This document shows positions 1 through 62,890 of a stretch of 62,890 nt of DNA, one piece after another. A model generated the notes under the pieces. The model was not told the DNA's origin and made no database searches. It worked only from the letters and a program-made list of their open reading frames with translations. The number at the start of each line of letters is the position of its first letter. The first letter of the stretch is position 1. Position numbers and translations under genes: made by a program. The DNA lies in the IMG/VR virus record IMGVR_UViG_3300047498_000007, positions 1 to 62,890 of that record; one strand, 5' to 3'. The DNA comes from a virus.

Positions 1-470
1 ACCCCGCAGAAAAGGAAACCAGATGGGAAGTGAGAGCAGAAAACTACAACCACAAAAAGGAGAAATACGATGAGTAAGTTTGATGATCTAACAATAACAG
101 AAGCAAAAGAACTAGCGGCGATGTTTAACAACATGCCAGTTAAATCTTGCAACGGAAAACATCCCATGATGGGTAAACGTTGTTTGATCCGCACCTACAG
201 CGCTGGTGTTCATATTGGCGATATTGTCCATATCGATGGCATGGAAGTTAAGTTAGAAAATGCTCTACGCCTTTGGAAATGGGAAGGTGGAGGATTGTCG
301 CTTAGCGCTGTTGCGAATGACGGTATTAAAAGCGGTCGTTTGAATAAAACAGGTGAAGTTTATCTCACCAATGTCATTGAGATGATCCCGACGACAAAAG
401 AGGCGGAGAAAACCTATGCAAAGTTTGTTGAATAGAACTCACCATAACCATAATTGTTCCAGCTCCGGCT
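1..470. repeat. terminal direct repeat, left copy (same sequence as 62421..62890)
   Basis: The window start accccgcagaaaaggaaacc... through ...taattgttccagctccggct recurs at 62421..62890. The embedded 121-aa ORFs (70..435 and 62490..62855) translate identically. Unit length is 62,420 bp. Confidence 0.95.
70..435 (+). CDS. hypothetical protein (121 aa), inside the terminal repeat
   Basis: Clean ORF with AGGAG 7 nt upstream of the ATG. No family recognised. A duplicate copy lies at 62490..62855. Confidence 0.7.
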   Translation: MSKFDDLTITEAKELAAMFNNMPVKSCNGKHPMMGKRCLIRTYSAGVHIGDIVHIDGMEVKLENALRLWKWEGGGLSLSAVANDGIKSGRLNKTGEVYLTNVIEMIPTTKEAEKTYAKFVE

Positions 471-664
471 CCGGCTCCGGCTCCGGCGACGGCTACGGCT
501 CCGGCGACGGCTACGGCTCCGGCTACGGCTCCGGCGACGGCTCCGGCTACGGCTCCGGCTACGGCTCCGGCTACGGCTCCGGCTCCGGCTCCGGCGACGG
601 CTACGGCTCCGGCGACGGCTCCGGCTACGGCGACGGCTACGGCGACGGCTCCGGCTACGGCTAA
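416..664 (+). CDS. (Gly-X)33 low-complexity protein, X = Ser/Tyr/Asp (82 aa)
   Basis: ATG at 416 with GGAG 8 nt upstream. It overlaps the upstream stop and runs on the same strand as all neighbours. The stop comes immediately after the last repeat unit. All six frames are open here, so the frame choice rests on context. Confidence 0.5.
   Translation: MQSLLNRTHHNHNCSSSGSGSGSGDGYGSGDGYGSGYGSGDGSGYGSGYGSGYGSGSGSGDGYGSGDGSGYGDGYGDGSGYG
464..661 (+). repeat. hexanucleotide microsatellite, 33 units of NNC-GGC (TCC/TAC/GAC + GGC)
   Basis: Read directly from the sequence: tccggc / tacggc / gacggc units only. The region is GC-rich relative to its flanks. Confidence 0.95.
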
Positions 665-703
665 ACCATGACACCGCATCCTATCAGGCCCGAGGGGGAA
701 TAG

Positions 704-895
704 ATGAGTGTATATGATCCAAACATGGTGGGGATATTTCAGAAGGATTTGGGGTACTGGCGCAGTCGAGCTGCCCAAATAGAATGGCGACTAGCTCGTG
801 CAAAGGCAGAAATTAAAGACATGGAAAAAGATTTTAACGAAAGTATCCAGAACGTAAAATTTCTTGAGGCCAAGAATAATGAAAGGCTCGGATAA
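704..895 (+). CDS. hypothetical coiled-coil protein (63 aa)
   Basis: GAGGGGGA lies just upstream of the ATG. The sequence is charged and heptad-like (AQIEWRLARAKAEIKDMEKDF). Confidence 0.55.
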   Translation: MSVYDPNMVGIFQKDLGYWRSRAAQIEWRLARAKAEIKDMEKDFNESIQNVKFLEAKNNERLG

Positions 896-896
896 A

Positions 897-1208
897 ATGA
901 CCACAACCCCCACACTACCCGATGAATTGAAGAAGGGTGACGTCAGTAAAATATCTGGTGGCTTAATCGGAGCAAAGCATTATTTGCTCGAACTCATTAT
1001 GTGCCAAAAAGAAGAGCGGTTAGGAGAGCATGTTTTAAATAACGACCAACTAGGTTGGATGACAGAGATGCGAAAAGAGGGGCTTGTGTATAAAGAAAAT
1101 TTCTCTCGGTCACAATGTGGAGTTTTGCATAGTAGTTGCCCATATTGGATGCTTACTAATTTAGGCGCAAGAGTTTTTGAGCATTACAACGAATATAGGC
1201 AACGATAA
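897..1208 (+). CDS. hypothetical protein (103 aa; the ORF is open from 864)
   Basis: The ATG at 897 follows the upstream stop (893..895) by 1 nt, which is why I prefer it over 864. Confidence 0.55.
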   Translation: MTTTPTLPDELKKGDVSKISGGLIGAKHYLLELIMCQKEERLGEHVLNNDQLGWMTEMRKEGLVYKENFSRSQCGVLHSSCPYWMLTNLGARVFEHYNEYRQR

Positions 1209-1489
1209 TGACCAAATACCTCGTCGCATTTCTCATTATAGCTGCATTCTGTGCCGGGATAACCTTCCGTGGTTCATTGATCTATCAACAGACGGTCAAT
1301 TATTTAATGTTGCAAGATGGTCAGAAGATCTATGTTGGAAAAGACGAACATTTATTTGTTAAACAAGAGGATGCTGTGTTGCCGGGAGATACGGGTGGGA
1401 TTGTGTTGCCCGATCCGCCGCCTCCTGATGAGTCTTTGCCAGTAATTATTACGACAATGCCACCAACAACAGAGGAACAAAAGAAATGA
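1208..1489 (+). CDS. small membrane protein (93 aa)
   Basis: TAATG overlap with the upstream stop. It has an N-terminal TM helix (YLVAFLIIAAFCAGITF) and a Pro-rich C-terminus. Confidence 0.6.
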   Translation: MTKYLVAFLIIAAFCAGITFRGSLIYQQTVNYLMLQDGQKIYVGKDEHLFVKQEDAVLPGDTGGIVLPDPPPPDESLPVIITTMPPTTEEQKK

Positions 1490-1977
1490 CAAAATATGTT
1501 TGTGGCGTAGACCCTGGAACTTTTGGAGCAATATGTCTTTATAATCCTGAATTACCTTTAATACTTTTTGACATGCCAATTCTTAAGATTTCACGTAATG
1601 GTAAAGAACGTAATCAAATAGACCTTTACGCTCTTGCCAGATGGGTGGATGAGCATTCAAAGGACATTAAACATGCCTACATAGAAAACCCTCAAGGAAT
1701 GCCTGCCATGGCCTCAAATTCGACCTACAGGCTAGGGTTGAATTGCGGGATAGCTCAGATGGCAATTGCAGCGAATCTCATCCCAATGACCTTAATTGCG
1801 CCAGCAACGTGGAAAAAAGCTATGGGTTTAGGTAAGTCCAAGGATGATTCAAGGCTAAAAGCCTCTCAACTTTGTCCTGTCCAGAGTAGTCTTTTTTCTC
1901 GTGCAAAAGATGACGGCAGAGCAGAAAGCTTACTTTTAGCGATTTACGGCCTTAAAATGGCGGGGAATCCCGGTTAA
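1486..1977 (+). CDS. RuvC-like Holliday junction resolvase
   Basis: The N-terminal VCGVDPGTFGAI matches the RuvC GxDPG catalytic Asp motif. Later acidic motifs are IENPQG and DDGRAESLLLA. ATGA overlap with the upstream gene. Confidence 0.75.
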   Translation: MTKYVCGVDPGTFGAICLYNPELPLILFDMPILKISRNGKERNQIDLYALARWVDEHSKDIKHAYIENPQGMPAMASNSTYRLGLNCGIAQMAIAANLIPMTLIAPATWKKAMGLGKSKDDSRLKASQLCPVQSSLFSRAKDDGRAESLLLAIYGLKMAGNPG

Positions 1978-2170
1978 ACTCCCAAGATTCGCATCCGATT
2001 GGCTTAGTTTCTTCAGGCACCATGCTATCCCACTTTTTACAAGCCCCTTCATTATAGTTAAGGCAGTTCGAACAAGGGGTATTCACAGGAATTTTTGACA
2101 CATAATCCATGACATTTTGAAGGGCAATTATGAGGCTATTCTTATCATGGGCATTAAAAGGCGATGTCAT
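1952..2170 (-). CDS. small Cys-containing protein (72 aa)
   Basis: Four Cys residues (CSNC...C...C). It overlaps the helicase stop by 17 nt, which suggests translational coupling. Confidence 0.5.
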   Translation of the reverse strand: MTSPFNAHDKNSLIIALQNVMDYVSKIPVNTPCSNCLNYNEGACKKWDSMVPEETKPIGCESWEFNRDSPPF

Positions 2171-3854
2171 GTTCTCTCTCCTCAGTTGATTGTATTACTT
2201 TACTGTTCATGTTTCCTTCTTCGAAGACCATCGGCTTGTCAGATTTCACAAAGTCATAAGCTAATATTCTTATCCAACTTCCATCTTTTTTGACTTTGAT
2301 TCTAGCAACCCTTGTACTATCAATTTCTTCCATACGTCCTAATGCTTCTTCCACATTGGTGGGGGGCAATTGTCTACCACCTCTTACCATCCACCATTCT
2401 TCTGCTTTTTTTCTAGGAAACTGTTTTTCATGGCCAAAACATACCCATTCTGAAACCCACGCATGGGGAGTTTTATACATAACTCTCAAACTCGATGGTT
2501 CCGTTTGTCCAAACTTTATATTTGGCTCGTATGTCGTCGTTAGAACTTTGAACCACTGTGGAATTTCACTAATAACTGGTTCATTGGACATTGGTGCAGC
2601 AGAAGATGCCTTAGTTGCATGTTTTATTTTACGTTCATGACCTTCAAAAATATAACCACAATCTTCACATTCTTTTTGATCTACAGCACATACGCTCTGA
2701 CACTTTGGACATATTTTTCCTTCGCGTATCTCTTTCTTTTTGCGAGAGCCATCCTGTGGAACTATATGCGTTATTGGACCGTGACGTTCAAAATTTTGAG
2801 CAAAATCAAGAATAAGACAATTTTCTTTTCCAGGACTTAATCGCATACCGCGCCCACACATTTGAGTCAGAAGTCCAGGACTCATGGTAGGACGAAGCAA
2901 ACAAATCATATCAATATTCGGCGCGTCGAAGCCTGTTGTTAAGACGGAGACATTTGTTATAGCTCGAATGTTACCATTCTTAAATGCAGACAAAATACTG
3001 TCTCGTTCAGGTTTTGGAGTTCTCTCGCTAATAGTTTCTGTTTTTATACTAAGTTCATTCAATTTGTCTCGCACATGTTCTGCATGATCGATCGTAATAC
3101 AAAAAATCAACCACGTTTTTCTTTCTGCTCCATAACTTAGTAATTCTTTGATAGCTGCATTTGTCATTCTATCATTATCAAATTCATTCAATGCTTCTTT
3201 GATGGAAAATTCTCCAGCTTGGATGGCTAATTTGTCTGTTTCTCCATGAGCTATCGCGCCTTTACTGATTAATGGAGATAGAAATTTATCTTTCACTAAT
3301 TTTGTAAGAGGCAAGTCGTAAGCAATATCAGAAAATATTGCGTCTTCTCCTGTATGCAAATAGCCAGACCTAAGACGGTAAGGAGTTGCCGACAATCCAA
3401 TCACTCTTAATCCTGGATTTATTGCTTGCATTCCTGATAAAAATGTACGGTACATTCCACTATCACTGTCTGAGATTAAGTGGGCTTCATCGATAAGAAT
3501 TAAGTCTCTCCATCCTATAACTTCTGATTTTTTATAAACAGATTGGATACTCGCAAAAGTAATTTTATTGTGAGCTTGTCTTTTGTTTAAACCCGCTGAG
3601 TAAATCCCAACATTAGCTTCTGGCAATAATTTCAACAATGCAGAATAATTTTGAGAGACCAGCTCTCTGACATGAGTAAGAAGTAATATTCTTTGATTTG
3701 CAAATTGCATTGCATCTTCACAGACCTTAGCCTGCACCAAAGATTTTCCCGAACCAGTCGGTAAGACTAACAGGGGATTGCCAGTCTCATGGTTGGCAAA
3801 CCAATTGTATAACGCTTGCACAGCATCAAGTTGATAAGGTCTAAGTTCAAGCAT
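2154..3854 (-). CDS. SF2 DEAD/DEAH-box DNA helicase with internal zinc ribbon
   Basis: LRPYQ (Q motif), PTGSGKS (Walker A), LILIDEAH (DEAH), SATP, TGFDAP, QMCGRGMR (motif VI), then CPKCQ...CEDCG. Confidence 0.9.
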   Translation of the reverse strand: MLELRPYQLDAVQALYNWFANHETGNPLLVLPTGSGKSLVQAKVCEDAMQFANQRILLLTHVRELVSQNYSALLKLLPEANVGIYSAGLNKRQAHNKITFASIQSVYKKSEVIGWRDLILIDEAHLISDSDSGMYRTFLSGMQAINPGLRVIGLSATPYRLRSGYLHTGEDAIFSDIAYDLPLTKLVKDKFLSPLISKGAIAHGETDKLAIQAGEFSIKEALNEFDNDRMTNAAIKELLSYGAERKTWLIFCITIDHAEHVRDKLNELSIKTETISERTPKPERDSILSAFKNGNIRAITNVSVLTTGFDAPNIDMICLLRPTMSPGLLTQMCGRGMRLSPGKENCLILDFAQNFERHGPITHIVPQDGSRKKKEIREGKICPKCQSVCAVDQKECEDCGYIFEGHERKIKHATKASSAAPMSNEPVISEIPQWFKVLTTTYEPNIKFGQTEPSSLRVMYKTPHAWVSEWVCFGHEKQFPRKKAEEWWMVRGGRQLPPTNVEEALGRMEEIDSTRVARIKVKKDGSWIRILAYDFVKSDKPMVFEEGNMNSKVIQSTEEREHDIAF

Positions 3855-4596
3855 CTTGCCAACAAAATTCTCTGAATTTACACCATTTACAAATAAACAT
3901 TTCTGGTTTGCTTGCCGCTCTCTCTGGCGGTTCTTTAGCTTTCAGAATGCGATCTTTTTTGGTTAGCATTGCCTTATAAACAACTGGTTGAAATTCAGTG
4001 CGACAACTAATCTCGTCTCTTCCGCCAGGAGTGGAGCAAACAAGATAATGCCTATCAATAACAGTGTCATAAATTTCTGATAATTTACCCATATAAATTT
4101 GTGCTTGAACAAAGAATGTATAATCCCATTCTTTGAGAGCGCCTTTATTGCCAAATTTTTCAATACACTTTTTTAAATCATTAAACTTTTTTTCATTGCA
4201 AGCTTTGGCTTCGAAAATATGCGTCTTAGTTGGAGCTTGAAGCAATCCTTTGATAATACCATCCACATGACCGCCGAACCTTCCTTCTTGAAATCCAATT
4301 TGTTCTTTTGTTACTTCATCGATATCCCATAACTGGATCCCAGAAACTAAACGAAGTCGATCCTTGATAAGCTGTTCTGTGCGATGCCCGTCTTCTATCG
4401 CGGCACATCCTTTGTATTCGATTGGTTCAGCTTTTTCAGCATGATAAAGTTGATAATAAATAAAACGTTCACATTCATGGCCGAGTGTACTTGCCCCCAG
4501 ATAATCACGTTTCGGTTTAGAATTATCTCTATCTTCTACCGCTTTACGCATAGCGACAAGAGTAGGATCTTCATCCATGTTTGGAAGTAAAACCAT
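3847..4596 (-). CDS. Cas4/RecB-like PD-(D/E)XK exonuclease with Fe-S Cys cluster
   Basis: GGHVDG (Asp), IFEAKA (E-x-K) and QAQIYM (QxxxY). One N-terminal Cys (GHEC) plus a C-terminal CKWCKFREFC. Confidence 0.8.
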   Translation of the reverse strand: MVLLPNMDEDPTLVAMRKAVEDRDNSKPKRDYLGASTLGHECERFIYYQLYHAEKAEPIEYKGCAAIEDGHRTEQLIKDRLRLVSGIQLWDIDEVTKEQIGFQEGRFGGHVDGIIKGLLQAPTKTHIFEAKACNEKKFNDLKKCIEKFGNKGALKEWDYTFFVQAQIYMGKLSEIYDTVIDRHYLVCSTPGGRDEISCRTEFQPVVYKAMLTKKDRILKAKEPPERAASKPEMFICKWCKFREFCWQDA

Positions 4597-4598
4597 GA

Positions 4599-5816
4599 TT
4601 AGCCCTTAATACAAACGACTTGTTTAAGCGTATGCACTATCTCAACTAAATCCGATTGTGCGGCCATGACAGCATCTATAGATTTATAAGCCATTGGAGT
4701 CTCATCAATTACATCTTTGTCCTTCCGGCATTCAACCCCCATGGTTGCCTGTATATGATCTTCAACAGTATATTTTTTAGCTGCTGCTGTGCGAGACATT
4801 CTGCGGCCAGCTCCATGAGAACATGAGCAAAAACTATCTTCATTTCCTTTGCCGCAAACTATATAAGACTGAACGCCCATTGAACCAGGAATAATACCCA
4901 AGTCGCCTAAACGCGCACGTACAGCACCTTTTCTCGTGAGCCATACATTTTTACCAAAATGGTGTTCTTTGCTCACATAATTGTGATGGCAATTTACTGC
5001 CATTAATGACGTTTCAAAAGGTCTACCCAATGATTTTACTATTGCTGATATAACAAGTTCCATCATGATTTCACGATTGGCCAACGCAAAACTTTGTGCC
5101 CAATGTAAAGCCTTCATATAATCAGCAAATAATTCTGAACCTTCAGGAATATACGCCAAATCCACATCAGGCAAATTAATAAACCATCGACGCATATCTT
5201 CTTTGGCTTTTTCAATAAAGTATGATCCGATTTTATTTCCAATTCCACGTGATCCGCTGTGTAACATAATCCATACATCTTGATTTTCATCGAGGCATAT
5301 TTCGATGAAATGATTACCAGTTCCAAGAGTCCCAAGATGTGCAATACAACCTTCAGAAGCACGCTCTATTTTTTCATGCTTGGTAACAATTTCGGCCAAT
5401 CCGCCAGACATAGAAGCAAATTTGCTCATTACACTTGTTGGAATATCAGTATGACGACCCTTATCGTTCGCACCGCCATTGTCTGAACGGCCATGAGGAA
5501 CTGCCATTTCAATCGAAGATCTCACTGCAAATAAATTGTCCGGTAGATCTTTTGCTTTTAATGAAGTCTTAACGGCCATCATCCCGCAACCAATGTCAAC
5601 GCCGACAGCAGCTGGAATTATTGCACCAACCGTTGGTATTACTGAACCAACTGTCGCCCCCATTCCCCAATGTACATCAGGCATTACGGCTATATGTTTA
5701 TGAACAAAAGGCATAGACGCAACATTTAATAGCTGTTGACGTGCAGCATCTTCAAGTTCTACGCCATCAATCCATGCTTTAATTGGTTTTTTATTTTCTT
5801 CTACGATAACTTGCAT
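4599..5816 (-). CDS. rtcB: RtcB-family RNA 3'-phosphate/2',3'-cyclic phosphate ligase
   Basis: All the RtcB signature blocks are present: MPDVHWGMG, VDIGCGM, GTGNHFIE, HSGSRGIGN, CHHNY, SHGAGR. Confidence 0.95.
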   Translation of the reverse strand: MQVIVEENKKPIKAWIDGVELEDAARQQLLNVASMPFVHKHIAVMPDVHWGMGATVGSVIPTVGAIIPAAVGVDIGCGMMAVKTSLKAKDLPDNLFAVRSSIEMAVPHGRSDNGGANDKGRHTDIPTSVMSKFASMSGGLAEIVTKHEKIERASEGCIAHLGTLGTGNHFIEICLDENQDVWIMLHSGSRGIGNKIGSYFIEKAKEDMRRWFINLPDVDLAYIPEGSELFADYMKALHWAQSFALANREIMMELVISAIVKSLGRPFETSLMAVNCHHNYVSKEHHFGKNVWLTRKGAVRARLGDLGIIPGSMGVQSYIVCGKGNEDSFCSCSHGAGRRMSRTAAAKKYTVEDHIQATMGVECRKDKDVIDETPMAYKSIDAVMAAQSDLVEIVHTLKQVVCIKG

Positions 5817-5832
5817 CTAATTCTCCATAAAT

Positions 5833-5910
5833 TGGTCAGGAAGGGAGGATTTGAACCTCCGACCCCCGCATTCCAAGTGCGGTATTCTAACCAGACTGAA
5901 CTACTTCCTG
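5833..5910 (-). tRNA. tRNA-Pro (anticodon UGG), CCA encoded
   Basis: Manual cloverleaf fold: CAGGAAG-TA-GTTC-AGTCTGGTTA-GAAT-A-CCGCA-CTTGGAA-TGCGG-GGGTC-GGAGG-TTCAAAT-CCTCC-CTTCCTG-A-CCA. It has a 7-bp acceptor stem, U8, U33, a TTC T-loop, and is 78 nt long. Confidence 0.9.
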
Positions 5911-6010
5911 AATGATGGAAGCGAGTAGGCGTGTAGCGACGCCTCGTGTTAGTTTCTCCCTTTCGGGCTACCCTCCATGTGCGATACCAAGGAGGCTCTC
6001 GCCTTAACAC
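5911..6010 (-). other. GC-rich structured leader between the DUF669 gene and tRNA-Pro (possible ncRNA or processing element)
   Basis: On the minus strand a closing helix GCGAG/CTCGC encloses three hairpins: CCTCC-N14-GGAGG, CCC-GAAA-GGG and AGGCGT-N6-ACGCCT. It is clearly more GC-rich than its surroundings. The ORF called here (5801..6010) overlaps the tRNA. Confidence 0.3.
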
Positions 6011-6562
6011 TTACCTCTTAGCCCAAGCTGGACGACCACCCACACTCGCGCCCACTGCTTGTGCAGGATCTGGAGCTGTCTGATGGTTTTGTTGAGGCGT
6101 TGCTGCGACTGGTTTTGCAACTGCAGGCTGTGCAGCCGATCCACCGATTGACTTCACAGTTCCTTTACGGAAAATAAGTTTATTCTTCGCTGCATAATTA
6201 TCCTTTGCAGGATCGACACCAACAGTTCCTAAAAACTTCTTGAAGTGCAACGAAGAGCTATCCCCATTGGGGGCGTTAGGTTGTCCGACAGCAGCTTCAC
6301 ACAAAGCCTTCCACTGAGATTTTGCAATATCAGTAGCTTGCTGGCTCTTGTTCCAAAGATTGAACATGTGGAAAACCTTACGTCCTTCAAATTCACCTTC
6401 TGCAACTGTAAATGTGCAGCTAAGATATTCTCCATCTCCTGCGTTTGTTGCTTTCCTCTCTGAGGCTTCCATGTAAAGTATATATTCACCTGGAGGAAAT
6501 ACAGTAAAGCCTTCATTCAATTCTTCTGCGTTGCTTGTATCAACATCCTGCATCTGGGCCAT
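6011..6562 (-). CDS. DUF669-like phage protein (putative ssDNA-binding)
   Basis: The N-terminal pattern FTVFPPGEYILYMEASERKATNAGDGEYLSCTFTV...GRKVFHMFNL resembles DUF669. It sits next to an AAA_24 ATPase, as is usual for this family. Confidence 0.6.
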   Translation of the reverse strand: MAQMQDVDTSNAEELNEGFTVFPPGEYILYMEASERKATNAGDGEYLSCTFTVAEGEFEGRKVFHMFNLWNKSQQATDIAKSQWKALCEAAVGQPNAPNGDSSSLHFKKFLGTVGVDPAKDNYAAKNKLIFRKGTVKSIGGSAAQPAVAKPVAATPQQNHQTAPDPAQAVGASVGGRPAWAKR

Positions 6563-6617
6563 TTTTTATTCTCCTTTTTGTTTAGTGCGTGTCTCTGCGG
6601 GATTGCAGTTTTCCGTC

Positions 6618-7400
6618 CTAAGCAGCTTCTTGTTGTGTCGTCATTGCTTTATTCAATTCAGCTTCTAAAGAAGGCCAATCAAAAGGTATCGTCGCTGGTA
6701 AACCAAAACGATTCCCTGCGAGATAGGCCGGACTTTCTTGAGTGTGAAAGAATACTCTCTCACTCGTTCCTGCCTTTTTGATTTCTTTAAGTCCTTCTTT
6801 TTTCTTTGTAACAAAAGTTTCTTTATTCACGAATAATATACCATCAGCCCACTCTTTAATTATGGAGGCTGAAGAGCTTCCTTTGTCGTTATTTCTTAAC
6901 TTCATCGTGTATCGATCATAACTCTCAGTCAATGGATTATCATAACGTGTGATAACTTCATGAGCTAACATTATGATCATAATGCCCTTATGAACACGAA
7001 GATCATCCAATGCACTTAACACAGTCTTCCAGAGAGTTTGAGCCGTGGCATAACCCGCGCCATAACCAACATCTGCAATCGAAGTCTTTCCATGTTCTTT
7101 TGCAGCCTGTTCAAATAACAGTGTTTCAATCCAGTCTATCGTATCAAGCGTGCAGATATTGAAAGGATGTTCTTGGGTATAAAGTCCCTCCAAGGCACCC
7201 ATGAACTTATCATAAGAATCAAGTTCGCTCTTTTCAATACGAGCAGCATTATGAAATCCAGAACCACCCTCCACGTCCAAGATAATGTTATTCGGTATGG
7301 TGGAAGCAAGATGTGTTTTACCAATCTTAGGCGGTCCATACATTACCAAACGTGGGGGCGTGAGAGACTTACTGGTAGTAATTTTACTGAAATCGATCAT
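6618..7400 (-). CDS. AAA_24 / Sak4-like RecA-fold ATPase (recombination mediator)
   Basis: Walker A is MYGPPKIGKTHLAS, followed by ILDVEGGS. A hydrophobic Walker B (IIMLAHE) is present. The synteny with DUF669 and the helicase is typical. Confidence 0.8.
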   Translation of the reverse strand: MIDFSKITTSKSLTPPRLVMYGPPKIGKTHLASTIPNNIILDVEGGSGFHNAARIEKSELDSYDKFMGALEGLYTQEHPFNICTLDTIDWIETLLFEQAAKEHGKTSIADVGYGAGYATAQTLWKTVLSALDDLRVHKGIMIIMLAHEVITRYDNPLTESYDRYTMKLRNNDKGSSSASIIKEWADGILFVNKETFVTKKKEGLKEIKKAGTSERVFFHTQESPAYLAGNRFGLPATIPFDWPSLEAELNKAMTTQQEAA

Positions 7401-7402
7401 AT

Positions 7403-7960
7403 TTAACTTCCTTCCTTGAGGTTCAATAGTGAAAAAATCTTGATAGCATGTGCTGCTTGTGTCTTGGCGTCATCAAGAGCGTTGTGATGAGTGCCAACTC
7501 TTTCTAAAGTTATCGGACCATGATACATTGACCTTAAAGTACGATAACAACGATTATTCCAAAACCTCCAAGGATAAGCCATAGAAGCAGCTTGATAAGC
7601 AGCGGCCAGAACATTGTTGTCAAAATCAGAGCCATTGCCCCACATGCGAATCTTTTTAGCTTCATTCATACCGTGGAGATAAAGTTCAAAATCTTTAAGA
7701 ACTTTAGGTAATTCTGGAGCATTAGGAGAATTGCTTTCTCTATATGCGGCTTTAGCCTCTTCACTTTGTTTCTCCCACCAATCTAATGTTTGCGCGTCAT
7801 CTCTCAATCCATGATTTCTACAAGATTGATGACTTACTATTGAATAAAATTCTTTTCCAAGTCTACCAGTTTGAAAACTAAACTCTACAGCCCCAATAGA
7901 GATTAATCCACATCCGGCAGATGAACCAAAAGTTTCGAGATCTAGCATCACATGTGTCAT
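7403..7960 (-). CDS. DEDDh 3'-5' exonuclease (Rv2179c-like fold)
   Basis: MLDLETFG (Exo I), WGNGSDFDNNVL (Exo II), HHNALDDAKTQA (Exo III, DEDDh). Confidence 0.8.
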   Translation of the reverse strand: MTHVMLDLETFGSSAGCGLISIGAVEFSFQTGRLGKEFYSIVSHQSCRNHGLRDDAQTLDWWEKQSEEAKAAYRESNSPNAPELPKVLKDFELYLHGMNEAKKIRMWGNGSDFDNNVLAAAYQAASMAYPWRFWNNRCYRTLRSMYHGPITLERVGTHHNALDDAKTQAAHAIKIFSLLNLKEGS

Positions 7961-7963
7961 ATC

Positions 7964-8353
7964 TTACTCATTTTCCAAAGAGAACGAGGGCTTCTTGTCG
8001 GTTAATGTTAGGGCTTTGCAAATTTCTTTATATGCTCCAGGAATATTTTCCTTTACATATTTGATTGCAGTACCGTCTGGTTTCAATTCCTCTTTGAATG
8101 GAAATGGAACATTTGCCTTCCATGTCGTCTTCAATTCTTGTAAAATATCTTGATCATACTTTTCGTAGAAACCAGTTGTAATTTTAAGTCCTTCAAAATG
8201 AGTTGTGCCTTTTTCTGGCAATTTATCTTTAACTGATTCGAAAATAGCGTATTGAGCCTCTAAGACTGCTCGATCAGCAAGGTCAGCCGCCATCTTTGCG
8301 GCTTTGTAATTATCAAGTAGATTTTGATCAAGCGGATGAACTTCTTTAGCCAT
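7964..8353 (-). CDS. hypothetical protein (129 aa; the ORF is open to 8416)
   Basis: The ATG at 8353 has GGAG 7 nt upstream. The longer form starts in the divergent promoter region. Confidence 0.55.
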   Translation of the reverse strand: MAKEVHPLDQNLLDNYKAAKMAADLADRAVLEAQYAIFESVKDKLPEKGTTHFEGLKITTGFYEKYDQDILQELKTTWKANVPFPFKEELKPDGTAIKYVKENIPGAYKEICKALTLTDKKPSFSLENE

Positions 8354-8435
8354 TTTGTGCTCCATTATTTGGTTGACAATTACACCGTAATACATTAATT
8401 TACTTTTGTCAAACAAAAAATGTATGGAGTATTAC

Positions 8436-8588
8436 ATGACTAAAAGTGATAGTAAGACTACTATGGTCAGCATGAGATTGCCAATACCTTTAATTCAATG
8501 GCTTAAAAAGATCTCAAAAACTACTAATAGAACTGTTACAGGAGAAGTGATCCATCGGTTGTTAGAATCTAAAAAGCAAACCAGTTAA
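8436..8588 (+). CDS. Arc/MetJ-type ribbon-helix-helix DNA-binding protein (50 aa)
   Basis: MVSMRLPIPLIQWLKKISKTTNRTVTGEVIHRLL fits the RHH pattern. GGAG lies 6 nt upstream of ATG 8436. The ORF is open from 8406. Confidence 0.6.
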   Translation: MTKSDSKTTMVSMRLPIPLIQWLKKISKTTNRTVTGEVIHRLLESKKQTS

Positions 8589-8620
8589 CGCTTTTTAACT
8601 TCTAATTTCAGGGTATTTCT

Positions 8621-10846
8621 GTGTCATCACCATTTTCTTTATCTTATAAAAAACTTATTGCTATGGGATACAGTCCAATTCCTATTATGACGCTTAGTAA
8701 ACGTCCAGCTATTCCCAAATGGCCAGAATTCGGCATTACTCCTGCCGATGAATCGACACTTGAACGATGGAGTTATTGGCCAGGAATGAATGTCGGAGTA
8801 TGTGGTGGTGTAGGTGGAAAAATTGTTATTGCTGATCTTGACCATAATATAGATGGTTTACACGAAAAAATTAAATCAATACTCCCACCGTCGCCTGTTG
8901 GTAAAACAGGAGCGATAGGTGAAAGTTGGTTTTATCAATTCAATGGCCAGAAAAGTCAGGGATTTTCTAAAGACGGTCAACGAGTTTTAGATATTCTTTC
9001 TCAAGGCCGTCAAACCGTTATACCGCCAAGTATACATCCAAATGGACATCCTTATCGTTGGATCACAAAACAAACATTAGAAGATACGCCATCCTATGAA
9101 CTACCAAACATATCCATCCAACATCTTCATGAGATCGCAGCTTTATTTAAATCACAACCAATTTTGCATGTTCCAGAGCCGAGACACACTGAAGTCTATG
9201 CCGACACAACCACAGAAGAAATAGCAGCAGCATTAGAATATATCGATGCCGAAGATTACAGTAGTTGGATAAACGTAGGGATGTGTCTTAAAGATAAATT
9301 AAGACAAAAAGGTTTTCAACTTTGGGACAACTGGAGTGCTAAATCTCAAAAATACAAACAATCTGAAATGCAAACAAAATGGAATAGCTTTAAAGGCAGT
9401 GGACTAACTATAGCGTCAATTTTTTTTACGGCGATGGACTCAGGATACATCAACACACCATCAGAATTCCTTGATGCAGTGTATGAAGATTTCGAACTTG
9501 ATGGCAAAAAAACAGGCTACTCTAAACCGGAGACAGTAGCTGCAACTGTAATTACAGAAATTGAGAAACCCAAAAAAACAGATCTTGTTACTTTTCCTTC
9601 AGAACTTTTAAAGGCTCCAGGATTGCCTGGGCATATCGCTGAATTTATAAATCGTACTTCTCTTATGCCTCAACCAGTGTTGGCGCTCGCAGCAAGTCTA
9701 GCTGCTGCAGGATCTCTGATGGGCCGCAAGGTTCGTGGTGATACCAATGTAAGGACTAATATTTATATTCTTGGATTAGCTCCTTCTGGATCTGGAAAAG
9801 ATCACGCTCGAACAATTATCAAACGCATGTTCCATGATACAGGACTTGGCAAATTAGAATTGGGAGTCCCTGCTTCCAGTGCTGGCCTCGTTAGTGCCTT
9901 ACAGGCAAGTGGTGAAGGTAGAGGCATTGTTCTATGGGACGAATTTGGGAGAGTTTTAAAACAAATCATGGGACCGAAAGCTGGTACTCATGAGCGTGAT
10001 ATTGTCACTGCCATGATGGAATTGTTTTCATCTTCTCAATCAATTTATATGGGTAAGTCTTATGCTAATCACGATGGTAAAAAACCATCCAAACCTATAG
10101 ACCAGCCATGTCTTTCGATTTATGGGACAAGTGTTCCTTCTCACTTCTATGATTCATTATCAGGCAGTGACGCAATTGATGGATTTCTATCTCGATGGTT
10201 ATTGTTTGAGTCGAAGGACTACACCATGGAAGAAGAAGATCCAGAATTAGCTTTTTCTGCTGTTCCTCAAGCCATGATTGATTTGTGCAAAAAGTGGAAA
10301 GAAATGCCCTTTAATTCTGATGTTAACAAAGGCAACTTGGATGATGCTGTGAGGGTAGTGCCAAAATTAATTCCTTGCAGTCCACAGGCCAGTGTTCACT
10401 TAAAGGCTTTTGCTACAGATACAAGGAAATCTGCCATGAAGAAGGAGCTTTCAGGTGATATAACAGGCTCTATTTGGTCAAGAGCTGGAGAGCACGCTAG
10501 ACGATTGGCTCTCATAGGTTGTGAAGGTGATGTCATAGAATTAAAAGTTGCAGAGTGGGCCGTGAAACTAGCTAAGAATTGTTGCGATTATATGTCTTAT
10601 GCAATTAATGATTATGTATCTTCATCAGAACTTGAATCACAAACCAAACGTGTTCTACGTTATGTGAGAGACAGAAAATCAGCAGGAGATGGATGGATTA
10701 GCCGGGCTGAATTAACAAGGGCATTTCAAGCAATCCAAGCTAGAACTAGAAATGAAATTTTATCCTCACTAGCAGAACGTGGCGAGTTGATAGAGGAAAG
10801 ACACGCTGGCTCTGGCCGTCCAAAAATACGTTATAAGGCTACCTAA
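8621..10846 (+). CDS. Prim-Pol primase/polymerase + PriCT-2 + DUF3987-type helicase/NTPase
   Basis: IADLDH and VIPPSIHPNGHPYRW indicate Prim-Pol. SSWINVGMCLK...LWDNWSAKSQKY...KWNSF indicates PriCT-2. GLAPSGSGKD is a Walker A and VLWDEFG a Walker B. The start codon is GTG. Confidence 0.85.
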   Translation: MSSPFSLSYKKLIAMGYSPIPIMTLSKRPAIPKWPEFGITPADESTLERWSYWPGMNVGVCGGVGGKIVIADLDHNIDGLHEKIKSILPPSPVGKTGAIGESWFYQFNGQKSQGFSKDGQRVLDILSQGRQTVIPPSIHPNGHPYRWITKQTLEDTPSYELPNISIQHLHEIAALFKSQPILHVPEPRHTEVYADTTTEEIAAALEYIDAEDYSSWINVGMCLKDKLRQKGFQLWDNWSAKSQKYKQSEMQTKWNSFKGSGLTIASIFFTAMDSGYINTPSEFLDAVYEDFELDGKKTGYSKPETVAATVITEIEKPKKTDLVTFPSELLKAPGLPGHIAEFINRTSLMPQPVLALAASLAAAGSLMGRKVRGDTNVRTNIYILGLAPSGSGKDHARTIIKRMFHDTGLGKLELGVPASSAGLVSALQASGEGRGIVLWDEFGRVLKQIMGPKAGTHERDIVTAMMELFSSSQSIYMGKSYANHDGKKPSKPIDQPCLSIYGTSVPSHFYDSLSGSDAIDGFLSRWLLFESKDYTMEEEDPELAFSAVPQAMIDLCKKWKEMPFNSDVNKGNLDDAVRVVPKLIPCSPQASVHLKAFATDTRKSAMKKELSGDITGSIWSRAGEHARRLALIGCEGDVIELKVAEWAVKLAKNCCDYMSYAINDYVSSSELESQTKRVLRYVRDRKSAGDGWISRAELTRAFQAIQARTRNEILSSLAERGELIEERHAGSGRPKIRYKAT

Positions 10847-11036
10847 TTTTCTGAATATTAGGAATATATATTGCTTTGCGTTTCCTGGTTTTCTCTTTTG
10901 GAGCAGGAACATATGTAATTCTTAAGTGATTTTCGCAATACGGCCTTCCAACAACAGTTGGCTCTCCGCAGAATACTATATTTGGCACATGACCATTTGG
11001 ATATAGACAACAACCACTTGGCGGAAAATGAATCAT
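10839..11036 (-). CDS. GcrA C-terminal-domain-like protein (65 aa)
   Basis: CCLYPNGHVPNIVFCGEPTVVGRPYCENHLRITY matches the remembered GcrA C-terminal motif C-x-W/Y-P-x-G...F-C-G...G-x-P-Y-C-x-x-H...Y. No N-terminal HTH is present. Confidence 0.6.
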   Translation of the reverse strand: MIHFPPSGCCLYPNGHVPNIVFCGEPTVVGRPYCENHLRITYVPAPKEKTRKRKAIYIPNIQKIR

Positions 11037-11182
11037 TTTGCTTTCCCCATGATTTTATAGAGTTGATAAATAACTTCACCAGAAAATGTGCGTTTACTTG
11101 ATTTTCTACGTTGGTTTATCCAATCTATAATATCCATGGGAAAACGAATTGCTTTGTAAATTTTCTCAATCATTCTGTCCTC

Positions 11183-11210
11183 TTGACTTTTAAGATATTT
11201 GTGTTACACT
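11183..11210 (+). promoter_or_regulatory. sigma70-like promoter candidate (TTGACT-N16-TACACT) overlapping a tandem TGTTACAC x2 repeat
   Basis: It lies in the divergent intergenic region 11037..11254. The -35 is at 11183..11188 and the -10 at 11205..11210. TGTTACAC occurs at 11202..11209 and again at 11210..11217. Confidence 0.3.
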
Positions 11211-11254
11211 GTTACACAATAAATATCAAGCACTATAACCATCGGGAGTTAAGT

Positions 11255-11725
11255 ATGAGTAAAAAAGTTGAGCCGACTCAATCTGAAATTGAAGCCGCAC
11301 AAAAGATTGATGTGCAAGCAGCCACTCTTGTTGGCACAGTACGAGATGATGTTTTGAGCATTTTCAAAAATCATGGTGATTGGAAAAAAATTCCAGAAGC
11401 CAAGCAACGTGATATCGCTCATGCTGCTGAACAGCTTTCAAAAGATCTAGTTAGAAAAGTCTCCCGCATTATTGCAGGTAGAGGATTCGCCTCTATCCAT
11501 GGTAATTTGCAAGCTATCAATGTCAAAGATGGATTGAAGCTTACAATCTCTGCTTCCAAGTCTGTTGAGTGCAGACGTGAACTTATGGACCATCAAGGTG
11601 GAAGTGTGACGATTGTTCTAGCGGACATTTCTCCATATATGATGGAACGCTCTGAGCCTGACATCGATGTTGATGAACCATTGCTGCCGATCGTAGAGAA
11701 GCCAGTTAAATCAAAAAAGAGGTAG
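11255..11725 (+). CDS. hypothetical protein (156 aa; the ORF is open from 11111)
   Basis: ATG 11255 is preceded by GGGAG. The upstream extension is AT-rich and low in complexity, and it overlaps the promoter region. Confidence 0.6.
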   Translation: MSKKVEPTQSEIEAAQKIDVQAATLVGTVRDDVLSIFKNHGDWKKIPEAKQRDIAHAAEQLSKDLVRKVSRIIAGRGFASIHGNLQAINVKDGLKLTISASKSVECRRELMDHQGGSVTIVLADISPYMMERSEPDIDVDEPLLPIVEKPVKSKKR

Positions 11726-11727
11726 AT

Positions 11728-11973
11728 ATGTCTAATTTCTCATTAATATTTGAACCACAAAACCTGCAAGTAGTTACAAACACTGCTTTTTTGGTTTCCT
11801 TATTTTGGCTAAGTTTGATCTGCATACTTGCAGCACTTCATGATCCAAATAGTGGAAAATCTTATGAGAATTATAATAAAAAAGAAGAGATAATTACTTA
11901 CAGGCCAATCTCAAAATCTAAGCCAGTGCAGAAAAAGAAATCAAGTAAACCCAAACAAAGGAGAAAGTCATGA
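11728..11973 (+). CDS. small membrane protein with Lys-rich tail (81 aa)
   Basis: TM segment AFLVSLFWLSLICILAAL. The C-terminus is KKKSSKPKQRRKS. Confidence 0.5.
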   Translation: MSNFSLIFEPQNLQVVTNTAFLVSLFWLSLICILAALHDPNSGKSYENYNKKEEIITYRPISKSKPVQKKKSSKPKQRRKS

Positions 11974-12242
11974 AAAAGTTAGTATTGTTATCTCTCGTTG
12001 CATTGTTTGCAATGGGCGTAAGTAAGTCACAAGCTCATCCGATCGTTCCGATCGTTTTGCCGTTGGATGCTGCCGGATCAACATTCTTCTCGATCCCTTT
12101 CGCCGCAGCCACAGCAGTTATGATTACATCGCCCTTATGGATTAACGTCGATGCATGGACGCCAGTAGCTTCTAAGGTCAGTTATGAATATCCAGACCAC
12201 GGAGTTAAATTTGGAAATAAAGATTTTGAGGCCGGACGATAA
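11970..12242 (+). CDS. secreted small protein (90 aa)
   Basis: Signal-peptide-like N-terminus MKKLVLLSLVALFAMGVSKSQA|HP. ATGA overlap with the upstream gene. Confidence 0.5.
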   Translation: MKKLVLLSLVALFAMGVSKSQAHPIVPIVLPLDAAGSTFFSIPFAAATAVMITSPLWINVDAWTPVASKVSYEYPDHGVKFGNKDFEAGR

Positions 12243-12265
12243 TATTAAGAATAAGTATTAATGAA

Positions 12266-12294
12266 GGGGTCGCATTAACCTGCGATCCCTTTTT
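12266..12294. terminator. bidirectional rho-independent terminator at a convergent junction
   Basis: GGGGTCGCA-ttaacc-TGCGATCCC followed by TTTTT on the plus strand. The stop codon of the minus-strand lipase gene lies in the loop. Confidence 0.65.
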
Positions 12295-12892
12295 CATATA
12301 ATAAAATATTATGCCAAGCCATAAGACCTTCATGCCAATCAGTAGGTGTTTCTTGAAGCGCAATTGGCTCCACAGCAGCTACAGCTAATTCTGTCCCTAT
12401 CACAAGCGGGACATCAGTTACAGGGTCCACGCCATTCTTATATGAGGATTTAGCGTATGGCGCTAAGAATTGGGCGAATTGTTGGCATCCTGGCTTGGGA
12501 GATCCGAAGGTTGTGATCTTGGCTGGAACACCTCCCGCAAGGATATATCTCCCCGCCGCCAACTGAGCGCGCGCTGCCCCAAGGCTATGGCCGACGAAAG
12601 ATGTACCTGCACTGAGATAGGGGGCAACTTTGGCAAAGAACTCATCTAAACCCTCATCAAATCCATCGTGAATTGTGCCAAATTGAGGGTGAGATTTTGG
12701 ATAACCTAGTTTAAAGACTTCAAAATCCTTCATCCAATCAGAGAATGTATAGGAACCGCGAAAGACTAAAACATTATTCTTAAGACCTGCACAGATTCCG
12801 TCCGGTGCTGTTCCATCATAATATTTGTCCCAACCCTGAAAAGATGAGTCATAGATGGTGGCAGCTAACCGGACAAGATCTGCGTCTTCCAT
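12275..12892 (-). CDS. class-3 lipase / alpha-beta hydrolase
   Basis: Nucleophile elbow FVGHSLGAARAQ (GxSxG). A downstream GVDPVTDVP resembles the Lipase_3 Asp block. It is the last gene of the late/lysis operon. Confidence 0.7.
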   Translation of the reverse strand: MEDADLVRLAATIYDSSFQGWDKYYDGTAPDGICAGLKNNVLVFRGSYTFSDWMKDFEVFKLGYPKSHPQFGTIHDGFDEGLDEFFAKVAPYLSAGTSFVGHSLGAARAQLAAGRYILAGGVPAKITTFGSPKPGCQQFAQFLAPYAKSSYKNGVDPVTDVPLVIGTELAVAAVEPIALQETPTDWHEGLMAWHNILLYEKGIAG

Positions 12893-12894
12893 AA

Positions 12895-13251
12895 TTAGGC
12901 AGCGGCAGGAGGCGTGACTGTTGGAGCAGGCGTTGGAGTAACTACTGGAGCCGGTGTAGGAGTCGCGGCAGCTGTAGCCGCAGCCTCTGCCATAGCAACC
13001 ATCGCAGGAATCTGTGTATCAATAAAGGTTTGCAACAACGTGGCTGTATCTTTTAAAGCTGCAGAAGTGCCCGTAGGAACCAAAGCTGCTACAGCAGCCT
13101 GAAATGCAACGCCTTGGGCCACTGCCGTCTCGACAGTGGGATTGGTTTTCACTGCCGTTAAGTAAGCATCAACAGGTGCTTGGAAGATTACAGACTCATC
13201 TTGCAAAAGAGTGCCAAAGAGGGTCGCTGCGAAAACTGATAGTTGTGACAT
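12895..13251 (-). CDS. Ala-rich protein with Pro/Thr C-terminal linker (118 aa)
   Basis: ORF with a C-terminal TPTPAPVVTPTPAPTVTPPAAA. Function unknown. Confidence 0.5.
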   Translation of the reverse strand: MSQLSVFAATLFGTLLQDESVIFQAPVDAYLTAVKTNPTVETAVAQGVAFQAAVAALVPTGTSAALKDTATLLQTFIDTQIPAMVAMAEAAATAAATPTPAPVVTPTPAPTVTPPAAA

Positions 13252-13263
13252 GTGATATCTCCG

Positions 13264-13509
13264 TTAAGTTTTTGAGTTTAGCCATTTGGACAAAAGGACG
13301 TGGCCGATCATGGCAAATAACATAACCACGGTTGTAAATATTGTTTGTAGACCCTGCTCGACAGCTTCAGGGGGGATTGCTTCAGCAGGATGAGCAGCAT
13401 GGTAGTAATACGTAAAGACAGTTGCGATCGCTCCACCCAACGTAGAGGCCGTCAAGCCTGTGGCAATAATGCCTCCTCTATTTTGTGGTTGAACATCTGT
13501 CATGGACAT
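13264..13509 (-). CDS. holin-like two-TM membrane protein (81 aa)
   Basis: Two hydrophobic helices (GGIIATGLTASTLGGAIATVFTYYY and TIFTTVVMLFAMIGHVLL). Located in the lysis cassette. Confidence 0.5.
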   Translation of the reverse strand: MSMTDVQPQNRGGIIATGLTASTLGGAIATVFTYYYHAAHPAEAIPPEAVEQGLQTIFTTVVMLFAMIGHVLLSKWLNSKT

Positions 13510-13549
13510 AAAATTACCAAAAATAGTTAATTATTTCAAGTGTAAATTG

Positions 13550-13936
13550 TTAAGTCGTCGGCCCCTTTAATTGCCTGTCAAGACAAACCTTTAACGAAGT
13601 ACGTTCTATTTCTCTAAGGGCATCAGGTTTTATTGTAAAGACAGTATCTTTTTGATCATTAAGGAATGTGGCAACTACTGGAATACCATCTTTTTGATCA
13701 TCAACATTTAGGCAAACATCATTGGGTGTTAATTCTTTCAGAACATCAGGATTGACTTTTGTTCCAAAGCAAACCTCACGTTTTGCGTGAGTGAAAGACA
13801 TACCCATAAGTCCGATTACAAAGGGACCCTTCTCTGAAGGAACTACCACTTTTGCGATAGCGCCTGTAATGTCACATTCTCCAGCATTGGCGACCATACT
13901 TGTCGCTATCAATGCAGCGGCTAGAAAATTCCTCAT
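13550..13936 (-). CDS. secreted protein (128 aa), lysis-cassette associated
   Basis: Signal peptide MRNFLAAALIATSMVANA|GE. I recognised no lipobox. Confidence 0.5.
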   Translation of the reverse strand: MRNFLAAALIATSMVANAGECDITGAIAKVVVPSEKGPFVIGLMGMSFTHAKREVCFGTKVNPDVLKELTPNDVCLNVDDQKDGIPVVATFLNDQKDTVFTIKPDALREIERTSLKVCLDRQLKGPTT

Positions 13937-14349
13937 GTGTTTGTCCTCCAGTTTTTTGTTTCAAAATGATCCAAATCCACCGGATGGTGCCACTCACCAC
14001 CCCACGTCATACCAAGAGATTCGCCAATGGTTCCTGCTTGGTGGTATCGGGGATCTGCGCCGCTTGAGACATAAGTTCCGTCGCTCTCAAATACTCCAAA
14101 ATCGAATGCCTGTGCTGCGGGATTTCCCGCGCTATCAACGCAATTGTGAGCGCTCTGACCACCTTTAAGCTCAGTGATAATTTTACCAGCTGCTGTTCTT
14201 CCTTGTGCATAGTCAACATCTTGTTCCTCGTTTGAACGATAAGTACAAATTAATTTTACAATGATTCCTTGATCTGCACATTGATCAATAAAATCTTGTG
14301 CTATTGGCTGAAGAGAGGCTGATAAATCTTTTATATCGCGTGAGGCCAT
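13933..14349 (-). CDS. endolysin, peptidase M15 (VanY / L-alanyl-D-glutamate peptidase-like)
   Basis: Zn ligand blocks QSAHN...AFDF and VDLDHFE. Confidence 0.8.
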   Translation of the reverse strand: MASRDIKDLSASLQPIAQDFIDQCADQGIIVKLICTYRSNEEQDVDYAQGRTAAGKIITELKGGQSAHNCVDSAGNPAAQAFDFGVFESDGTYVSSGADPRYHQAGTIGESLGMTWGGEWHHPVDLDHFETKNWRTNT

Positions 14350-14351
14350 CT

Positions 14352-14621
14352 TTATAAGTGCATCAGTTTAATAATGATTTCTCCCACGACGGCCATCGTG
14401 CCTCCGGCACCCCCGACGGCTGCGGCAGTCCATGCTTTATTTTGAGATGAAGCCCCACGATTCTCTGCTTGCTCAATCTGCACTGTTCCGAGACGACTTG
14501 TTAGGTGATCAACAGCAGCTGTATTTTCTTTAAGTGCAACTTTTAAGTCCTTCATATCATCCTCATAATTGTTCATTCTGTTCTCTATCACAGCAACTTT
14601 TTGTTCAATTGGAACTGACAT
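14352..14621 (-). CDS. tail-anchored membrane protein (89 aa), putative lysis accessory or holin
   Basis: N-terminal coiled coil and a C-terminal TM (AWTAAAVGGAGGTMAVVGEIIIKL). It sits immediately upstream of the endolysin. Confidence 0.45.
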   Translation of the reverse strand: MSVPIEQKVAVIENRMNNYEDDMKDLKVALKENTAAVDHLTSRLGTVQIEQAENRGASSQNKAWTAAAVGGAGGTMAVVGEIIIKLMHL

Positions 14622-14645
14622 TTTTTATCTTCCTGTCCATATTTT

Positions 14646-17600
14646 CTAATGGGGGGTCCCATTAAACCAAAGTTTATCACCAGATGTCGTGGCTCCGGTT
14701 AAAGCACAAGTTGTCTGTGTAGAAGCACTCATAGCAAAGTTAACACCAGTTGTTAAATCACCACCAACGCAATTCCAGCCATTTGGTACTGTTGGAAGCG
14801 TGAGAGTTAATGTGCATGTGCTTGTTGTACCACTCGTCACCCCACCACTATAAATACCGCCATTCAGAGCACTAAATGAGCAGCCAGATACGGTTGGAAT
14901 AACTGTTGTGTCAATAACAGGAAGACCTCCAATGTTTCTTTTATAATGTGTGATCGCGGTATTAGCAGGATTTTCGAACGCTGTATTAAAGCCTTGGCGT
15001 TCTTCTCCACCATCAAAAATTACATAATCAACAGACGCACTACCAGTAGTGGAGAGAACATATTTTGATTGTTGGCTGCTAGGAGCGCCTGCGCCTCCAA
15101 AGTTGTGGTAATCCATACTAACGCCAGAAAATGATATGTCTGACCCAGTGCCGCCTAATAAAACTTGAGAATAGGCAGAGCTTCCTGGGTTGCAGTCATT
15201 TCCTTGCATCCACCCGCCAGTGATTTGAAGGTGTCCCCATCCTGATCCTACAGTTGCGACAGCACATTGAGTCGCCTGCCATTGAACGCCTGTAAGTTGA
15301 GTATTTGTCACACTATCAAATATAACCCCATATCCTCCGCTTTCGAATCTCCCACCAGTCATGTGGCTTGAATTCGAGCCAAAGCCAGAAGAAGAAGGGC
15401 CGTCATACCAGTTGGTGTTGTAATTATTAGTAAATACAGTATTTTCAAGATTAAAATCTGTTAGGCTACCATTGACTCCAATTCCGTTTTCACCAAACCA
15501 ACCATTCCTAATAAAACCAGTCCCACTAACATTTGGTGGAGAGGAAGTTATTGTTATTGTGCCTGTGGCTGATGAGCTTTGGCTAAGAATGTAAGTGCCT
15601 GCAGCTCCGCCAGGAGGGGCGGAATTAATAACAGAATTGGCTGCTATACCTGTGCCGGTGACAGTTCTGCCGACAGCAAGAAAGTCTGATGGGTTGCTCG
15701 GGTAATTAGCTAAGGCATTCGATGTGATAGCTGTAATCGTCATTGTATTGCCAGTTACAGAGCCCGTGGCAGTAATCGTTTTGCTCCAATCAAGTGGCGT
15801 GCCGAATCCTACTGGGCATTGAGTGACGCCAACATGATCGAGCGTTACCCAATCAGCATTCAGCCCAGCTTGAGCTGTGAATCCAAAACCTGCAGAAGAT
15901 TGACCCTGTGGGAGATAAGGAAAACTAGCGCATATTAATACAAAATCTTTAAACCTGGTTCCATAGGTGGTGTTTAAATTAATCCCCATGTTATTTGCAA
16001 CGGGAGAACCACTTGAATTATCTACGTCATCTGAAAATCCATTAAATGCCACATATAGGGGGGTAGCATCTTGATTGGGATAACCAGTTAATTGGTTGTA
16101 TCCCATACCTCCCTCATTGCCGACAAGAGCTGTATGGTTTGCCATAACTAAATTATGGATTAAGCAATTAGCAGGGAGTGAAACAATACCGCCACCCAAT
16201 TGTGATGCCTTGGAAGCAGATTGAATTGCGAATGTATCATCTCTAGCAGTTGCAGGATTATTTGGATTTGACGGATAGCCGCCCATAACAGCATTTTTGT
16301 TTGACGTGTTGGACACCATATTGGCTCCTAGTGCCGCACAATTTGTAGAGCTAGAACATGTAAATGTTCCACTACCATTTGTAAATGTAGCGCCATTGGC
16401 GACCACAGCGGCGACATATGTAGTTGGCCCTTGATCCGTGTCATATCCTACGGAGAAAACTTTTCCTACATCGCCGCCCCCGAATTGGGTAGCTACACCT
16501 GGTTGGAATGTGTAATTATTTACTGTAACGAGAGGAGAGTTTGCTATCGTGTTGACCCCATTTTGGAGGGGATCGCCGTTAAACTGTTGAGTAAATAATT
16601 GAGTATTACATGTAGCCCCAAAATCCAAAGGATCTAATGCTCTGTTGGGGTTTAAGACTCCCTGAATAGCCGATGTGAATGCTTCAGCTATATGGCCTTG
16701 GCCAGTCGAGTTGTAATGGAAGGTCGATCCAAGAATATCTGTGGAGAAATTAAAATATTTTTGTACGTTAGCAAATACAACAGATAATCCATCAGCAGCT
16801 AATTGATTAGCTTGCGTCATTTGGTCTGTATTAAACGCAGCAATTGCTGTTGGATAAGTAGTAGACGTGTAAGCCTGCCCACCCAATACAACTGTTGGAG
16901 AGCTTCCTGGTAAAGGCACTCCAGGAGGTGTTCCAATTCCTTCAATAATTACTGTATTACTTGAAGATGTTGAAGATGTAACAGCGATATTGACTGTATG
17001 AGCACCAGCAACAGAAACCGGAATTCTAATACCGCCAAGAGTGAAACTGCTTAATGTGGGAGAATAAGTAAATGCATTATTGCCTTGCGTTGCAACCGTT
17101 GTTGTCGGGCCGCTATCAAGTCGATAAGTGAATGTTCCACCATTGCTGCCGTTCATACGGAACCAGAGATAGATTGGACCACCATTGGTGGTTGTGCTTA
17201 AAGCTAAAGTGCTGCCGTTTGTTTGGGAAACAACGCCATAAGATCCTCCGTATCCAGAATCATTTGACCAAGAGCCAGTTTGTGTCCCGGCTTGTCCATA
17301 AACTTTATAAGCATTAGGAACAGCCATCCATGTCAAAGCGCCCATGCGACATGTGCTTGTGTCTTGAAGATGTTGTGTATAAAATCCGCCTCCATATCCA
17401 ACATCTTCAGAACTTGGTAGCCATGTAACAAAGTTGTTTCCTTGTAGAGTTGAGTTGCTATTAGGCACAATTTCAGTATTGACAACATCACAATCTAGGT
17501 GGCTGAAATCATTTAAAATGTAATAAGTTGGTCCCAATCCTAATCCTTTTGCTACTATTGCAGCGTAGCCATTTGTCAATGGCTGATATTGAGCATTATA

Positions 17601-19310
17601 ACTGTCTGCATCACCAAAGACAGTATATCCAGACCAAGAATTTGCAGCTAATCCCCGAGATTGAGATGGGAATGAACCATTCGCATTTTTGCCCTGTACA
17701 GCTTGTCCATCAATATCAATCACAAGATTAGATGGCTGCCCCTGGCGATAAATCGCAAAATCAGTTACAGAAGCATTGTTAGTCAGACTCGGCCCGAATT
17801 GTGCCTCTCCACCATTGAATTGTATGTTATTATTATTGGATGGTGTTCCGTTGAAATCCAAAGTGTATGGAGGAGTTGTCGCATTATTACTGCCTAGTGG
17901 TGCTGTACTTCCTTCAGAATAGTTAGATAGGAATTTTACGTTTGAAACATATAAACCACCACTATTGGTACTGCCATTAAAGCAGATATGAGCGTCTTGA
18001 CCAGCAGTAGTGTTACCCTGAAAGGCCCCTCCACCGTTGGCGTTTCCACGAAACCACCCACCAGTCATGTTGATTTGCGCCCAGAATGTATTGAGATCTA
18101 AACCACACCCAGAGTTACCATCAAATTGATTACCTTCCATATTGATGAGAGCGCCGGACTTAACAACAATACCCTCAAGATTAAATTCAAATCTATTAGA
18201 TAAGAATCGTGCCGCCCCTGACGCTCCAACAGCACCTTCTGCTGGCCCTACAACCATACCCCCGGCGTTTCCATAACTCCCAAATTCTCCGTTCGATACA
18301 AAATCATTCCCAAGTATTTGTTGATCACTTAGAGGGCCGTAGATCCCTGCCGTTGTATTAGCTGTGAAGTTATTGAATCTTGCTACAGCAAAAATATACC
18401 CAGAATTGCCACCCGTAGGTGCTCCGAACCCTACTTGTCCTTGAAGGAACGTCATGTACTGCACAACAATACCAGGACTATTGCCACCTCCAGCGCCGGA
18501 GGAGCCATTGGCTCCGATAAGAACAGGAACAGCTCCAAATCCTAGAGCTTGCAGAGGCCCAGGCCCAGTAACAAGTAAATCAGTTATCTGAAAACCTTCG
18601 AAGAATTGTTGGTTTATTCCACTTATATTTATACCAAAGTTTGGCGCAAAACCTCTAGGAGATATAACGTACAAAACTGGCGTTGTGCCGTCGCCATGGT
18701 AAGTAGAGTTAGGATTGAAACTTTCCCCTATTAATGATGAAGCCTCATGCAAAATTGTGCCATTTGCTTGGCTACCATATATTGTGCATTTATCTGGGAT
18801 TATTACATAACCGCCTGTTGCCACAGACGCTGTGGAGGCAGCGACAATACCAGCCGAGTCATCATGAGCTATAACTAAAGTGCTTCCTGTAGGGACTGCA
18901 GAGTTTAATGTAATTGTGCCACCAACACCGCTATTCACGCCAGTAACAGTAAATTGTGACGTATTTAAAATTGTGGCAGTACCACTATTATTAGTGGCTT
19001 CGTAGAAAACAAAAAAGTTACTATTATCTGTCGACGATGATCCTGTGAATGGAATTGTATAAGCGAATGTAGTGGTTGAACTATCGCCAGCATAAATATT
19101 GTACCCAGCACATAAGGCACCATATGCTGGGTCACGAGGATCATAAGCAGTTCCGCCAGCAATTTTGTTGTGAGCGGCTGCTGCAGCTAAAGCAGCCCAT
19201 TGATTACTTTGATTGATAATAAAGTTTCCACTCACTCCAGGAGGGGGGGTTTGCCCAGCAAAAACTGGGGAACAAATAAGACATAAAAGAAGTGTAATAA
19301 TCTTTCTCAT
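14646..19310 (-). CDS. giant fibre/beta-helix protein with N-terminal Sec signal peptide (about 1554 aa)
   Basis: MRKIITLLLCLICSPVFA|GQ. It is rich in Gly/Ser/Thr/Asn, with PbH1-like repeats (NRFEFNLEGIVV, GNQFDGNSG). The C-terminal 4-Cys domain is shared with the 898-aa protein. The ORF is open to 19322. Confidence 0.7.
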   Translation of the reverse strand: MRKIITLLLCLICSPVFAGQTPPPGVSGNFIINQSNQWAALAAAAAHNKIAGGTAYDPRDPAYGALCAGYNIYAGDSSTTTFAYTIPFTGSSSTDNSNFFVFYEATNNSGTATILNTSQFTVTGVNSGVGGTITLNSAVPTGSTLVIAHDDSAGIVAASTASVATGGYVIIPDKCTIYGSQANGTILHEASSLIGESFNPNSTYHGDGTTPVLYVISPRGFAPNFGINISGINQQFFEGFQITDLLVTGPGPLQALGFGAVPVLIGANGSSGAGGGNSPGIVVQYMTFLQGQVGFGAPTGGNSGYIFAVARFNNFTANTTAGIYGPLSDQQILGNDFVSNGEFGSYGNAGGMVVGPAEGAVGASGAARFLSNRFEFNLEGIVVKSGALINMEGNQFDGNSGCGLDLNTFWAQINMTGGWFRGNANGGGAFQGNTTAGQDAHICFNGSTNSGGLYVSNVKFLSNYSEGSTAPLGSNNATTPPYTLDFNGTPSNNNNIQFNGGEAQFGPSLTNNASVTDFAIYRQGQPSNLVIDIDGQAVQGKNANGSFPSQSRGLAANSWSGYTVFGDADSYNAQYQPLTNGYAAIVAKGLGLGPTYYILNDFSHLDCDVVNTEIVPNSNSTLQGNNFVTWLPSSEDVGYGGGFYTQHLQDTSTCRMGALTWMAVPNAYKVYGQAGTQTGSWSNDSGYGGSYGVVSQTNGSTLALSTTTNGGPIYLWFRMNGSNGGTFTYRLDSGPTTTVATQGNNAFTYSPTLSSFTLGGIRIPVSVAGAHTVNIAVTSSTSSSNTVIIEGIGTPPGVPLPGSSPTVVLGGQAYTSTTYPTAIAAFNTDQMTQANQLAADGLSVVFANVQKYFNFSTDILGSTFHYNSTGQGHIAEAFTSAIQGVLNPNRALDPLDFGATCNTQLFTQQFNGDPLQNGVNTIANSPLVTVNNYTFQPGVATQFGGGDVGKVFSVGYDTDQGPTTYVAAVVANGATFTNGSGTFTCSSSTNCAALGANMVSNTSNKNAVMGGYPSNPNNPATARDDTFAIQSASKASQLGGGIVSLPANCLIHNLVMANHTALVGNEGGMGYNQLTGYPNQDATPLYVAFNGFSDDVDNSSGSPVANNMGINLNTTYGTRFKDFVLICASFPYLPQGQSSAGFGFTAQAGLNADWVTLDHVGVTQCPVGFGTPLDWSKTITATGSVTGNTMTITAITSNALANYPSNPSDFLAVGRTVTGTGIAANSVINSAPPGGAAGTYILSQSSSATGTITITSSPPNVSGTGFIRNGWFGENGIGVNGSLTDFNLENTVFTNNYNTNWYDGPSSSGFGSNSSHMTGGRFESGGYGVIFDSVTNTQLTGVQWQATQCAVATVGSGWGHLQITGGWMQGNDCNPGSSAYSQVLLGGTGSDISFSGVSMDYHNFGGAGAPSSQQSKYVLSTTGSASVDYVIFDGGEERQGFNTAFENPANTAITHYKRNIGGLPVIDTTVIPTVSGCSFSALNGGIYSGGVTSGTTSTCTLTLTLPTVPNGWNCVGGDLTTGVNFAMSASTQTTCALTGATTSGDKLWFNGTPH

Positions 19311-19714
19311 ACGCTTAACCATCCTAAACTTGTATCTATTAAGGTAATACTTCCAAAATTGGTGTACACTTCGTTGACTCCTAAAACTGTTCTGTTCACG
19401 CCAATGTTGTCTGTCCCTGCCGTACCCTTCATATCAAATATAATGATAATTCCTAATGATCCAGTGCTCGCGGGAATGTTTGCCGTTTTCGCTCCAGCAG
19501 TTGCACTATTGAAAATCAGAATAGTATTTATGACAGAAGCTGTTCCTGAAGTTCCTGATGTTACATCTACTTCATGTATAATGCCGCTGCCGCCCCCTCC
19601 GCTGCTTAAATTCGCAATTTGTTGGGTTGTGAAAAATTCTTCAACAGCAGAAAGCCCACCTGTCTCTGATATTCCTATGACTTTTACAAGTTCATTGCCA
19701 ATTGGATTGGTCAT
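19307..19714 (-). CDS. small virion-associated protein with a conserved N-terminal module (135 aa)
   Basis: The N-terminus MTNPIGNELVKVIGISETGGLSAVEEFFTTQQIANLSS is paralogous to the N-terminus of the 38648..39181 product. Confidence 0.5.
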   Translation of the reverse strand: MTNPIGNELVKVIGISETGGLSAVEEFFTTQQIANLSSGGGGSGIIHEVDVTSGTSGTASVINTILIFNSATAGAKTANIPASTGSLGIIIIFDMKGTAGTDNIGVNRTVLGVNEVYTNFGSITLIDTSLGWLSV

Positions 19715-19790
19715 GGGAAACTTTCAAATTGATTAATAGTTTGCGCTCCGCGGAGGAGGGCCAGAAATATAACCAGCCTAAACATGGTCC

Positions 19791-22487
19791 TTACCACATC
19801 CTACAGTTAAACTTCACAACGTCTGCGCTAACCGTGGTTCCTGTTATAGTTGCTGTTGTTGTTGTGTCGGCTGTCTGTGTTTGAACATTTGCCGTCGTTG
19901 TGCTGTCGTAAGCATTACAGAGCCACCCATTGTTGGCGATAATGTTGGCCGTACCGAATGGAGTGATTGTCACGGCACAAGAACCCGTCGTACCGGAAGT
20001 ATATTTTCCTATATCACCGTTACCTGCTGGGGAGGTGGCCGTGCATCCAGATATTGTTGGGGCTGGCATTCCAACATTCCCCTGAAATACGCCGGTGATT
20101 GTTCCCAACATATCTAATGGAGAAGTTGTATTATTTGCTATGTTGTTGTTGGCAAAAAATGCCCCTGTATTGGTCACGCTGGTATTAACAGCAATACCAT
20201 ATTTTTGGGTTGACGCACCATCATCATAAAATGTGTTGTTGGTAACGGTCAGTTTTGTCGTATTGGAGCTGATGGCCAAACCACTTTTACGATAATCAGT
20301 TGTTCCAGAAATATTACCACAACTAAAGCCAATGTTGCCAGTAAAGACAATAGACTGAGCGGTGCCTGTTCCGGCAATTCCATAGCAAGCACTTCCGGCA
20401 CCAGCGACTTGATTTCCGGACACTATTACGTCGGTCATAAATGTGCTGGCGTTGCTTGTGATTAACTCAACCCCGAAACCTGTCGGGTTAACTATGTTGT
20501 TTCCTGAAACCACCGTCTTGGCGTTTCCAAGGGGTGCTGTATTAATATAGTCTAATATAATTCCGCCATTTGTGCCGGAAACATAATTTCCAGTAATAGT
20601 GCTTTGTGTTCCAGATGGATTTGGCAGAGTGCCGTCATTTTGTGTGATGCCGTACCAATTAATATTATTATCATTGAAACCATAAATAAAATTACCAGTA
20701 ATTGTCATGCCAGTTGTGCCAGAGTTACCTATACCAGCAGAACCGTTCACGCCATTATTCGCCGCATTAGAATTACCGCCTTCAAAAACTATGTTATTAC
20801 TTATTACCGTAGAGGCTAAAATAGCTGTAGATACTTCGCTCTCTATAAAAGCTCCGAAGTGATTAGGGTTTACAATGATGTTTCCAGTAATGATATAAGC
20901 TTCGCCTTCCATGCCGTAGGCACCTTGGCCAATACCATTAGATCCTTGGGCATTACCGCCAAAACGGCCAGCGTTTTCTATGATATTATTAGTAACTTGA
21001 CCATTAATTGCTGCATCAGTGGCTATTCCTGTCGCCATAGTGTCATGCACATAAAGACTATCAACAACGGAATGATAATTGCAAAACATCCCTATCCCCT
21101 TAGCACTAACATGGAAGGTTGCGTCTGTTGCCGATAAATCATCAATTTCAAAATTTGTTAAACGATTATTGCTCTGCAACAAAGCATTTGTTGGTGAACA
21201 TGTAACATTATTCGATTGATTAATCCCATACAATACAGGAGTAAGCTGATCGGTTGCCGCAATCCACTTAATGATAGACTTCCCTGCGCCATATCCGGTG
21301 ATGCTTACATTATTATCTACAATTACAGACGCTGTCGTAATACACATTCCTAGAGGCAATACCAATAAACCACCACCCGCGTTCTTCGCAGCTGTATCGG
21401 CTGCTTGCAAATTGGTTGTATCATCTGTACCAAAAACCACCGTGGCCTTACCTGTAATAGAACTCGTCGCCGTCGTGTTGAGTGTGGCGTTCCCACCTGC
21501 CACACTTAGAATAGTAGTATTGATAACTGGATATGCGCTCACAGAAAGACTAGAACCAGTATTCGTCGCTGCGTTGCTCATAGAGAAACCAGCCAAACCA
21601 GAACCCGTAGTGTAAACACCAGTAACGTAAGTTCCTTGAGGGATATTAGTGCCAACAAGCATCATGCCATTTTTTAGTCCAGACGTAGATCCAGCACTGG
21701 CAAATTTAGAACCATTGGTTGTCACCATTGTGCTTGATGTATAGGCAGTACCAGCCCAGACACTAATAATCTTCCCAACATCACCAGCTACGAATGTATA
21801 AGAAGCACTTGATATAACAGCATTCGAAGCTGTTGTAGTAACGTCCTGTAGGGTTTTACCGTTACAGAGCACACCATAATTTGTCACATATAATGGTGGT
21901 TGTCCGATTATACCTGAGAGTGCCGTCTGTGAAGCTGTTGTATTAGAGAGGCCCCCAAATGATCCGGCTATATTAGCTTGAATAGATCCTACGGGACTTC
22001 CTGGACTTCCACCGCCTCCGCTATATTGTGGGATGTTTAGAGTACCAGCTGAGAAAGTTGCAGCGCCACTAGAACCTGTCGTTGTTAAAGAGAATGGAGC
22101 AGACCAAGTATTATCACCACGGAAAAAAGTAGTAGAGCTTGCAGATGTTCCTGAATTGACCTGCGTGGTAGCAATATTACCAGATATATCAGTAAAGGCA
22201 GGTTGAGCTTGTGAAAATACACCAAGCGTTGAAAGACTAGTAAGGAATTGGTGAGAAACTCCCGTTGTTGATTCTACACCTCCAATGACTGAGGCACTTG
22301 ATGGCTGTAACGTAACAGATCCTGTGCCAGTGATAGGAGATGGAGAAACAATAATACCACCATTGCCAGATGTAATACTTACAGATCCTCCACCACCTCC
22401 TGGTGCTTGAGTATTGCTGACAATTTCTGCGTTGACTACACTAGAAGCCAATAAGAATAAAAGAACGAGAGAGAGAATCTTTTTCAT
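19791..22487 (-). CDS. right-handed beta-helix (pectate-lyase-like) tailspike/depolymerase-like protein with signal peptide (898 aa)
   Basis: MKKILSLVLLFLLASSVVNA|EI. There are many PbH1-type repeats (TGNIIVN, SNNIVFEG, TGNFIYG, TGNYVSG, SGNNIVN, SGNQVAG, TGNIGFS). Confidence 0.65.
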   Translation of the reverse strand: MKKILSLVLLFLLASSVVNAEIVSNTQAPGGGGGSVSITSGNGGIIVSPSPITGTGSVTLQPSSASVIGGVESTTGVSHQFLTSLSTLGVFSQAQPAFTDISGNIATTQVNSGTSASSTTFFRGDNTWSAPFSLTTTGSSGAATFSAGTLNIPQYSGGGGSPGSPVGSIQANIAGSFGGLSNTTASQTALSGIIGQPPLYVTNYGVLCNGKTLQDVTTTASNAVISSASYTFVAGDVGKIISVWAGTAYTSSTMVTTNGSKFASAGSTSGLKNGMMLVGTNIPQGTYVTGVYTTGSGLAGFSMSNAATNTGSSLSVSAYPVINTTILSVAGGNATLNTTATSSITGKATVVFGTDDTTNLQAADTAAKNAGGGLLVLPLGMCITTASVIVDNNVSITGYGAGKSIIKWIAATDQLTPVLYGINQSNNVTCSPTNALLQSNNRLTNFEIDDLSATDATFHVSAKGIGMFCNYHSVVDSLYVHDTMATGIATDAAINGQVTNNIIENAGRFGGNAQGSNGIGQGAYGMEGEAYIITGNIIVNPNHFGAFIESEVSTAILASTVISNNIVFEGGNSNAANNGVNGSAGIGNSGTTGMTITGNFIYGFNDNNINWYGITQNDGTLPNPSGTQSTITGNYVSGTNGGIILDYINTAPLGNAKTVVSGNNIVNPTGFGVELITSNASTFMTDVIVSGNQVAGAGSACYGIAGTGTAQSIVFTGNIGFSCGNISGTTDYRKSGLAISSNTTKLTVTNNTFYDDGASTQKYGIAVNTSVTNTGAFFANNNIANNTTSPLDMLGTITGVFQGNVGMPAPTISGCTATSPAGNGDIGKYTSGTTGSCAVTITPFGTANIIANNGWLCNAYDSTTTANVQTQTADTTTTATITGTTVSADVVKFNCRMW

Positions 22488-22943
22488 TTAGAGAATTTCT
22501 CCTGTGAAAAATGCTGTAGCCGAACCAGTAGAAGTAAAGCATCCTGTTGTGCTGAAGACTGCTGTAATGCCAGTGCTCATTTTCAATGGGAATGGAGTGA
22601 ATGCAATTCCAATAGTGCCTGGAGCTGAAGGAATATAATAACAAGCTACAGGAGTCACAGCGCCATTTGCAGGAGCTGTCGCAGAGTTAAATACAAGAAC
22701 ATATCCTGCGGTACTAGTTGCTGTTACAGATAATCCAAACAATGTTCCGGCTGATGCCTTAAACACATGAGAGGCTTCTAAAGCTGCAGAATTCACTGGC
22801 GGAGATGATGGCTGATAACAAACTGAATTCTTAGCGTTGCACCCGATCGTTCCCATGTACCCAGGCAACGTAGTGGTTGCTGTAGATTGAGCAAAAACCG
22901 TTGACGGAATCAACAACAGTAAAAGTGCAAGAATTTTTTTCAT
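22488..22943 (-). CDS. secreted small protein, 4 Cys (151 aa)
   Basis: MKKILALLLLLIPSTVFA|QS. AGGAGA SD. It shares the motif [IV]L[IV]FNSATA with the 135-aa protein. Confidence 0.55.
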   Translation of the reverse strand: MKKILALLLLLIPSTVFAQSTATTTLPGYMGTIGCNAKNSVCYQPSSPPVNSAALEASHVFKASAGTLFGLSVTATSTAGYVLVFNSATAPANGAVTPVACYYIPSAPGTIGIAFTPFPLKMSTGITAVFSTTGCFTSTGSATAFFTGEIL

Positions 22944-23024
22944 TTAAGTCTCCTAATTAGCTAATCCGTATACTGGTTCAAAGTTATCAAGCCAAAAGCC
23001 TTCTGCCATTTTAATCTCCCATTG

Positions 23025-24539
23025 TTAATGACAACATATCGCGTAAGCAGTAATTGTTCCACAAGTCACCCCGGTGGTACACGTACATTCATAACTTGCT
23101 GTTGATGTAGGCGCTGAAGTACTGAATGTTGCCGCAGAAGCGGCTCCGCTACTTGTTTTACAGCCACCGCCTGTAAGCGTATAGCCACCAGAACACGCAG
23201 CCGTTACTGAACCTGTAGTAGCAGTTGTTACCTGAGTGCATGAAGTAAAGCCAGATGTTGATGGAGTCGCCCACGTACCATCTCCACGCCAATATGTTGA
23301 ACTACTGGCAGACGTTCCACTATTTAAATTTGTAACCGGAAGATTGCCAGTGACTTGAGACCCGCTTGCAAGGTTGACCGTTGACCAAGAAGGATTGGCA
23401 GATGCGCCAGATGTTTGGAAAAAGTTACCAGAAGATCCAGGAGGCAATTCAACCCATGAAAGTCCTGCTCGATATATAATCGCGCCTTGTGTGGCCCCTA
23501 AAACGCTATCTAAATAAGCTGATAAAGTAGTACCGCCTGGAGTTGCTGTACTTCCACTTGTGTTGGCTAACATAGAGCCATTAGCAATCGTCCCAAGAGA
23601 AACTGTTACATTGCCGCTGGTGCCACCGCCGATTAATCCTGTGCCTGCTGTGACGCCTGTAATAGTTCCAACGCCACCACCGGCTGCTACCCAGATGGGA
23701 TTGGCTGCTGCTCCTTGAGTCTCAAGAAAATATCCATTTGTACCTGGAGGTAATGCACTCCATAAAGCGCCTCCGCGATACAGGATGCTGCCTTGAGTAT
23801 TTCCTATTGCACTATCTAAAAGTGCCGAAACGCCAACACCTGTAGGAGTGGCAGTAATGCCTGATATGTTACCAAAAACTTGGTTATTTGCTATCTGAGG
23901 AAGGGAATTAACAATAGCCTGAACATTAAGAGCAAGAGACCAATCGCCATTTGCAAGATCAGTAGTCCACACTCCAGAAGTATTTGAATTAGTGCATAAA
24001 TAGATATTACCAGTATTATTACCATTCGCACCGTCAACAACCATATCTCCATAGTTATATAAAACACTTGTTATCCAATCTCCGCGCAATTGACCTGTTC
24101 GAGCTGAAATCTGTTGCGATTGCATCTCGAGTATATCAATAGCTTGCTCTACTACTTGTGGGCTGAAGTCGCCTTGCCCAGAAATACTCACAAGTTGCTG
24201 TAATGGAATAATTCTTTGGATCGTAAGAGTAGTGCCAGCAGCCATTGGTGGGCCGGCCAAAGGATAAGTTATAAAACCACCAATGCCCCAGAGAGATCCT
24301 GGTAATATTGGATTAAGAGCTACTGAATATTGAGAGGGCGATAGAGTTGTCTGAAGACCATTAGCATCAGTATAAATTACTTGAAAATCAGCAGGTTGAT
24401 CTCCAACAAAATTAAATGTAAAATTTGTAGAGAGACCGTTCCCACCGACAGTAATTTGATTCTGAATTGTCGATATAGTGGCGTTCGCAGGAGACGCTAA
24501 AAGAAACAATGTCAAGAAAAGAGTTATTAATCTTTTCAC
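23025..24539 (-). CDS. tail-fibre-like protein with signal peptide and Cys-rich C-terminus (504 aa)
   Basis: GTG start with AGAGG 6 nt upstream. [20 protein letters not shown]|TI is followed by [28 protein letters not shown], which resembles a podovirus fibre N-domain. There are 8 Cys in the last ~75 aa. Confidence 0.6.
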
Positions 24540-24602
24540 TAAGCGCCTCTGGGGAAAGATTACTTGGCGCTCAATTTTACTTAAATACTCGCAATTAAAC
24601 TA

Positions 24603-24618
24603 CCCCCATTATTGGGGG
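24603..24618 (-). terminator. hairpin CCCCCA-TTAT-TGGGGG just after the 827-aa gene
   Basis: Perfect 6-bp GC-rich stem, followed on the minus strand by TAGTTTAATT. It lies between the internal-protein operon and the fibre gene. Confidence 0.4.
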
Positions 24619-24619
24619 G

Positions 24620-27103
24620 TTATTGCGCCCCAGATAAGAGACCTGTTGCTTTTCCGCCTTGAGATTTGAGATATACGCCTGGGACACCAGTTGGCACTCC
24701 ACCTCCAGGTGTATATCCTTGCATTGTGCGACCTTGTTCTTTCTGGAGATTTCTGTTCGTTCTTTCCCACCATCCTGGTTTTGCCGCTTCATATAAATGA
24801 TACCAAAGCATATAATCGAGTGTTCCCTTAAGATAAACCAAGTTAGCAAAAGGAATGTGGTTGACGCCAAAATGAGCGAGTTCCGACCAATTAAATTTTC
24901 CTTGCTTTGATTGATTAAACATTTGAACTAACTTATCAGCATCAGATACAACCGGACCTGCAAGAGAAGTAATCCCTCCTGCCATTCTATTAACTTCGCC
25001 AAATAATAAATCTCCCATAATACCCATGGCACCACTTTGTTGAGCAGATTCAAGAAGTGTTTTTGGTTGACGTGGATCTGGAGCTGGACGGCCAGATGCA
25101 AGATTACTAACTAATAACCTCATATAACCGGCAGGAATTCCGAGGGCAATTATCTTACCAATATTCCAAGCTGCTTCACCTTTAGAAAGACTCATATAAA
25201 CTTCACGTTCAAGGATTTGGTTCATGGCAGCGACCGGCCACATCTTAAACTGAGTTATGAATCGCAGAGCAGCATTAGGTATAGTTCCTTTTTGTGTCCC
25301 CTGTAATAAAGTGGCACGTTCACGTACACCAGGGGTTACAACACCATGCTTTGCTGCATCGGAATAATATGAAAGAAGTTTATCAGACATTCCTTGTTTG
25401 AAGTCAGCAACAGACTTAGCCGTTTCTTCAGGAGTTGCATCTTGTTTAATATCATCCCTTTCACGCAGCATTGATTCTACTTCTGCAGAGTCAAGACTTT
25501 CTGCAGCAGCTGAAGGTGTCAAATAAGACCTGCCATTGTATTGGGGTAGGTCTTTTGTGCCTTGCATTAATTTCCATTCATCTTCTCCAATGCGATATTT
25601 CGAAAGCATTTGCGTCAAATGAGGATCTAAATCCTTCCAATCTTTATCGATGTTACGGCCAAGATTATGAGCCAACATATCTCTAATTCCAGCTTTGGTG
25701 CGATCGTAGACAAGATGAATACCAGTGGCATCCATAAATCTTCCGGCCCATGAACTTATATGCCCAGGAATAGAATCATCACCTATTTTACCATGAACAT
25801 GTCTCAGTCCACCATCTGCATACGCTCCAAGATCAGCCATCAAGTTTCTATGTTCCGCATCGCCCATGCCGGAGGCAAGAGATTTGACCATATTCCCAAT
25901 AGACTCAAATCTATTGATACCATGATGTGCAAGTTCTGAAGTTACTGTAGGCCATATGGAAGCCAAATGGGTGACACCGACGCCACCAAGGGTAGACATG
26001 CTTTCAACTTGCATAGTTCCAGAAACAAATTTCTCTAACCCCATATTCGCAGGAATATTTAATGTACCGTCTAAGTCACGCATTTCATTGACAACGCTAC
26101 GCTTTCCACTCTGAAATTTTTTCACACCATCAACATCACTCTTATATGTTTCCTCAACTCGACGCAAAAGCATGTTCATATTAGCGCCTGGATTATTCCC
26201 AAGTTTTTCCATCAATGCTAATGACCGAGCACCACGATCAATTGAATTTGTTATGGAAGCATGAAGTGTAGGAGATGTTCCAAAATCTTGCATATGTTCA
26301 TGCCATGCCTGACCATCTTTCCATTGGATAGCGCGATGAGCAGAAGCCTTTTGACTTACATTAGTAGTATTAGCGAAGTCAGGGTGAACATAACTAGATT
26401 CTGCTGTACCTATTTTTGTATAAACTCCAGTGAGAAATGAATTGAATAGATCTTTACCAAAAGCTTTTTGAGCTTGCTGCATAGTTTGTGTGCCTATAGG
26501 TGTGACACCTTGGAAAGTTTTATCATTCATGCGTGGTCTATCTTTAGCCCACCAAGCTTCGAAAGCTTCATCTGGAGTTTTGCCATCTCCAGCGGCTTGT
26601 CTCATGCGCGTTGAATCCCATTGGGTGGTTGTGACATAATTTCTGGCATCACCAATTCTGGCACCAGCATTATTCATCATGTCACGAACATTATCCAGAG
26701 CTTTGGAATATATTTTTGCTATTTCAGCAGCTGGACCTTTACCAGCATCTTTGCCATTACTTAAGTTCCACCAAGCGATAGAGACATCTTTATCCATCAA
26801 ACCATTCTCAGCTACTTTTTTATAACCACCTTTGAATAGTTCATTATTAAGAACGGCAAGCCAGCCATCTCGTCTACCATGCCAGTTGCTCTCGACACTA
26901 TCACGCAATAATTTATTGGAACCACGGAGAATAGAATGCAACGTCTCAAGAGCATTCTTAATGCCACCATTCTTTGCCACTTGATCCATAATACCGTCAC
27001 GCTTCATAGCATCACGTAAAGAGTCTAACTTCTTGCTCCTCGCTTCAATAGCGTTTTGCTCCGCTTGTTTTAATGCACCACGTTCGGTGTTACATACTGT
27101 CAT
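24620..27103 (-). CDS. large internal virion / ejection protein (827 aa; the ORF is open to 27124)
   Basis: ATG 27103 forms a TAATG overlap with the upstream stop. Size and position after the SLT protein match podovirus gp15/gp16-type proteins. Confidence 0.5.
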   Translation of the reverse strand: MTVCNTERGALKQAEQNAIEARSKKLDSLRDAMKRDGIMDQVAKNGGIKNALETLHSILRGSNKLLRDSVESNWHGRRDGWLAVLNNELFKGGYKKVAENGLMDKDVSIAWWNLSNGKDAGKGPAAEIAKIYSKALDNVRDMMNNAGARIGDARNYVTTTQWDSTRMRQAAGDGKTPDEAFEAWWAKDRPRMNDKTFQGVTPIGTQTMQQAQKAFGKDLFNSFLTGVYTKIGTAESSYVHPDFANTTNVSQKASAHRAIQWKDGQAWHEHMQDFGTSPTLHASITNSIDRGARSLALMEKLGNNPGANMNMLLRRVEETYKSDVDGVKKFQSGKRSVVNEMRDLDGTLNIPANMGLEKFVSGTMQVESMSTLGGVGVTHLASIWPTVTSELAHHGINRFESIGNMVKSLASGMGDAEHRNLMADLGAYADGGLRHVHGKIGDDSIPGHISSWAGRFMDATGIHLVYDRTKAGIRDMLAHNLGRNIDKDWKDLDPHLTQMLSKYRIGEDEWKLMQGTKDLPQYNGRSYLTPSAAAESLDSAEVESMLRERDDIKQDATPEETAKSVADFKQGMSDKLLSYYSDAAKHGVVTPGVRERATLLQGTQKGTIPNAALRFITQFKMWPVAAMNQILEREVYMSLSKGEAAWNIGKIIALGIPAGYMRLLVSNLASGRPAPDPRQPKTLLESAQQSGAMGIMGDLLFGEVNRMAGGITSLAGPVVSDADKLVQMFNQSKQGKFNWSELAHFGVNHIPFANLVYLKGTLDYMLWYHLYEAAKPGWWERTNRNLQKEQGRTMQGYTPGGGVPTGVPGVYLKSQGGKATGLLSGAQ

Positions 27104-29571
27104 TATCCGTTCTCCGCTAGACAAGCCGCATATTCTTGCAATTTCTGCTGATACAATTCATTTGCTATTTGAGAATTCGCATGAGCTTCTTGTATCGAAG
27201 CCATTTCTTCTCCAGTCATTTTTGTTGTATCTAATTTTGCTTCAAGTTCTTTTATTGCAACATCATCTGGGTGTTGTTCTGCTGATTCATTCCCGCTTCC
27301 TGCCTCATCTTCGCGTCCTGCAGGTTCAGCGCCACTTCCGACTGATCCATTGCCTGTTTCGCCATGTCCCTCTGATCCTGAGACGTTTCCGGGTTGTTTA
27401 GAACTTGTTTTGATTGGCTCCAAACTTTTAGTAGCTTGTTCCTGTTTCCACTCATGTTCTAGCTCCTCTGGAGTTTTATTTTGTAATTCTTCTGGTTCTA
27501 ATGATTCTGTTTTCCAAGAATCTATTGCAGATTGTTCGATATGAGCTTTCTGTTCTTCTGAATAACGTTTTGATACTTCATCAAAAAATTGTTGACGAGT
27601 TTTTCCTTTTGTATCAATCCCAGTTTCAGAACTTACTCTATCAATTTCTGCATTATGATTAAGTGCATCATTATGAGCCTGTAAACTATTTGTATCTAAT
27701 TCAGAATGCTGATGTTCACCCCTAAGATCATTTCCGAGTTTTTCAAGTAATTGATTTGATGTTGGCCTAGCATCACCCAATTCTGGGAAATATCCAGCTT
27801 CTTTTGCTTTCATGCCAGCATCTTCAAGAGACAATCCGTCATCACGAACTAATTTCTTTTGAAAAGGTTTAGGCTTACCAGTAGCTATATCTAAATGAGC
27901 CTTATCAGCGTCCATAGCTTTTAATTCACCACCTTCAAGGCCCCCATTCTTTGTGAGGAATTCAGAAAGAGTATCTGGTCTTTGAGGAACTTTTACGTAA
28001 GGAGTTTCCTTAGAAGTTTCTGTAACAACTGGCTTAACTACTTCTGGAGCATTACGTTTGAATGTGAGAGGGATTTGCACTTTTCCTTCTGCGCCTTCTG
28101 CATTCGCTTTAACAGCATTTTTAACATTTTCACTTCCTGATCTTATTTCTTGATCTGACAATCCGACAGTATCTTTGAGATAAGACATATATTTATCATG
28201 AGCTGCACTTTTACCAGAAGAACGTTCACGAACAATATAAAGCGCACGATCAACATCATTCTTAAAAGAAAGTTCCAAGGTTTTATAACGAGGAGAAGCT
28301 TTAGATAATTCCTTGGGAAGCTTAGGAAATTCTCCAATAGGTTTTGTAGGGGATGCTCCCACTGCGAGTTTGGGAGTCGATGGCATTTCGACATTATGAC
28401 TTTCTGCCATAACTTGTGCCGCCCGACTAATAACGGCATCATCAACAGGAATCCCATTCTTAGCCGCTACATCCTGTATGGTACTTTTATATCGATCGAT
28501 AACTTTAGGATCTAAATTAGAAAGTGACTTCTCGACAGGCTTTTCTTCTTTGTCAGGTAATATCTCAGATTTAGCAGCCTCAAGTTGGTCTGTTGTTAAA
28601 TTTGGAGCGAATCCATCTCTATAAGTCTGAGCCTGCTTTTCAGCTATATCTCCTACTGTAGAAGGATTCTGTTCTCCTGGTTTTTGAAAAATAGGATCAA
28701 CGTCAACTTCTCTTCCTTCCACGAGTTGCCCAACAGCGGCCTGCATGGCAGCATGTTTAGAAGTGGCATCTGCATTGAACACAGATTGAATTTCAGAAGA
28801 AGCATCTTTTGACTTAGGCTGAAACTTCATTGCATCGTCAGGCTTCAATAAACCAGTTTCATGCAACGTTCCAAAGAATCCAGCATGAATAATAGCGTTT
28901 CCAGCTGCTGCATACATAACGTCCTTAAATGCAGACCGCAAATCATAGTCAGATGCCTGCTGTTGATCTAAACCATATTTTAAAGCTGTTAATGGCGCTT
29001 GGCTTATTGCGCCTGCTGTTGCTCCAGATACTGTCCTTGCGGCTGTACGAGAGACAACACTGCTCGTATCTAAGCCTGCACGACCAATTGCGGATAAAGC
29101 TGTTTCTTCACCTACACCAGGAATAAAATTAGAAGCAGCATTAAGCGGGTCCAACATAAACCCCACCAGGCCAACGCCAAAGTTTTGTACTGTATTATGT
29201 TGATTTGTATAACGATCAATAACCGCGTTTCTATCCATCTCATCACCCTTTTGACGAGAAATAGTCTGTGCAACATTTGCATACATTGGTTGATCAGTTA
29301 TTTTAACTTGCTTACCATCAGCGCCAATAGGACCATATTGAGCATTGATTTCGTCGGCAGATAACTTCGGCGCATTTATAGCAGAAGAATAGAATGTATC
29401 TCCCGCTCTTTGTGCGGCTCTCATAATAGACGATGTTGGTCCACTATCAAATTCAGAACTTAAGAATTGATCTGTTGAGACTGGCGTGTCTTCTGCATAA
29501 CCAACATTGCGAGCGCCCATTGGGGCTTCATTTTCGTCAGGAGAAGTTGAACTATTATTTATAAGACTCAT
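27103..29571 (-). CDS. large internal virion / ejection protein (822 aa)
   Basis: ATGA overlap with the upstream gene. The C-terminal third is acidic and low in complexity. The call rests on position. Confidence 0.5.
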   Translation of the reverse strand: MSLINNSSTSPDENEAPMGARNVGYAEDTPVSTDQFLSSEFDSGPTSSIMRAAQRAGDTFYSSAINAPKLSADEINAQYGPIGADGKQVKITDQPMYANVAQTISRQKGDEMDRNAVIDRYTNQHNTVQNFGVGLVGFMLDPLNAASNFIPGVGEETALSAIGRAGLDTSSVVSRTAARTVSGATAGAISQAPLTALKYGLDQQQASDYDLRSAFKDVMYAAAGNAIIHAGFFGTLHETGLLKPDDAMKFQPKSKDASSEIQSVFNADATSKHAAMQAAVGQLVEGREVDVDPIFQKPGEQNPSTVGDIAEKQAQTYRDGFAPNLTTDQLEAAKSEILPDKEEKPVEKSLSNLDPKVIDRYKSTIQDVAAKNGIPVDDAVISRAAQVMAESHNVEMPSTPKLAVGASPTKPIGEFPKLPKELSKASPRYKTLELSFKNDVDRALYIVRERSSGKSAAHDKYMSYLKDTVGLSDQEIRSGSENVKNAVKANAEGAEGKVQIPLTFKRNAPEVVKPVVTETSKETPYVKVPQRPDTLSEFLTKNGGLEGGELKAMDADKAHLDIATGKPKPFQKKLVRDDGLSLEDAGMKAKEAGYFPELGDARPTSNQLLEKLGNDLRGEHQHSELDTNSLQAHNDALNHNAEIDRVSSETGIDTKGKTRQQFFDEVSKRYSEEQKAHIEQSAIDSWKTESLEPEELQNKTPEELEHEWKQEQATKSLEPIKTSSKQPGNVSGSEGHGETGNGSVGSGAEPAGREDEAGSGNESAEQHPDDVAIKELEAKLDTTKMTGEEMASIQEAHANSQIANELYQQKLQEYAACLAENG

Positions 29572-32300
29572 GGACCTTCATCCGTGCCCCAAGTATCTAT
29601 TTGATTAACAGGAGCTGGTTTATTAAATGGCACAGATATAGGTTTGCCAGACTTATCGCGAACCCATCCATCTTGCGGGTCTTTAAGCATGAGGGAATCT
29701 TCATTGGGTGAAGTCACCCATGTAGGGGAATTCTTTACCCAATCATAATAATTCTCAGGTTTCATAACTGTGCCGTGAGTAGCGTTATTATATATTGGAG
29801 GAACAGTAGCCCCATTCTTTTCGAGATTAAGAAGAAGATCATTGGCATTAGCATTAACTGCATCATAATATTGAGTTGGCACTCTTGCATTACCTGCAGT
29901 CATAAAATTATATTTCTTAGTAAAGGCGTCTGCAGCTTTTTGAGCTGCTTGAGGATCACGATTATATAGAGTCTTTGCATAAGCTAAAGATTCTATAGAA
30001 TTAATGGTTCCTTGTATTTGTTCTCTCGATTGTCCACTACGCGCTAAAGATTCTTGTAACTGCGCTACAGATGGATCAGATGTAATAGAAGTTTTAATCT
30101 CAGTTTGCTTCTTAGCTCCACCTAATAATGAAGCGACATCTTTTCCTTTTGTATCTTTATCACCCATAAACTTGGCAAGCTGATAAGCATCTTGCTTTGT
30201 TTCTGGATCATCATTCAAGTGAGCAATAGCTTGATAATTAGATGGCAAGCCTCCTTGCGTAACAAGAGAATGATAAACTTCTGGCCAATGAGATCCTGTT
30301 TTTTGTTCTAAAGAACTTAATGCATCTGGAGCAGCAGAAGGATTTGATGTGATATTTGTCACCCATGAAGTTGCAATACTTGCAGGTAAAACAGCCCTAC
30401 TACTTTTTGGAATGCCTAAAAGTTCTTGACGTGCATTCACGGCATCAATATATGGTCCTATTTTTGATTGATCTTTTATGCCATCGTTCAATAGGTTAGT
30501 AAGGTTCTGATCTGTTCCTGTGATAGTACCAGGCGGATCGTCACTAAGCTTTTTCATAAGTTTAGTAAGGTTCTGATCTGTTCCTGTGATAGTACCAGCC
30601 GGATCGTCACTAAGCTTTTTCATATAATTCGTTGTTGCTGTTTTTACTTTATTATAAAGTCTAGACTGGTCTGCAAAATCACTTCCTTGCATACGTCCAG
30701 TTACATCGGAAACATAAGATGAAACACTTTTGCCATTTGCATCTTGCGTATCATGAACCCACGGAGTCTTACTTCCTGCGGGGGCAACATTGCCTGGTCC
30801 AGAGAAATAGCCAACAGCTATACGAGCAGGATCTCCATTAAATTTTGTAGATAGATCATCAATAATACGACGCCCAACTGCTTCATTATCTTTTGGATTG
30901 TTGATGTCTTCTCCTGGCTTTGCATATTGAGAAAATGTACCAGGAGTTATTTGCCAGCTTCCAGTTGAAACTCCATTTGCAGGAGGATTAACGTTTCCAC
31001 CAGATTCTTGCTGATGAATAGAATCAGCAATTGACATGACCGGAGTATTCTTAGGTTTAAATTCGTTTAACTTGGCTCCTATTTGACTTATGGGGGTAGT
31101 TGGTAAAGCAGCCACAAAACCAGCTACATGTTGCTGATCATGGAATTCATTAATCACATCTCGTGCTTTATCCGGTTCATTAGGATAAGCAGCTTTGATT
31201 TTATCTGGATCGGGAATGTCTGTAATTGGTTGTCCCGAAGAAGCTAATGATTTTGCATTATCAAGAGATTTCTCAACACCATATCGTGTGTTAACGACAT
31301 TAGCTTTTGACATCAATTGATCTAAACGTATCATCTCAGCATTAATATAATCATCGCTATGACCAGCGTTTTTAGCCGAAGCAGCAAGAGCGTCTTTATT
31401 ATAATCAATCCCACTGCTGGCATACATACGTGAAGTCTGGAGTTGATCGCCAAATTGACGCCTGAACTCTCCTCCCATTTCGCTTGAGATTTGAGATCTA
31501 TGTCCAGCATCTAAATAAGGAACAGAAATTTGTTGTCCATCACGATTAACGGGAATACTTCCGTTCATTCCTTCGTCATAAAGTTGTTTTGCTAAATTAG
31601 GATTGCTCTCAATGTTTGTCTTTATAGCTGCTGAATAAGCCTCACCAATGTTGTGAGATACGAGTTTGTCAGCTGTATCAGGATCAAGCCCCAAATGATG
31701 AGCATACTGTAATGCGTCATTTTGTATCTTATCTAAATATCCTGAACGTGTTGGGTTGTTGGCATTCATGGCAAATTGATTTACATTATTAGCCATAGAT
31801 GCATTTAGTGAGGCTGTTTGAGCTTGTTCTGCTTGGTCCGCTACATAAGCGCCCGAACGAAAAATAGCTCCGTTAACTTCATGAGAAAAATCATTCTTGA
31901 ATAAAAGCTGTGCGCCATTTGTCGGCATGGAAGAAGCGTATTTTTCATTAATGCCTGCAGCTTTTTGTTGAAATACTTTATAAGCTGCAACTGCGTTATT
32001 GCCTTTATTTTGTTTAAATTCATTTTCAGCATCTGATAGTTCTTGTGAAGCGGAAACAACGCCGTCTCTAGCTGATGATTGATTGTAAATATCGCCAAGC
32101 TTTATGGCATATTGATTTGTCTGTTCAGCTACATTTTGTAATGTGCCACCTAATTTCTGTGTCGCTCCACCGATTTGAGCGCCAAAATCATTAGGGTTTG
32201 ATTCAACATTTAAACGTGGATTTGGTATTGTGCTATCAACAGGTTCTGCCGTTGGAACACTTCCGTAAGTACCATAAACATCATTTGTACGGACTGGCAT
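29568..32300 (-). CDS. internal virion protein with lytic transglycosylase (SLT) domain (910 aa)
   Basis: IHQQESGGNVNPPANGVSTGSWQITPGTFSQY...AVGYFSGPG resembles the SLT catalytic E-S block. Its position is like T7 gp16. Confidence 0.6.
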   Translation of the reverse strand: MPVRTNDVYGTYGSVPTAEPVDSTIPNPRLNVESNPNDFGAQIGGATQKLGGTLQNVAEQTNQYAIKLGDIYNQSSARDGVVSASQELSDAENEFKQNKGNNAVAAYKVFQQKAAGINEKYASSMPTNGAQLLFKNDFSHEVNGAIFRSGAYVADQAEQAQTASLNASMANNVNQFAMNANNPTRSGYLDKIQNDALQYAHHLGLDPDTADKLVSHNIGEAYSAAIKTNIESNPNLAKQLYDEGMNGSIPVNRDGQQISVPYLDAGHRSQISSEMGGEFRRQFGDQLQTSRMYASSGIDYNKDALAASAKNAGHSDDYINAEMIRLDQLMSKANVVNTRYGVEKSLDNAKSLASSGQPITDIPDPDKIKAAYPNEPDKARDVINEFHDQQHVAGFVAALPTTPISQIGAKLNEFKPKNTPVMSIADSIHQQESGGNVNPPANGVSTGSWQITPGTFSQYAKPGEDINNPKDNEAVGRRIIDDLSTKFNGDPARIAVGYFSGPGNVAPAGSKTPWVHDTQDANGKSVSSYVSDVTGRMQGSDFADQSRLYNKVKTATTNYMKKLSDDPAGTITGTDQNLTKLMKKLSDDPPGTITGTDQNLTNLLNDGIKDQSKIGPYIDAVNARQELLGIPKSSRAVLPASIATSWVTNITSNPSAAPDALSSLEQKTGSHWPEVYHSLVTQGGLPSNYQAIAHLNDDPETKQDAYQLAKFMGDKDTKGKDVASLLGGAKKQTEIKTSITSDPSVAQLQESLARSGQSREQIQGTINSIESLAYAKTLYNRDPQAAQKAADAFTKKYNFMTAGNARVPTQYYDAVNANANDLLLNLEKNGATVPPIYNNATHGTVMKPENYYDWVKNSPTWVTSPNEDSLMLKDPQDGWVRDKSGKPISVPFNKPAPVNQIDTWGTDEGP
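30496..30627 (-). repeat. 66-bp tandem duplication (2 copies, 1 mismatch) inside the SLT protein gene
   Basis: ttagtaaggttctgatctgttcctgtgatagtaccagGcggatcgtcactaagctttttcata is repeated with G>C. It encodes MKKLSDDP(A/P)GTITGTDQNLT twice. Confidence 0.9.
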
Positions 32301-32891
32301 TTAATAAAGACCCCCTGTGCCTGGGCCTACAGTGCCATTGCCTGTTCCTGGATCAAGATTACCATCAATAGGACTATTCTTTTGGAGATAATTTCCATAA
32401 GCACCAGCAGCACCAGAAACACCCCCAAGGATTGATCCTGCAGCACCTATATCGCCAGCTATTGCCGCATTATTACCTTGGAATTTATCCAATTGAGATT
32501 GCGCTGTATAGCTTGCTGCTTGTGTTTGATACCCATAAGCTGTTTTTGCTGCGTTGGAACGCACAGTAAGAGCATCTAACTCTCCCAATTCTTCTGCGCT
32601 CGATCGTACATCAACAGCACTCCCGGAGTTAACATCAATGTTACCTGCTGCTTGGTTTGCTTTAATGGCTCCCACTGTAGCTCTAGTTTTCTGCTCTGAT
32701 ACAGCTGCTTGCTCTTCGCCAGCGTTAGCGGCTCTTGTAGCTGTTTGTTGAGCAATAGTTGCATTATTTGCAGCAATTTCTGAATTATAATTAGCTGATT
32801 TTTTTGCAGCTTGTCCTTGTTCATATTCTCCATAGCCAGTTATAGCCGCTCCAGCTACTGCTATAACCGCTGATGCAATAGCCCACGGCAT
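32301..32891 (-). CDS. Ala/Gly-rich internal virion protein with N-terminal TM (196 aa)
   Basis: MPWAIASAVIAVAGAAITGYG followed by an Ala/Gln-rich helical region. Position is like gp14. Confidence 0.45.
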   Translation of the reverse strand: MPWAIASAVIAVAGAAITGYGEYEQGQAAKKSANYNSEIAANNATIAQQTATRAANAGEEQAAVSEQKTRATVGAIKANQAAGNIDVNSGSAVDVRSSAEELGELDALTVRSNAAKTAYGYQTQAASYTAQSQLDKFQGNNAAIAGDIGAAGSILGGVSGAAGAYGNYLQKNSPIDGNLDPGTGNGTVGPGTGGLY

Positions 32892-33271
32892 TACGCTAAC
32901 TCCTTGAGTCTATTCTCTTCATGAATTAATGGTTTCCCATTCGTAAGAGAAAAATAATCCGACATATTATGTATGCAATATACTTCTGTATTATCTTCCA
33001 AAGATTGAAATCTGTGCTTAGATTTAGCAGGAATCTTTATTGCGTCTGGTGCTTTAAAATCACCAATAAATTTTTCACCCTCCCACACTCTCACGGAACC
33101 TTTGGCTACCAATGAAGTATGATAATATTCATGAGAATGTTGGGCTACCATCGTGCCCTTCCGCTTCATGATCATTCCTTTGATAAATATTCCATCAGAA
33201 GTGGTCCATTCTATGTCATCAGGTAAATGAACCAGACAGTCTCCACGTTCGATTCCCATTTCGTCAATCAT
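32891..33271 (-). CDS. cupin-domain protein (126 aa; the ORF is open to 33304)
   Basis: HSHEYYHTSLVAKGSVRV...PAKSKHRFQSLEDNTEVYCIH fits the cupin two-motif pattern. ATG 33271 forms an ATGA overlap with the upstream stop. Confidence 0.5.
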   Translation of the reverse strand: MIDEMGIERGDCLVHLPDDIEWTTSDGIFIKGMIMKRKGTMVAQHSHEYYHTSLVAKGSVRVWEGEKFIGDFKAPDAIKIPAKSKHRFQSLEDNTEVYCIHNMSDYFSLTNGKPLIHEENRLKELA

Positions 33272-33846
33272 TGATATCTCCCAAATTTTGCTGTACGAAT
33301 ACAAATAATGACAGTAATTCTATCATCTTTACTTTCATTCTCTACCCAATGAATTTTACGATTATCAAATAACCATATCTCACCTGGTTTCGGCGCAAGT
33401 CTTTCTACCCCATCGTGGTCACAACAAAAATAAGCGCCTTCAGAACTTTTTAATGTCAAGTAAAATTTATCATAATATTCAACATGCCATCCGCCATCTA
33501 CATGGGGGGATATACCCATACCTGGGGGAACGCGAGTAATGAGAACACCACCGAGCATTTCGCCTTCAACTTTAGCCATTAAGTCAAAAACAATTTTATG
33601 AAGAGAAGGCAATAATCTCCAAGCAGGATACCAAATTGGAACATGCTCATTACTCATGAGCTGAAAATCGTTATTACATTTTTCAAGTGAATTATATCGA
33701 ACCCAAATATCTGACATCCTATCGTGAGGAGTGCCCTTATAGACTTTGCGCTGATTATTAACATCCCAGAGATTGGAATTTAATTCTATCTCCGCTAAAA
33801 GACCAGACACATCAATGCCGTCACTAATTTTCTGAAAGTTTTTCAT
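33268..33846 (-). CDS. aspartyl/asparaginyl beta-hydroxylase-like (cupin-fold oxygenase) protein
   Basis: PHVDGGWHVEYYDKFYLTL...GEIWLFDNRKIHWVENESKDDRITVI resembles the Asp_Arg_Hydrox pattern H-x-D...W-x-F-D...H-x-V-x-N. Confidence 0.55.
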   Translation of the reverse strand: MKNFQKISDGIDVSGLLAEIELNSNLWDVNNQRKVYKGTPHDRMSDIWVRYNSLEKCNNDFQLMSNEHVPIWYPAWRLLPSLHKIVFDLMAKVEGEMLGGVLITRVPPGMGISPHVDGGWHVEYYDKFYLTLKSSEGAYFCCDHDGVERLAPKPGEIWLFDNRKIHWVENESKDDRITVIICIRTAKFGRYQ

Positions 33847-34295
33847 TATGCAACTTTCTGAAACTTTCGAAACAAACCCCCTTTGGGTCCATATTGTTCA
33901 GGATTATATAAGTTAAAACCCATTATTTCCAGTATTTTAATAGACTTATGATAACTAGCATCCACGAAGTTCTCTAGGACAGGGAAAATCTTAAGTATTT
34001 CCCTTAATTCCTGACGATACAAGAGGGCAAATTGTAATGGATATTGCTCACAAATAGGGGCGGTAAGAAGCCAGGGGCACCCTACTCCTTCCCAAACACA
34101 CCCTATAACACCCCATATACCAGCAACTTTTCCATCGACAGTTGCTGTTTTACAAATTACAGAATTTTCCCAAGAACGAAATAAAGCATCCCGATCAGAA
34201 ATTCCGAAACATGCTAATTCTTTTCTATCTTCTGCACGTAGATTTTCTCTCAATTCAGAAAGATGTTCGGGAATAGTGTTGAGAATTTCTATCAT
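33846..34295 (-). CDS. hypothetical protein, possibly T7 gp13-like / GNAT-fold (149 aa)
   Basis: The call rests on position directly after the tubular-B-like gene and on a weak remembered resemblance to gp13/DUF2833-type proteins. Confidence 0.3.
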   Translation of the reverse strand: MIEILNTIPEHLSELRENLRAEDRKELACFGISDRDALFRSWENSVICKTATVDGKVAGIWGVIGCVWEGVGCPWLLTAPICEQYPLQFALLYRQELREILKIFPVLENFVDASYHKSIKILEIMGFNLYNPEQYGPKGGLFRKFQKVA

Positions 34296-37200
34296 GGAGA
34301 ACTAGTATCGCCTACTGTATAGAATCCTGAGCAACTGAGAATCGTCATCGGCAGGGGGTTTTTTTGTTCAAATGCCATCTGAGCACCAACGATCCACTCG
34401 CCGGGAATTAATTGACGAGGAATATTCCCAGTAAATAAAGGAATAGCACTACCGGCATTTATAAATGCACTGCGTTCGTTAATTGGTTTCATGCCTTCCC
34501 ATGGGACATCAGCATAATTTGGTTGTGTAGAAGCATCTGGCTGGTTTGATCCAACAGTAAATCCACGGCTTTTTTCAACTCGAATAGATAATCCTTGAAT
34601 ATTAACACGTTTAGCTTGCATAGAACCTCCTTGGTCAGGAACATCTAAATAAGGAGTCTGCAATTGAGAAATAAACGGTAAACCAACAAGAATTTGTGAA
34701 TAATAAGCTGGCAGATTTATCGTTCCATCCACAACTATCTGCGAATTAACTACACTGCCATCTGCCAATATAGAGACAGTTAAACCTTCCAATTGGCTTA
34801 GGCCGGTAACAACATTCGTTGGCGTCGTAATCGTCCATTGTCCTTGTGCCGCAGGAACAGGAGTATTATTAATATCATCAGTGATAATGTCTGTAATCGG
34901 TTGGGTGATATTTGCTATTACCTGTTCTGCAGTAACATACGAAACAACAGTCGCTTTACCACCACCAATTCTTATGACATCTCCGACGTTGGCCGACGTG
35001 AAGACGCTTGCTGAAGCATTAAAGACAACATCATTGGTTATAATTGGATAGACGACAGCCCCTGATCCAGTCGGATCATTAATAATAATTTTTGTAAGAC
35101 CTGGAGGATATTTTGTTCCTTGAGTAAGAGGAGTGACAGCCGTAATCACGCCGCCAACTTGGGTTACAGAAAATGTAGCCCCAGATCCAACATTGGTAGG
35201 ATCAAAAGCTGTTGCTGTCGGAGCAGTATATCCAGCACCACCAAATACCAGATTAGTGTTTGATATATTTGAAGTGCCATTAGCAGATACAGGAGTTAAT
35301 GTCGCGGAAGGAATATTCATTGGGAAGGACAAGCCACAATCCACACACCAAGTCTCTTCAACGTTATCCCAGATGCGATTGTTCATACGTTCAGAATAAT
35401 AAACCCATTGTCCCCTGACTAATCTTTGCACTATCAAATAAACTGCATCGACATATACATTTGTCTGTCCACTTGGAGGTTCGCTAATTGAACACACACC
35501 CTGAAACAATCCATTTGTATCATGTCGAGTCCAAGCATAAACATCTTGTTCTTTCAAATAAGTGAATCCCAAAAGAATACCGTCATCTCTTACAACCCAA
35601 ATTAATTTATTAGGTTCTTCCGCATAAGCCCACTGCTCAATCTGATGATTGGTGAACAATTGATTAGCTAATACTGTCTGGTCACTACTCGTGTAAATAT
35701 TGACAAAGAAGTTATATTGCAAATCACGGATGATACTCCCTTTAGATTGAACAAATAAAATATCATAATTAATTGGTATTGGTTGGACATGGAAATGACA
35801 ACCATTGTAAGCTTGAGGTGTCGCGTCTTGGTCGGATGGCGTAATTGCAGGACCTGGACTTCCAACTAACTGCCAAATACCTGCTCCTGTAAAGATGACT
35901 AAACCACCTGGCATTGGCACCATGAATTGAATACCATTAATTTGTTGCGCCCATGGCGTGCCAATAATGGCATCAGAATCAACCGTAGGGATAGAACTAT
36001 CCATATTACTGAATGCTCCGGGTTGACTCATGAAATAAGTATCTGGATTATTTTGCGTATTCGCATACACGCGACGTTGTTGAAAATAAGCCGCTGTGCT
36101 CGGATAAGTCCCTGTCTCTGGCCCAACTACGAGAGAGGCAGTGGCGCTAGAGCCTCCTGTTATCGAAATAGTATCTGCAGGAAGATAGCCCTTACCTCCA
36201 TTGACAACTATATAAGCTACAACACTCCCGCCAACAACGATTGGAACGATAACAGCGCCGCTACCTGTGCCTGTTGTTATAGTATAACCAACAGTACCTT
36301 GACTATAACCACTCCCAACTACCGTCGGAGTAACACTTGTAATGGCTCCAACAGCAAATGGGTTCTGATGAGTCGGAGGCACTGTAGTCATATCCGCAAC
36401 AATATTCGTATCTACAAAAGATCCTCCATAAGATGTTCCTAAATAACCATAAAGCACCCCTACAGGAACTGGGGTTGTGTATGAAGGAGTTGCGGCATAA
36501 ATGTTATAGCTTGTAGCGCCAGCAACCGCCTTCCATGTTATGGTGTTGGAGCCAGCATAAATCGCTATATCATTATTCTCTATAGCAGTTGCCGTTGATG
36601 CTATACTCTCTTCACCATCAGCCGCTACCGCAGTCACAACATAACTATACCATGTATTTACAGTCGTAGAAGATTGAGCTGAAGAAGCAACATTTGTGGG
36701 AGCTGTAATAGAGGTGCCAAATGTGTCAGCTGTTATAGTCCATGTAGTCGATCCCATTCTTAAAAGTTCATAAGAAGGATATTCAGTGCCAGTAATCTGA
36801 TTGACACAACACAAGGTCATATTGTCAGCAGATTGTGCATATTTTAAAAATGGCAAGTCGATCGCTGCATATGGAGTCACTAAAGTATAGATACGAGCAA
36901 GTGTTCCTCCAGATGTGAAGGCACCATAAATAAAGGTGTTGACTACATTGCCGAATAAATCAGTAAGAGTTCCTGTTGTGGATGTAAGCGCCTGCCATAT
37001 ATAAGTTTGATTGTTTAGTTGTTTCGTGCCACCGACATTAGCAAAGAAAACCCAATCTCCTGTTGCAAGTGTATAAGTGCCATTATTATAAGTTATGACA
37101 CCTGGATTGGCTTGCGTAATACCAGTTATAGATTGAGGCGCTTCAGTAACATAAGCACCATCAGATTTGATACGCATATATTCATCGCCAAATTCAAGCG

Positions 37201-37459
37201 CGTATCCTTGATTTATATTAAATTGAAATGGAATATCACGAGGAGGATTATTTGTTGCAGTTCCCCCATTATTGGGGGATCCTTGTTTGCACATGCCGAT
37301 ATATGCTGTTCCGGCTCTACTTGAAGCACCGCCACGATAATTTGCAAACATATTTCTATAAGTGAAAGCGCCTTGTTTCCACTTATTTAGATCAATACGT
37401 CCAAAAAGTGATGGGCTTATTTCTCCAGCTGAGAACGATGATTGGAATGAGGTAAGCAT
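34292..37459 (-). CDS. tail tubular protein B / nozzle-like protein (1055 aa)
   Basis: The N-terminus MLTSFQSSFSAGEISPSLFGRIDLNKWKQGA is typical of podovirus nozzle proteins. Size and synteny after the tubular-A-like gene agree. Confidence 0.55.
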   Translation of the reverse strand: MLTSFQSSFSAGEISPSLFGRIDLNKWKQGAFTYRNMFANYRGGASSRAGTAYIGMCKQGSPNNGGTATNNPPRDIPFQFNINQGYALEFGDEYMRIKSDGAYVTEAPQSITGITQANPGVITYNNGTYTLATGDWVFFANVGGTKQLNNQTYIWQALTSTTGTLTDLFGNVVNTFIYGAFTSGGTLARIYTLVTPYAAIDLPFLKYAQSADNMTLCCVNQITGTEYPSYELLRMGSTTWTITADTFGTSITAPTNVASSAQSSTTVNTWYSYVVTAVAADGEESIASTATAIENNDIAIYAGSNTITWKAVAGATSYNIYAATPSYTTPVPVGVLYGYLGTSYGGSFVDTNIVADMTTVPPTHQNPFAVGAITSVTPTVVGSGYSQGTVGYTITTGTGSGAVIVPIVVGGSVVAYIVVNGGKGYLPADTISITGGSSATASLVVGPETGTYPSTAAYFQQRRVYANTQNNPDTYFMSQPGAFSNMDSSIPTVDSDAIIGTPWAQQINGIQFMVPMPGGLVIFTGAGIWQLVGSPGPAITPSDQDATPQAYNGCHFHVQPIPINYDILFVQSKGSIIRDLQYNFFVNIYTSSDQTVLANQLFTNHQIEQWAYAEEPNKLIWVVRDDGILLGFTYLKEQDVYAWTRHDTNGLFQGVCSISEPPSGQTNVYVDAVYLIVQRLVRGQWVYYSERMNNRIWDNVEETWCVDCGLSFPMNIPSATLTPVSANGTSNISNTNLVFGGAGYTAPTATAFDPTNVGSGATFSVTQVGGVITAVTPLTQGTKYPPGLTKIIINDPTGSGAVVYPIITNDVVFNASASVFTSANVGDVIRIGGGKATVVSYVTAEQVIANITQPITDIITDDINNTPVPAAQGQWTITTPTNVVTGLSQLEGLTVSILADGSVVNSQIVVDGTINLPAYYSQILVGLPFISQLQTPYLDVPDQGGSMQAKRVNIQGLSIRVEKSRGFTVGSNQPDASTQPNYADVPWEGMKPINERSAFINAGSAIPLFTGNIPRQLIPGEWIVGAQMAFEQKNPLPMTILSCSGFYTVGDTSSP

Positions 37460-37462
37460 GGG

Positions 37463-38281
37463 TTATACACCCCATGACATTTGATCATAGCCTGGGCCAG
37501 ACCAGCCTTCTCTTTGGCTATAATATCCACCCGATCGAGCCGTTATCCAGTCTGGTTGATGATCTTGTGTATTAGATCCTTCATTCGCGTCACTAGCACG
37601 AGCACTCGCTATCATTCTATCAGCGATAGCGATTTGTCCTTGCATCAAAGGTAAATGAAGAGCGAGAGCCGGGACAAGAAAAGCTGCAAGAGCAGCTACG
37701 AAGGCCGCTTCCAATTGAGAGTCCCAGAAAGCAGGGTTTGGATTGTTAACGATGAATTGCAACATGGCATTACGCTGATTTGTGAAAATCAAATTTAATG
37801 GATTGCCATTTTTGTCTATTCCCGTTCCTACTTCAAAAGGAATTTGACCAATACCAAAAAACCACGATCTTCCTTGATTGCCAGTAGGAAAAATAGGCAC
37901 TCCTGTATTCTGCGGAGGACAATAAGGAATAATCGCTCTAGCTTTCAAACAATTCACTGGCTCTTGATAAGCATACAGCCAATTGCCTGGCGGCGTTGGC
38001 AATGTTGTTCCATTGGGGTTTTCTGGGGTCCCAACAGCAGCAGCCAAAAGAGATAGGGGAGGGAAATTTAAACTAGGTTGACTGCCATAGCCGGTTTGTG
38101 CCCGAAGGCAATTCCACCAGCTGGTGCGTGCAAGCTGAGTAAAAGTCGGAATAAAAAGTAGAGAACAGGCATCGCCCTGTGTGGTGTTATCGCTTGGCAA
38201 TATCGACGTAACTGAAGCTTGGCTACCAATGGCAGAAAGCGCCCGGTTAGATAAACTGATTTGAGAAGAGGTTGAGACCAT
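37463..38281 (-). CDS. tail tubular protein A / adaptor-like protein (272 aa)
   Basis: The call rests on synteny (upstream of the nozzle gene) and the N-terminal pattern ISLSNRALSAIGSQ...CSLLF. Confidence 0.45.
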   Translation of the reverse strand: MVSTSSQISLSNRALSAIGSQASVTSILPSDNTTQGDACSLLFIPTFTQLARTSWWNCLRAQTGYGSQPSLNFPPLSLLAAAVGTPENPNGTTLPTPPGNWLYAYQEPVNCLKARAIIPYCPPQNTGVPIFPTGNQGRSWFFGIGQIPFEVGTGIDKNGNPLNLIFTNQRNAMLQFIVNNPNPAFWDSQLEAAFVAALAAFLVPALALHLPLMQGQIAIADRMIASARASDANEGSNTQDHQPDWITARSGGYYSQREGWSGPGYDQMSWGV

Positions 38282-38289
38282 AGGAGTTG

Positions 38290-38637
38290 TTACTCCTTAT
38301 AGCGTGGCCGTGGCCTTATTTTTTTGTCTTCTTCTTCGTTCTCTTCGTCTTCGCTTTCGACGCCTGCATGTGTAATTTGCAATTCTATTCTGCATTTCAT
38401 GCCATCTCCAGTATCGTTCTTACTGACAGACGTGACCTTACAAAGCGCGAACAAGTGAATGAAATCTCCAGGCTCACAATCGCCATCAAGATCTAATTTA
38501 TCGAGAGTTTCATTGTCGAGTGATAGACATAGACCATAAGGATATATCGACTGATCCCCAATAGAGACAGGATAAGCATTGTTATCCTTAATCATCTCTT
38601 CCCTAGTTCTAGCCATATCTTTTAGTTTAGGGAGCAT
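38290..38637 (-). CDS. hypothetical virion-module protein with acidic tail (115 aa)
   Basis: ORF ending in ESEDEENEEEDKK. Confidence 0.5.
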   Translation of the reverse strand: MLPKLKDMARTREEMIKDNNAYPVSIGDQSIYPYGLCLSLDNETLDKLDLDGDCEPGDFIHLFALCKVTSVSKNDTGDGMKCRIELQITHAGVESEDEENEEEDKKIRPRPRYKE

Positions 38638-38647
38638 TAGCTACCCC

Positions 38648-39181
38648 TTATGTATCGGCTGTGGAGAACGGAGTTGCCGCTGTTCCAGTTGACTTTGACA
38701 TACCTTTAACAGCCCAAGTATTAGCGGCTATATCTTGAAATTCAAACCAATCACCTTGGAATCCACCCGTTGTTGTTCCATTAAGTTGAAGAGAACAATA
38801 AGATGAAGAAATAGCAGCATACCAACCAGTGCATGTTCCGGTATCTTCAGTAATGATAATGCCTTCCAGGAAATCTGCTGTGCTTGCCGCTAAAACTTTA
38901 TGTGAATTGCTCGTGACGGTTGTTGTAACAAAAGCTTTTATGGTTGCGCCAGTGCCAGTGGCGGCCGGTAATGTTAAAGTAGATCCAGAAGCTGTATTTA
39001 ATAAATAACTTTTACCAGCACTAGCCGTTACGGAGGCACCGGCAGCTATAGGGGCATTTGGATTCGCACTTGACAAAGCAGCAATTTGACCAGTCGTGAA
39101 TGTTTCTTGTTGTCCTGAAAGCTGCCCATTCTGAGCAACACCTTGAACTAAGACAATCTCATTACCTACGGGACCAGCCAT
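38648..39181 (-). CDS. virion-associated protein sharing an N-terminal module with 19307..19714 (177 aa)
   Basis: The N-terminus is MAGPVGNEIVLVQGVAQNGQLSGQQETFTTGQIAALSS. Confidence 0.5.
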   Translation of the reverse strand: MAGPVGNEIVLVQGVAQNGQLSGQQETFTTGQIAALSSANPNAPIAAGASVTASAGKSYLLNTASGSTLTLPAATGTGATIKAFVTTTVTSNSHKVLAASTADFLEGIIITEDTGTCTGWYAAISSSYCSLQLNGTTTGGFQGDWFEFQDIAANTWAVKGMSKSTGTAATPFSTADT

Positions 39182-39184
39182 TGT

Positions 39185-39583
39185 TTATTCCTTCTCTTTT
39201 TCAACTTTTTCAATTTTCTTTTCGCCATCACCAGAACCTTTTGATTCTTTGGACTCTGACTTTGAGGCTTCGGCAGTACCGCCACCTAATTCTTTTTCAT
39301 GTTTCTTATGAAGAGCTTTATGCTCTTCCACATGACGTTTATGCATTTCTGCCTTATCGCCATGCTTTCCACTATCATGAGTGTGATGTTCCATTTGATG
39401 AGCATGATGGAGATTCATACGCTCAACAGCATGTCTTGCTGTAGCGGAAACACCCTCTTCTTTTACGAGGCCGTCAGTATCATCATTAACTCGTTCTGAT
39501 TTTTTTTCAGTTGGCGTCATCTTGCCACTTTCTTCATCACGAGCAAGTGTAGGACTGTCTTTGTAGCGGTCTTTACGTGCCAT
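39185..39583 (-). CDS. His-rich, highly charged protein (132 aa)
   Basis: Twelve His fall within ~40 residues (LHHAHQMEHHTHDSGKHGDKAEMHKRHVEEHKALHKKH). The tail is rich in Lys/Glu. Confidence 0.55.
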   Translation of the reverse strand: MARKDRYKDSPTLARDEESGKMTPTEKKSERVNDDTDGLVKEEGVSATARHAVERMNLHHAHQMEHHTHDSGKHGDKAEMHKRHVEEHKALHKKHEKELGGGTAEASKSESKESKGSGDGEKKIEKVEKEKE

Positions 39584-39594
39584 GATTTATTCCT

Positions 39595-39762
39595 TTAATC
39601 GCTCTTAGAGCCATACATCTTTTTTCTCATGCCCAACATAGTCGGGGCTTTATTCATGCCTTCTTTGTCAGAAACGTCTTTATCTTTTTCCATATGCTTT
39701 TTATCAGACTCAGCATTTTTCATGGCCCCTTTACTAAATTTCTTTTTTGGCTTATCAGACAT
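39595..39762 (-). CDS. small Lys-rich protein (55 aa), below the ORF-track cutoff
   Basis: Translated by hand: MSDKPKKKFSKGAMKNAESDKKHMEKDKDVSDKEGMNKAPTMLGMRKKMYGSKSD. The ATG overlaps the upstream stop (ATGTCTGA). Confidence 0.4.
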   Translation of the reverse strand: MSDKPKKKFSKGAMKNAESDKKHMEKDKDVSDKEGMNKAPTMLGMRKKMYGSKSD

Positions 39763-40273
39763 CGGTTCTATCTACACCCTTGATACCTGTGTCCATTGAA
39801 GAATTAACAGCCTGACGGCCATCAACTGACAGAGGACCTGCAGTACCTGTGGTAGCAATATCAGCAGGAAGATCGAGTTGTTTAGCACGAGTAGGTCCTG
39901 TGCGCCTTTTACCAAGAATGTTTGGCTCTTCACGACCATTGAGTAGGGTGACTTTCTTACCTTCTTGTTTAGCCAACTCATAAGCATTTGAGAATGCTTC
40001 TGAAAGACTAATGTACATTTTACCTGTTGCAGCAGCAACTGCACGACCATGGCCGTCGAGTTTAAGAAGATATTTCTTCATAGCTGCTATGGCCATAGCG
40101 TTAAGAGGTTCCATTTCTTGGTTTGGTTCATCAGCCCAAGCAATAATAGATCCCTCTTCATAAAGCACATCATCGCAAAAGAATTTGCCTTCTTTAATAC
40201 GATAGACAGCAACATCTTGAGGAATAATAACCGGCTGAAAGTTACGACCTGGAGGTGCGTTAAATAACTGCAT
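39755..40273 (-). CDS. hypothetical head-module protein (172 aa; the ORF is open to 40321)
   Basis: ATG 40273 has AAGGAG 7 nt upstream and follows the upstream stop by 10 nt. Confidence 0.55.
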   Translation of the reverse strand: MQLFNAPPGRNFQPVIIPQDVAVYRIKEGKFFCDDVLYEEGSIIAWADEPNQEMEPLNAMAIAAMKKYLLKLDGHGRAVAAATGKMYISLSEAFSNAYELAKQEGKKVTLLNGREEPNILGKRRTGPTRAKQLDLPADIATTGTAGPLSVDGRQAVNSSMDTGIKGVDRTDV

Positions 40274-40283
40274 AATAAACTCC

Positions 40284-40808
40284 TTATACGCTGACGAAGT
40301 TGCTTCCATAAAGTGTTGCATCCTTCGTTAGAGGAGGATTGAGCAACAAGTTGGAAGTGAGAATTAATGAGATACTACCAGTTACCGTATAAACAAGTCG
40401 ATAAAAACGAGGAAGAGCCAAGCCAGGAGGAATTGGAGGAACCTGGAAAGTCAAAACCGCATTAACAAACAATTGAGTAGCACCAGTAAACGCAACACTT
40501 GAGAAAATTGTTACATATGTTCCAGGGGAATAAGATCCATTATCAGGAGCAGCCTGAAGAGCAACCGTAAGAGTACCGGTTACAGTCGTCGCGGTCGTGA
40601 TAATCACCTGAACTTCAGGGATTGCCATTCCGTCGCCTGCACCAATATCAATTCCCATCGCTGTGTTGACGCCATTGGAACCAATCATCGCAGGAGCATT
40701 ACCAGCGCCAGCTCCAGTTACATCGAAGACGTTCGTGGAGTTTGCTGTAGCGGTAACAGTCTGAGCACTTGAAAATTGTGCGCCAGAAGTAGTTTCTACG
40801 TAAGCCAT
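40284..40808 (-). CDS. putative capsid decoration/cement protein (174 aa)
   Basis: It lies immediately downstream of the major capsid gene. The composition is beta-rich in Thr/Ala/Gly. Confidence 0.35.
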   Translation of the reverse strand: MAYVETTSGAQFSSAQTVTATANSTNVFDVTGAGAGNAPAMIGSNGVNTAMGIDIGAGDGMAIPEVQVIITTATTVTGTLTVALQAAPDNGSYSPGTYVTIFSSVAFTGATQLFVNAVLTFQVPPIPPGLALPRFYRLVYTVTGSISLILTSNLLLNPPLTKDATLYGSNFVSV

Positions 40809-40820
40809 TTATTTTCTCCC

Positions 40821-41873
40821 TTATGAAATAGTAGTTTCCGTATTTACAAGCGCATCCACTAGCCTGCAAGGCACATCGCGCCACATCAATACAGGTTCAC
40901 CGGCATATTCTTTCATTCCGATAAGAACGTTCTTATCACGAATAGCTTGAATTTCTAGTGAAGTCTTTACTGTACGGTTCATGTACCAAGCTGGATTAAT
41001 ACCGGGCACTGGATCGCCAGGAGCATCAACTTCCATAATACCTGAAAGTCTGCGCGTTGCGGTAGGCAGTTTGTTAGCCGCAATTGCCATCAGAACATTC
41101 AGATCAGGAGGCGTTGTTCCCAAGAGACCAGCGGTTGTCGTATCAAGATTAGCGATACGAACATTGTATTGCCAGTTCTTAACAGCCAAACCAATTTTCC
41201 ATTCAAAGTACGAAGTGTAACCTTCATATCCGTTACCATTCGTGTCATATAATTCACGAACATCGCCCTTATCTTCGTAAACAAGTCCAGCTTGTGAACC
41301 TTTAGGAAAGATTGCGAATGTCGTATTGTCGCCCCAACCAACGAGCCACATAGAAGCATTAGCACTGGCAGATCCACCACCACTGATAACGTTCTTCGCA
41401 GTTTGTGCGGTCGAAGTTACGAGTGAATTGTAGTAAGGCGAGAAACCAGTAAACTGCTGTGGATTGACTGCTTCGTTCGAGTAGAACATCGCAGAAGCAA
41501 CCTGTTGGCTCAAACCTTCAATGTGTGACTGATCTTGAGTCCAACGGAACTTACCAACTTGACCATTCAATGTCGCTTCAGCTTTATCAACCTTGCTGTA
41601 GTCGGTCAACATACCGATGCTGAACTGGAATTGAGCAAAGAGAGGCTTACTGGAAGGAACGCCTTGGTTGTTCCCACGCCATACACCTTGTGGCAAACCA
41701 GCATTGACTGAAACTTTATGTCCAAGAGGCAAATTGCTTTCTTGGAAAATCATGTCTTTCAAGACATCGTTGCACTGAGCTAAAAGCCAAGCAATATCAG
41801 CTACTTCTCCGTCGGGGTCTATAACTCTCGCCCAATCTATAAGGTTAGGGTATACATTTGTCGAGAAGGCCAT
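40821..41873 (-). CDS. major capsid protein (350 aa)
   Basis: It follows the scaffold-like gene, and the size is typical for an HK97-fold MCP. The N-terminal pattern LAQCNDVLKDMIFQESNLPLGHKVSVNAGLPQGVWR resembles podovirus MCP families. Confidence 0.7.
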   Translation of the reverse strand: MAFSTNVYPNLIDWARVIDPDGEVADIAWLLAQCNDVLKDMIFQESNLPLGHKVSVNAGLPQGVWRGNNQGVPSSKPLFAQFQFSIGMLTDYSKVDKAEATLNGQVGKFRWTQDQSHIEGLSQQVASAMFYSNEAVNPQQFTGFSPYYNSLVTSTAQTAKNVISGGGSASANASMWLVGWGDNTTFAIFPKGSQAGLVYEDKGDVRELYDTNGNGYEGYTSYFEWKIGLAVKNWQYNVRIANLDTTTAGLLGTTPPDLNVLMAIAANKLPTATRRLSGIMEVDAPGDPVPGINPAWYMNRTVKTSLEIQAIRDKNVLIGMKEYAGEPVLMWRDVPCRLVDALVNTETTIS

Positions 41874-41898
41874 GACTTATTCTCCCTTACTGTTATGT

Positions 41899-42735
41899 TT
41901 ATTCTGTTTTTCCATATCTCTTCTGAATTTTGCTAATAGGGGCTTGCGGTCCCTTATTAGCAGGCACTGGTCCTCCCTCTTGTCTTACGACAGAGGCATT
42001 AGCGATAAGACGAATAAGAGCTGGATGATTGCCAATTCCTGTCGTCTTAAGAAAATTTCTCAATTCAGTTTTTTGCTCTGGATTACCACCGTAGGTCTCG
42101 ACAAATTGTCGGACAGACTGCGTTACGGTTTCTGCACGATTTCCACCAATTTCTGGATCTTTCTGAAATGACTCAAACCAATCTTTTTTGTCTTGGTTCC
42201 ATTTATCAACATATGCTTGTCTTAAAGCATTAATTTGTTCAATATTAAAATCTATGAGTTTCTGGCCAAGAGCTTCCATGGCTGTGTGTTCAACCTTTGA
42301 AGTCGTCTCGAACTCGCCAAAGATTTTATTGAATACGGAAAGTTTTTCTGGGTCGGCTTCGACTCCTTCAGGAAACTTCCAACCATCGTAGGATGGTAAT
42401 TGGACTGGTTCCGCAACTTCTGCCTTAACTTCAGTTTTAACTTCGCCTTCAGTCTTTACGTCAGCAGCCTTTACTTCAGTTTTGGCTTCAGCGGGTTTTA
42501 CCTCAACTGGTTTTGGAGGCTCTTCACCAAGAACTGATGTTTCAGCAACAACAGGAGCAGCTTTCGCTTCTACGACCGGAGTAGTGACAACAGGGGTTTC
42601 AACAACGGGTGAATTTACAACAGGAGAAACATTTTGTACTACAGGAGCTTCTGGCGCAGCAACAACAGGTGCTACAGGAGCAGCTACAGCAGGAGTGGCA
42701 GGAACCACTGGTGAATTTGTAATTTGATCAGCCAT
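41899..42735 (-). CDS. scaffolding protein (278 aa)
   Basis: It lies between the portal region and the MCP. The N-terminal half is a Pro/Val/Ala/Glu/Lys repeat and the C-terminal half is helical. Confidence 0.5.
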   Translation of the reverse strand: MADQITNSPVVPATPAVAAPVAPVVAAPEAPVVQNVSPVVNSPVVETPVVTTPVVEAKAAPVVAETSVLGEEPPKPVEVKPAEAKTEVKAADVKTEGEVKTEVKAEVAEPVQLPSYDGWKFPEGVEADPEKLSVFNKIFGEFETTSKVEHTAMEALGQKLIDFNIEQINALRQAYVDKWNQDKKDWFESFQKDPEIGGNRAETVTQSVRQFVETYGGNPEQKTELRNFLKTTGIGNHPALIRLIANASVVRQEGGPVPANKGPQAPISKIQKRYGKTE

Positions 42736-42760
42736 AGCGTTATTTTAATTAAAATAACTT

Positions 42761-42787
42761 TATAAAAACATCCCCATGAATGGGGAT
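42761..42787 (-). terminator. hairpin ATCCCCAT-(tc)-ATGGGGAT followed by GTTTTTAT on the minus strand
   Basis: Read from the sequence. It lies between the LuxR-type gene and the scaffold gene. Confidence 0.45.
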
Positions 42788-42791
42788 AAAA

Positions 42792-42998
42792 TCAAATGAC
42801 TATGAAGCCTCTGGTGATAGAAATTGTTATTGCTTGCATGGTATTGACAGCATCAAGTTTGAGCCGAACATTCTTCAAATGAGAGTGAACAGTTTCAAAT
42901 GAAATATCCAATAAATAGGCCACTTCTTTATAGTCTTTGCCCTTAGAAAGCAAAGTGACTATTTCTTTTTCTCTTGGTGTAAGACCGCGTTCACTCAT
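42792..42998 (-). CDS. LuxR/GerE-type HTH transcriptional regulator (68 aa)
   Basis: LTPREKEIVTLLSKGKDYKEVAYLLDISFETVHSHLKNVRLKL is a canonical GerE HTH. Confidence 0.85.
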   Translation of the reverse strand: MSERGLTPREKEIVTLLSKGKDYKEVAYLLDISFETVHSHLKNVRLKLDAVNTMQAITISITRGFIVI

Positions 42999-43339
42999 TA
43001 GATTTTAGCCTCTTGAATCATAAGCCAGTATGTCTCTGGAGCTGCTGCCATAATGTCGGCCTGCAAATCATGGCCTATCGATTGCCTGCCAGCATTAAAT
43101 GCCGTTGTGTCTGTTTGCCCGGCAATAAACGGAGTTGTGAAAACGCTGCATCGTCTTAAGTAATCATACATGAATGCCCGGCCTTGTGGTTGGGCCATAA
43201 TTGCTTGAACGACTTCTAACCTTTTTTTCTCTTTACTTTTAGATTTTTTCTTAGCTGCATTGACTGATTTTTTATCTGCAGCATTATAAGTAGGTTCAAT
43301 CTGCTCTTCGACAATTTCCTCTTCTTCATTCATCGACAT
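42998..43339 (-). CDS. hypothetical protein (113 aa), possibly Bbp19-like
   Basis: A Lys-rich stretch is followed by GRAFMYDYLRRCSVF...TAFNAGRQSIGHDL. The family assignment is only a vague recollection. Confidence 0.45.
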   Translation of the reverse strand: MSMNEEEEIVEEQIEPTYNAADKKSVNAAKKKSKSKEKKRLEVVQAIMAQPQGRAFMYDYLRRCSVFTTPFIAGQTDTTAFNAGRQSIGHDLQADIMAAAPETYWLMIQEAKI

Positions 43340-43571
43340 TCACCATTTCATAACAAGATGGCATTAACAGAAGAGTTTTAATTTTGTCGAGCAACCAATT
43401 TGCCTGAGCTTCGGTCATATCTGTATCAAGAAAAACTAAATCTCCGTTTTCTCTTTGAGATAATACCATGACATTCGTTAAATTTAAGTGGAATGCGACA
43501 CCGATAACATCTTTAACGGTTCTAAATTTCTGCGGAATACGTAATAATCTTGGAGAGGCATTATCATTCAT
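43326..43571 (-). CDS. hypothetical protein (81 aa)
   Basis: ORF overlapping both neighbours, in an operon context. Confidence 0.5.
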   Translation of the reverse strand: MNDNASPRLLRIPQKFRTVKDVIGVAFHLNLTNVMVLSQRENGDLVFLDTDMTEAQANWLLDKIKTLLLMPSCYEMVNVDE

Positions 43572-44029
43572 TGTTTAGTCGCCATATTTTCTTTGATTCT
43601 ATCTGTCAGAATTATAATTTCGCTTTCAGTCATTGGCCGTTTATTAGCGAGAGTGTTCCCATTTTCAAGCATTGCATCAAGCATCTTTGCAACAGCACTC
43701 CATGCCGCTGGAGCCTTAGCCGCGCTTCCCTTAACTGCCATGCCAACGCACTTGTCCTTCACAACAGAAAGAGTATTCCTCAAATAAATCCAATTAGGAT
43801 TTCTGAAATGATGGATGAGTTGGCCTGCTGCACCTTCAGCTTGAGATATTCCCGCAACGAATTCACCCAATAAGGTGGGTATGGATCTTTTCTTATCACT
43901 GTAAGCTTCAGCAATTTCTTTTGCACGAGAAGATGCTTTCTTTAATCCCCATTGAAAAGCCTGAAGAGAATCCCTTTGATTCATATGGATTGATGCTGCG
44001 GCTGTTTTTCCTTCAATAAAACTTGGCAT
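43568..44029 (-). CDS. hypothetical protein (153 aa)
   Basis: 1-nt overlap with the portal gene stop. In an operon context. Confidence 0.55.
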   Translation of the reverse strand: MPSFIEGKTAAASIHMNQRDSLQAFQWGLKKASSRAKEIAEAYSDKKRSIPTLLGEFVAGISQAEGAAGQLIHHFRNPNWIYLRNTLSVVKDKCVGMAVKGSAAKAPAAWSAVAKMLDAMLENGNTLANKRPMTESEIIILTDRIKENMATKQ

Positions 44030-45900
44030 TAATGAGCACTCCCACCTTGACCTAATATTTGAGAAAGGGCATCAGCTCCTCCTCCAATTTGTGTTTGAGA
44101 TAATGTCTGACCTGCTTGAGCACCGATATTTGCAGTTTGTGCAACATGCTGCATGGCTTGTAGTTTAGCGGTTGCCTGTGCAGCCTTCGCTTGCATATCA
44201 TTAATTTGTTTATATTGGTCGGGGCTACGAAGAATTTTTTGTTGATTACCGAGAAGATCATTCATTTCTCTAACATAAGCTTCTGGATCCATAATATTTT
44301 TAATCTCAGGCCATACAGGAACCATGTTGCCGATCAACGCGGCAAGACGTTCCAGGCCACCTGTCGCCGCTGCTTTCTGGCTCAAAGCAAGCATGGAAAT
44401 AAAATTTATATCTAAGGGAATGCCGCGAAGACTTTGAGGAGGAGGATCGATAAATCCCTTGCGTCTCATGATCCCAGATATGCGGCGTAATTTTTGTTTT
44501 AAAACTCCAAGCATGGATTCGATGACTGGTCCAAGCACCTGCAATTTTTCCAAGATCTTCTGCGATACTTCATATGCCGTCATACGATCGCCGGGTGCCT
44601 GTTCAAGCATTAAAAACAAATCGACAAATAAACCTGTTTTAATTCTTGCTTCTAATTGTTGAATGACTCCTGCCATTTCTTTCACTTCAGGATTAACTTC
44701 ATAAATACTTCTCATGCCAGTTCCAGCAGTTAATCCAGGAACATAAGTCACATGGCCGGGAAGAATTGATGATGGTTGATTGCGAAGTTTTTCATCAGCA
44801 AGAAGTGGAGGGCGAACTTGTTTTTCTATAGCCTCGTTAAGGCGTCTTGTCATTACTTGGAGTTGCATAACATCCGGTAGTATGTCCATGCCGGGAGAAC
44901 GGCCATAAGCATCATTACTCTGAACAGACCATCGAGATACAGTATGCGGTTGTTCATGGAATCCTCGCATTGAAAATGGTTTTGCTGAATTTTGACCCCA
45001 TAGCCAATAAACTTCTCTCCAAGTAAAACCACCAGGGACTACGCCGACAGCATGATCTCCGCTTTTACTTTTAATTCCAAAATTAGGTTCTATTGAATGA
45101 GCAATAATGCGTTCTTGTTCAAGACTACTTCCTTTTGCTTGCCACAACTCCTGAATATCAGGTGGACAATTTTTAGCTCCAAAGAAATCTACAATCTGAT
45201 TAATTGTATAAAGAAAACGACGATCGAGAGCATTATTTCTTCCTGTTGCTCCATTAGCTAAATAATACTCACCAATACAAGGATTATAACAACGAAATAT
45301 ATCTTCTTGATCTTCATAAATAATACTTGGGGCAGTACCAAAAATAAGAACATCTTCACATTCTTGAGCTAATGATTCATAAAAATTACTAGCCGCTAAG
45401 ACTGTGTACATACGATCTTCGTATTCATCCAACCATATTCTTCCTGCTGTATCTATTTCAGTACGAGAAATAGCTGGTCCGACTTTGAACCAAGGGCGTG
45501 AAGGACTCGCCAAACCAGAAACAAGACCACCCGCGCAAATACGCGCTGCATATGTTGCCGTAGGATCAATGATTGATTTATTGATTTCACGGCCACGATT
45601 CATACTATTTGGGCTAGGGATACCACCTGAATTTTGGGTCAACCATGTAGAACGTCTTGGTAAAATAAATTCTGCTAGATCAGACCAATTTTGTGACCAC
45701 CAAGATTGCCGCCAATTATACATGGCTGTTTGACGTGTTTCTAAATGACCACGCAATTCAGGCCAATCTTCATCGATTTTTTGTTTTTCTGTTTTTATAA
45801 AAGCTGGTTCATCAGCTAGTACGGATGGGCTTGCCATCTCATAGTGGACTATTGGATCTTTCTTTTTCCCTTGATCGTCTTTTAATTGTGGCTGTGCCAT
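44029..45900 (-). CDS. portal (head-tail connector) protein (623 aa)
   Basis: Size and position downstream of TerL fit a portal. The N-terminal block WRQSWWSQNWSDLAEFILPRRSTWL resembles podovirus connector proteins. Confidence 0.75.
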   Translation of the reverse strand: MAQPQLKDDQGKKKDPIVHYEMASPSVLADEPAFIKTEKQKIDEDWPELRGHLETRQTAMYNWRQSWWSQNWSDLAEFILPRRSTWLTQNSGGIPSPNSMNRGREINKSIIDPTATYAARICAGGLVSGLASPSRPWFKVGPAISRTEIDTAGRIWLDEYEDRMYTVLAASNFYESLAQECEDVLIFGTAPSIIYEDQEDIFRCYNPCIGEYYLANGATGRNNALDRRFLYTINQIVDFFGAKNCPPDIQELWQAKGSSLEQERIIAHSIEPNFGIKSKSGDHAVGVVPGGFTWREVYWLWGQNSAKPFSMRGFHEQPHTVSRWSVQSNDAYGRSPGMDILPDVMQLQVMTRRLNEAIEKQVRPPLLADEKLRNQPSSILPGHVTYVPGLTAGTGMRSIYEVNPEVKEMAGVIQQLEARIKTGLFVDLFLMLEQAPGDRMTAYEVSQKILEKLQVLGPVIESMLGVLKQKLRRISGIMRRKGFIDPPPQSLRGIPLDINFISMLALSQKAAATGGLERLAALIGNMVPVWPEIKNIMDPEAYVREMNDLLGNQQKILRSPDQYKQINDMQAKAAQATAKLQAMQHVAQTANIGAQAGQTLSQTQIGGGADALSQILGQGGSAH

Positions 45901-46052
45901 TAATGTTTCCTGCCAGGCTGGTGTTTAGCGAGATGATCTTTTTGTCTACCCGCTAAACGAGCTTTTTTCAAAATTCTCTGGATTCTACGTTTCTTGACAT
46001 GAGTACCGTCAGCAATAATCGCAGACCGAGCTGGTTGAACTGGATCGGTCAT
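45900..46052 (-). CDS. small basic protein (50 aa), below the ORF-track cutoff
   Basis: Translated by hand: MTDPVQPARSAIIADGTHVKKRRIQRILKKARLAGRQKDHLAKHQPGRKH. ATGA overlap upstream and TAATG overlap with the portal start. Confidence 0.45.
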   Translation of the reverse strand: MTDPVQPARSAIIADGTHVKKRRIQRILKKARLAGRQKDHLAKHQPGRKH

Positions 46053-46264
46053 ATCTCACATCCACTTTCAATGATAACAGCCGCTTCTCTTAGCATTTTG
46101 ACTATGCGTTCGACACCAATCTTATTAGTTTTACAAAATCTTACAAATTCTATTAAATCATTATCATCAACTTTTGATTTCGCACTACCATCTGGCCAAA
46201 TCTCGATACTTAGAACCTTTGGTTCAGATCCCATATCCCTCATGAATTTTGGTGAAACGCTCAT
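46049..46264 (-). CDS. hypothetical protein (71 aa)
   Basis: ORF in an operon context. Confidence 0.5.
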   Translation of the reverse strand: MSVSPKFMRDMGSEPKVLSIEIWPDGSAKSKVDDNDLIEFVRFCKTNKIGVERIVKMLREAAVIIESGCEI

Positions 46265-46269
46265 GGCGA

Positions 46270-46488
46270 TTAATCACCTAATACAGATGTCGTAGTCTGA
46301 GGTGGAGTTGTTAAACCTTGTGCGCCGGTTGGATTATTTGCACTTGCACCTAAAGCTGCCCCTGCCATTGCGCGTTGGCGACCCGCCGCTGCGTTCGCCG
46401 CAACGATAGGACTAGCCATAGTAGGACTTTGAGCTGCAGGTGGTACAGGTGGGATTGCAGGTGCGCTTGGTGAACCGCCAAAGCCCAT
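46270..46488 (-). CDS. Ala/Pro/Gly-rich low-complexity protein (72 aa)
   Basis: ORF in an operon context. The composition bias lowers confidence. Confidence 0.4.
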   Translation of the reverse strand: MGFGGSPSAPAIPPVPPAAQSPTMASPIVAANAAAGRQRAMAGAALGASANNPTGAQGLTTPPQTTTSVLGD

Positions 46489-46573
46489 TTTTACACTCCA
46501 TAGTAGTTTCCCACCAATGTTATATCAAGATGGAGTTTATTTCAAGATATTGTGTTAAAAAGCAAAAACTCAT

Positions 46574-46762
46574 CTATTTGGCGGTTTTATACCGTTTTGC
46601 AATCTTTTCTTTGGTTGTTTGTTTCTTGGTTATTCCTGCCTTGTCATCGGCTTTAGCAAAGTCTTTACCAACTGATTGAGGTACGCCAGCCTTCTTTGCA
46701 AACTCTGGTGAGTGAGCAACGGCTTCCATAAAGTTGTGTTGTTTCTTTGAAGTTGATGGCAT
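46574..46762 (-). CDS. DUF3008-like small protein (62 aa)
   Basis: MPSTSKKQHNFMEAVAHSPEFAKKAGVPQSVGKDF resembles the DUF3008 pattern. Confidence 0.5.
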   Translation of the reverse strand: MPSTSKKQHNFMEAVAHSPEFAKKAGVPQSVGKDFAKADDKAGITKKQTTKEKIAKRYKTAK

Positions 46763-46767
46763 TTTGA

Positions 46768-46995
46768 TCACCCCTGTAAGTTAGCTTCTTCTTTTTCAAA
46801 TACCCGGCTTCCCGCCGATGGTTGCATGATAAAATAACTTTCTTTCTTGAGTATGTTATCACCATTTCTAGCTTCATCAAACTGATACATTGTGCGCTTG
46901 TCAACACATAGATAAACTTCACGGAATCCATTCATAGGATGTTGTTTGGCATAAGCGCGCAATTTCAAAATCAAATCGTTGACATTCATTTTCAT
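46768..46995 (-). CDS. hypothetical protein (75 aa)
   Basis: ATGA overlap with the TerL stop. Confidence 0.5.
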   Translation of the reverse strand: MKMNVNDLILKLRAYAKQHPMNGFREVYLCVDKRTMYQFDEARNGDNILKKESYFIMQPSAGSRVFEKEEANLQG

Positions 46996-48512
46996 CTCCT
47001 CGGATCATATTGATATTCATATTGATGTTGGGACTTCTGCTTTTCAAAACTTGCACGATGGTCCGTCTTCGCAACTGGATGTGCAAGAGTAAGCGCAAGA
47101 GCATCAGCTTTATTAGGAGAAGTAAGACCACGTTTTTTCATATCTTCTTTTTTCTCAAGCTGAATTGCATCCTTACCATTCTTGACTACATAGCCATATT
47201 CGACGCCAACAAGTTCCGAAGCTAAATCTGGATCATCAGGAATGCTTGCACCTTTCAACCAATCACGCATAGATCCCCACATCTCGGCGCGTTTGTTAGA
47301 ATAAATTATAGGGCCGCTCTGAGTGTTGACTGCATAATCAGGAGAAGCACCAAATTGTATTTCAATCACTGGAAGTTTTAATTGACGCAATCGATCGACA
47401 ACGCCACCGCCCACGCCACCACCATCTATGAATATGGCATCCGGTTTATGCTTCATGGCTTCTTCCATGACCCTAGCGGCAACAGTCATGGTGTCCGCGC
47501 CCATCATTGTGATCCATGGTATCTGCGTTGCATCACGACCACGGCGGGTAACAATTACAGACGGATCTGTACCGAAACGTCCAACATCGACACCCATAAC
47601 AACAGGATCTTGCAAGTTGGCATAAGGTGGTCTTTTTCGCGCTTCATCAACAATATCGCCTGGAATAAACTGCATTGAACCAGCACGAGGGAATTCTCCC
47701 TTGACACGAACGCGGACGAAATCACTGTCCTCACCATAATCATCAATCCATTGTTGAATTTCTTGTTTGTTTGTGCCCTCAACATTGCGGCTATCAATTT
47801 GTCTCGTGATCCAACGATGTTTAAAACGACCAAAACATTCTCGAAATCTACCAGTGTTTCTGGTTGGGTTCCCAAAAGCAATCCATATGATTTCGGTGTT
47901 TTCATCGGTCATAGCACCTTCAGACACCTCCCATATCTTGTCACTGATTGAAGATGCTTCATCCATGATGAGCACAATGCGGCGTCCCTTATTATGCAGA
48001 CCAGCAAAACTTTCCGTATTGTCCTCTGACCAAGATATTGCGTCAGCTCTCCATGTTCTTGTCCTTACGGGATCTCGCGATGCTATGGCGGTCGCTGTAA
48101 CATTGAACCAATGCTCGTTGATGCTAAGGCGCATCCACTTACCAACTTCTGGCCAAGTTTTTGTACGAAGCTGAACTTCTGTATTAGCAGTCGCGACAAC
48201 CTTACAATCTGTGCAAGTGGACAGTGCCCAATCGACAATCATAGAAATGCAGGATGTTTTTCCAATACCATGGCCTGACGCCACGGCAATTCTTAAAGGT
48301 TGAAAACGAGTGGCAGGATTCTTCAGATGGTCACGAATTATACCCATGGTTTCGCTTTGCCATGAACGAAGACCTGCGCTATTGCCAATAATTTCTGTAT
48401 TCCAAGGATAAGCAATTTTGGCAAACATGAGGGGATCACGCCTGCATGACGCCATCAACTTAATAAGACGCTCTTCTTCAGAGTGGGTTGGCATCTTTCT
48501 TTCTTTCTGCAA
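46992..48512 (-). CDS. terL: terminase large subunit
   Basis: Walker A is VASGHGIGKTS and Walker B is IVLIMDEAS. The C-terminal RNaseH-like nuclease has VMGVDVGRFGTD and IFIDGGGVG. The start could instead be ATG 48494. Confidence 0.9.
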   Translation of the reverse strand: MQKERKMPTHSEEERLIKLMASCRRDPLMFAKIAYPWNTEIIGNSAGLRSWQSETMGIIRDHLKNPATRFQPLRIAVASGHGIGKTSCISMIVDWALSTCTDCKVVATANTEVQLRTKTWPEVGKWMRLSINEHWFNVTATAIASRDPVRTRTWRADAISWSEDNTESFAGLHNKGRRIVLIMDEASSISDKIWEVSEGAMTDENTEIIWIAFGNPTRNTGRFRECFGRFKHRWITRQIDSRNVEGTNKQEIQQWIDDYGEDSDFVRVRVKGEFPRAGSMQFIPGDIVDEARKRPPYANLQDPVVMGVDVGRFGTDPSVIVTRRGRDATQIPWITMMGADTMTVAARVMEEAMKHKPDAIFIDGGGVGGGVVDRLRQLKLPVIEIQFGASPDYAVNTQSGPIIYSNKRAEMWGSMRDWLKGASIPDDPDLASELVGVEYGYVVKNGKDAIQLEKKEDMKKRGLTSPNKADALALTLAHPVAKTDHRASFEKQKSQHQYEYQYDPRR

Positions 48513-48756
48513 TCATCGCATCAGCAAAACGATAAGCATATTCTGCGTATTGGCCTTCAGTTCCCTTATAAGAATTATTATTCAAAAGCCCTATCATTGA
48601 TGCTTTGGCAAACTCATCTCTTAAATAATTCTTTTCTATTTCTTCTTTAACAGCTATCTCAATAAAACTGCATATCTGGTCGATTGATGATTCGGTTCTT
48701 AATTTATCTGGTCCATATAAATCATTAATTTTTTCAGCTATATCGCGCATTACCAT
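48478..48756 (-). CDS. hypothetical protein (92 aa)
   Basis: ORF immediately upstream of TerL. A small-terminase role is possible but unsupported. Confidence 0.5.
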   Translation of the reverse strand: MVMRDIAEKINDLYGPDKLRTESSIDQICSFIEIAVKEEIEKNYLRDEFAKASMIGLLNNNSYKGTEGQYAEYAYRFADAMIAERKKDANPL

Positions 48757-48956
48757 ACCATCTTCTCCATTGTTTTGTGATGATCATTCATTTTCTGCAA
48801 ACAATCCGCAGCATCAATTCTATTCGGCCTACCAACAACTTGATTTATCAATTCAACAGCATCCTCATACATCATGAATTTCTTTCTTAATTCTTCCAAT
48901 TCTGTTGCGTCCATTTGCATAATACGTTTTAGTAGAAGAAGTTGATCCTGAGTCAT
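48750..48956 (-). CDS. hypothetical protein (68 aa; the ORF is open to 48986)
   Basis: ATG 48956 forms an ATGA overlap with the 59-aa ORF upstream. Confidence 0.45.
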   Translation of the reverse strand: MTQDQLLLLKRIMQMDATELEELRKKFMMYEDAVELINQVVGRPNRIDAADCLQKMNDHHKTMEKMVW

Positions 48957-49132
48957 CTTACCACCTGCCTTTGCGTTAGGTTCCAATTATCGATAGCGTG
49001 ACCTATATTAACTCCTTCCTGTTTGAATTTACAATCTGGACAATAGACGATACTGATATTTCTTTTTTGATCTCTGAATAGAATAGGAAAAATTCTGTCG
49101 AATTGATGACGTCTACAATATTCGATTTTCAT
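48953..49132 (-). CDS. small Cys/His protein (59 aa), below the ORF-track cutoff
   Basis: Translated by hand: MKIEYCRRHQFDRIFPILFRDQKRNISIVYCPDCKFKQEGVNIGHAIDNWNLTQRQVVR. C-x2-H...C-x2-C could form a zinc ribbon. Confidence 0.4.
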   Translation of the reverse strand: MKIEYCRRHQFDRIFPILFRDQKRNISIVYCPDCKFKQEGVNIGHAIDNWNLTQRQVVR

Positions 49133-49136
49133 AATT

Positions 49137-49679
49137 CTAAGAACGTTTAGTAAGCGTCACTATTAAATCACGCCAAGCATTTGTATAATGGTTCATAGCA
49201 AATTGTTTCATTTCTGGATTACGTGAATTCATTGACTCGTCCCAACTTCCAGCAATAATGTGGTCAAAATCACATGTGTAAGTAGAATGCGGCGCTTGTG
49301 CATCACGCCATCCTTTATTTAAATACAACGGCCACCAACCAGACATGGGTGGAAATTTGTGAGTAGGATCGCCATAAGCACAAGCATGAGACCAATTTGG
49401 CGTTACTATTAATGCGTTAGTTTTCGGCTTCATCACACGATAAAGCTCATTAAAAAATGGAATTCGTTCTTCCCCAGTTAAATGCTCAACAAAATGCGAT
49501 GATTTAATTTCATCAACCGAATTATCTTCAAACGGTAAACCGTCTCGAACATCTAAAACATATTTCTGACCAAAATCTATTTGGTCAACGCCAATCCAGC
49601 CGTCTTCTTTAGTTTTTCCACATCCTATGTCGAGTTTGAGTAGTGGTAATTCTACGGAGGGAATATAAACTTCAGTCAT
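49137..49679 (-). CDS. class I SAM-dependent methyltransferase (180 aa)
   Basis: LDIGCGKTKEDGWIGVD is motif I. SVDEIKSSHFVEHL fits the Methyltransf_11-like pattern. Confidence 0.65.
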   Translation of the reverse strand: MTEVYIPSVELPLLKLDIGCGKTKEDGWIGVDQIDFGQKYVLDVRDGLPFEDNSVDEIKSSHFVEHLTGEERIPFFNELYRVMKPKTNALIVTPNWSHACAYGDPTHKFPPMSGWWPLYLNKGWRDAQAPHSTYTCDFDHIIAGSWDESMNSRNPEMKQFAMNHYTNAWRDLIVTLTKRS

Positions 49680-49685
49680 TTTTTG

Positions 49686-50459
49686 CTACCATGTTACGTC
49701 GTCGTCCAATGAATAATGTCCTACCAGCACATTACAATCGACAGCGCACCTATATCCATATTTTCTAGCGTCACCCCAGAAATAAAGATCTTGAGTAGCA
49801 CATCCGTCTTTTGTTTGTGTTTTAAACCATGGTTTGCGAAGACGTGGATCTTTAAACATATCCAGTCTAAAAATATTAAATCCCATTCCAGTTCCCACAC
49901 ACTCAACAATTTTTCCAGGAACAGGAATTTGCGGCCTGAAATTTAATTCAGGATCGCGTGGATCGCCCCATATTTGGGGGCAACCCCCCTCGCCTTTTGT
50001 GAAATACAGTCCACCAATACAAGAAAATTCTGGGTGCTCTTCCATAGACTCCAGTAATTTAACAATACCGTCTGGTTGAGGAACGTTGTCGTGCTCTACA
50101 GTCAAAATATATTTGAATTTTGATAAATCGGGATGGTCTAAAATATTTTGTATCGCCTGACTGTATGCTTCTCCTACTTCCATTCCAACCGCGAACATTC
50201 TAAAAAATTTATTGTTGGGAGGAGCGTATAAATTCAACCAACTAGCAACAACTTTAGTTGGTATTGTTCCGCCTGCAGGGACAAGCATAATTGTATCTAA
50301 TTTTTTCCAAACCGCACTTTGATCGACGCGACGGATTGTGGCGTCTAAATCAGCGTTATGTTTCCCATAATCAGGAGCGCATATCTGGGGTTTTAATTCC
50401 ATATTTTTTGACCAAGAATGAAATACAACGTGTGTAACAATGTACCACAATAATTCCAT
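49686..50459 (-). CDS. GT-A fold glycosyltransferase (family-2-like)
   Basis: TIMLVPAGG is an N-terminal beta-strand. ILTVEHDN occupies the DxD position. The C-terminus is ATQDLYFW...GHY. The start is uncertain (50459 or 50402). Confidence 0.5.
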   Translation of the reverse strand: MELLWYIVTHVVFHSWSKNMELKPQICAPDYGKHNADLDATIRRVDQSAVWKKLDTIMLVPAGGTIPTKVVASWLNLYAPPNNKFFRMFAVGMEVGEAYSQAIQNILDHPDLSKFKYILTVEHDNVPQPDGIVKLLESMEEHPEFSCIGGLYFTKGEGGCPQIWGDPRDPELNFRPQIPVPGKIVECVGTGMGFNIFRLDMFKDPRLRKPWFKTQTKDGCATQDLYFWGDARKYGYRCAVDCNVLVGHYSLDDDVTW

Positions 50460-50470
50460 ACTTCAATATA

Positions 50471-53400
50471 TTAATTCGTCTTTGCGACCATTTGGAGATA
50501 AGTTAAATAGTTACTCATATTGGATATAGATCCCATGCCAAATGTGGTTGAGGTTACGTTGCTTATATTGCCGGATCCCCATCCACGGGTTAAATTTGAA
50601 GTGACGAAAGATGCTGTGTTTCCTAATTCAGCATAACCCTGGGTAGCCGTACTGTAAGCCATAATACCTGGCGCGTTCATAGAAACTACACGAACAAGTC
50701 TGGAGTCATTTGTGCTGCCCGTTGCGGTTGCATTTTGTATTCCCAGCCAATATTCACCTTGGCTTAAAGAAACTGCCCACGGAATAAAGTTAGGACGTAT
50801 GCCTGACATATTACCAGAAATGAAGGAATTCAAAAAAAATGAACTGAACGTGCCGTTTCCATTACTCGTCGAACTAAAACTTGTGGTTCCTGATGATGTA
50901 TTTGCCGATGTAGTTATATTTCCGGCACTATCAATGTTGTTCAAGTAACCAAATTGCACTGTCGTGCTGATCGAAACCGTAGCACTACTAACGTTTGTGT
51001 TCCATTGCCATGCGTTTGTAATGCCAGCTGAATAACTCGTTGTGTTCGAATATACGCTAATGAGCTGAGAGCTTTGGCCAACAGTTCCGGTTGAATAACG
51101 AGAAAATAACACAGCTGTTCCGGTTGCTCCGTAGCTACCATTTGCTGTTGAACTGCCTGACGCACTGACTGACCCAGAAACGCTGTATGTTGTCTGTGAT
51201 TGAGTTGTCATCTGTTGCATCATCACAAGCTGATAAGCTGAGACTGGCACAGAGACAACAAACGGTTGCATGTAAAAAGTGTTGTTTTGTAATGTTTGAG
51301 TTACAGACTGTCCTCTAGGTGTTATTTCATACGCAGAAACATAAGTAATAGCGCCTCCTCCTGCGTCGGGAGCAGAGGCTGATATAACTAGCCCATTTGT
51401 ATTATGGGTAATTGACATGCTGATATTTGTCCCGCCAAATGTCGTGGCTGTATTACTGAAATACTGAGTAACTGACGGTTGTGACGCTGCGTTAACAACA
51501 ATTGTATTGCTCGTTTGACTGAGTGTAATATTTGATCCAGCCATTAAACCTATGGAGCCGGATAAAGTGCTAAATGTTGCACCAGCAGTGCCACCGCCTG
51601 ATGTGCTGGAGAGCATTGAGACAATGTTATATCCATCACCTCCACCACCGCCAGCGCCTCCCGATAGTGATAAAATTAATCCGTTAGTGTTAAGCGTCAT
51701 TGATCCGCTTATATTTGTTCCACCAAACGTTGTACCGGTATTACTGAAATATTGCGTGACAGATGGAACCGTATAAGAAGCAGTAACTGTACTGGCGTTT
51801 GTTCCAAAACTTATGCCATTGCTGTTGGATAAAACAAATTGAGTCTGTGCTGGAAAAGACGCGCTGGCAGTAACAGTGCTGACATTTGTGCCAAAGGTAA
51901 CGTTGTTAGAATTACTAAACACATACGCTGTCTGGGTAGGAACAGTATAACTTGCAATAACGGAACCATTGCTATTTGAGAATGTAAGCCCATTACTATT
52001 AGCAAAATTGAGCGTTGAAAAGTTGCTTGAGCCGCCAGATGCGCTGAAAGCAACTGGCTGAACAGTTTGAGTTGGGACTGTGTAGCTACCAATAACAGAG
52101 CCATTAGAATTACTAAAAGTAAGACCGTTGCTGTTAGCAAAATTCAATGTCGAGAATGCACTCGATCCACCGGAGGCGCTGAATGCTACGGGTTGCGTTG
52201 ATTGGGTCGGAACTGTGTAAGATCCAACAATAGACCCGTTGCTAGTGTAATGACTTAATCCATTTAAATTTCCCATAGTGAGAGTACTGAAAGCAAAACT
52301 ACCGTTGCTTCCGGACACTGCAACAGGTTGGACCGTTTGAGCAGGAAAACTCGCAGAAGCTGTTACGGTAGAAGCGTTTGTTCCAAACGTAACATTGTTT
52401 GAATTACTAAATACATAAGCTGTTTGCGTTGGCACAGTATACGAAGCAGAAATACCGTTCACTCCAGAACTTCCAAAGCTAATACCGTTTGCATTTTGAA
52501 ACGTCACTGTTCCTGAAGTATAGGTCGTATTTGAAATCACTATTCCAGAAATTCCAGTTTGTGCCCCACCAGCGTTGGGGCCAGAGATAGTAATGCTTTG
52601 TCCATTTTGTGATAATGTAATGTTATTACCACCGGCTAATATCATCGTGCCGGAACTTATTAGTGCTAGAGCACCGGATGTGTTGCCAGATAAACTAACA
52701 TCGACGCCCCCGCCTCCTCCTGGAGCCGCCACAGAAGCCGATATGATAATACCGTTCGTGTTTAATGTAATCGAACCGCTGATATTGGTTCCACCGAATG
52801 TGGTTCCAGTATTACTAAAAAATTGAGTGACTGTCGGTACCGTATAGGACGCAATGACCGATCCGTTGCTGTTACTAAATGTCAATCCGTTCGAATTTGC
52901 AAATGTCAAAGTGTTTGCTGTTGAACTGCCCCCAGAGGCACTGAATGCCATAGGCTGTTGTGATTGCGCCGGAACAGTATAACTGCCGGTAATTGTAGAT
53001 CCACTTAATCCGAACGCCAGGCCATTCGAATTACTGAAAGTTAATGCCGATAGGTTGTTCGATGTTGTACCAGCGGATACATTGATGTTGCTGATAAGTC
53101 CGGCTGTGGACGGAACAGTGTAGGAGCCAGTAATGACAGAACTGTTAGACATCCCAAAAGTAAGACCATTACTGTTACTAAATACAACAGTGCCTGAAGT
53201 AGCGGTTTGGGTTCCAGCATTGATACCTCCTGGCGCTGTCGATTGTGAATACGAGGCCGATGCTGTGACAATTGATCCGTTCAGACCAAACGATACGTTG
53301 TTAGAATTTGAAAATGTTAGCGCCGATAAATTCGTCGAAGACGCCCCGGCTGAAATTTTTATATTCGAAAGGAGACCAGCCGTAGAAGGAACCGTATACG

Positions 53401-53779
53401 AAGCACTAATCCCATTTGCGCCAGAACTTCCAAAACTAATGCCGTTTGCGTTTTGGAATGTAACGGTTCCGCTCGTAAAGGTCGTATTCGAAACAACAAG
53501 ACCACTTATGCCAGTTTGAGCGCCGCCAACGGCAGGAATTGATCCAGTGATAACTCCATTACTAAGTCCAAACGACACGTTGTTTGAATTGCTAAATGTT
53601 ATTGAATTAAGTCCAGCTGATGAGGCACCAGCAGAAACAGTCAAAGATCCTCCGCCGCCAATGTTAGAGGTGGCTATGCCTCCGTCAGAAAGTAGAATGC
53701 CTCCGTCACCCATGACAATGTGACCGGAAGAAATAGTCCCGACAATAATTGCGTTCCCTTGATTATTCGGGCCGCTCAT
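50471..53779 (-). CDS. giant Ser/Thr/Asn/Gly-rich modular repeat fibre protein (1102 aa)
   Basis: At least nine SYTVP[ST] junctions. Several 35-60-aa modules are duplicated, for example PTQTAYVFSNSNNVTFGTN.STVTASASFPAQT x2 and QPVAFSASGGSS.FSTLNFANSNGLTFSNSNGSVI x2. Confidence 0.65.
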   Translation of the reverse strand: MSGPNNQGNAIIVGTISSGHIVMGDGGILLSDGGIATSNIGGGGSLTVSAGASSAGLNSITFSNSNNVSFGLSNGVITGSIPAVGGAQTGISGLVVSNTTFTSGTVTFQNANGISFGSSGANGISASYTVPSTAGLLSNIKISAGASSTNLSALTFSNSNNVSFGLNGSIVTASASYSQSTAPGGINAGTQTATSGTVVFSNSNGLTFGMSNSSVITGSYTVPSTAGLISNINVSAGTTSNNLSALTFSNSNGLAFGLSGSTITGSYTVPAQSQQPMAFSASGGSSTANTLTFANSNGLTFSNSNGSVIASYTVPTVTQFFSNTGTTFGGTNISGSITLNTNGIIISASVAAPGGGGGVDVSLSGNTSGALALISSGTMILAGGNNITLSQNGQSITISGPNAGGAQTGISGIVISNTTYTSGTVTFQNANGISFGSSGVNGISASYTVPTQTAYVFSNSNNVTFGTNASTVTASASFPAQTVQPVAVSGSNGSFAFSTLTMGNLNGLSHYTSNGSIVGSYTVPTQSTQPVAFSASGGSSAFSTLNFANSNGLTFSNSNGSVIGSYTVPTQTVQPVAFSASGGSSNFSTLNFANSNGLTFSNSNGSVIASYTVPTQTAYVFSNSNNVTFGTNVSTVTASASFPAQTQFVLSNSNGISFGTNASTVTASYTVPSVTQYFSNTGTTFGGTNISGSMTLNTNGLILSLSGGAGGGGGDGYNIVSMLSSTSGGGTAGATFSTLSGSIGLMAGSNITLSQTSNTIVVNAASQPSVTQYFSNTATTFGGTNISMSITHNTNGLVISASAPDAGGGAITYVSAYEITPRGQSVTQTLQNNTFYMQPFVVSVPVSAYQLVMMQQMTTQSQTTYSVSGSVSASGSSTANGSYGATGTAVLFSRYSTGTVGQSSQLISVYSNTTSYSAGITNAWQWNTNVSSATVSISTTVQFGYLNNIDSAGNITTSANTSSGTTSFSSTSNGNGTFSSFFLNSFISGNMSGIRPNFIPWAVSLSQGEYWLGIQNATATGSTNDSRLVRVVSMNAPGIMAYSTATQGYAELGNTASFVTSNLTRGWGSGNISNVTSTTFGMGSISNMSNYLTYLQMVAKTN

Positions 53780-54099
53780 AGATAAAGTATCGTGTAAGGA
53801 GTGGAGGAGGCGTTTGCGATAAGATACAAACCGTTAATGTAATTATAGCCGTTTCCGATTTTTACTCCACCGATAGGATTGACAGAATCCAAAGTCCAGC
53901 CGCCCAATGGGGCAATACCACAACCAGTGCCGTTAATAATTGGAACAGTTACCCCATCAAAGGTAGCAGCTAGAAATCCTGAATTGCTAGGACTGTGAAT
54001 AGTAAAGTACTGGACAAATTTAGTTAATCCCAAAACAAGAGCTGCCGTAGCCCCGACCGTTCCGGTAATCATAATAGGTTGGAAATTAATAATACTCAT
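53776..54099 (-). CDS. hypothetical protein (107 aa; the ORF is open to 54117)
   Basis: ATG 54099 forms an ATGA overlap with the upstream stop. It is translationally coupled to the 1102-aa gene. Confidence 0.5.
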   Translation of the reverse strand: MSIINFQPIMITGTVGATAALVLGLTKFVQYFTIHSPSNSGFLAATFDGVTVPIINGTGCGIAPLGGWTLDSVNPIGGVKIGNGYNYINGLYLIANASSTPYTILYL

Positions 54100-54380
54100 T
54101 TCCAAAACCTCAACCAACTAAAGAAACCTTTTTTCTTTTTAGGTTCTTCTTTATCGGTTTCGATCGCTACGATCGCTTTGGCTTTTACAGGTTTTGCTTT
54201 CGGATCAGGTTCTTCAAAAACTCCGTCCTTAAACACCATGCCGGTTTTTACTTTAATGTCTCCAAGCTCTATATGATTCTCATGGGCAGGCTCCCCAACA
54301 TGATGCGGGCCTGATACCGTTGCAATAACTTTGTTATTATTATCCAATAAGGCAAAATTCCTTTTGTAATTTGCTTCCAT
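54096..54380 (-). CDS. hypothetical protein with Lys-rich C-terminus (94 aa; the ORF is open to 54443)
   Basis: ATG 54380 is preceded by GAAGG. Confidence 0.5.
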   Translation of the reverse strand: MEANYKRNFALLDNNNKVIATVSGPHHVGEPAHENHIELGDIKVKTGMVFKDGVFEEPDPKAKPVKAKAIVAIETDKEEPKKKKGFFSWLRFWK

Positions 54381-54500
54381 GGCACCTTCCCCAAAGAGAA
54401 GCAACATATTACATAAAAGCTTTAACAAACTCAATCTTGTCAATTAGGTTATTATGGTTGCCCATAAATGGGGATAACTTACCAAGTCGCCATCAGTCAC

Positions 54501-54818
54501 TCACAACTTCACCGCCTTCTCAGCCCTGTCAATCTTATCTCCCAATCCCACACTATCCACCAACATACTCTTCTGAACCTTATCCAATAAATCCATGCGC
54601 TCTTTAATTCTTTTCTCAAATCGTTCCTGCTTGATATCCAAATCTCTCTTCAACCCATCAATCAATTCATTCTGCGCTTTCATCGTCTTCGTCACAGCCT
54701 CAATGAACTGACCAAAATCAATTTTAATATTGCTCGCAATTCCCTTCATCACAACATTCACTTCTTCCAAAATTGCCTTGCGGTCAACTATTTCTTTGGG
54801 TGGCTGCTTGTAGCTCAT
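54501..54818 (-). CDS. hypothetical coiled-coil protein (105 aa; the ORF is open to 54890)
   Basis: ATG 54818 forms an ATGA overlap with the DUF551-like gene stop. Confidence 0.5.
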   Translation of the reverse strand: MSYKQPPKEIVDRKAILEEVNVVMKGIASNIKIDFGQFIEAVTKTMKAQNELIDGLKRDLDIKQERFEKRIKERMDLLDKVQKSMLVDSVGLGDKIDRAEKAVKL

Positions 54819-55138
54819 GATGGTGCTCCAGGAAGTGGCATCCAATGGGTTGGTGTTTTTGTAAAAGCAGTATATTCTGTGCAATACCAATTTTCTTTAT
54901 CAAAACATCCAACAAAACGATACCCAGTTTCGTTTTTACCAATAAATGATCCGCCTTCGTCTCCTGGCTGATACAACAATATTCTTGTTCCATCCTTCGG
55001 AGCTGTCTCAATTCTCTCCCATAATTCCTTTGCAGCATCCTCCTGCACAGCCTTAATCAACTCTTCAAATTCATTCCCTCTCACATTCAACACATGCTTG
55101 TTAAGAAATTGCGATGTCCATTCACTAGCGGGTTTCAT
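54815..55138 (-). CDS. DUF551-like protein (107 aa)
   Basis: The C-terminal TPTHWMPLPGAPS matches the DUF551 signature W-x-PLP. Confidence 0.65.
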   Translation of the reverse strand: MKPASEWTSQFLNKHVLNVRGNEFEELIKAVQEDAAKELWERIETAPKDGTRILLYQPGDEGGSFIGKNETGYRFVGCFDKENWYCTEYTAFTKTPTHWMPLPGAPS

Positions 55139-55401
55139 TTACCAACTTCCTCAATCAATTTCTTCCCCTTCTCCGTCAACATCCCAAACATATCCCTCCT
55201 ATCCTCCTCACTCCTTCTCCTCACCAACATCTTCGCTCTCCATAATCCATCAAATGCTCTCGATATAGAGGGTCTTGGAACTTTTAACTTCATCGCTATG
55301 TCTCTTAACATCATAGGATCGCCAGTGGTATATAATACCTGAAGGACCGCAAGCTGTCTTACAGTCATATTGTTGTATTTAAGGAGAGGGGTCAGATTCA
55401 T
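55135..55401 (-). CDS. MarR-type winged-helix transcriptional regulator (88 aa)
   Basis: MTVRQLAVLQVLYTTGDPMMLRDIAMKLKVPRPSISRAFDGLWRAKMLVRRRSEEDRRDMFGMLTEKGKKL is a canonical MarR wHTH core. Confidence 0.7.
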   Translation of the reverse strand: MNLTPLLKYNNMTVRQLAVLQVLYTTGDPMMLRDIAMKLKVPRPSISRAFDGLWRAKMLVRRRSEEDRRDMFGMLTEKGKKLIEEVGK

Positions 55402-55510
55402 TTCTTTCTCGTATCATGTTGATATCGGAATGTCAAATAAAAAAATATTTTTTGTGAAAAATAAAAAGTTCAGATTTGAATATTATTTGTGACAGTACAT
55501 ATAAAGGCTG

Positions 55511-55550
55511 CCCCCACCCGCTGTTGGGGGTTTCCCCATACGGCATGGGG
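55511..55550 (-). terminator. two tandem GC hairpins after the 146-aa gene
   Basis: CCCCCA-cccgctgt-TGGGGG (55511..55530) and CCCCAT-acggc-ATGGGG (55534..55550). Confidence 0.4.
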
Positions 55551-55556
55551 GTCTAA

Positions 55557-55997
55557 TTATGGAAGTTGTTTATTGGTTGAAGGAAGTGATGGTAGTTCTT
55601 CTGCATCACCTTCGATGATGATAAGTTTCTCAGCTTCATCAAGTCTTGAACCTAGTTGATGTGTAACTACAAGATCAGCAGTGATTGCAGGCTTGCCAAG
55701 AAGACGATCGAAAATAATCATAACAGCAGATTGACCAGTCTTTTTGCAAGACTCGCTTACAAGCTGACAAATGGATGCATCAATAGCAGCAAGTTTGTTC
55801 CATTTTTTGGGATTAAGAATTAATTCTTCAATCTCTCCAACCGTCTTTGTTTCATACCACATAGCCATTCGATCTTTAAGAGATTGGCCAGCAGCAGGGC
55901 GACCCTTTGGGTTAATTGACGGTCCACCCTTACGCATATTAGGGTTTCCAGTAGGTTTATAAGGCTTTTTTTCAATAATCTGTTGATTATCAAGCAT
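55557..55997 (-). CDS. putative DNA-binding / small-terminase-like protein (146 aa)
   Basis: GNPNMRKGGPSINPKGRPAAG plus IFDRLLGKP resemble DUF5681/terminase-small N-terminal motifs. It is the first gene of the leftward block. Confidence 0.35.
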   Translation of the reverse strand: MLDNQQIIEKKPYKPTGNPNMRKGGPSINPKGRPAAGQSLKDRMAMWYETKTVGEIEELILNPKKWNKLAAIDASICQLVSESCKKTGQSAVMIIFDRLLGKPAITADLVVTHQLGSRLDEAEKLIIIEGDAEELPSLPSTNKQLP

Positions 55998-56308
55998 TTA
56001 GCTAAATTATCCTTAAATGTTGATGGTCGAGACAAGGGGAAAATCTCAACAATCATGTTAATCATAAGTAATTCATTGAATAATTAATTTAATGCATTTG
56101 ACGATTTTAGTCAATTTCAATCGAAAATCTTTAAATAACGAACACAAAGGCTTCCAATGTGGTTAAAACCTCCATCCATTGTTGAGACTTCTTTCTAGAA
56201 AATGGCTGAAGGAAGTAAGTGAAAGAATGTTCGTTAAATATTATCAATAAGATAACACTAATAGTTAACAAAAAAAGAGACTTATTGGTCGGGTGGTTAG
56301 GAGAGAGG

Positions 56309-56374
56309 TAGAAAGAATGAATTTATATATGAAATATATATATTTACTATCTAGTTTATTTCATTCTTTCTACA
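56309..56374. promoter_or_regulatory. perfect 14-bp inverted repeat flanking a 38-bp AT/TA-rich spacer in the divergent control region
   Basis: GTAGAAAGAATGAA (56309..56322) pairs with TTCATTCTTTCTAC (56361..56374). Further copies of the 9-mer core lie at 56222..56230 and 56571..56579. Confidence 0.6.
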
Positions 56375-56595
56375 GACTTCTACAACAGCCACGCAATAAG
56401 TCAGATTTTCATCAAAATAAATCTAATCAGCAAGCAATAACAATGAATTATAATCTTTCAATACTTCCTTCATGTACTTTTATAGAAAGAAGTCAGGACA
56501 TTAACAAACATATTATTTCTTTCAACTAATAATAAATGAATTAATTATTGACACGATGACAAATAAAGATCATTCTTTCTTTCTATTTCAAAATA

Positions 56596-57192
56596 ATGAA
56601 AGGATTAATTATGCTAGAAAACGAATGGATCACAGATTTATATGATATCGCTGAAGCACGACAAATGCAGATCAGTGCATTTTTACCCCAACTTGGCGGT
56701 GTCTCTACCGAGATGTTGGACGTATGGCTAAATGAAGAAATGATAATCCCAATAGAACTGCTGAATTTAATAGGAGCTCTTGCCAATGAGGACAGAGCAA
56801 AATTAAGAGGCGTTGAACAAGAGATAGAGCAATCGTCACGCAGAAGAGCAAATTTTGTTCGAGCATGGATTAATCGTAAAGAAGCGATTTTTGATGAAGT
56901 TAATGAATATATAATGAACCATCCAAAGAAGCGTGATTTAAAGCCCGAAAAGCCATCCAAAGGCCCTTCTCTAGAAATCAAAGCTGGAAGAGTTTTTGAA
57001 TGGTTATCGCGCAAAGAAAAGGGCGCTACTAAATCGGACCTATTACGCGCATTCCAAGGATTAAAAACCAAAGGAATTATGGAGGTTTTGGGATTGCTTA
57101 TAAACGAGAACAAAATCACAGAAGAAAAACAAGAGACATTAGGCCAATTAGGTAGACCATCCATAATTTATAAGGTGATAAAAACGCAATAA
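56596..57192 (+). CDS. putative DNA-binding early protein (198 aa)
   Basis: First gene of the rightward block. The N-terminal region is HTH-like and the C-terminal region is winged-helix-like (ATKSDLLRAFQGLKTKGIMEVLGLLINENKI). An alternative start is at 56611. Confidence 0.55.
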   Translation: MKGLIMLENEWITDLYDIAEARQMQISAFLPQLGGVSTEMLDVWLNEEMIIPIELLNLIGALANEDRAKLRGVEQEIEQSSRRRANFVRAWINRKEAIFDEVNEYIMNHPKKRDLKPEKPSKGPSLEIKAGRVFEWLSRKEKGATKSDLLRAFQGLKTKGIMEVLGLLINENKITEEKQETLGQLGRPSIIYKVIKTQ

Positions 57193-57297
57193 TATTGCTC
57201 AATATCATTTCAACAAATCATTTGACAGTACTAGTATATTATGCCACGATGCAAATCATCAAGTTAAGGCAACCCTCCAGAATAAGGAAAAGAGCCG

Positions 57298-57480
57298 ATG
57301 AACATTAGAAATCCTCAAGCAGTATTTGCCCAAGCGATTAAGCAGGGCATACTTTCCGAAAACTCCGAAGACGACAACTATGCCGCCGATTGGATGTATA
57401 TGGGCGACGATACAGACGGCAAGGCAATGTTTAAAAACATCGTAAGCCGTGGTTATGTCAAAGCCGAGGTGTCGCTATGA
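57298..57480 (+). CDS. hypothetical protein (60 aa)
   Basis: ORF with AAGGAAAAGAG upstream of the start. Confidence 0.5.
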   Translation: MNIRNPQAVFAQAIKQGILSENSEDDNYAADWMYMGDDTDGKAMFKNIVSRGYVKAEVSL

Positions 57481-57632
57481 CCCGCAATCTATTGGCTTAT
57501 GCCGAGCAATGTGCTGATGAACGTTTAGCCCTGCAATTGAGCGACGATGTTCTATCTTATGCAGAATTGGAAGATGAACTTGACGAAGTGGAATTGAAAT
57601 TTATCAGAGAAGGGGGAATAGATTATGAGTAA
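57477..57632 (+). CDS. small acidic protein (51 aa), below the ORF-track cutoff
   Basis: Translated by hand: MTRNLLAYAEQCADERLALQLSDDVLSYAELEDELDEVELKFIREGGIDYE. ATGA overlap with the upstream gene. Confidence 0.45.
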   Translation: MTRNLLAYAEQCADERLALQLSDDVLSYAELEDELDEVELKFIREGGIDYE

Positions 57633-57963
57633 CGATAAAACATATAACGGCTGGACTAACCGCGAAACTTGGCTAACAGCCTTATGGATTGATAACGATT
57701 ATGGCCTGTATTCTTGCGTAACCGAGCAAGCAAGAGAATTGGCTGAAGATGCTGAATTAGAGGAAGAAGCCACAAGCGAAGACTATCTAATGACAATAAC
57801 TGGAAAGCTTGGATCGTTCATAAAAGATTTAATTGAAGAAATGCAACCTGAAGTCACCGGCCTATTTGCTGATTTGATCAATGGTGCATTGGCAGAAGTT
57901 GAGTACTACGAAATAGCTTCGCATTTTATTCAAACTGAAATTGAGAATAGAAAGGCAGCATAA
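57625..57963 (+). CDS. hypothetical acidic protein (112 aa)
   Basis: The N-terminal YNGWTNRETWLTALWIDNDYGLY looks like a conserved phage/plasmid motif, but I cannot name it. Confidence 0.6.
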   Translation: MSNDKTYNGWTNRETWLTALWIDNDYGLYSCVTEQARELAEDAELEEEATSEDYLMTITGKLGSFIKDLIEEMQPEVTGLFADLINGALAEVEYYEIASHFIQTEIENRKAA

Positions 57964-57965
57964 CC

Positions 57966-58106
57966 ATGACCTACGCACAATTTATAGATGAGTGTAGCAA
58001 GCGGACGATTTACAAAAGCGTTGCGGTAGAGAACGAGAAAATACAGGCGGCCTTACGTGCGCGGGATGACGAGGAAGTCCGGCGCTTGCTTGATACGGAG
58101 TTTTAA
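57966..58106 (+). CDS. small protein (46 aa)
   Basis: Translated by hand: MTYAQFIDECSKRTIYKSVAVENEKIQAALRARDDEEVRRLLDTEF. Confidence 0.35.
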   Translation: MTYAQFIDECSKRTIYKSVAVENEKIQAALRARDDEEVRRLLDTEF

Positions 58107-58145
58107 CCATTAACAAAAGGAATACGCCATAAGGAGCTATGCATC

Positions 58146-58313
58146 ATGTTTCATGACCTTAACACCATCGTTAAAAAATCACAAGACGAAGCCCACCTGA
58201 CTAACTTAAGCGAATTCATGCGTCTGACTGATTTAGTCTTAGAAAGAAACCTAGATCAAACCGAATTGCGTTCGCTCAATAAACTCATGTGTGAATTTGT
58301 GCGGGGATCATGA
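58146..58313 (+). CDS. small protein (55 aa)
   Basis: Translated by hand: MFHDLNTIVKKSQDEAHLTNLSEFMRLTDLVLERNLDQTELRSLNKLMCEFVRGS. Confidence 0.35.
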   Translation: MFHDLNTIVKKSQDEAHLTNLSEFMRLTDLVLERNLDQTELRSLNKLMCEFVRGS

Positions 58314-58438
58314 AATTCCACCTTTACTTAAACAATAAATTCTATGACTCATTCCCAACCATGGAAGACTTGCAAATGTGTTTGAAGGTCATAAGACAAA
58401 CTTTCATTCCAGACAGTGTGAGGATCGATTATGTATAA
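58310..58438 (+). CDS. small protein (42 aa)
   Basis: ATGA overlap with the upstream gene. It begins MKFHLYLNNKFYDSFPTMEDLQMCLKVIRQTF. Confidence 0.3.
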   Translation: MKFHLYLNNKFYDSFPTMEDLQMCLKVIRQTFIPDSVRIDYV

Positions 58439-58649
58439 ATCTTGCATGAAAACTATATGGGGAATCATTGTCGCATTAATTCTATGCATTGGCATTGATA
58501 CGTATGATCGAACACATACACCCATTGTTATAGAACATATCAGCGCCTCTCAACAATGTACGCCCGGAACTCTGCAGATGAGAATTACCGAATTAACCGA
58601 ACATCCAACGGCATTAAGAATGCCACTCAAGAAAGGTAGAAAATCATGA
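58431..58649 (+). CDS. small membrane protein (72 aa)
   Basis: TM helix TIWGIIVALILCIGI. Confidence 0.5.
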   Translation: MYKSCMKTIWGIIVALILCIGIDTYDRTHTPIVIEHISASQQCTPGTLQMRITELTEHPTALRMPLKKGRKS

Positions 58650-58891
58650 CAGCCATAGCCAAAATCAATGTCACAACCTTCCAAGACGATAAGTTAGGGG
58701 CCTTTCGTGCGCGTGTGAAAATACAAACTCAAGACATTGCATATAGTATCGAAACGGAAGCCATGAGAAACAACCATATGAGCGCCATTCAAGACGGCAT
58801 GGACGAAGCCCAACAACTGGCAGACCGTAACGAAATGTTATTCATTCCAACCCATACCAATGCGGGGGAAATCCATGATCCCACAATCTGA
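58646..58891 (+). CDS. hypothetical protein (81 aa)
   Basis: ATGA overlap with the upstream gene. Confidence 0.55.
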   Translation: MTAIAKINVTTFQDDKLGAFRARVKIQTQDIAYSIETEAMRNNHMSAIQDGMDEAQQLADRNEMLFIPTHTNAGEIHDPTI

Positions 58892-59177
58892 ATTTTCATT
58901 AGGTCAACTCGTTATTGGTTCTTGGGACTGCCGAGGCAATAGCATGGGCATTGTTAAAGCCAAAGTATGGACCTCAATGAACCAATGGCGATATCAAATA
59001 GAGAAACGGAATGGTGATTTATATATGGAAAGCGAATCATTACTCCAACCCATGAGGTTCACAGGACGCAATAGAATATTTCTCATTGTTAACAACGAAG
59101 GAAAACATCATGCAAACAGGAAACGAAGTAGCAGATCATATCGAGAAACTGCAAAAGATGGTGGAACTACTTTATGA
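58875..59177 (+). CDS. hypothetical protein (100 aa; the ORF is open from 58860)
   Basis: ATG 58875 is preceded by GGGGGA. Confidence 0.45.
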   Translation: MIPQSEFSLGQLVIGSWDCRGNSMGIVKAKVWTSMNQWRYQIEKRNGDLYMESESLLQPMRFTGRNRIFLIVNNEGKHHANRKRSSRSYRETAKDGGTTL

Positions 59178-59274
59178 GGCTCACACAATTATTATAACAG
59201 GAAGGGGAACAATCGACCCTTACATGATATCCGAGGAAGCTTTAAGAAACTTTTTAAAACTAGGTGCAAAATGA
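59110..59274 (+). CDS. hypothetical protein (54 aa; the ORF is open from 59086)
   Basis: ATG 59110 is preceded by GAAGGAAAA. It overlaps the previous ORF by 68 nt, so one of the two may be shorter or false. Confidence 0.4.
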   Translation: MQTGNEVADHIEKLQKMVELLYEAHTIIITGRGTIDPYMISEEALRNFLKLGAK

Positions 59275-59447
59275 AAGATGCTTTAACAAATCTCAGCGCC
59301 GTAACTTTAGCCCGTTACGAAGAAATGAATACCCCACCTTACCCAGGGCAAGAAGCTGTATTGAAAGCATGTGAATTGTTTTTAGCGGTAGCAGTTAGGG
59401 AAGCCGCAAGAATTCCAGATTATTTATTACTTAAACAAAATGATTGA
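59271..59447 (+). CDS. small protein (58 aa), below the ORF-track cutoff
   Basis: ATGA overlap with the upstream gene. It begins MKDALTNLSAVTLARYEEMNTPPYPGQEAVLKACELFLAVAVREAARIPDYLLLKQND. Confidence 0.4.
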   Translation: MKDALTNLSAVTLARYEEMNTPPYPGQEAVLKACELFLAVAVREAARIPDYLLLKQND

Positions 59448-59473
59448 CAAGTATGGTATATGATGCCTATGGT
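59444..59473 (+). promoter_or_regulatory. promoter candidate TTGACA-N18-TATGGT with direct repeat TATGGTATA x2
   Basis: TTGACA lies at 59444..59449 and TATGGT at 59468..59473. TATGGTATA occurs at 59452..59460 and 59468..59476. It lies upstream of the XRE-type gene. Confidence 0.35.
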
Positions 59474-59493
59474 ATAATAGAAAGGAAATTATT

Positions 59494-59664
59494 ATGACAG
59501 CAGAAGAACTAAAAAAATGGCGTAACCGAAAGAAACTAACACAACAAAGCGCAGCCGATCATTTTGGTATCAGCGTAGAAACATGGAGGAAATGGGAGCA
59601 AGGCGTTAATCCTATTTCTGGATTATTGGAAATGAATCTTAAATCTTATAAGAGGAAGAGATGA
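59494..59664 (+). CDS. XRE-family HTH regulator (56 aa), below the ORF-track cutoff
   Basis: Translated by hand: MTAEELKKWRNRKKLTQQSAADHFGISVETWRKWEQGVNPISGLLEMNLKSYKRKR. AAGGAAA SD. Confidence 0.65.
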   Translation: MTAEELKKWRNRKKLTQQSAADHFGISVETWRKWEQGVNPISGLLEMNLKSYKRKR

Positions 59665-59732
59665 ACACAATCGACATTATAAGCCTTGGAATATTAACCG
59701 CTGCGATATGTGCAATTTTACAGATAGGATAA
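59661..59732 (+). CDS. 23-aa hydrophobic micro-ORF
   Basis: MNTIDIISLGILTAAICAILQIG. ATGA overlap with the XRE gene stop. Confidence 0.25.
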   Translation: MNTIDIISLGILTAAICAILQIG

Positions 59733-59735
59733 ATA

Positions 59736-59858
59736 ATGAACCACCGTGACCGCGTAATTAGACAACATAAAGAGACTCGCGGACAACTAATTGTTGATTT
59801 TGTTTGTGTTGTCTTAGTAACGGCATTAATTTTTGCAACTTTCTGTAGTCATTTATGA
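59736..59858 (+). CDS. 40-aa single-TM micro-ORF
   Basis: MNHRDRVIRQHKETRGQLIVDFVCVVLVTALIFATFCSHL. Confidence 0.3.
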   Translation: MNHRDRVIRQHKETRGQLIVDFVCVVLVTALIFATFCSHL

Positions 59859-59977
59859 ACACTCAACTCGAATTACCAATGGAAGAAAAATCAGTGGATA
59901 AAAAATAAAGCATTATTTTACGGGGTGGGCCGTGATGCTGTGACTAGAGCAATATCTAAACAATCGTGGAGGACAGT

Positions 59978-60859
59978 ATGACTTTCGACTTCAACAAGAT
60001 TTCCAATTTTCATTTAGCATCTGGATCGCACGACCAGCCTAATGAAAGAGGTGATATTTGCGTAAATGAAGCGGCAATAGTCGCGGCCGGTTTTAAGTAT
60101 AAGAAAGTTGAATCAGCAAGTGATTGTCCACCATGCTTTTCTCGTCCGATAGCTGCTTATGCAATTAGGTTGAATGACAGTATGCCTGATGATTTGAGGC
60201 AAGAATTGCTCATGCCGTTTGTTATGCGTCTGTCAGGAACGGCTGATACAAAAGAGAATGAGATAAAACGCGCTCAGTTCATGGCCCTAGAAAATTGTTG
60301 TCGCATCATGTCAGAAATGTGTATCGATGCTTTAAAGCTCCCTGATCTGGCTCAAGAATGCCGTGACGTTAAAACTCTCAAAGAAGCCGAAGATATTTGC
60401 AGAAATAAAGTAAGAAAAGCTGCTTATGCTGCTGCTGCTTATGCTGCTGCTGCTGCTGCTTATGCTGCTAATGCTGCTGCTGATGCTGATGCTGATGCTG
60501 CTGATGCTGCTGCTGCTTATGCTGCTGCTACTGCTGCTTATGCTGATGCTGCTTATGCTGCTGCTGCTTATGCTGCTAATGCTGCTGCTGATGCTGATGC
60601 TGCTGATGCTGATGCTGCTGATGCTGATGCTGCTAATGCTGATGCTGCTAATGCTGATGCTGCTTATGCTGCTTATGCTGCTGCTTATGCTGCTGATGCT
60701 GCTTATGCTGCTTATGCTGCTGATGCAAAAAGAAAGTACTTCACGATTGCCACACAGATATTGTATGAGGCTATCCTGATGGGAAACCATACGGAATTAG
60801 ATGTTTATGAGATTGTGCCAAGGCTTGAGCAAGCTAAGAAACAGAAGGTTTCAGCGTAA
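59978..60859 (+). CDS. protein with a Cys-containing N-domain and a 102-residue Ala/Asp/Tyr/Asn tract (293 aa; the ORF is open from 59966)
   Basis: ATG 59978 is preceded by GGAGGA. Complex sequence flanks the tract on both sides, and the frame is consistent with neighbouring plus-strand genes. Confidence 0.65.
   Translation: MTFDFNKISNFHLASGSHDQPNERGDICVNEAAIVAAGFKYKKVESASDCPPCFSRPIAAYAIRLNDSMPDDLRQELLMPFVMRLSGTADTKENEIKRAQFMALENCCRIMSEMCIDALKLPDLAQECRDVKTLKEAEDICRNKVRKAAYAAAAYAAAAAAYAANAAADADADAADAAAAYAAATAAYADAAYAAAAYAANAAADADAADADAADADAANADAANADAAYAAYAAAYAADAAYAAYAADAKRKYFTIATQILYEAILMGNHTELDVYEIVPRLEQAKKQKVSA
60419..60724 (+). repeat. GCT-based trinucleotide tract (70 GCT + 32 TAT/GAT/AAT/ACT codons)
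   Basis: Read directly from the sequence. Every Ala in the tract is GCT, and the interspersed codons are single-nt neighbours of each other. Confidence 0.95.
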
Positions 60860-60883
60860 CACCGAATAGCGAGGTATCATTAG

Positions 60884-61180
60884 ATGACCGATAAACTCGA
60901 TGAGATGGCGAAAATTACAGCAATGAAAGTTGCCATACGCCTGGAAATTACACCTCTTTATTGGAGAAATGACAAAGAGATTGATGGGGTTATCAAACAA
61001 TCCCTGCAAGCCGCTTATGATCTAGCGATTGAGAAGGCTGCTGAGATTTGTGAGGAATATCTAAAAGTAAATCATGGGCATTTATCATTAGACCCGCATA
61101 CGGTTCTGAAAGAGACGGTACAAGAAATTGCTTCTGCAATAAATTTCCTCAAAACATCCACCAAGAAAGACCCATCATAA
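60884..61180 (+). CDS. hypothetical protein (98 aa)
   Basis: ORF with GAGG upstream of the start. Confidence 0.55.
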   Translation: MTDKLDEMAKITAMKVAIRLEITPLYWRNDKEIDGVIKQSLQAAYDLAIEKAAEICEEYLKVNHGHLSLDPHTVLKETVQEIASAINFLKTSTKKDPS

Positions 61181-61196
61181 CCGAGGAGAATAAGAT

Positions 61197-61688
61197 ATGA
61201 AATTTGAAATCAAATCACGCTTTACTTCTAAAGTTTTGTTTACGGCAGAGCTTGAAGCAAAATTCGAGAGCGAACCAACGAATATACAAATGGGCGCGGC
61301 TGCTATAGCCGCTTACCTCAGTGGCGCTGACCTGCGTGGCGCTGACCTCCGTGACGCTGACCTCAGTGGCGCTAACCTCAGTGACGCTGACCTGGGAGGA
61401 GTTCCTGCGATAAAGGACATCCACAAGGTCGTCTATGAAGCAGCGTCAAAGGTAAACGCCCTAAATATGGAAACTTGGCATACTTGCGAAACGACGCATT
61501 GCCGAGCTGGATGGGCTGTAACGCTTGCGGGCGAGGCCGGAAAAGCAATGGAGTTTTGTTTAGGGACAGCGGCGGCGGCGGCTTTGATATATCTCAAGAG
61601 TGACCCAAAATTAAAGAAAATGCCGGATTTTTACGCCGACAATGAAACCGCTTTGGCTGATATGAAGAATTTGGCAGAGGCGTCATGA
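61197..61688 (+). CDS. pentapeptide-repeat protein (163 aa)
   Basis: There are six A(D/N)LXX units (AAYLS GADLR GADLR DADLS GANLS DADLG) at nt 61308..61397. A C-terminal domain carries CxxxHC. GAGGAGAA SD. Confidence 0.8.
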   Translation: MKFEIKSRFTSKVLFTAELEAKFESEPTNIQMGAAAIAAYLSGADLRGADLRDADLSGANLSDADLGGVPAIKDIHKVVYEAASKVNALNMETWHTCETTHCRAGWAVTLAGEAGKAMEFCLGTAAAAALIYLKSDPKLKKMPDFYADNETALADMKNLAEAS

Positions 61689-62152
61689 CCCAATCGAACC
61701 AGGAATTGATTGAGAAACTAAAGGCGTGTGTTGACTTCTCTCACAACATCGCCCCATCCGATTATGGGGATGAACATTTTGAAGCCCTCAAAGAACTTGC
61801 GAGGCGCGTGGTATGGCAATTGGTGGACGAGAATACCCCACAAGCAGAAGATGTTCTGGTCTGCAAAAATAATGGCTTGGGTGAAATCACAATAGCCAGT
61901 ACCCCCGACGGGGTTCGGTGGCTGAAAAACCTATACGAAATTATACCGCCAACCCACTGGATGCCACTTCCTTTTGCCCCACCTAATCATGAATGTGTAG
62001 GCTCACATGGTGTTTCCAGTGCTGAATTATTCAAGGCTCTCGGAAGCAAAGATCCTGAAAAAGACGAACGCGGTTTGAACGCTGTGATACGAAGAATGGA
62101 CATGAAAGTCGTGGACGCCCCACCCAATCCAGACGCTAAAAAGGAGGAATGA
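61685..62152 (+). CDS. DUF551-like protein (155 aa)
   Basis: The internal PPTHWMPLPFAPP signature matches that of the 54815..55138 product. Confidence 0.6.
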   Translation: MTQSNQELIEKLKACVDFSHNIAPSDYGDEHFEALKELARRVVWQLVDENTPQAEDVLVCKNNGLGEITIASTPDGVRWLKNLYEIIPPTHWMPLPFAPPNHECVGSHGVSSAELFKALGSKDPEKDERGLNAVIRRMDMKVVDAPPNPDAKKEE

Positions 62153-62421
62153 GGATGAGTGATTTAAAAAGCAATATCGAAAGACTACTTCGCAGAGAAT
62201 GGGGTGATACATCATACTCTTATTTTGCTGCGTTGCTCGCCGGGGAGGATAGCGCGAAAAATGCATTGGAAGATATTTTGTCTTTTGAATTAGAGTTTAA
62301 AATGGATGGAAATATGTGGTGCTGTCATGCCCATGATTTTATTAATTTACAGGAAAGCAATGCAGGGTTTGGTGAAAGCAAAAGAGAAGCCGCATCGGAC
62401 TATTACAGTCGATTAGATTAA
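62149..62421 (+). CDS. hypothetical protein (90 aa)
   Basis: ATGA overlap with the upstream gene. The stop abuts the start of the terminal repeat. Confidence 0.55.
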   Translation: MRMSDLKSNIERLLRREWGDTSYSYFAALLAGEDSAKNALEDILSFELEFKMDGNMWCCHAHDFINLQESNAGFGESKREAASDYYSRLD

Positions 62422-62890
62422 CCCCGCAGAAAAGGAAACCAGATGGGAAGTGAGAGCAGAAAACTACAACCACAAAAAGGAGAAATACGATGAGTAAGTT
62501 TGATGATCTAACAATAACAGAAGCAAAAGAACTAGCGGCGATGTTTAACAACATGCCAGTTAAATCTTGCAACGGAAAACATCCCATGATGGGTAAACGT
62601 TGTTTGATCCGCACCTACAGCGCTGGTGTTCATATTGGCGATATTGTCCATATCGATGGCATGGAAGTTAAGTTAGAAAATGCTCTACGCCTTTGGAAAT
62701 GGGAAGGTGGAGGATTGTCGCTTAGCGCTGTTGCGAATGACGGTATTAAAAGCGGTCGTTTGAATAAAACAGGTGAAGTTTATCTCACCAATGTCATTGA
62801 GATGATCCCGACGACAAAAGAGGCGGAGAAAACCTATGCAAAGTTTGTTGAATAGAACTCACCATAACCATAATTGTTCCAGCTCCGGCT
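62421..62890. repeat. terminal direct repeat, right copy (same sequence as 1..470)
   Basis: See the left copy. The window ends 7 nt into the microsatellite. Confidence 0.95.
62490..62855 (+). CDS. duplicate of the 70..435 ORF (a product of the terminal overlap)
   Basis: The 121-aa translation is identical. Confidence 0.7.
   Translation: MSKFDDLTITEAKELAAMFNNMPVKSCNGKHPMMGKRCLIRTYSAGVHIGDIVHIDGMEVKLENALRLWKWEGGGLSLSAVANDGIKSGRLNKTGEVYLTNVIEMIPTTKEAEKTYAKFVE

Follow-up and report, generated by a model that had tools for sequence, protein, structure and literature searches.

Why would a phage with a single tRNA gene place it directly in front of a gene for an RNA ligase? We asked this of the window, that is, the whole stretch of DNA analyzed, which is the complete 62,890-bp genome of an uncultured phage. 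Its sole tRNA, a tRNA-Pro(UGG), lies immediately upstream of rtcB, with both genes on the minus strand and 16 nt apart. The features of the locus and its flanks are as follows.

3847..4596, minus strand: Cas4-domain exonuclease gene, downstream flank (phrog_1990 at 9e-41)
4599..5816, minus strand: rtcB, 405 aa (full-length Pfam PF01139 match, PDB RtcB matches, motif positions)
5817..5832, minus strand: spacer of 16 nt, ATTTATGGAGAATTAG, with the GGAG ribosome-binding site of rtcB (from the sequence)
5833..5910, minus strand: tRNA-Pro(UGG), 78 nt (ARAGORN; Rfam RF00005 at 69.7 bits, cut-off 29)
5833-5835, minus strand: encoded CCA of the tRNA (from the sequence)
5872, minus strand: A37 of the tRNA (Rfam alignment, loop CUUGGAA)
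5873-5875, minus strand: anticodon UGG (loop C-U-UGG-A-A)
5911..6010, minus strand: non-coding leader of 100 nt, part of the inserted segment (absent at the empty site of sister phages)
6011..6562, minus strand: SSB-like DUF669 gene, upstream flank (Pfam DUF669, PHROG SSB families)

The first-pass annotation had called for a search with the RtcB family model, and this search returned a full-length match of the 405-aa ORF to PF01139 at 443.6 bits (cut-off 27), in which residues 28-405 correspond to profile positions 1-426. A six-frame search of the genome gave the same outcome. All of the signature blocks that the annotation had listed could be located, with starts at residues 47 (DVHWG), 74 (DIGCG), 165 (GTGNHF), 186 (HSGSRG), 277 (HHNY), and 333 (SHGAGR). 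RtcB structures in the PDB matched the ORF at E-values of 1e-41 to 1e-37, and the motif blocks align with the active site of Pyrococcus horikoshii RtcB (1uc2/4dwq). The predicted metal ligands are D74 and C77 of DIGCG, H169 of GTGNHF, H186 of HSGSRG, and H277/H278 of HHNY, to be compared with the P. horikoshii set of D95, C98, H203, H234, and H329. H334 of SHGAGR is the predicted GMP-accepting His and aligns with CHGAGR of the P. horikoshii enzyme, where the nucleophile is H404 (H337 in Escherichia coli). The protein is thus a predicted ligase of RNA 3′-phosphate or 2′,3′-cyclic-phosphate ends to 5′-OH ends with its catalytic residues intact, and membership in the family predicts that sealing depends on GTP and Mn2+. 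A homologue is encoded by 708 GenBank phage records. We also considered a recent gain of rtcB from a GC-rich donor and ruled it out, since the GC and GC3 of the gene equal the genome average. The phage rtcB is a real and ordinary-looking RNA-repair gene, and what sets it apart is the specific, recurrent, and minimal architecture in which it stands.

ARAGORN and Rfam agree with the annotation on a 78-nt tRNA-Pro(UGG) with encoded CCA 16 nt upstream of rtcB. The 3′ terminus reads ...CCTGACCA, which shows that the CCA is encoded. Bacterial-type tRNA-Pro is recognized by ProRS through C1-G72, A73, G35, and G36, and the phage tRNA carries this entire set (5′-CAGGAAG...CUUCCUG-A-CCA). It departs from an otherwise canonical bacterial-type tRNA-Pro at one place, position 37, where it has A in place of G. 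G37 of tRNA-Pro is a substrate of TrmD and becomes m1G37. Neither this A37 nor the minus strand had been given in the earlier description of the locus.

The genes around the pair all lie on the minus strand and encode a helicase, the Cas4-domain exonuclease, the SSB-like DUF669 protein, an AAA_24 ATPase, and an Rv2179c-like exonuclease, from which we conclude, as had been claimed before, that the cassette is embedded in a replication/recombination operon. The exonuclease gene begins 2 nt past the rtcB stop codon. Within the spacer, GGAG sits 8 nt before the rtcB ATG, and other cassettes have GGAG or AGGA at a similar place in spacers of 16-54 nt. Co-transcription of tRNA and rtcB, as proposed in the first-pass annotation, is plausible given the shared strand, the 16-nt spacer, and a search between the two genes that found no minus-strand promoter-like or terminator-like site. 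By chance alone, the lone tRNA would fall in either of the intergenic slots beside RtcB with odds of ∼2 in ∼88. The leader at 5911..6010 is hairpin-rich, and its folding energy of -34.2 kcal/mol is statistically unremarkable against shuffles (z = -1.6). It has no Rfam match and no meaningful blastn match at other RtcB loci, and hence is not conserved there.

To place the cassette in the history of this phage lineage, we compared the operon with that of sister phages found by AAA_24 homology search (L790, L792, and L794/L795, representing three lineages); a search with exact peptide words of the Cas4 exonuclease found no close relatives. The AAA_24 proteins are 64-76% identical, and synteny extends over the entire module at 39-76% identity. 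Both tRNA-Pro and rtcB are missing at the syntenic site in all three lineages, with the operon otherwise kept. In the sister phages, orthologues of the Cas4 exonuclease (52-55% identical) directly follow the SSB gene, and in L795 the SSB stop codon and the nuclease start are just 3 nt apart. Compared with L795, the inserted segment opens directly after the stop codon of the SSB-like DUF669 gene. Given the absence of both genes from the sister phages and this 3-nt gap, tRNA-Pro and rtcB constitute an accessory insertion of ∼1.4 kb. A counter-defence module would be expected to be accessory and variable among close relatives, and this is what we found; absence from the sister phages fits a conditional, host-dependent function of that kind.

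Small ORFs or HNH genes occupy this slot in the sister phages. Such a hot spot would also suit an explanation in which the tRNA boosts decoding of CCA and CCU because the host has little tRNA-Pro(UGG), and RtcB is an unrelated housekeeping ligase, a moron that entered this plastic slot independently. Codon usage offers some support, in that CCA and CCT make up 40% and 38% of the 934 Pro codons of the phage and Pro has the highest A-ending share among its four-fold codon families. A match to the GcrA C-terminal domain (29.1 bits) and closest cellular RtcBs from Caulobacterales hint at a host among the Alphaproteobacteria, many of which are GC-rich. However, CCA is used just as frequently (36-55%) in sister phages that lack the cassette, and only one tRNA is carried even though every A/T-ending codon is preferred. 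Moreover, the same isoacceptor stands beside RtcB in 16 unrelated backbones of very different GC content, unlike what random co-insertion would produce. We therefore consider codon supply an unlikely explanation of the pair.

The evidence for this recurrence comes from 80 RtcB loci related to that of the phage, which represent 69 unrelated backbones; the genes flanking our cassette were common to none of the 80. A tRNA lies within 300 nt of RtcB in 20 of the 69 backbones and includes tRNA-Pro(UGG) in 16 of them (18 loci), while RtcB has no tRNA neighbor in the other 49. Within 150 nt of RtcB we counted 1.15-1.28 tRNA genes per kb, compared with 0.03-0.05 per kb at distances of 0.3-4 kb, an increase of ∼30-fold near the ligase gene (68 backbones). 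Pro(UGG) is the nearest tRNA in 13 of 20 backbones but accounts for 0 of 49 tRNAs farther away. In a quick IQ-TREE phylogeny of RtcB, the loci with tRNA-Pro(UGG) are scattered, and well-supported branches force at least six changes. Taken together, these comparisons support a functional link between RtcB and the adjacent tRNA, although the 80 loci descend from a one-query search and the recurrence may partly reflect shared ancestry and hitch-hiking of a tight neighbor. The four cultured phages with the nearest RtcBs (pf16, PHB04, Cp1R7A-A1, and CcrBL10) have no tRNA within 1.5 kb of rtcB, and no GenBank phage match spans tRNA plus rtcB. A 404-aa ORF beside tRNA-Pro in Staphylococcus phage 6ec was inspected as a candidate and is not RtcB.

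The 18 linked copies of tRNA-Pro have a median identity of 69%, and they conserve the ProRS identity elements, the anticodon, and the encoded CCA. This bears on whether the tRNA serves decoding at all. RNase P-processed tRNA-mRNA co-transcripts are common in bacteria, for example in the tufB operon, and the tRNA could be a processing element or a passenger, with RtcB mending other RNAs, as RtcB/RtcB2 of E. coli does, such as 16S rRNA cleaved by ribotoxins of the colicin-E3 or MazF kind. There is precedent for such substrates, as bacterial RtcB is reported to religate MazF-cut 16S rRNA and RtcB2-PrfH to mend colicin-E3 damage (PMC9304027, PMC9223846, PMC13166195). Conservation of the ProRS elements, the anticodon, and the encoded CCA among the 18 diverged copies would, however, be superfluous in a pure processing element. 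In addition, six loci have the tRNA on the downstream side of rtcB, where it cannot be a 5′ processing signal. The genome also yielded no prfH-like partner or other RNA-repair gene, and we judge repair of rRNA or mRNA with an incidental tRNA to be improbable.

Position 37 adds a further dimension. A37 is present in 16 of the 18 RtcB-linked tRNA-Pro genes, compared with 10 of 71 (∼14%) viral and 1 of 106 (∼1%) bacterial tRNA-Pro(UGG) genes sampled, the other 105 bacterial genes having G37; the excess over other viral tRNA-Pro is marked (p = 3e-9), with the caveat that host tRNAs at the ends of prophages may have raised the viral G37 background. The substitution extends to other m1G37 families, where A37 replaces G37 in 79 of 151 viral tRNAs (52%) and in 3 of 66 bacterial ones. 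We ruled out A37 as a specific marker of RtcB linkage, since it is common in viral contigs and lies near RtcB in only 3 of 111 viral A37 tRNA-Pro genes (0 of 103 for G37). Thus A37 in phages need not relate to RtcB. The partnership itself is facultative, because most phage tRNA-Pro genes are not linked to RtcB and most RtcB genes have no tRNA neighbor.

This breadth of A37 raises the alternative that an A37 tRNA-Pro prevents frameshifting at CCN codons when m1G37 is not made because SAM is depleted or TrmD limiting during infection, with RtcB linked separately or secondarily. In its favor, tRNA-Pro needs m1G37 to keep the frame and to be charged efficiently (PMC8643618, PMC8384417, PMC4519876), and tRNAs bearing A37 are stated to be insensitive to m1G37 deficiency (PMC8643618). 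On the other hand, loss of modification would leave both the A37 excess among RtcB-linked tRNA-Pro and the very presence of RtcB unexplained, and the search of the tested ORFs identified neither a SAM hydrolase nor a TrmD inhibitor. We regard this alternative as very unlikely to account for the cassette.

The reading that we prefer, and to which we give about an even chance, is that ∼4597-6010 is a self-contained, horizontally mobile tRNA-Pro(UGG)-rtcB cassette that acts as a "repair plus replace" kit. From its variable slot, it would be transcribed together with the replication/recombination operon; RNase P and 3′ processing would then free the tRNA, leaving an rtcB message that begins a few bases downstream. 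RtcB would directly reseal 2′,3′-cyclic-phosphate or 3′-phosphate ends to 5′-OH ends, as expected for its family. RNases that work without a metal, among them anticodon nucleases, HEPN enzymes, and toxins of the MazF type, produce such ends. The products of metal-dependent nucleases such as PIN/VapC are not joinable by RtcB, which makes the inclusion of VapC in the earlier list of compatible nucleases doubtful. The tRNA would serve as an extra proline decoder for CCA/CCN codons that, having A rather than G at position 37, is independent of methylation by TrmD, and it may also evade enzymes that recognize the normal m1G37 loop. Together, RtcB and the tRNA could keep translation going in hosts that damage tRNA or other RNAs, and a counter-defence role for the pair is plausible on these genomic grounds.

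The idea of counter-defence is not new, since both tRNA repair by phage RtcB and the occurrence of rtcB beside spare-tRNA arrays have been published; new here are the insertion status, the recurrence with Pro(UGG), A37, and the finding of no other RNA-repair partner in the genome. Immunity by tRNA cleavage (PrrC, PARIS, retrons, Cas13, Schlafens, and Cas12a3) is a fast-growing field in which the phage answers known so far are spare tRNAs or the two-enzyme repair of T4. If the preferred reading is true, a compact mobile pair consisting of a single tRNA and a single ligase would combine "replace and repair" in the simplest form. If the pairing is mere hitch-hiking, it would instead counsel caution against inferring function from adjacency in phage cargo slots. 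The consistent use of a tRNA-Pro(UGG) without G37 suggests proline decoding or TrmD-dependent modification as an unrecognized battleground, and the A37 variant is a natural experiment that may show why m1G37 cannot be dispensed with elsewhere. A bolder and probably incorrect extension is that an undescribed, widespread bacterial defence or toxin specifically blocks proline decoding, cutting tRNA-Pro(UGG) or inactivating it in another way via its cmo5U34/m1G37 anticodon loop. The cassette would then be the dedicated antidote, with the A37 tRNA going unseen while RtcB reseals the cut host tRNA, and phages would broadly swap G37 for A37 so that their tRNAs become independent of TrmD and escape loop-recognizing nucleases. 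We found no nuclease, defence, or toxin in the literature that cuts tRNA-Pro(UGG). The only tRNA-Pro case we found is MazF-mt9, which is reported to act on the GGG isoacceptor (PMC4756823), and Cas13a spares tRNA-Pro.

Comparison with known systems indicates where the cassette belongs. Pnkp and Rnl1 of T4 repair tRNA-Lys cut in its anticodon loop by PrrC and are dispensable except in nuclease-bearing hosts. Like them, the phage RtcB is a predicted accessory RNA-repair activity for 2′,3′-cyclic-phosphate/5′-OH ends, but T4 uses two enzymes to heal and seal with ATP, whereas RtcB would seal directly with GTP/Mn2+. No match to RNA_ligase (PF09414) was found in six frames of the genome, and no kinase or phosphatase was found among the accessory ORFs scanned. 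With Pnkp, Rnl, and RtcA not found, the cassette lies outside the T4-type pathway and may serve the same end without belonging to it. It is likewise not an Rtc or Rsr-Y RNA operon: RTC, TROVE, archease, and RlaP had no match in the genome, RtcR, RtcA, and Ro60 were not found, and Rfam scans gave no Y RNA. We also looked for a Y RNA or other structured RNA beside rtcB, and Rfam at both gathering threshold and E ≤ 10 returned the tRNA alone. The rtcR-rtcBA and rsr-yrlBA-rtcBA operons of E. coli and Salmonella do encode an orthologous short-form RtcB of about 405-408 aa (PMC7790460), with the difference that Salmonella has the tRNA-like RNA YrlA beside rtcB and the phage has a true decoding tRNA.

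Phage tRNAs rescue infection from tRNA-cleaving defences, as for T5 tRNAs against PARIS, retron Eco7, and PrrC (PMC10264068, PMC11464382, PMC11555353), and these too have loops that depart from the cellular consensus beside the anticodon. Those cases involve Lys, Tyr, Thr, and similar tRNAs and known nucleases, while none is known against tRNA-Pro, and the change from G37 to A37 here removes a universally conserved modification site. Closer in content are the phage RtcBs in or near tRNA clusters of jumbo phages, cluster C mycobacteriophages, and Proteus phage Privateer (PMC7824862, PMC7881722), which share the enzyme family, a loose tRNA association, and a proposed function in rejoining tRNAs that metal-independent RNases have cut (Iyer et al. 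2021). Our literature search found no experimental evidence on any phage RtcB. In contrast to those clusters, the cassette joins one ligase to one tRNA at 16 nt in a 63-kb podovirus with no further tRNA or repair gene, and its partner is specifically a tRNA-Pro(UGG) with A37.

In bacteria, rtcB adjoins spare-tRNA arrays and is induced together with them when translation is stressed (PMC8421152, PMC10272220). These L-arrays, such as the Anabaena trn operon, are likewise horizontally spread spare tRNAs tied to RtcB and are likewise proposed to sustain the tRNA pool while toxin RNases are active. They hold 13-43 tRNAs and a repressor, TrcR, whereas the phage cassette is limited to one tRNA, lacks a regulator, and sits in a lytic-type replication operon. 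Among cellular RtcB loci, 6 of 80 have tRNA neighbors, and the upstream tRNA is Pro(UGG) in three of these six. In two MAG contigs (L811 and L815), tRNA arrays end with tRNA-Pro(UGG) 36-37 nt before rtcB.

The tRNA-Pro(UGG) and rtcB genes lie together within a run of replication and recombination genes that all occupy the same strand, the operon setting that the first-pass annotation had described.

Genes and features around the tRNA-Pro(UGG)-rtcB cassette (with supporting match)
2154..3854, minus strand, DEAD/ResIII helicase (Pfam/PHROG)
3847..4596, minus strand, Cas4-domain exonuclease (phrog_1990)
4599..5816, minus strand, rtcB, 405 aa (ORF and Pfam RtcB match)
5833..5910, minus strand as for rtcB, tRNA-Pro(UGG) (ARAGORN and Rfam, 69.7 bits)
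5911-6010, minus strand, GC-richer leader of 100 nt between the SSB stop and the tRNA
6011..6562, minus strand, SSB-like DUF669 protein (Pfam/PHROG)
6618..7400, minus strand, AAA_24 ATPase (Pfam/PHROG)
7403..7960, minus strand, Rv2179c-like exonuclease (Pfam/PHROG)

Upon analysis of the ligase gene, we found that the ORF matched the Pfam RtcB model from end to end (443.6 bits), which bears out the assignment made on first reading, and that all six RtcB motifs named there are present, at residues 47 (DVHWG), 74 (DIGCG), 165 (GTGNHF), 186 (HSGSRG), 277 (HHNY), and 333 (SHGAGR). Solved RtcB structures matched the protein with E values of 1e-41 to 1e-37. From the motif positions we predict D74, C77, H169, H186, and H277/278 as metal ligands. 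The active-site residues align opposite the corresponding residues of Pyrococcus horikoshii RtcB, with H334, opposite its counterpart, as the predicted GMP-accepting histidine. ARAGORN and Rfam likewise agreed with the annotated tRNA-Pro(UGG) on the rtcB strand, its 3′ CCA encoded in the DNA, and it is the sole tRNA across the 62,890-bp genome. It lies upstream of rtcB at the distance first reported, and the 16-nt spacer, ATTTATGGAGAATTAG, holds the rtcB Shine-Dalgarno sequence. Consensus scans, whose match counts were no higher than in shuffled sequences, gave no minus-strand promoter- or terminator-like sites between the tRNA and rtcB or towards the upstream genes. The leader contains three hairpins, one of them a CCC-GAAA-GGG tetraloop hairpin; its fold is not better than those of shuffles (z = -1.6), it has no Rfam match, and it is not conserved among other cassettes.

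The record is complete, with direct terminal repeats, and a DUF6948 ORF is found at 70-435 and again at 62490-62855 with 79.4 bits each, which a location inside the repeat would explain. No near-identical phage was found in GenBank; the TerL protein shares 54% identity with TerL of Pseudomonas phage AF and ∼49% with those of epsilon15-type podoviruses. Two sequence hints point to a possible alphaproteobacterial host. A 65-aa ORF (10839-11036, minus strand) matches GcrA (PF07750) over its C-terminal 40 residues only, at 29.1 bits, just over the threshold of 26.9, and the nearest cellular RtcBs are from Caulobacterales. The phage GC content of 41% is a poor fit to GC-rich Alphaproteobacteria. 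Six-frame searches of the whole genome yielded no RtcA, archease, Rnl-type ligase, TROVE/Ro60, or RlaP, and Pfam scans of 20 accessory ORFs yielded no further RNA-repair functions. Therefore, RtcB and tRNA-Pro make up the entire recognizable RNA-repair and tRNA content of this genome.

Compared with sister phages and with other RtcB loci (below), the cassette proves to be accessory and mobile. An AAA_24 homology search retrieved sister-phage contigs of 62.9 to 64.8 kb (64-76% identity), in whose loci (L790, L792, and L794/L795) the order orf150, exonuclease, AAA_24, SSB, Cas4 nuclease, and helicase is kept, the syntenic proteins being 39-76% identical to those of the window. Both the tRNA and RtcB are absent from these loci. 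In L795, 3 nt separate the SSB stop codon from the nuclease start, and in L792 and L790 the slot is taken up by HNH genes or by a small ORF of 69 or 113 aa. In the window, the SSB stop is followed by AGGTAAGTG..., then the 100-nt leader, which arrived with the cassette insertion, the tRNA, the 16-nt spacer, and rtcB, and the nuclease gene starts 2 nt past the rtcB stop. Thus, the ∼1.41-kb cassette is accessory cargo in a plastic slot. It matches the genome as a whole in GC and GC3 (z about -0.5) and is therefore not a recent arrival from a GC-rich source. Codon supply could by itself explain the tRNA, as 78% of the window's Pro codons are CCA or CCT, but the cassette-free sister loci still use CCA at 36-55%. 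The sister phages also carry an AcrVA2-like ORF (PF26125) adjoining the primase gene (L794/L795, 4608-5327) and, within the replication module, several genes for HNH endonucleases (L790/L792), which marks this region as a hot spot for mobile and anti-defense cargo.

The pairing recurs among the best 80 IMG/VR relatives of the window RtcB (61-71% identity), none of which has the window's flanking genes save for one weak exonuclease match. A tRNA lies within 150 nt of RtcB in 23 of these 80, by far most commonly tRNA-Pro(UGG). Including the window, 18 loci have Pro(UGG) within 300 nt, representing 16 backbones, that is, groups of RtcB loci united by common flanking ORFs. In 10 loci the tRNA is upstream of RtcB and on its strand, with unrelated spacers of 16-54 nt that mostly hold GGAG; in 6 it is downstream, at a distance of 3 to 270 nt. 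These tRNAs have a median identity of 69%, with C1-G72 and A73 kept in all. In a quick maximum-likelihood tree of RtcB, the Pro-linked loci are dispersed and require 14 changes, at least 6 of which are forced by well-supported branches. When each backbone is represented by a single locus, there are 1.28 tRNAs per kb in the 150 nt next to RtcB, compared with 0.03-0.05 per kb at 0.3-4 kb, the latter without one 29-tRNA array. The closest tRNA is Pro(UGG) in 13 of the 20 backbones having any tRNA within 300 nt, vs. 0 of 49 more distant tRNAs. In one RtcB clade (L004, L005, L014, and L055), tRNA-Lys(CUU) lies upstream and tRNA-Glu(CUC) downstream of RtcB; both are C34 versions of U34 tRNAs preferred by known anticodon nucleases (PrrC, Cas13a, PARIS).

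As a control, we took the 80 closest cellular RtcB loci, mostly from Caulobacterales, Acidobacteriota, and Myxococcota. Just 6 of them have any tRNA within 300 nt; 3 of the 6 have Pro(UGG) directly upstream, in two cases at the end of a large tRNA array. Six MAG contigs filed as bacterial (L319, L811, L815, L822, L421, and L401) carry arrays of 11-27 tRNAs within a few kb of an RtcB homologue, those of L811 and L815 ending in tRNA-Pro(UGG) 36-37 nt before rtcB. These arrays resemble L-arrays or else mis-binned DNA of phage or mobile origin.

The anticodon loop of the window tRNA reads C32-U33-U34-G35-G36-A37-A38, and its A37 had not been noticed in the first-pass annotation. Bacterial tRNA-Pro has G37, which TrmD methylates to m1G37. 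We surveyed position 37 in arbitrary samples of viral and bacterial collections by means of a pattern of anticodon plus T arm, in which position 37 may be either purine and the T-arm sequence is fixed. Among the matches listed, tRNA-Pro(UGG) had A37 once and G37 105 times in bacteria, and A37 10 times and G37 61 times in viruses; the one bacterial tRNA with A37 belongs to an array of 11 tRNAs located 4 kb from an RtcB. RtcB-linked tRNA-Pro(UGG) had A37 in 16 cases and G37 in 2, above the viral background among the matches listed (Fisher p = 3.5e-9). A37 is not an RtcB-specific mark, as only 3 of 111 arbitrary viral A37 tRNA-Pro, among the matches listed, lie within 300 nt of RtcB. Leu-NAG, Arg-CCG, and Pro-CGG/GGG are other families that normally need m1G37. 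In these, A37 occurs in 79/151 viral (L002-L671) vs. 3/66 bacterial (L199-L318 and L672-L789) tRNAs (Fisher 8e-13), the viral set including loci picked for A37 tRNA-Pro. Throughout the survey, some of the G37 tRNAs on "viral" contigs may derive from hosts, at the ends of prophages. The difference suggests that phage tRNAs tend in general to lose their dependence on TrmD, a trend of which we found no published description. m1G37 limits +1 frameshifting and promotes charging (PMC8643618, PMC8384417), and in one alternative to a joint function with RtcB, failure of this modification would be the problem and A37 alone would matter.

Taken together, the evidence supports the view that RtcB is genuinely coupled, by function or by selection, to a neighboring tRNA, most of all to tRNA-Pro(UGG)-A37. 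The most economical mechanism, to which we give about an even chance, is repair plus replacement: RtcB would reseal RNAs cut by metal-independent RNases, and the phage tRNA would serve as a TrmD-independent proline decoder, possibly resistant to loop-recognizing enzymes. Alternatively, RtcB may repair rRNA or mRNA, with the tRNA as a passenger or processing signal. Our literature search found no nuclease targeting tRNA-Pro(UGG) and no direct experimental test of any phage RtcB. RtcB is common and annotated in phages (708 GenBank phage records) and has been proposed to religate cleaved tRNAs (PMC7824862, PMC7881722). In bacteria, rtcB adjoins horizontally spread tRNA arrays and is induced together with them when translation is stressed, and ligase and spare tRNAs have been suggested to sustain the tRNA pool together (PMC8421152, PMC10272220). 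Unlike those arrays, the phage cassette is minimal, with one tRNA. Phage RtcB and the link between rtcB and tRNA arrays are known; for the one-tRNA architecture, the fidelity of the pairing to Pro(UGG), and the A37 enrichment, we found no description in the papers searched.

Among cultured phages, the 49-kb Vibrio phage K172 (L796, OZ195673.1 10127-10454) has an A37 tRNA-Pro with no RtcB nearby. It belongs to a four-tRNA cluster (Gly, Pro, Leu, Gln), annotated in the record merely as "hypothetical protein," in which both Pro(UGG) and Leu(UAG) carry A37, making K172 a possible laboratory model for A37 tRNAs.

Follow-up and report, generated by a model that had tools for sequence, protein, structure and literature searches.

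An uncultured short-tailed phage of 63 kb, represented by the stretch of 62,890 nucleotides analysed here (the window), carries a block of five fibre/spike genes, four of which begin with apparently cleavable secretion signals. Judged from their sequences, these four N-termini are predicted to be true signal peptides of Sec type, cleavable by signal peptidase I, and it is very probable that the proteins are exported and cleaved. This is probably an export route for host-recognition proteins that is new for tailed phages, the proteins being sent out of the cytoplasm. For the 504-aa fibre of the block, the best reading appears to be that of a receptor-binding protein maturing outside the cytoplasm.

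Gene order and signal peptides of the fibre block

The block, located on the minus strand like all the features described below, lies between internal virion proteins and the holin and endolysin genes. Its first gene (23025-24539, GTG start), directly downstream of the internal-virion-protein genes, encodes a 504-aa tail fibre in gp17 position. It is followed by the genes of a 151-aa protein (22488-22943) that consists of a signal peptide, a Cys-containing linker and a jelly-roll head, of an 898-aa tailspike-like protein (19791-22487), of a 135-aa protein without signal peptide (19307-19714) and of a Cys-rich giant protein of 1554 aa (14646-19310; 1558 aa from an alternative upstream ATG at 19322). 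The latter is the last gene ahead of the lysis region (12275-14621), which is directly downstream and encodes an XhlA-like holin candidate (14352-14621), an M15 endolysin (13933-14349), a 128-aa signal-bearing protein with 4 Cys (13550-13936), an 81-aa membrane protein (13264-13509), a 118-aa protein and a class-3 lipase (12275-12892). On the other side, the upstream cytoplasmic virion module (24620-37459; phrog_684, phrog_376, SLT) encodes a 1055-aa nozzle-type tail protein and three internal virion proteins (834, 822 and 910 aa), of which the 910-aa one has an SLT domain; none of these proteins has a signal peptide and all are Cys-poor. The three internal proteins precede the 504-aa fibre in this order, and the synteny of internal proteins and fibre is also found in L005, L007, L034, L035, L038 and the P0128 phage.

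A preliminary description of this DNA had reported Sec-type N-termini in four of the five consecutive genes. The ORFs are indeed found at the coordinates that it gave and their translations match the quoted N-termini exactly. Signal peptides were scored with a crude home-made n/h/c heuristic and by eye. Both show the n-, h- and c-regions and the -3/-1 residues of Sec and signal peptidase I substrates in all four leaders: an n-region MK(K/R) or MRK, an h-region of about 11-14 residues, then P or S and A/V-x-A. Cleavage is predicted between ANA and TISTIQ in the 504-aa fibre (residues 1-20, 24480-24539), VFA and QS in the 151-aa protein (residues 1-18), VNA and EI in the 898-aa protein (residues 1-20, 22428-22487) and VFA and GQ in the 1554-aa protein (residues 1-18, 19257-19310). 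The short h-region followed by P/S and A/V-x-A points to a cleavable signal peptide rather than to a transmembrane anchor. The lipobox [LVI][ASTVI][GAS]C is absent from the four leaders; the LLLC and LIC of the 1554-aa leader lack a small -1 residue and the three others have no Cys. In the same way, none of the four leaders contains RR and thus the twin-arginine (Tat) motif S/T-R-R-x-F-L-K. Within the window, the heuristic flags 8 of 87 ORFs, half of them being the consecutive genes of the fibre block, and none of the 15 capsid-cluster proteins.

Mis-called starts, chance hydrophobic stretches or a contig that does not come from a phage could give such a picture, and the single GTG start and the weak SD of the largest gene would agree with an artefact of this kind. 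Against it, the starts are either coupled to upstream stops or preceded by an SD: AGAGG is found 7 nt upstream of the GTG of the 504-aa gene and AGGAGA upstream of the ATG of the 151-aa gene, whereas the 898-aa gene, preceded by GGAGA, has its ATG immediately behind the TAA of the 151-aa gene, and the ATG of the 1554-aa gene overlaps the TGA of the 135-aa gene (ATGA). There is no in-frame ATG, GTG or TTG at or shortly past the cleavage junction of the 504-aa gene, and the contig codes for terminase, portal, capsid, nozzle, internal proteins and lysis genes. Furthermore, independent samples yield dozens to hundreds of homologues in which the leaders are kept. An artefact is thus extremely improbable and effectively refuted by the homologue data.

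The docking domain of the 504-aa fibre and its junction

The fibre-type N-domain proposed in the preliminary description was recovered by profile search, positions 2-118 of phrog_1640 ("tail protein") matching residues 21-145 of the 504-aa protein (24105-24479; E 3.6e-8). This tail-docking domain begins immediately after the predicted cleavage site. The tblastn matches of the protein include Dpo31 of phage Carin1, Bbp9 of BPP-1 and the Skadi fibres, and the first residue of both Dpo31 and Bbp9 aligns at its residue 21/22. Among its 1825 homologues, 104 are well aligned; most of these start with Met followed by T(I/V)S(T/S), while in 19-20 of them the same T(I/V)S(T/S) is immediately preceded by the A/V/S-x-A/S site of a signal peptide. 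Such signal-bearing homologues are spread over at least six clades (about 10 parsimony changes). The alignment reveals 24 invariant residues of the docking domain common to signal-bearing and signal-less homologues. In L007 and L035, in-frame stops lie 1-2 codons upstream of the signal-less fibre starts, which therefore hide no signal peptide.

It could be argued that the hydrophobic N-termini are membrane anchors or hydrophobic docking or assembly helices, or that they are simply ignored, folding and assembly taking place in the cytoplasm as usual. This is unlikely. In five IMG/VR relatives, it is true, the leader is longer and includes a charged stretch ahead of (V/A)RA and the following T, a less canonical arrangement that could be a signal anchor. 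However, h-regions of 11-14 residues followed by helix breakers are too short to span a membrane, and all 19 signal-bearing fibre homologues checked obey the -3/-1 rule (A/V/S at -3, A/S at -1) despite otherwise divergent leaders. Leaders from different sequence families also stop at one same residue, which is to the residue the N-terminus of the signal-less proteins and is sensible only if the leaders are removed.

Maturation outside the cytoplasm is favoured for the 504-aa fibre by the full conservation of its docking domain and by one related phage, the P0128 phage (47.7 kb), in which only one fibre gene, the signal-bearing one, was seen in the gp17 slot; it starts within the upstream stop. 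In the modules read of the window phage, L005, L034 and L038, all fibre-like genes have a signal peptide, except that of the small 135-aa-type protein. It is rather likely that the 504-aa fibre ends up on virions.

Folds, cysteines and destination of the other signal-bearing proteins

The mature parts were said to look like fibre or spike proteins, and the folds bear this out, with an anchor of Bbp9/Dpo31 type, a beta-helix as in tailspikes and a jelly-roll head. The head domain of the 151-aa protein (residues ~48-150, 22494-22802) is modelled by AF2 as an all-beta sandwich with pLDDT >90 at residues 50-150; its Foldseek matches to C1q/TNF are weak (best E 0.01-0.1, TM ~0.3), and the domain, although a jelly-roll beta-sandwich, is not assigned to that family. 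This family comprises 2171 representative homologues, and about 132 of the 151 representatives considered have a signal peptide. The 898-aa protein carries a Gly-rich fibre region (residues ~21-200), then, over 19794-21881, a right-handed beta-helix that is followed by a Cys domain at the C-terminus. Residues 203-898 of its AF2 model mostly have pLDDT >70, residues 21-202 being of low confidence and, as a region, without any Pfam or PHROG family match. Foldseek relates the model to phage tailspike depolymerases and to AlgE4 (E 3e-9 to 1e-6), the tailspikes being K64-1 S2-4, phi297 gp61, HK620, Sf6 and Pam1 (E 3e-9 to 3e-7), and suggests a parallel beta-helix fold like that of solved tailspikes; a profile match to mannuronan C5-epimerases was also obtained. 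The PbH1 repeats announced earlier are supported in part: Pfam finds neither PbH1 nor Beta_helix in the window proteins, but homologues carry PF13229 and the 898-aa model is tailspike-like. Read by eye, 10 of 10 close homologues of this protein have a signal peptide, including P0143, whose N-terminus (MFKKLMCSTALCFLFSDGAFA followed by QA) was missed by the heuristic.

The 1554-aa protein has no Pfam, PHROG or PDB sequence match. Of its 44 homologues, 41 have a signal peptide; the three others comprise one with a truncated start, one with an assembly frameshift and P0371, which has no such explanation. The 135-aa protein, for which no Pfam or PHROG family and no phage match were found, has homologues (136-161 aa, 35-56% identity) that likewise all lack a signal peptide and directly precede large signal-bearing genes in L005, L034, L035 (twice) and L038; it could possibly be an adaptor or an export or assembly helper.

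The cysteine counts of the preliminary description were all recovered. The last ~75 aa of the 504-aa protein, its distal tip (23028-23252, from the translation), contain 8 Cys and the 151-aa protein has 4; the two largest proteins have in common a C-terminal domain of ~85 aa that contains Cys. All four signal-bearing proteins end in small Cys-containing beta domains, and none has a Pfam match to the YadA-type C-terminal anchor of trimeric autotransporter adhesins. Cys content reaches 1.35% in the mature signal-bearing proteins vs 0.60% in the other proteins of the virion module (p=2.5e-4), and eight Cys are invariant in the giant family (22-sequence alignment, ~45% identity). Cys101 and Cys135 of the jelly-roll are jointly present or jointly absent in 146 of 151 sequences, and are kept in 127 of 133 signal-bearing sequences vs 11 of 18 signal-less ones (p=1e-4). 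This pattern fits an oxidising compartment, and the fact that conserved Cys pairs track the presence of the leader speaks again against uncleaved N-termini. In the family of the first fibre, Cys counts differ only slightly between signal-bearing and signal-less members.

The preliminary description had left three alternatives unranked. Uncleaved anchors are disfavoured and maturation outside the cytoplasm suits the 504-aa fibre best, but export without incorporation into virions is a serious option for the 151-, 898- and 1554-aa proteins. These three have no recognisable tail-docking domain, and it is doubtful that they are bound to the virion. The signal-bearing proteins, or at least these three, may instead be late-expressed secreted or periplasmic accessory factors, a possibility of real weight that nevertheless falls clearly short of an even chance. 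Such factors could be depolymerases stripping or degrading capsule, EPS or O-antigen from within or around the infected cell; this would ease egress and, by destroying or masking receptors, keep progeny and superinfecting phages off the dying cell, the virion adsorbing by other proteins. The genes adjoin the lysis cassette, and the presence of enzymes, namely a GH5 cellulase in L034 and a beta-helix with relatives among AlgE epimerases/lyases, agrees with this reading, as does published precedent for phage-encoded secretion cargo (PMC7468147, PMC6949934) and the finding that ~5% of prophage CAZymes have signal peptides (PMC13507307). Homologous or analogous signal-bearing proteins also occupy moron-like positions in other phages, after the capsid gene (L008, L010) or between terminase and portal (L011), and ordinary signal-less fibres are present alongside them in L007, L033, L035, BcepC6B and PBR31. 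These non-fibre positions and this coexistence count against a virion route and fit accessory exported proteins. For gp19 of BcepC6B, the match to a tail-fibre family is confined to the distal half of that family. Six or seven genes for signal-bearing proteins, several of these <230 aa, are present in some relatives together with the GH5 cellulase (L034); such a set resembles an enzyme arsenal more than a set of fibres.

However, the accessory reading fails for the 504-aa fibre, whose docking domain is as conserved as in signal-less orthologues and whose signal peptide is so positioned that its removal would restore exactly the N-terminus of these orthologues. No signal-less copy of the 504-type is found in the fibre modules read (window phage, L005, L034, L038 and P0128 phage). 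Moreover, lysis frees proteins anyway, and no signal peptide is needed merely for release. Lastly, one signal-bearing relative carries the fibre chaperone domain Peptidase_S74 and other signal-bearing proteins have PHROG tail-fibre C-termini; Peptidase_S74 and fibre repeats form an architecture typical of virion fibres.

Proposed route and relation to known systems

Considered as a whole, a route of Sec export, cleavage and oxidative periplasmic folding of the proteins, with the 504-aa fibre joining the particles only after holin action, comes close to an even chance without quite reaching it. Late in infection, the receptor-binding and depolymerase set would be sent across the inner membrane, signal peptidase would cut at A-x-A, and folding, trimerisation and disulfide formation would take place in the periplasm, while capsids and tails would be assembled in the cytoplasm without the signal-bearing proteins. 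The holin, encoded immediately downstream, would then open the inner membrane and the compartments would mix, the outer membrane being still intact. The 504-aa gp17-type fibre could now dock to the tail via its conserved N-domain. The first residue of this domain, Thr21, would have been made N-terminal by signal peptidase, as it is in signal-less orthologues after Met removal. The jelly-roll head, the beta-helix spike and the giant protein may be branches of the fibre apparatus or free enzymes degrading matrix or receptors.

If this is true, fibres and spikes use the host Sec and disulfide-bond machinery and are then mounted on pre-made fibre-less particles, a previously unrecognised assembly step by which the infectivity of tailed phages would depend on the host factors SecA, signal peptidase and Dsb. 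Extending it to widespread environmental tailed phages (~60-kb podoviruses related to the window and others with the same families), which would complete their virions outside the cytoplasm, is somewhat more tentative still. The phages with these protein families include regions with myovirus-type baseplate genes. To our knowledge, docking after lysis has never been demonstrated in vivo for any tailed phage.

The arrangement had been presented as not described before. Indeed, no description of such signal-bearing tail fibres was found in the literature searched, but this novelty has to be qualified by reports of T9SS cargo and by two cultured phages with an analogous gene. The nearest published idea is probably that of phage-encoded T9SS cargo, such as the endoglucanase with a T9SS-CTD, the GH39 and the PA14 of "Cryophage" (PMC7468147) or the T9SS-domain proteins near crAss-BACON ORFs (PMC6949934). 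These Bacteroidota-phage genes of structural regions encode variable carbohydrate-active proteins with host secretion signals and were interpreted as secreted. However, their C-terminal sorting domain is restricted to the FCB group and they have no tail-docking domain, whereas the window set has the N-terminal Sec signal only, with no Pfam match to the T9SS sorting domain, and includes an orthologue of virion fibres. Close relatives of the window proteins are found in proteobacterial-type phages and genomes.

The two cultured podophages are Burkholderia phage BcepC6B, whose gp19 ("tail fiber protein") starts with the signal peptide MKKLIAILLAVPALALG followed by ATLAPIQ, and Xanthomonas phage PBR31, whose orf035 ("putative structural protein") starts with MKKLIALFSLFCTSAFG followed by ATLNPIQ. 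In both, the gene is flanked by the holin on one side and by a fibre or tailspike without signal peptide on the other, and its product matches a PHROG tail-fibre family by its C-terminus, but each has one such gene vs four in the window phage. An hhalign comparison of gp19, made with the giant-protein family alone, detected no homology. Neither orf035 nor its signal peptide is commented on in the PBR31 paper, and nothing on gp19 was found in the literature searched.

Other phage proteins are sent to the envelope. Llp of T5 and Cor of phi80 and N15 are small lipoproteins, early- or prophage-expressed and envelope-targeted, which stop receptors from capturing phage. The window proteins share this destination but they have no lipobox, are large fibre/spike proteins and belong to a late operon. 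Bacterial exported beta-helix enzymes, such as WceF of Pantoea (PMC7949094) and the AlgE mannuronan C5-epimerases of Azotobacter, also combine a right-handed beta-helix acting on polysaccharides with an export signal, and the 898-aa protein has AlgE4 among its top matches in both sequence and fold. However, these are cellular genes without phage context, while the 898-aa protein adds a Gly-rich fibre segment and a phage fibre module. The timing proposed for the fibre follows the same logic as that of Sec-exported lysis proteins (the signal-peptide endolysin Lys44 of fOg44, SAR endolysins and spanins; PMC6116005), which are late, use the host Sec and wait in the envelope for the holin; these are lysis effectors, whereas the window proteins are fibre- or tailspike-like and reach 1554 aa.

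The closest known counterparts of the 504-aa protein are the T7 gp17-position fibres with a Bbp9/Dpo31-type N-domain (Bbp9 of BPP-1, Dpo31 of Cobetia phage Carin1, Pelagibacter Skadi phages; phrog_1640). They share this domain and the same genome position between internal virion proteins and lysis genes, and their T-I-S-T... start is the N-terminus predicted for the mature 504-aa protein. The known members begin with Met at the domain, whereas the 504-aa protein and ~20 metagenomic relatives add a predicted Sec signal peptide of 20-27 residues.

Leaders and gene order in the complete phage genome

The 62,890-bp contig is the complete genome of a short-tailed phage, whose portal is about 33% identical to those of Pseudomonas, Xanthomonas, Caulobacter and BPP-1-like podophages. 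It encodes head proteins (terminase, portal and major capsid protein), a 1055-aa nozzle-type tail protein and three large internal virion proteins (834, 822 and 910 aa), one of them with an SLT domain, as well as a helicase, a primase and RtcB. One relative of its capsid protein is binned as Sterolibacterium sp. After the internal virion protein genes, the minus strand carries in this order the genes of a 504-aa fibre (23025-24539), a 151-aa protein (22488-22943), an 898-aa protein (19791-22487), a signal-less 135-aa protein (19307-19714) and a giant 1554-aa protein (14646-19310), directly followed by the lysis region. About 16% of the genome is given over to these genes. The block has no megablast match and no near-identical or related cultured phage was found. 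Searching INPHARED by tblastn gave no match at all for the 1554-, 151- and 135-aa proteins and only a weak Klebsiella-phage match for the 898-aa protein.

The four signal-type N-termini quoted in the preliminary description are identical to those re-read from the translations. Their hydrophobic cores of 11-14 residues end with Pro or Ser and are followed by VFA, VNA, VFA and ANA. As far as sequence can tell, this anatomy is that of cleavable signal peptidase I substrates and not of membrane anchors; the reading of these leaders as uncleaved N-terminal anchors is thus poorly supported. Lipoprotein and Tat signals are ruled out by the lack of any lipobox or twin-arginine motif in the four leaders, and a trimeric autotransporter or T9SS cargo by the lack of any anchor or sorting domain in the four proteins.

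The starts on which these leaders depend are credible. The 504-aa gene starts at a GTG preceded by AGAGG and the 151-aa gene at an ATG preceded by AGGAGA, while the ATG of the 898-aa gene directly follows the preceding TAA and the 135-aa gene ends in a TGA that shares bases with the ATG of the 1554-aa gene. Such SD-preceded or coupled starts, joined to the conservation of the leaders in homologues, rule out a start-codon artefact, and the explanation of the leaders as an artefact is poorly supported. A crude signal-peptide heuristic flags 8 of the 87 ORFs of the window, 4 of which are these consecutive genes, and none of 15 capsid homologues. All four proteins are very probably exported by Sec and cut at their predicted A-x-A sites.

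The lysis region encodes two membrane proteins (one XhlA-like, the other of 81 aa), an M15 endolysin, a class-3 lipase and a signal-bearing protein of 128 aa. The 128-aa protein (13550-13936, minus strand), whose gene start overlaps the end of the endolysin gene, has its own signal peptide (MRNFLAAALIATSMVANA followed by GE), 4 Cys and no family matches. The lipase (12275-12892, minus strand; Pfam Lipase_3, E 6e-14) closes the region, and a sister phage (locus L005) carries a 204-aa Lipase_3 at the equivalent position. As the window shows no clear spanin pair, this lipase could be an outer-membrane-disrupting lysis factor. Elsewhere on the minus strand, a 1102-aa protein encoded among early or replication genes (50471-53779) contains no cysteine and matches neither PHROG nor Pfam. 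The RtcB-type RNA ligase gene (4599-5816) directly adjoins the only tRNA gene of the window, a tRNA-Pro (anticodon TGG, 5833-5910), and this pair may be a tRNA-repair counter-defence module.

The 504-aa fibre and its predicted cleavage junction

The fibre-type N-domain announced in the preliminary description is found in the 504-aa protein, whose residues 21-145 (the docking domain) align with the profile of the tail proteins phrog_1640, starting at its position 2. Dpo31 of the Cobetia phage Carin1, a validated virion depolymerase, and Bbp9 of BPP-1 begin exactly at window residue 21/22. Most of the 120 listed homologues are signal-less and start M-T-(I/V)-S-(T/S), and in about 20 others signal-bearing N-termini recur, with an A/V/S-x-A/S site abutting the same T-(I/V)-S-(T/S). 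In the docking-domain tree, signal-bearing forms occupy at least 6 clades (about 10 parsimony changes) and their leaders belong to different sequence types, while the 24 invariant residues of the domain are identical in signal-bearing and signal-less members. Leaders that arose independently thus all stop at the residue with which the family naturally begins, which makes little sense if they are not cut off there; signal peptidase, for its part, works on the periplasmic face of the membrane.

Signal peptides hidden upstream of the signal-less fibres are ruled out in the loci L007 and L035 of two relatives, where an in-frame stop codon lies 1-2 codons upstream of the fibre start. A mature-domain scan of IMG/VR gave 67 loci, most of them signal-less. 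Cys counts only weakly separate signal-bearing from signal-less members of this first-fibre family. Five of the 67 loci, on contigs of 41-64 kb (L048, L049, L051, L056 and L103), have a first fibre with a different, longer leader located just upstream of position 10001, for example MKKAARLLLAFIGLIVLGEIADLAWLGYVRA followed by TVTS. In these longer leaders, the hydrophobic core is separated from a (V/A)RA site preceding T by a charged, amphipathic segment; the leaders reach the same junction and are less canonical than a Sec signal peptide.

In the textbook scheme, the assembly of tailed phages is wholly cytoplasmic and export signals are not expected on fibres. The 504-aa protein is an orthologue of virion fibres, its docking domain is intact and the module holds no signal-less copy of it; once exported, it would thus have to reach the tail after the periplasm. 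The obvious moment for a periplasmic fibre to dock would be when the holin triggers, as the inner membrane would then be open and the outer membrane would still keep particles and periplasmic proteins in one space. Established in vitro complementation of P22 tailspikes and of T4 and T7 fibres shows that fibres are added spontaneously, as the final step. The gain for the fibre would be the oxidative folding of its Cys-rich distal domains. There is a substantial, though less than even, chance that a new assembly route lies behind the trait.

Families of the downstream proteins and their distribution in relatives

The cysteine statements of the preliminary description are correct for the window proteins. 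Cys makes up 1.35% of the mature signal-bearing proteins and 0.60% of the other proteins of the virion module (p=2.5e-4). Neither the giant protein nor the 151-aa protein retrieved anything in Pfam or PDB sequence searches. Relatives of the giant protein have 1500-2500 aa and 13-41 Cys, 8 of which are invariant over 22 sequences sharing about 45% identity, and 41 of the 44 members have a signal peptide. Of the three exceptions, one has a truncated start, another (P0371) has no signal peptide, and the last is the frameshifted P0382 (locus L032, a 1.03-Mb contig). In this last case, the leader MKKFLYLVLAAFVAVSPALA lies in another frame just upstream (9876-10001), so that its absence appears due only to an assembly frameshift.

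The signal peptide is present in all 10 close relatives of the 898-aa protein. Pfam sees in the window proteins none of the PbH1 beta-helix repeats that had been attributed to them, but homologues carry PF13229 and the model built by AlphaFold for the 898-aa protein is indeed a right-handed beta-helix, whose best structural matches are the tailspike depolymerases K64-1 S2-4, phi297 gp61, HK620, Sf6 and Pam1, plus AlgE4. The 151-aa protein consists of a signal peptide, a linker and a jelly-roll domain modelled with confidence; an assignment to C1q/TNF heads was dropped because the fold matches are too weak. This domain has 2171 representative relatives, in which it is mostly the C-terminal part of longer proteins, and about 132 of 151 sampled relatives bear a signal peptide. 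Its conserved Cys pair is entirely present or entirely absent in 146 of 151 sequences, and is kept in 127/133 signal-bearing versus 11/18 signal-less ones (p=1e-4).

The 1554- and 898-aa proteins both end in a shared domain of about 85 aa whose Cys are conserved (14649-14900 and 19794-20050, minus strand; SGC...C.VT...NGW.C...TGT.VSGD), and which recurs on signal-bearing proteins of sister phages (742 aa in L005, 676 aa in L035). Sharing of the C-terminus rather than the N-terminus as common module by several fibre proteins is unusual.

Sister phages of 47-63 kb carry the same module as the window. L005 encodes signal-bearing proteins of 481, 153, 517 and 742 aa and a signal-less one of 161 aa; it also has an HNH insert, absent from the window, i.e., a homing endonuclease gene (11924-12523) between the 153-aa and 517-aa genes. 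In L034, the signal-bearing proteins have 496, 585 (Peptidase_S74), 292, 298, 475 and 1215 aa (GH5) and the signal-less one 136 aa. In the same way, L038 combines signal-bearing proteins of 590, 80, 132, 227, 217 and 759 aa with a signal-less 140-aa protein. An all-or-none rule per genome is ruled out by L007 and L035, whose signal-less first fibre (71% identical to that of the window in L035) accompanies signal-bearing downstream proteins (in L007, one of about 594 aa from an ORF called at 604 aa). In the 47.7-kb phage encoding the homologue P0128, the sole fibre gene seen in the gp17 slot (the T7-type tail-fibre position) is signal-bearing and its start overlaps the upstream stop. At about 17 of the 67 IMG/VR loci, the ORFs downstream of the fibre include one for a signal-bearing protein of 350 aa or more, and signal peptides are commoner downstream (45/458 ORFs) than upstream (13/374) of the fibre.

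Genes of the 135-aa type (L005, 14074-14559; L034, 14302-14712; L035, 12214-12639 and 16594-17004; L038, 13913-14335) always lie, in the loci that have one, immediately upstream of large signal-bearing genes, and that of the window is translationally coupled to the giant gene. The family shares the motif GNELV..V.G....G.PSG..E..TT.QIA.L.GGGG and the 135-aa protein has no database matches; its role might be that of an adaptor on the virion side or of a helper in export or assembly. A motif seen by eye (LP..G.E..P..Q.G.TK), which would have joined it to fibre N-termini, was not relied on (hhalign probability 2%, E 0.02).

Sister phages have giant internal (ejected) virion proteins in which toxin-like domains are found, namely RelA_SpoT in L034 (4797-9896) and Zeta_toxin in L035 (5574-9902) and L038 (5220-7520), which suggests that effector domains are injected along with DNA in these phages. 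No toxin-like domain was detected in the 834-, 822- and 910-aa proteins of the window.

Members of the signal-bearing families also occur in phage regions downstream of myovirus-type (E217-like) baseplate genes, on contigs of 1.0 and 5.0 Mb (56-58% GC), where one region has in addition an ordinary signal-less fibre with its chaperone. Other members are found right after the capsid gene (L008 and L010, a Sphingobium olei prophage) or between terminase and portal (L011, alphaproteobacterial elements). The jelly-roll family is common in alphaproteobacterial prophage-like regions: in L010 (S. olei DSM 18999), a signal-bearing jelly-roll gene (9629-10309) directly follows the capsid gene. In L011, three consecutive signal-bearing genes (a 734-aa beta-helix, 131 aa and 336 aa; 7753-11313) separate terminase and portal. 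These scattered positions, the coexistence with ordinary fibres and the presence of enzyme domains favour the idea that the 151-, 898- and 1554-aa proteins might be exported as free depolymerases or as factors that destroy receptors. They may also be branches of the same apparatus as the 504-aa fibre, joined to it in the periplasm or via the signal-less 135-aa protein.

Cultured analogues and comparison with known systems

The presence of a signal-bearing family in the loci of relatives led to two isolates. Gp19 of the Burkholderia phage BcepC6B, annotated "tail fiber protein", starts with MKKLIAILLAVPALALG followed by ATLAPIQ, and orf035 of the Xanthomonas phage PBR31, annotated "putative structural protein", with MKKLIALFSLFCTSAFG followed by ATLNPIQ. 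Each gene lies between a signal-less fibre or tailspike gene and the holin gene, and both proteins match a PHROG tail-fibre family through their C-terminal parts, which correspond to its distal half. Gp19 has no detectable homology with the giant family of the window. In the PBR31 paper, orf035 and its signal peptide pass without remark, and gp19 is unmentioned in the BcepC6B publication checked. Both proteins offer cultured handles for experiments.

Should the fibres mature in the periplasm, the completion of virions would hinge on host secretion, oxidative folding and holin timing; phages could have disulfide-stabilised receptor-binding proteins, and particles without fibres would be a regular intermediate inside the cell. 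If the proteins are free exported enzymes, infected cells would have their envelope or matrix remodelled by phages from within on a large scale. In either case, pipelines that label every such gene "tail fiber" overlook a change of compartment, and signal peptides should be weighed in host-range prediction and in the expression of engineered fibres.

Small exclusion lipoproteins are one class of phage proteins known to use Sec. Lysis proteins, i.e., signal-peptide and SAR endolysins and spanins, are another (PMC6116005). Phage-encoded T9SS cargo enzymes were noted once as a "unique occurrence" (PMC7468147), and T9SS-domain proteins have been noted near crAss-BACON ORFs (PMC6949934). About 5% of prophage CAZymes have signal peptides, in a survey that explicitly left out tail fibres (PMC13507307), and bacteria possess exported tailspike-like enzymes such as WceF (PMC7949094). 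A full-text search of one literature collection, which does not prove absence, turned up no account of tail fibres with Sec signal peptides and none of receptor-binding proteins that mature in the periplasm. The initial view that this is not a described arrangement thus stands for Sec signals on tail fibres, but has to be tempered by the published phage T9SS cargo and by the two isolates that carry the trait. The feature itself is real; it is conserved and widespread among uncultured phages and also occurs, unremarked, in these two isolates. It combines tail fibres and spikes with host export signals.

Follow-up and report, generated by a model that had tools for sequence, protein, structure and literature searches.

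Why should a phage gene contain, between two stretches of ordinary coding sequence, 102 consecutive codons in which every alanine is written with the same triplet? Such a gene is found in the virus record IMGVR_UViG_3300047498_000007 of IMG/VR, whose whole stretch of 62,890 nucleotides was analysed and is called the window here. The record is a complete one, with an exact terminal repeat of 470 bp, and the gene sits in the early, small-ORF region of the phage. Searches of phage records, IMG/VR and JGI metagenomes gave no near-identical relative of the phage, the best matches being 78% and 69%.

The encoded protein consists of an N-domain of 147 residues, the tract of 102 residues and a C-tail of 44 residues (Table 1). 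A GTG at position 59966 overlaps the GGAGG Shine–Dalgarno sequence and is improbable as an alternative start. The tract spans 306 nt and uses five codons: GCT (70), GAT (15), TAT (12), AAT (4) and ACT (1). These are exactly the counts given in a preliminary description of this DNA, and the peptide quoted there is present. GCT accounts for 43.5% of the alanine codons in the 38 long phage ORFs, so the probability of finding GCT at 70 of 70 positions is 4.8e-26; outside the tract the same gene uses eight GCT, five GCA, four GCC and three GCG codons. Pairs of adjacent non-alanine residues do not occur in the tract, where 9.7 would be expected (0 of 5000 shuffles match this), and as non-alanine residues are never neighbours the tract is composed of (Ala)n-X units. 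Tyrosine-rich blocks alternate with aspartate-rich blocks along its length. Tandem Repeats Finder (TRF) gives periods of 9 and 15, and the longest exact repeat is 47 nt, located at positions 60448 and 60556 (an offset of 108 nt).

Table 1. Positions of the gene, its parts and neighbouring features in the window.
Feature	Position (nt)	Strand	Basis
Whole gene, 293 aa plus stop	59978..60859	+	ORF list; ATG 59978 to TAA 60859
Shine–Dalgarno sequence GGAGG, 5 nt before ATG	59968..59972	+	Sequence reading
N-domain, residues 1–147, conserved	59978..60418	+	Alignments A1, A2, A3; AlphaFold
Ala/Asp/Tyr/Asn tract, residues 148–249, codon-pure, hypervariable (putative arm)	60419..60724	+	Codon counts, TRF, AlphaFold
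C-terminal segment, residues 250–293, conserved	60725..60856	+	Alignment A1; AlphaFold
Open antisense frame across the tract, 152 aa	60332–60790	−	
XRE-type HTH gene	59494–59664	+	Pfam matches
Pentapeptide-repeat (Qnr/MfpA-like) gene	61197–61688		
Gly-X hexanucleotide array	464–661		
Terminal repeat, 470 bp	1–470 and 62421–62890		
Early ORF	70–435 (= 62490–62855)	+	DUF matches
Early ORF	57625–57963	+	DUF matches
Early ORF	61685–62152	+	DUF matches

The spacing of the interrupting residues carries little further pattern. Judged against the 95% level of shuffled sequences, the power spectrum of the tract contains no significant periodicity of non-alanine, Tyr, Asp or Asp+Asn positions and no 11-residue period, and no amphipathic pattern in the tract points to a designed surface. 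The earlier suggestion of an ice- or surface-binding-like helix therefore finds no support. A special DNA secondary structure of the tract was also considered and rejected (z = −0.33). The antisense strand is open across the tract, where it encodes only Ser and Ile: GCT and ACT are read as AGC and AGT, while GAT, TAT and AAT are read as ATC, ATA and ATT, and first-position changes in the sense codons are all synonymous in this frame. Since the Ser/Ile reading is absent from homologous tracts we rejected it as a selected frame and take it to be a by-product of the NNT codons.

The gene belongs to a large family. Searching with the N-domain recovered 294 homologous proteins of 178–326 aa, and a profile search of 1.84 billion representatives returned 2514 clusters at E<=1e-3, or 324 when the limit is set at E<=1e-30. 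Among species-representative genomes 249 loci were identified, the best 80 of which are nearly all from Methylobacterium/Methylorubrum, with further examples from Xanthobacteraceae, Bosea, Hyphomonas and Acidisoma; an alphaproteobacterial host for the phage would fit this taxonomy. Members are annotated as “hypothetical protein” in every source, including the names for ten members. The N-domain is defined by the motifs GSHxFPGPxGGTCxNEAA, DCPPCFS, LNDxMPD and RLxGTAD, and residues G16, H18, G25, C28, E31, A32, A33, G38, Y41, P51, F54, S55, N66 and R74 are invariant in all three alignments (A1, A2 and A3). Within the DCPPCFS block C53 is invariant in A1 and C50 is nearly invariant; in some members C50 gives way to Met or Phe, which speaks against a His/Cys site that strictly needs all four of H18, C28, C50 and C53 as ligands.

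The window protein is a member of this “DCPPCFS” family at both ends. Residues 1–147 align with other members at 50–78% identity with H18, C28, E31, C53, N66 and R74 present, and the C-terminal helix pattern (F/W)xxAxxILDEAIxxGxx is represented by YFTIATQILYEAILMGNH at residues 253–270, modelled with a pLDDT of 94. The C-tail has the family motif ...YFTIAtqILyEAIlmGnh..., in which L262, D263, A265, G269 and R282 (the last further downstream) are conserved in A1, and it is in frame with the N-domain in every member examined. Two viral contigs contain more than one such gene. On one of them a divergent paralogue (L005, 5593–6378, plus strand) lies 0.8 kb downstream of a family member at 4007–4756; its N-domain contains DGLCIMQ and SCACP, it has its own alanine-rich tract of GCT/GAT/CGT codons, and it shares the same C-tail (hhalign 99.3%). 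The other, the 61.8-kb contig IMGVR_UViG_3300047160_010625 (L012 and L015), contains two family members approximately 11 kb apart, both with complex middles.

AlphaFold models of the window protein have a pLDDT above 90 over residues 11–140 and of 94 over a C-terminal helix at residues 248–267. With 294 homologues and a confidently modelled core, the view that this is a real protein with a folded N-domain of about 147 aa and a conserved C-tail is well founded. Between these parts the model places three helices, at residues 134–167, 173–209 and 217–244, with pLDDT values of 53–77 and two breaks that fall within (Ala-Asp)n runs. The proposal that the tract is helical thus agrees with the prediction, and the geometry of a helical arm, taken from this low-confidence part of the model, is tentative. 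The Methylobacterium orthologue is modelled with higher confidence (pLDDT 90.8, pTM 0.89), its middle being predicted as three well-ordered helices. Pfam, PHROGs, NCBIfam and PADLOC contain no match for the whole protein, the N-domain, the C-tail, the Methylobacterium orthologue or a short natural member, the sole database matches being at chance level (UBM 0.11, HyoA 0.013), and a sequence profile search of the PDB gave no match. Nor did these searches place the protein in a known defence or anti-defence family or fold: Foldseek comparison of the window and Methylobacterium models with the PDB, and of the window model with BFVD, gave best E-values of 0.7–0.9 and no fold match.

It is the middle segment that sets family members apart. 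In Methylobacterium chromosomes it is a conserved, nonrepetitive segment rich in Ala, Trp and Arg, while in viral contigs and other mobile elements (phage, a TraG-carrying element, a PrimPol/VapE island) it is often a simple repeat. Low-complexity middles occur in 58 of the 175 members whose middle is at least 15 aa long, in flavours that include A/Y/D, A/N, A/L/D/R (with a period of 2), A/G/W, A/V/E and A/S/R/W/D. The variable region spans 0–117 aa, placing the 102 residues of the window near the upper end, and the median length of the middle is 53 aa in low-complexity and 57 aa in complex members. Homologues without the tract had been put forward beforehand as evidence against a role for it. 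Natural homologues with almost no tract do exist, such as P0037 (187 aa); the objection holds only in part.

The type of tract also changes repeatedly along the family tree. On a tree of 185 members, built with the middle left out, switching between low-complexity and complex middles needs at least 29 changes, compared with a mean of 48.7 after shuffling. The well-supported clade of four members around the window protein contains four different tract types, and in the closest relatives of this protein the tracts are of Arg/Trp or Asn type. One protein of this closest clade, P0004 (231 aa), has the middle NYSCSHYTASYVSCCYSTSYTANAAYVAELVYATYNRYSDSIAYAS, which is rich in Tyr, Ser, Cys and Thr rather than Ala and, judging by its sequence, could be a decayed tract or a tract read in another frame.

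In the DNA, codon use within each of the low-complexity tracts examined is homogeneous, in contrast to the mixed codons of the sequence on either side. The set GCT/TAT/GAT is used in the window and in L102, while other tracts are built from NNT codons throughout (L005), GCC-CTC-GAC-CGC (L006, L007, L105 and L106), GCT-GGG-TGG (L009), GCG-GTG-GAG (L010), GCC/TAC/GAC (L016 and L091) or GCT-NNC hexamers (L101). To produce such codon patterns it is enough that a few seed units are amplified. PMC10124876 treats homogeneous codon runs as an accepted sign of unstable repeats made by slippage, and comparison of closely related gene copies is consistent with this origin. L107 and L009, from different samples, are 100% identical over approximately 560 nt of coding flanks, yet an in-frame indel of 126 nt separates their tracts. 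L105 and L106 have one mismatch in approximately 420 nt of the N-domain; between their tracts there is an indel of 54 nt, plus about 22 differences that all fall at codon position 2 and that appear from the aligned sequences to be the product of register shifts among GCC/GAC and CTC/CGC units. Protein pairs with flanks 97–100% identical likewise have middles of different length (32, 80 and 88 aa; 84 and 135 aa; 36 to 80 aa). The expectation that the repeat would expand and contract in frame is borne out by such copies, which have identical or near-identical flanks and differ by 54–126 nt. Invariance of the third codon position was examined as a general rule and discarded, the minimal changes over 16 tracts being 30, 37 and 24 at positions 1, 2 and 3.

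Two limits apply to this variability. Because every unit is a multiple of three, with the C-tail always in frame, the repeat alters the arm and cannot turn the gene off. P0002 is identical in seven contigs, so the instability of the tracts does not extend to very short time scales. Part of the length differences between contigs could also be collapse of repeats from short reads, above all in near-perfect hexamer arrays.

The composition of the tracts appears to be constrained as well. Pooled low-complexity tracts contain 57% Ala, 9.5% Asp and 8% Tyr, with only 0.4% Pro and 0.7% Gly. Proline and glycine are each one mutation away from alanine and tyrosine is two, so the near absence of the former, and the frequency of the latter, suggest that the arm is kept helix-compatible and interrupted. 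Interruption of the alanine runs has the further effect that long stretches of pure poly-Ala do not form. Three different codon sets encode the recurring A/Y/D flavour: GCT/TAT/GAT, GCG+GCT/TAT/GAT and GCC/TAC/GAC.

The explanation that we favour, with a probability of roughly 70%, is that the tract is a hypervariable helical arm, built by slippage, on the constant core of a cytoplasmic, all-helical accessory protein, with its variability seen between related copies of the gene. The conserved core, that is the N-domain (His18, Cys28 and the DCPPCFS block with Cys50 and Cys53) and the C-terminal helix, would carry the job of the family, and the middle segment would form an arm protruding between them. 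In the chromosomal Methylobacterium orthologues this arm would be fixed as a complex three-helix unit rich in Ala, Trp and Arg; in the window phage it would have been replaced, or overgrown, by a trinucleotide repeat of (GCT)n-NAT units that arose, and would keep changing, through replication slippage and unequal recombination. The length and surface of the arm would vary and expression would not, while selection at the protein level would keep the arm soluble and helix-compatible, its alanine runs broken by single Tyr or Asp residues with almost no Pro or Gly. The gene is a real accessory gene that looks ordinary in kind, with an unusually long and clean alanine helix that was probably written by slippage.

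The most serious alternative is that the tract is a neutral, runaway microsatellite: an indifferent spacer reshuffled by slippage, from which selection removes only toxic or frame-breaking variants and which has no adaptive meaning. Codon purity points to a process driven by mutation, the window tract has no periodicity, some members have almost no arm, low-complexity and complex middles have similar median lengths and no partner gene is conserved, all of which speaks for such a spacer. Against it stand the composition, which is constrained beyond mutational proximity (Tyr and Trp enriched, Pro and Gly near absent, A/Y/D reached with different codons), the recurrence of the phenomenon at least 29 times in the family, and its appearance both in the divergent paralogue and in the Imm5_like family, which is not detectably related. 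We regard a neutral spacer as quite possible, if somewhat short of an even chance. It overlaps the favoured explanation, the sole difference being whether the variability is used. Natural members almost without an arm mean that the arm may be merely a tolerated spacer; under the favoured explanation the variability may instead matter for recognition of, or escape from, a partner.

A wider generalisation is that mobile elements use codon-pure Ala-X repeats as a template-free generator of diversity. Slippage would rewrite a protruding helical arm, in Ala/Tyr/Asp, Ala/Leu/Asp/Arg or Ala/Trp/Arg alphabets, on otherwise constant accessory proteins, and the arm would thereby be retuned or concealed in an arms race against host defences or rival elements; this would have evolved independently in the present family, in divergent paralogues and in Imm5-like proteins. 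We put this forward tentatively and consider it rather unlikely. If the variability is adaptive, it would represent a new template-free route by which mobile elements diversify a protein surface. In addition, a large orphan family is now defined with a confidently predicted fold that has no solved counterpart, and its natural series of arm lengths, from about 0 to about 115 residues, can be used for experiments.

Coding microsatellites as such are well known. To our knowledge, there is no description in the literature of a family in which the same internal segment has repeatedly been turned into different, fast-changing alanine repeats, especially in phages, ICE-like elements and satellites as against fixed chromosomal orthologues; our literature search found only general work on low-complexity regions. 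The nearest precedent is the class of slippage-made, codon-homogeneous coding microsatellites (Alba et al. 1999, as cited in PMC10124876), which resemble the present tracts in using one codon per residue, gaining and losing units in frame, turning over faster than their flanks and containing interrupting units derived by point mutation. The window family differs in that the same position has been converted at least 29 times into different flavours, that the protein around it is folded and helical and occurs in phages and mobile elements, and that the composition is constrained (Ala with Tyr/Asp and no Pro/Gly).

Proteins of the Imm5_like/Imm5 families (PF21805, PF14423) share a further likeness, having a helical N-terminal part followed by alanine-rich helices of the form AAxxAA(W/Y)xAA(R/D). 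L109, a proteobacterial Imm5_like protein, contains a runaway AAARAAAWDAAR tract of the same kind. Membership in this group was rejected: neither the window protein nor any of 45 family members has an Imm5_like/Imm5 Pfam match at E<=1, the Imm5_like HMM has no match at E<=0.01 in five genomes carrying the family, and hhalign of A2 against an alignment of 11 Imm5_like proteins gave a probability of 0.6% (0.1% for the N-domain alone). The N-domain motifs differ too, GSHxFPGPDGGTCINEAA and DCPPCFS in the family compared with AxxCAERVLPxFExxxPxDxRPRxAIEAAR in Imm5_like. The tracts of L109 and of the L005 paralogue therefore indicate that runaway alanine tracts occur in more than one family, with no detectable relationship between the families.

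TolA is a membrane-anchored envelope protein with a known function, whose domain II is a long, alanine-rich helical region with a defined repeat unit. Type I antifreeze proteins of fish are over 60% alanine, form a single long helix with an 11-residue Thr periodicity and are encoded by repetitive genes. Intragenic tandem repeats of E. coli tolA vary between strains (PMC3477136). The likeness to the window family lies in a helical, alanine-rich region where in-frame repeats differ in number from strain to strain and the domains on either side do not change. The window protein differs from TolA in being cytoplasmic and in having irregular units and a much greater turnover of sequence. Unlike the type I antifreeze proteins it has a tract of varying flavour with no 11-residue periodicity, it is built around a globular core that is conserved, and it is a phage protein of the cytoplasm. 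A last analogy comes from protein design. Fellouse, Wiesmann and Sidhu (2004) reportedly obtained binders with a four-amino-acid code (Tyr, Ala, Asp and Ser, from KMT codons), an alphabet said to be sufficient for specific binding surfaces. The GCT/GAT/TAT codons of the tract, together with TCC, TAC and GAC, which are among the codons of a Gly-X ORF in the same phage, make up the same Tyr/Asp/Ala/Ser alphabet. This is an analogy only, as the libraries were placed in antibody loops and not in poly-Ala helices.

The preliminary description had proposed that the tract mimics nucleic acid, an Asp-studded alanine helix imitating the DNA backbone and blocking DNA-sensing defences such as restriction. 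The tract does contain 15 Asp and zero basic residues, and its gene belongs to the early, small-ORF region, where it follows an XRE/Aca2-like HTH gene and has a pentapeptide-repeat gene two genes further on. Over 139 members, however, the variable region has net charges anywhere between −10 and +9 (median 0), many tracts being Arg-rich or neutral, and the closest relatives of the window protein have the Arg/Trp or Asn tracts already mentioned. The Asp residues have no DNA-like or helical periodicity, and no match to PADLOC models, solved folds or predicted viral folds was found. With such a range of charge, and no PDB or BFVD fold match, the family does not resemble Ocr/ArdA-like mimics, and we consider this explanation very improbable.

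We think it slightly less probable still that the tract, or its length, was made by the assembly of short reads. Simple repeats are error-prone in metagenome assemblies, and the terminal overlap of the contig ends exactly at the other, Gly-X microsatellite. The longest exact repeat in the tract, at 47 nt, is nevertheless below usual reads and large k-mers, the length of the tract leaves the conserved C-tail in frame, and hundreds of independent assemblies share this architecture, among them isolate genomes, for instance that of Bosea (L091). Least credible is template-directed hypermutation of the DGR type or a phase-variable on/off switch, as hinted at by the restriction of L105/L106 differences to codon position 2 and the invariant third base of several tracts, because the complete phage has no reverse transcriptase (RVT_1) and no second copy of the tract, variable sites use two of four possible bases, third-position invariance is not general, the apparent substitutions are plausibly explained by register shifts among 2–4 unit types, and units that are multiples of 3 (3, 6, 9 nt and so on), indels of 54 and 126 nt and a C-tail in frame in all low-complexity tracts examined do not suit a switch.

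The surroundings of the gene contain several features that are recorded here beside the favoured explanation of a slippage-built arm. The Gly-X ORF is real and belongs to the same plus-strand string of genes, beginning 1977 nt past the end of this gene once the 470-bp repeat is removed, which agrees with the distance of about 2 kb across the junction reported earlier. A pairing of the two genes was also suggested; a check for co-occurrence at 23 related mobile-element loci showed no Gly-X or pentapeptide ORF, and no neighbour is conserved among them. Across 24 mobile-element loci no neighbour family is common to more than three, and the neighbours at the Methylobacterium loci are ordinary chromosomal genes (DUF1007, histidine phosphatase, glyoxalase and MCP). 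The terminal repeat stops 6 nt inside the Gly-X hexanucleotide array; as the repeat ends there, the contig ends may be a break made in assembly at this microsatellite and not physical direct terminal repeats, the genome itself being circular or permuted.

Upstream of the gene, at a distance of 0.3 kb, the XRE-type HTH gene matches the Aca2/YdiL-like family of Pfam at 25.1 bits (cut-off 23.8) and also HTH_31; the Aca2/YdiL-like family is linked with anti-CRISPR loci. The early ORFs listed in Table 1 match only DUF6948, DUF7249 and DUF551. The pentapeptide-repeat gene lies two genes downstream. At three related loci, all from Xanthobacteraceae or uncultured alphaproteobacterial genomes, a gene for a GyrB/ParE-type topoisomerase B subunit is divergently beside the family gene or one gene from it (L041, 1777–3867; L074, 2614–4827; L095, 2644–4812; all on the minus strand). 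This adjacency, together with the pentapeptide-repeat gene of the window, may be a coincidence that reflects the synteny of one clade.
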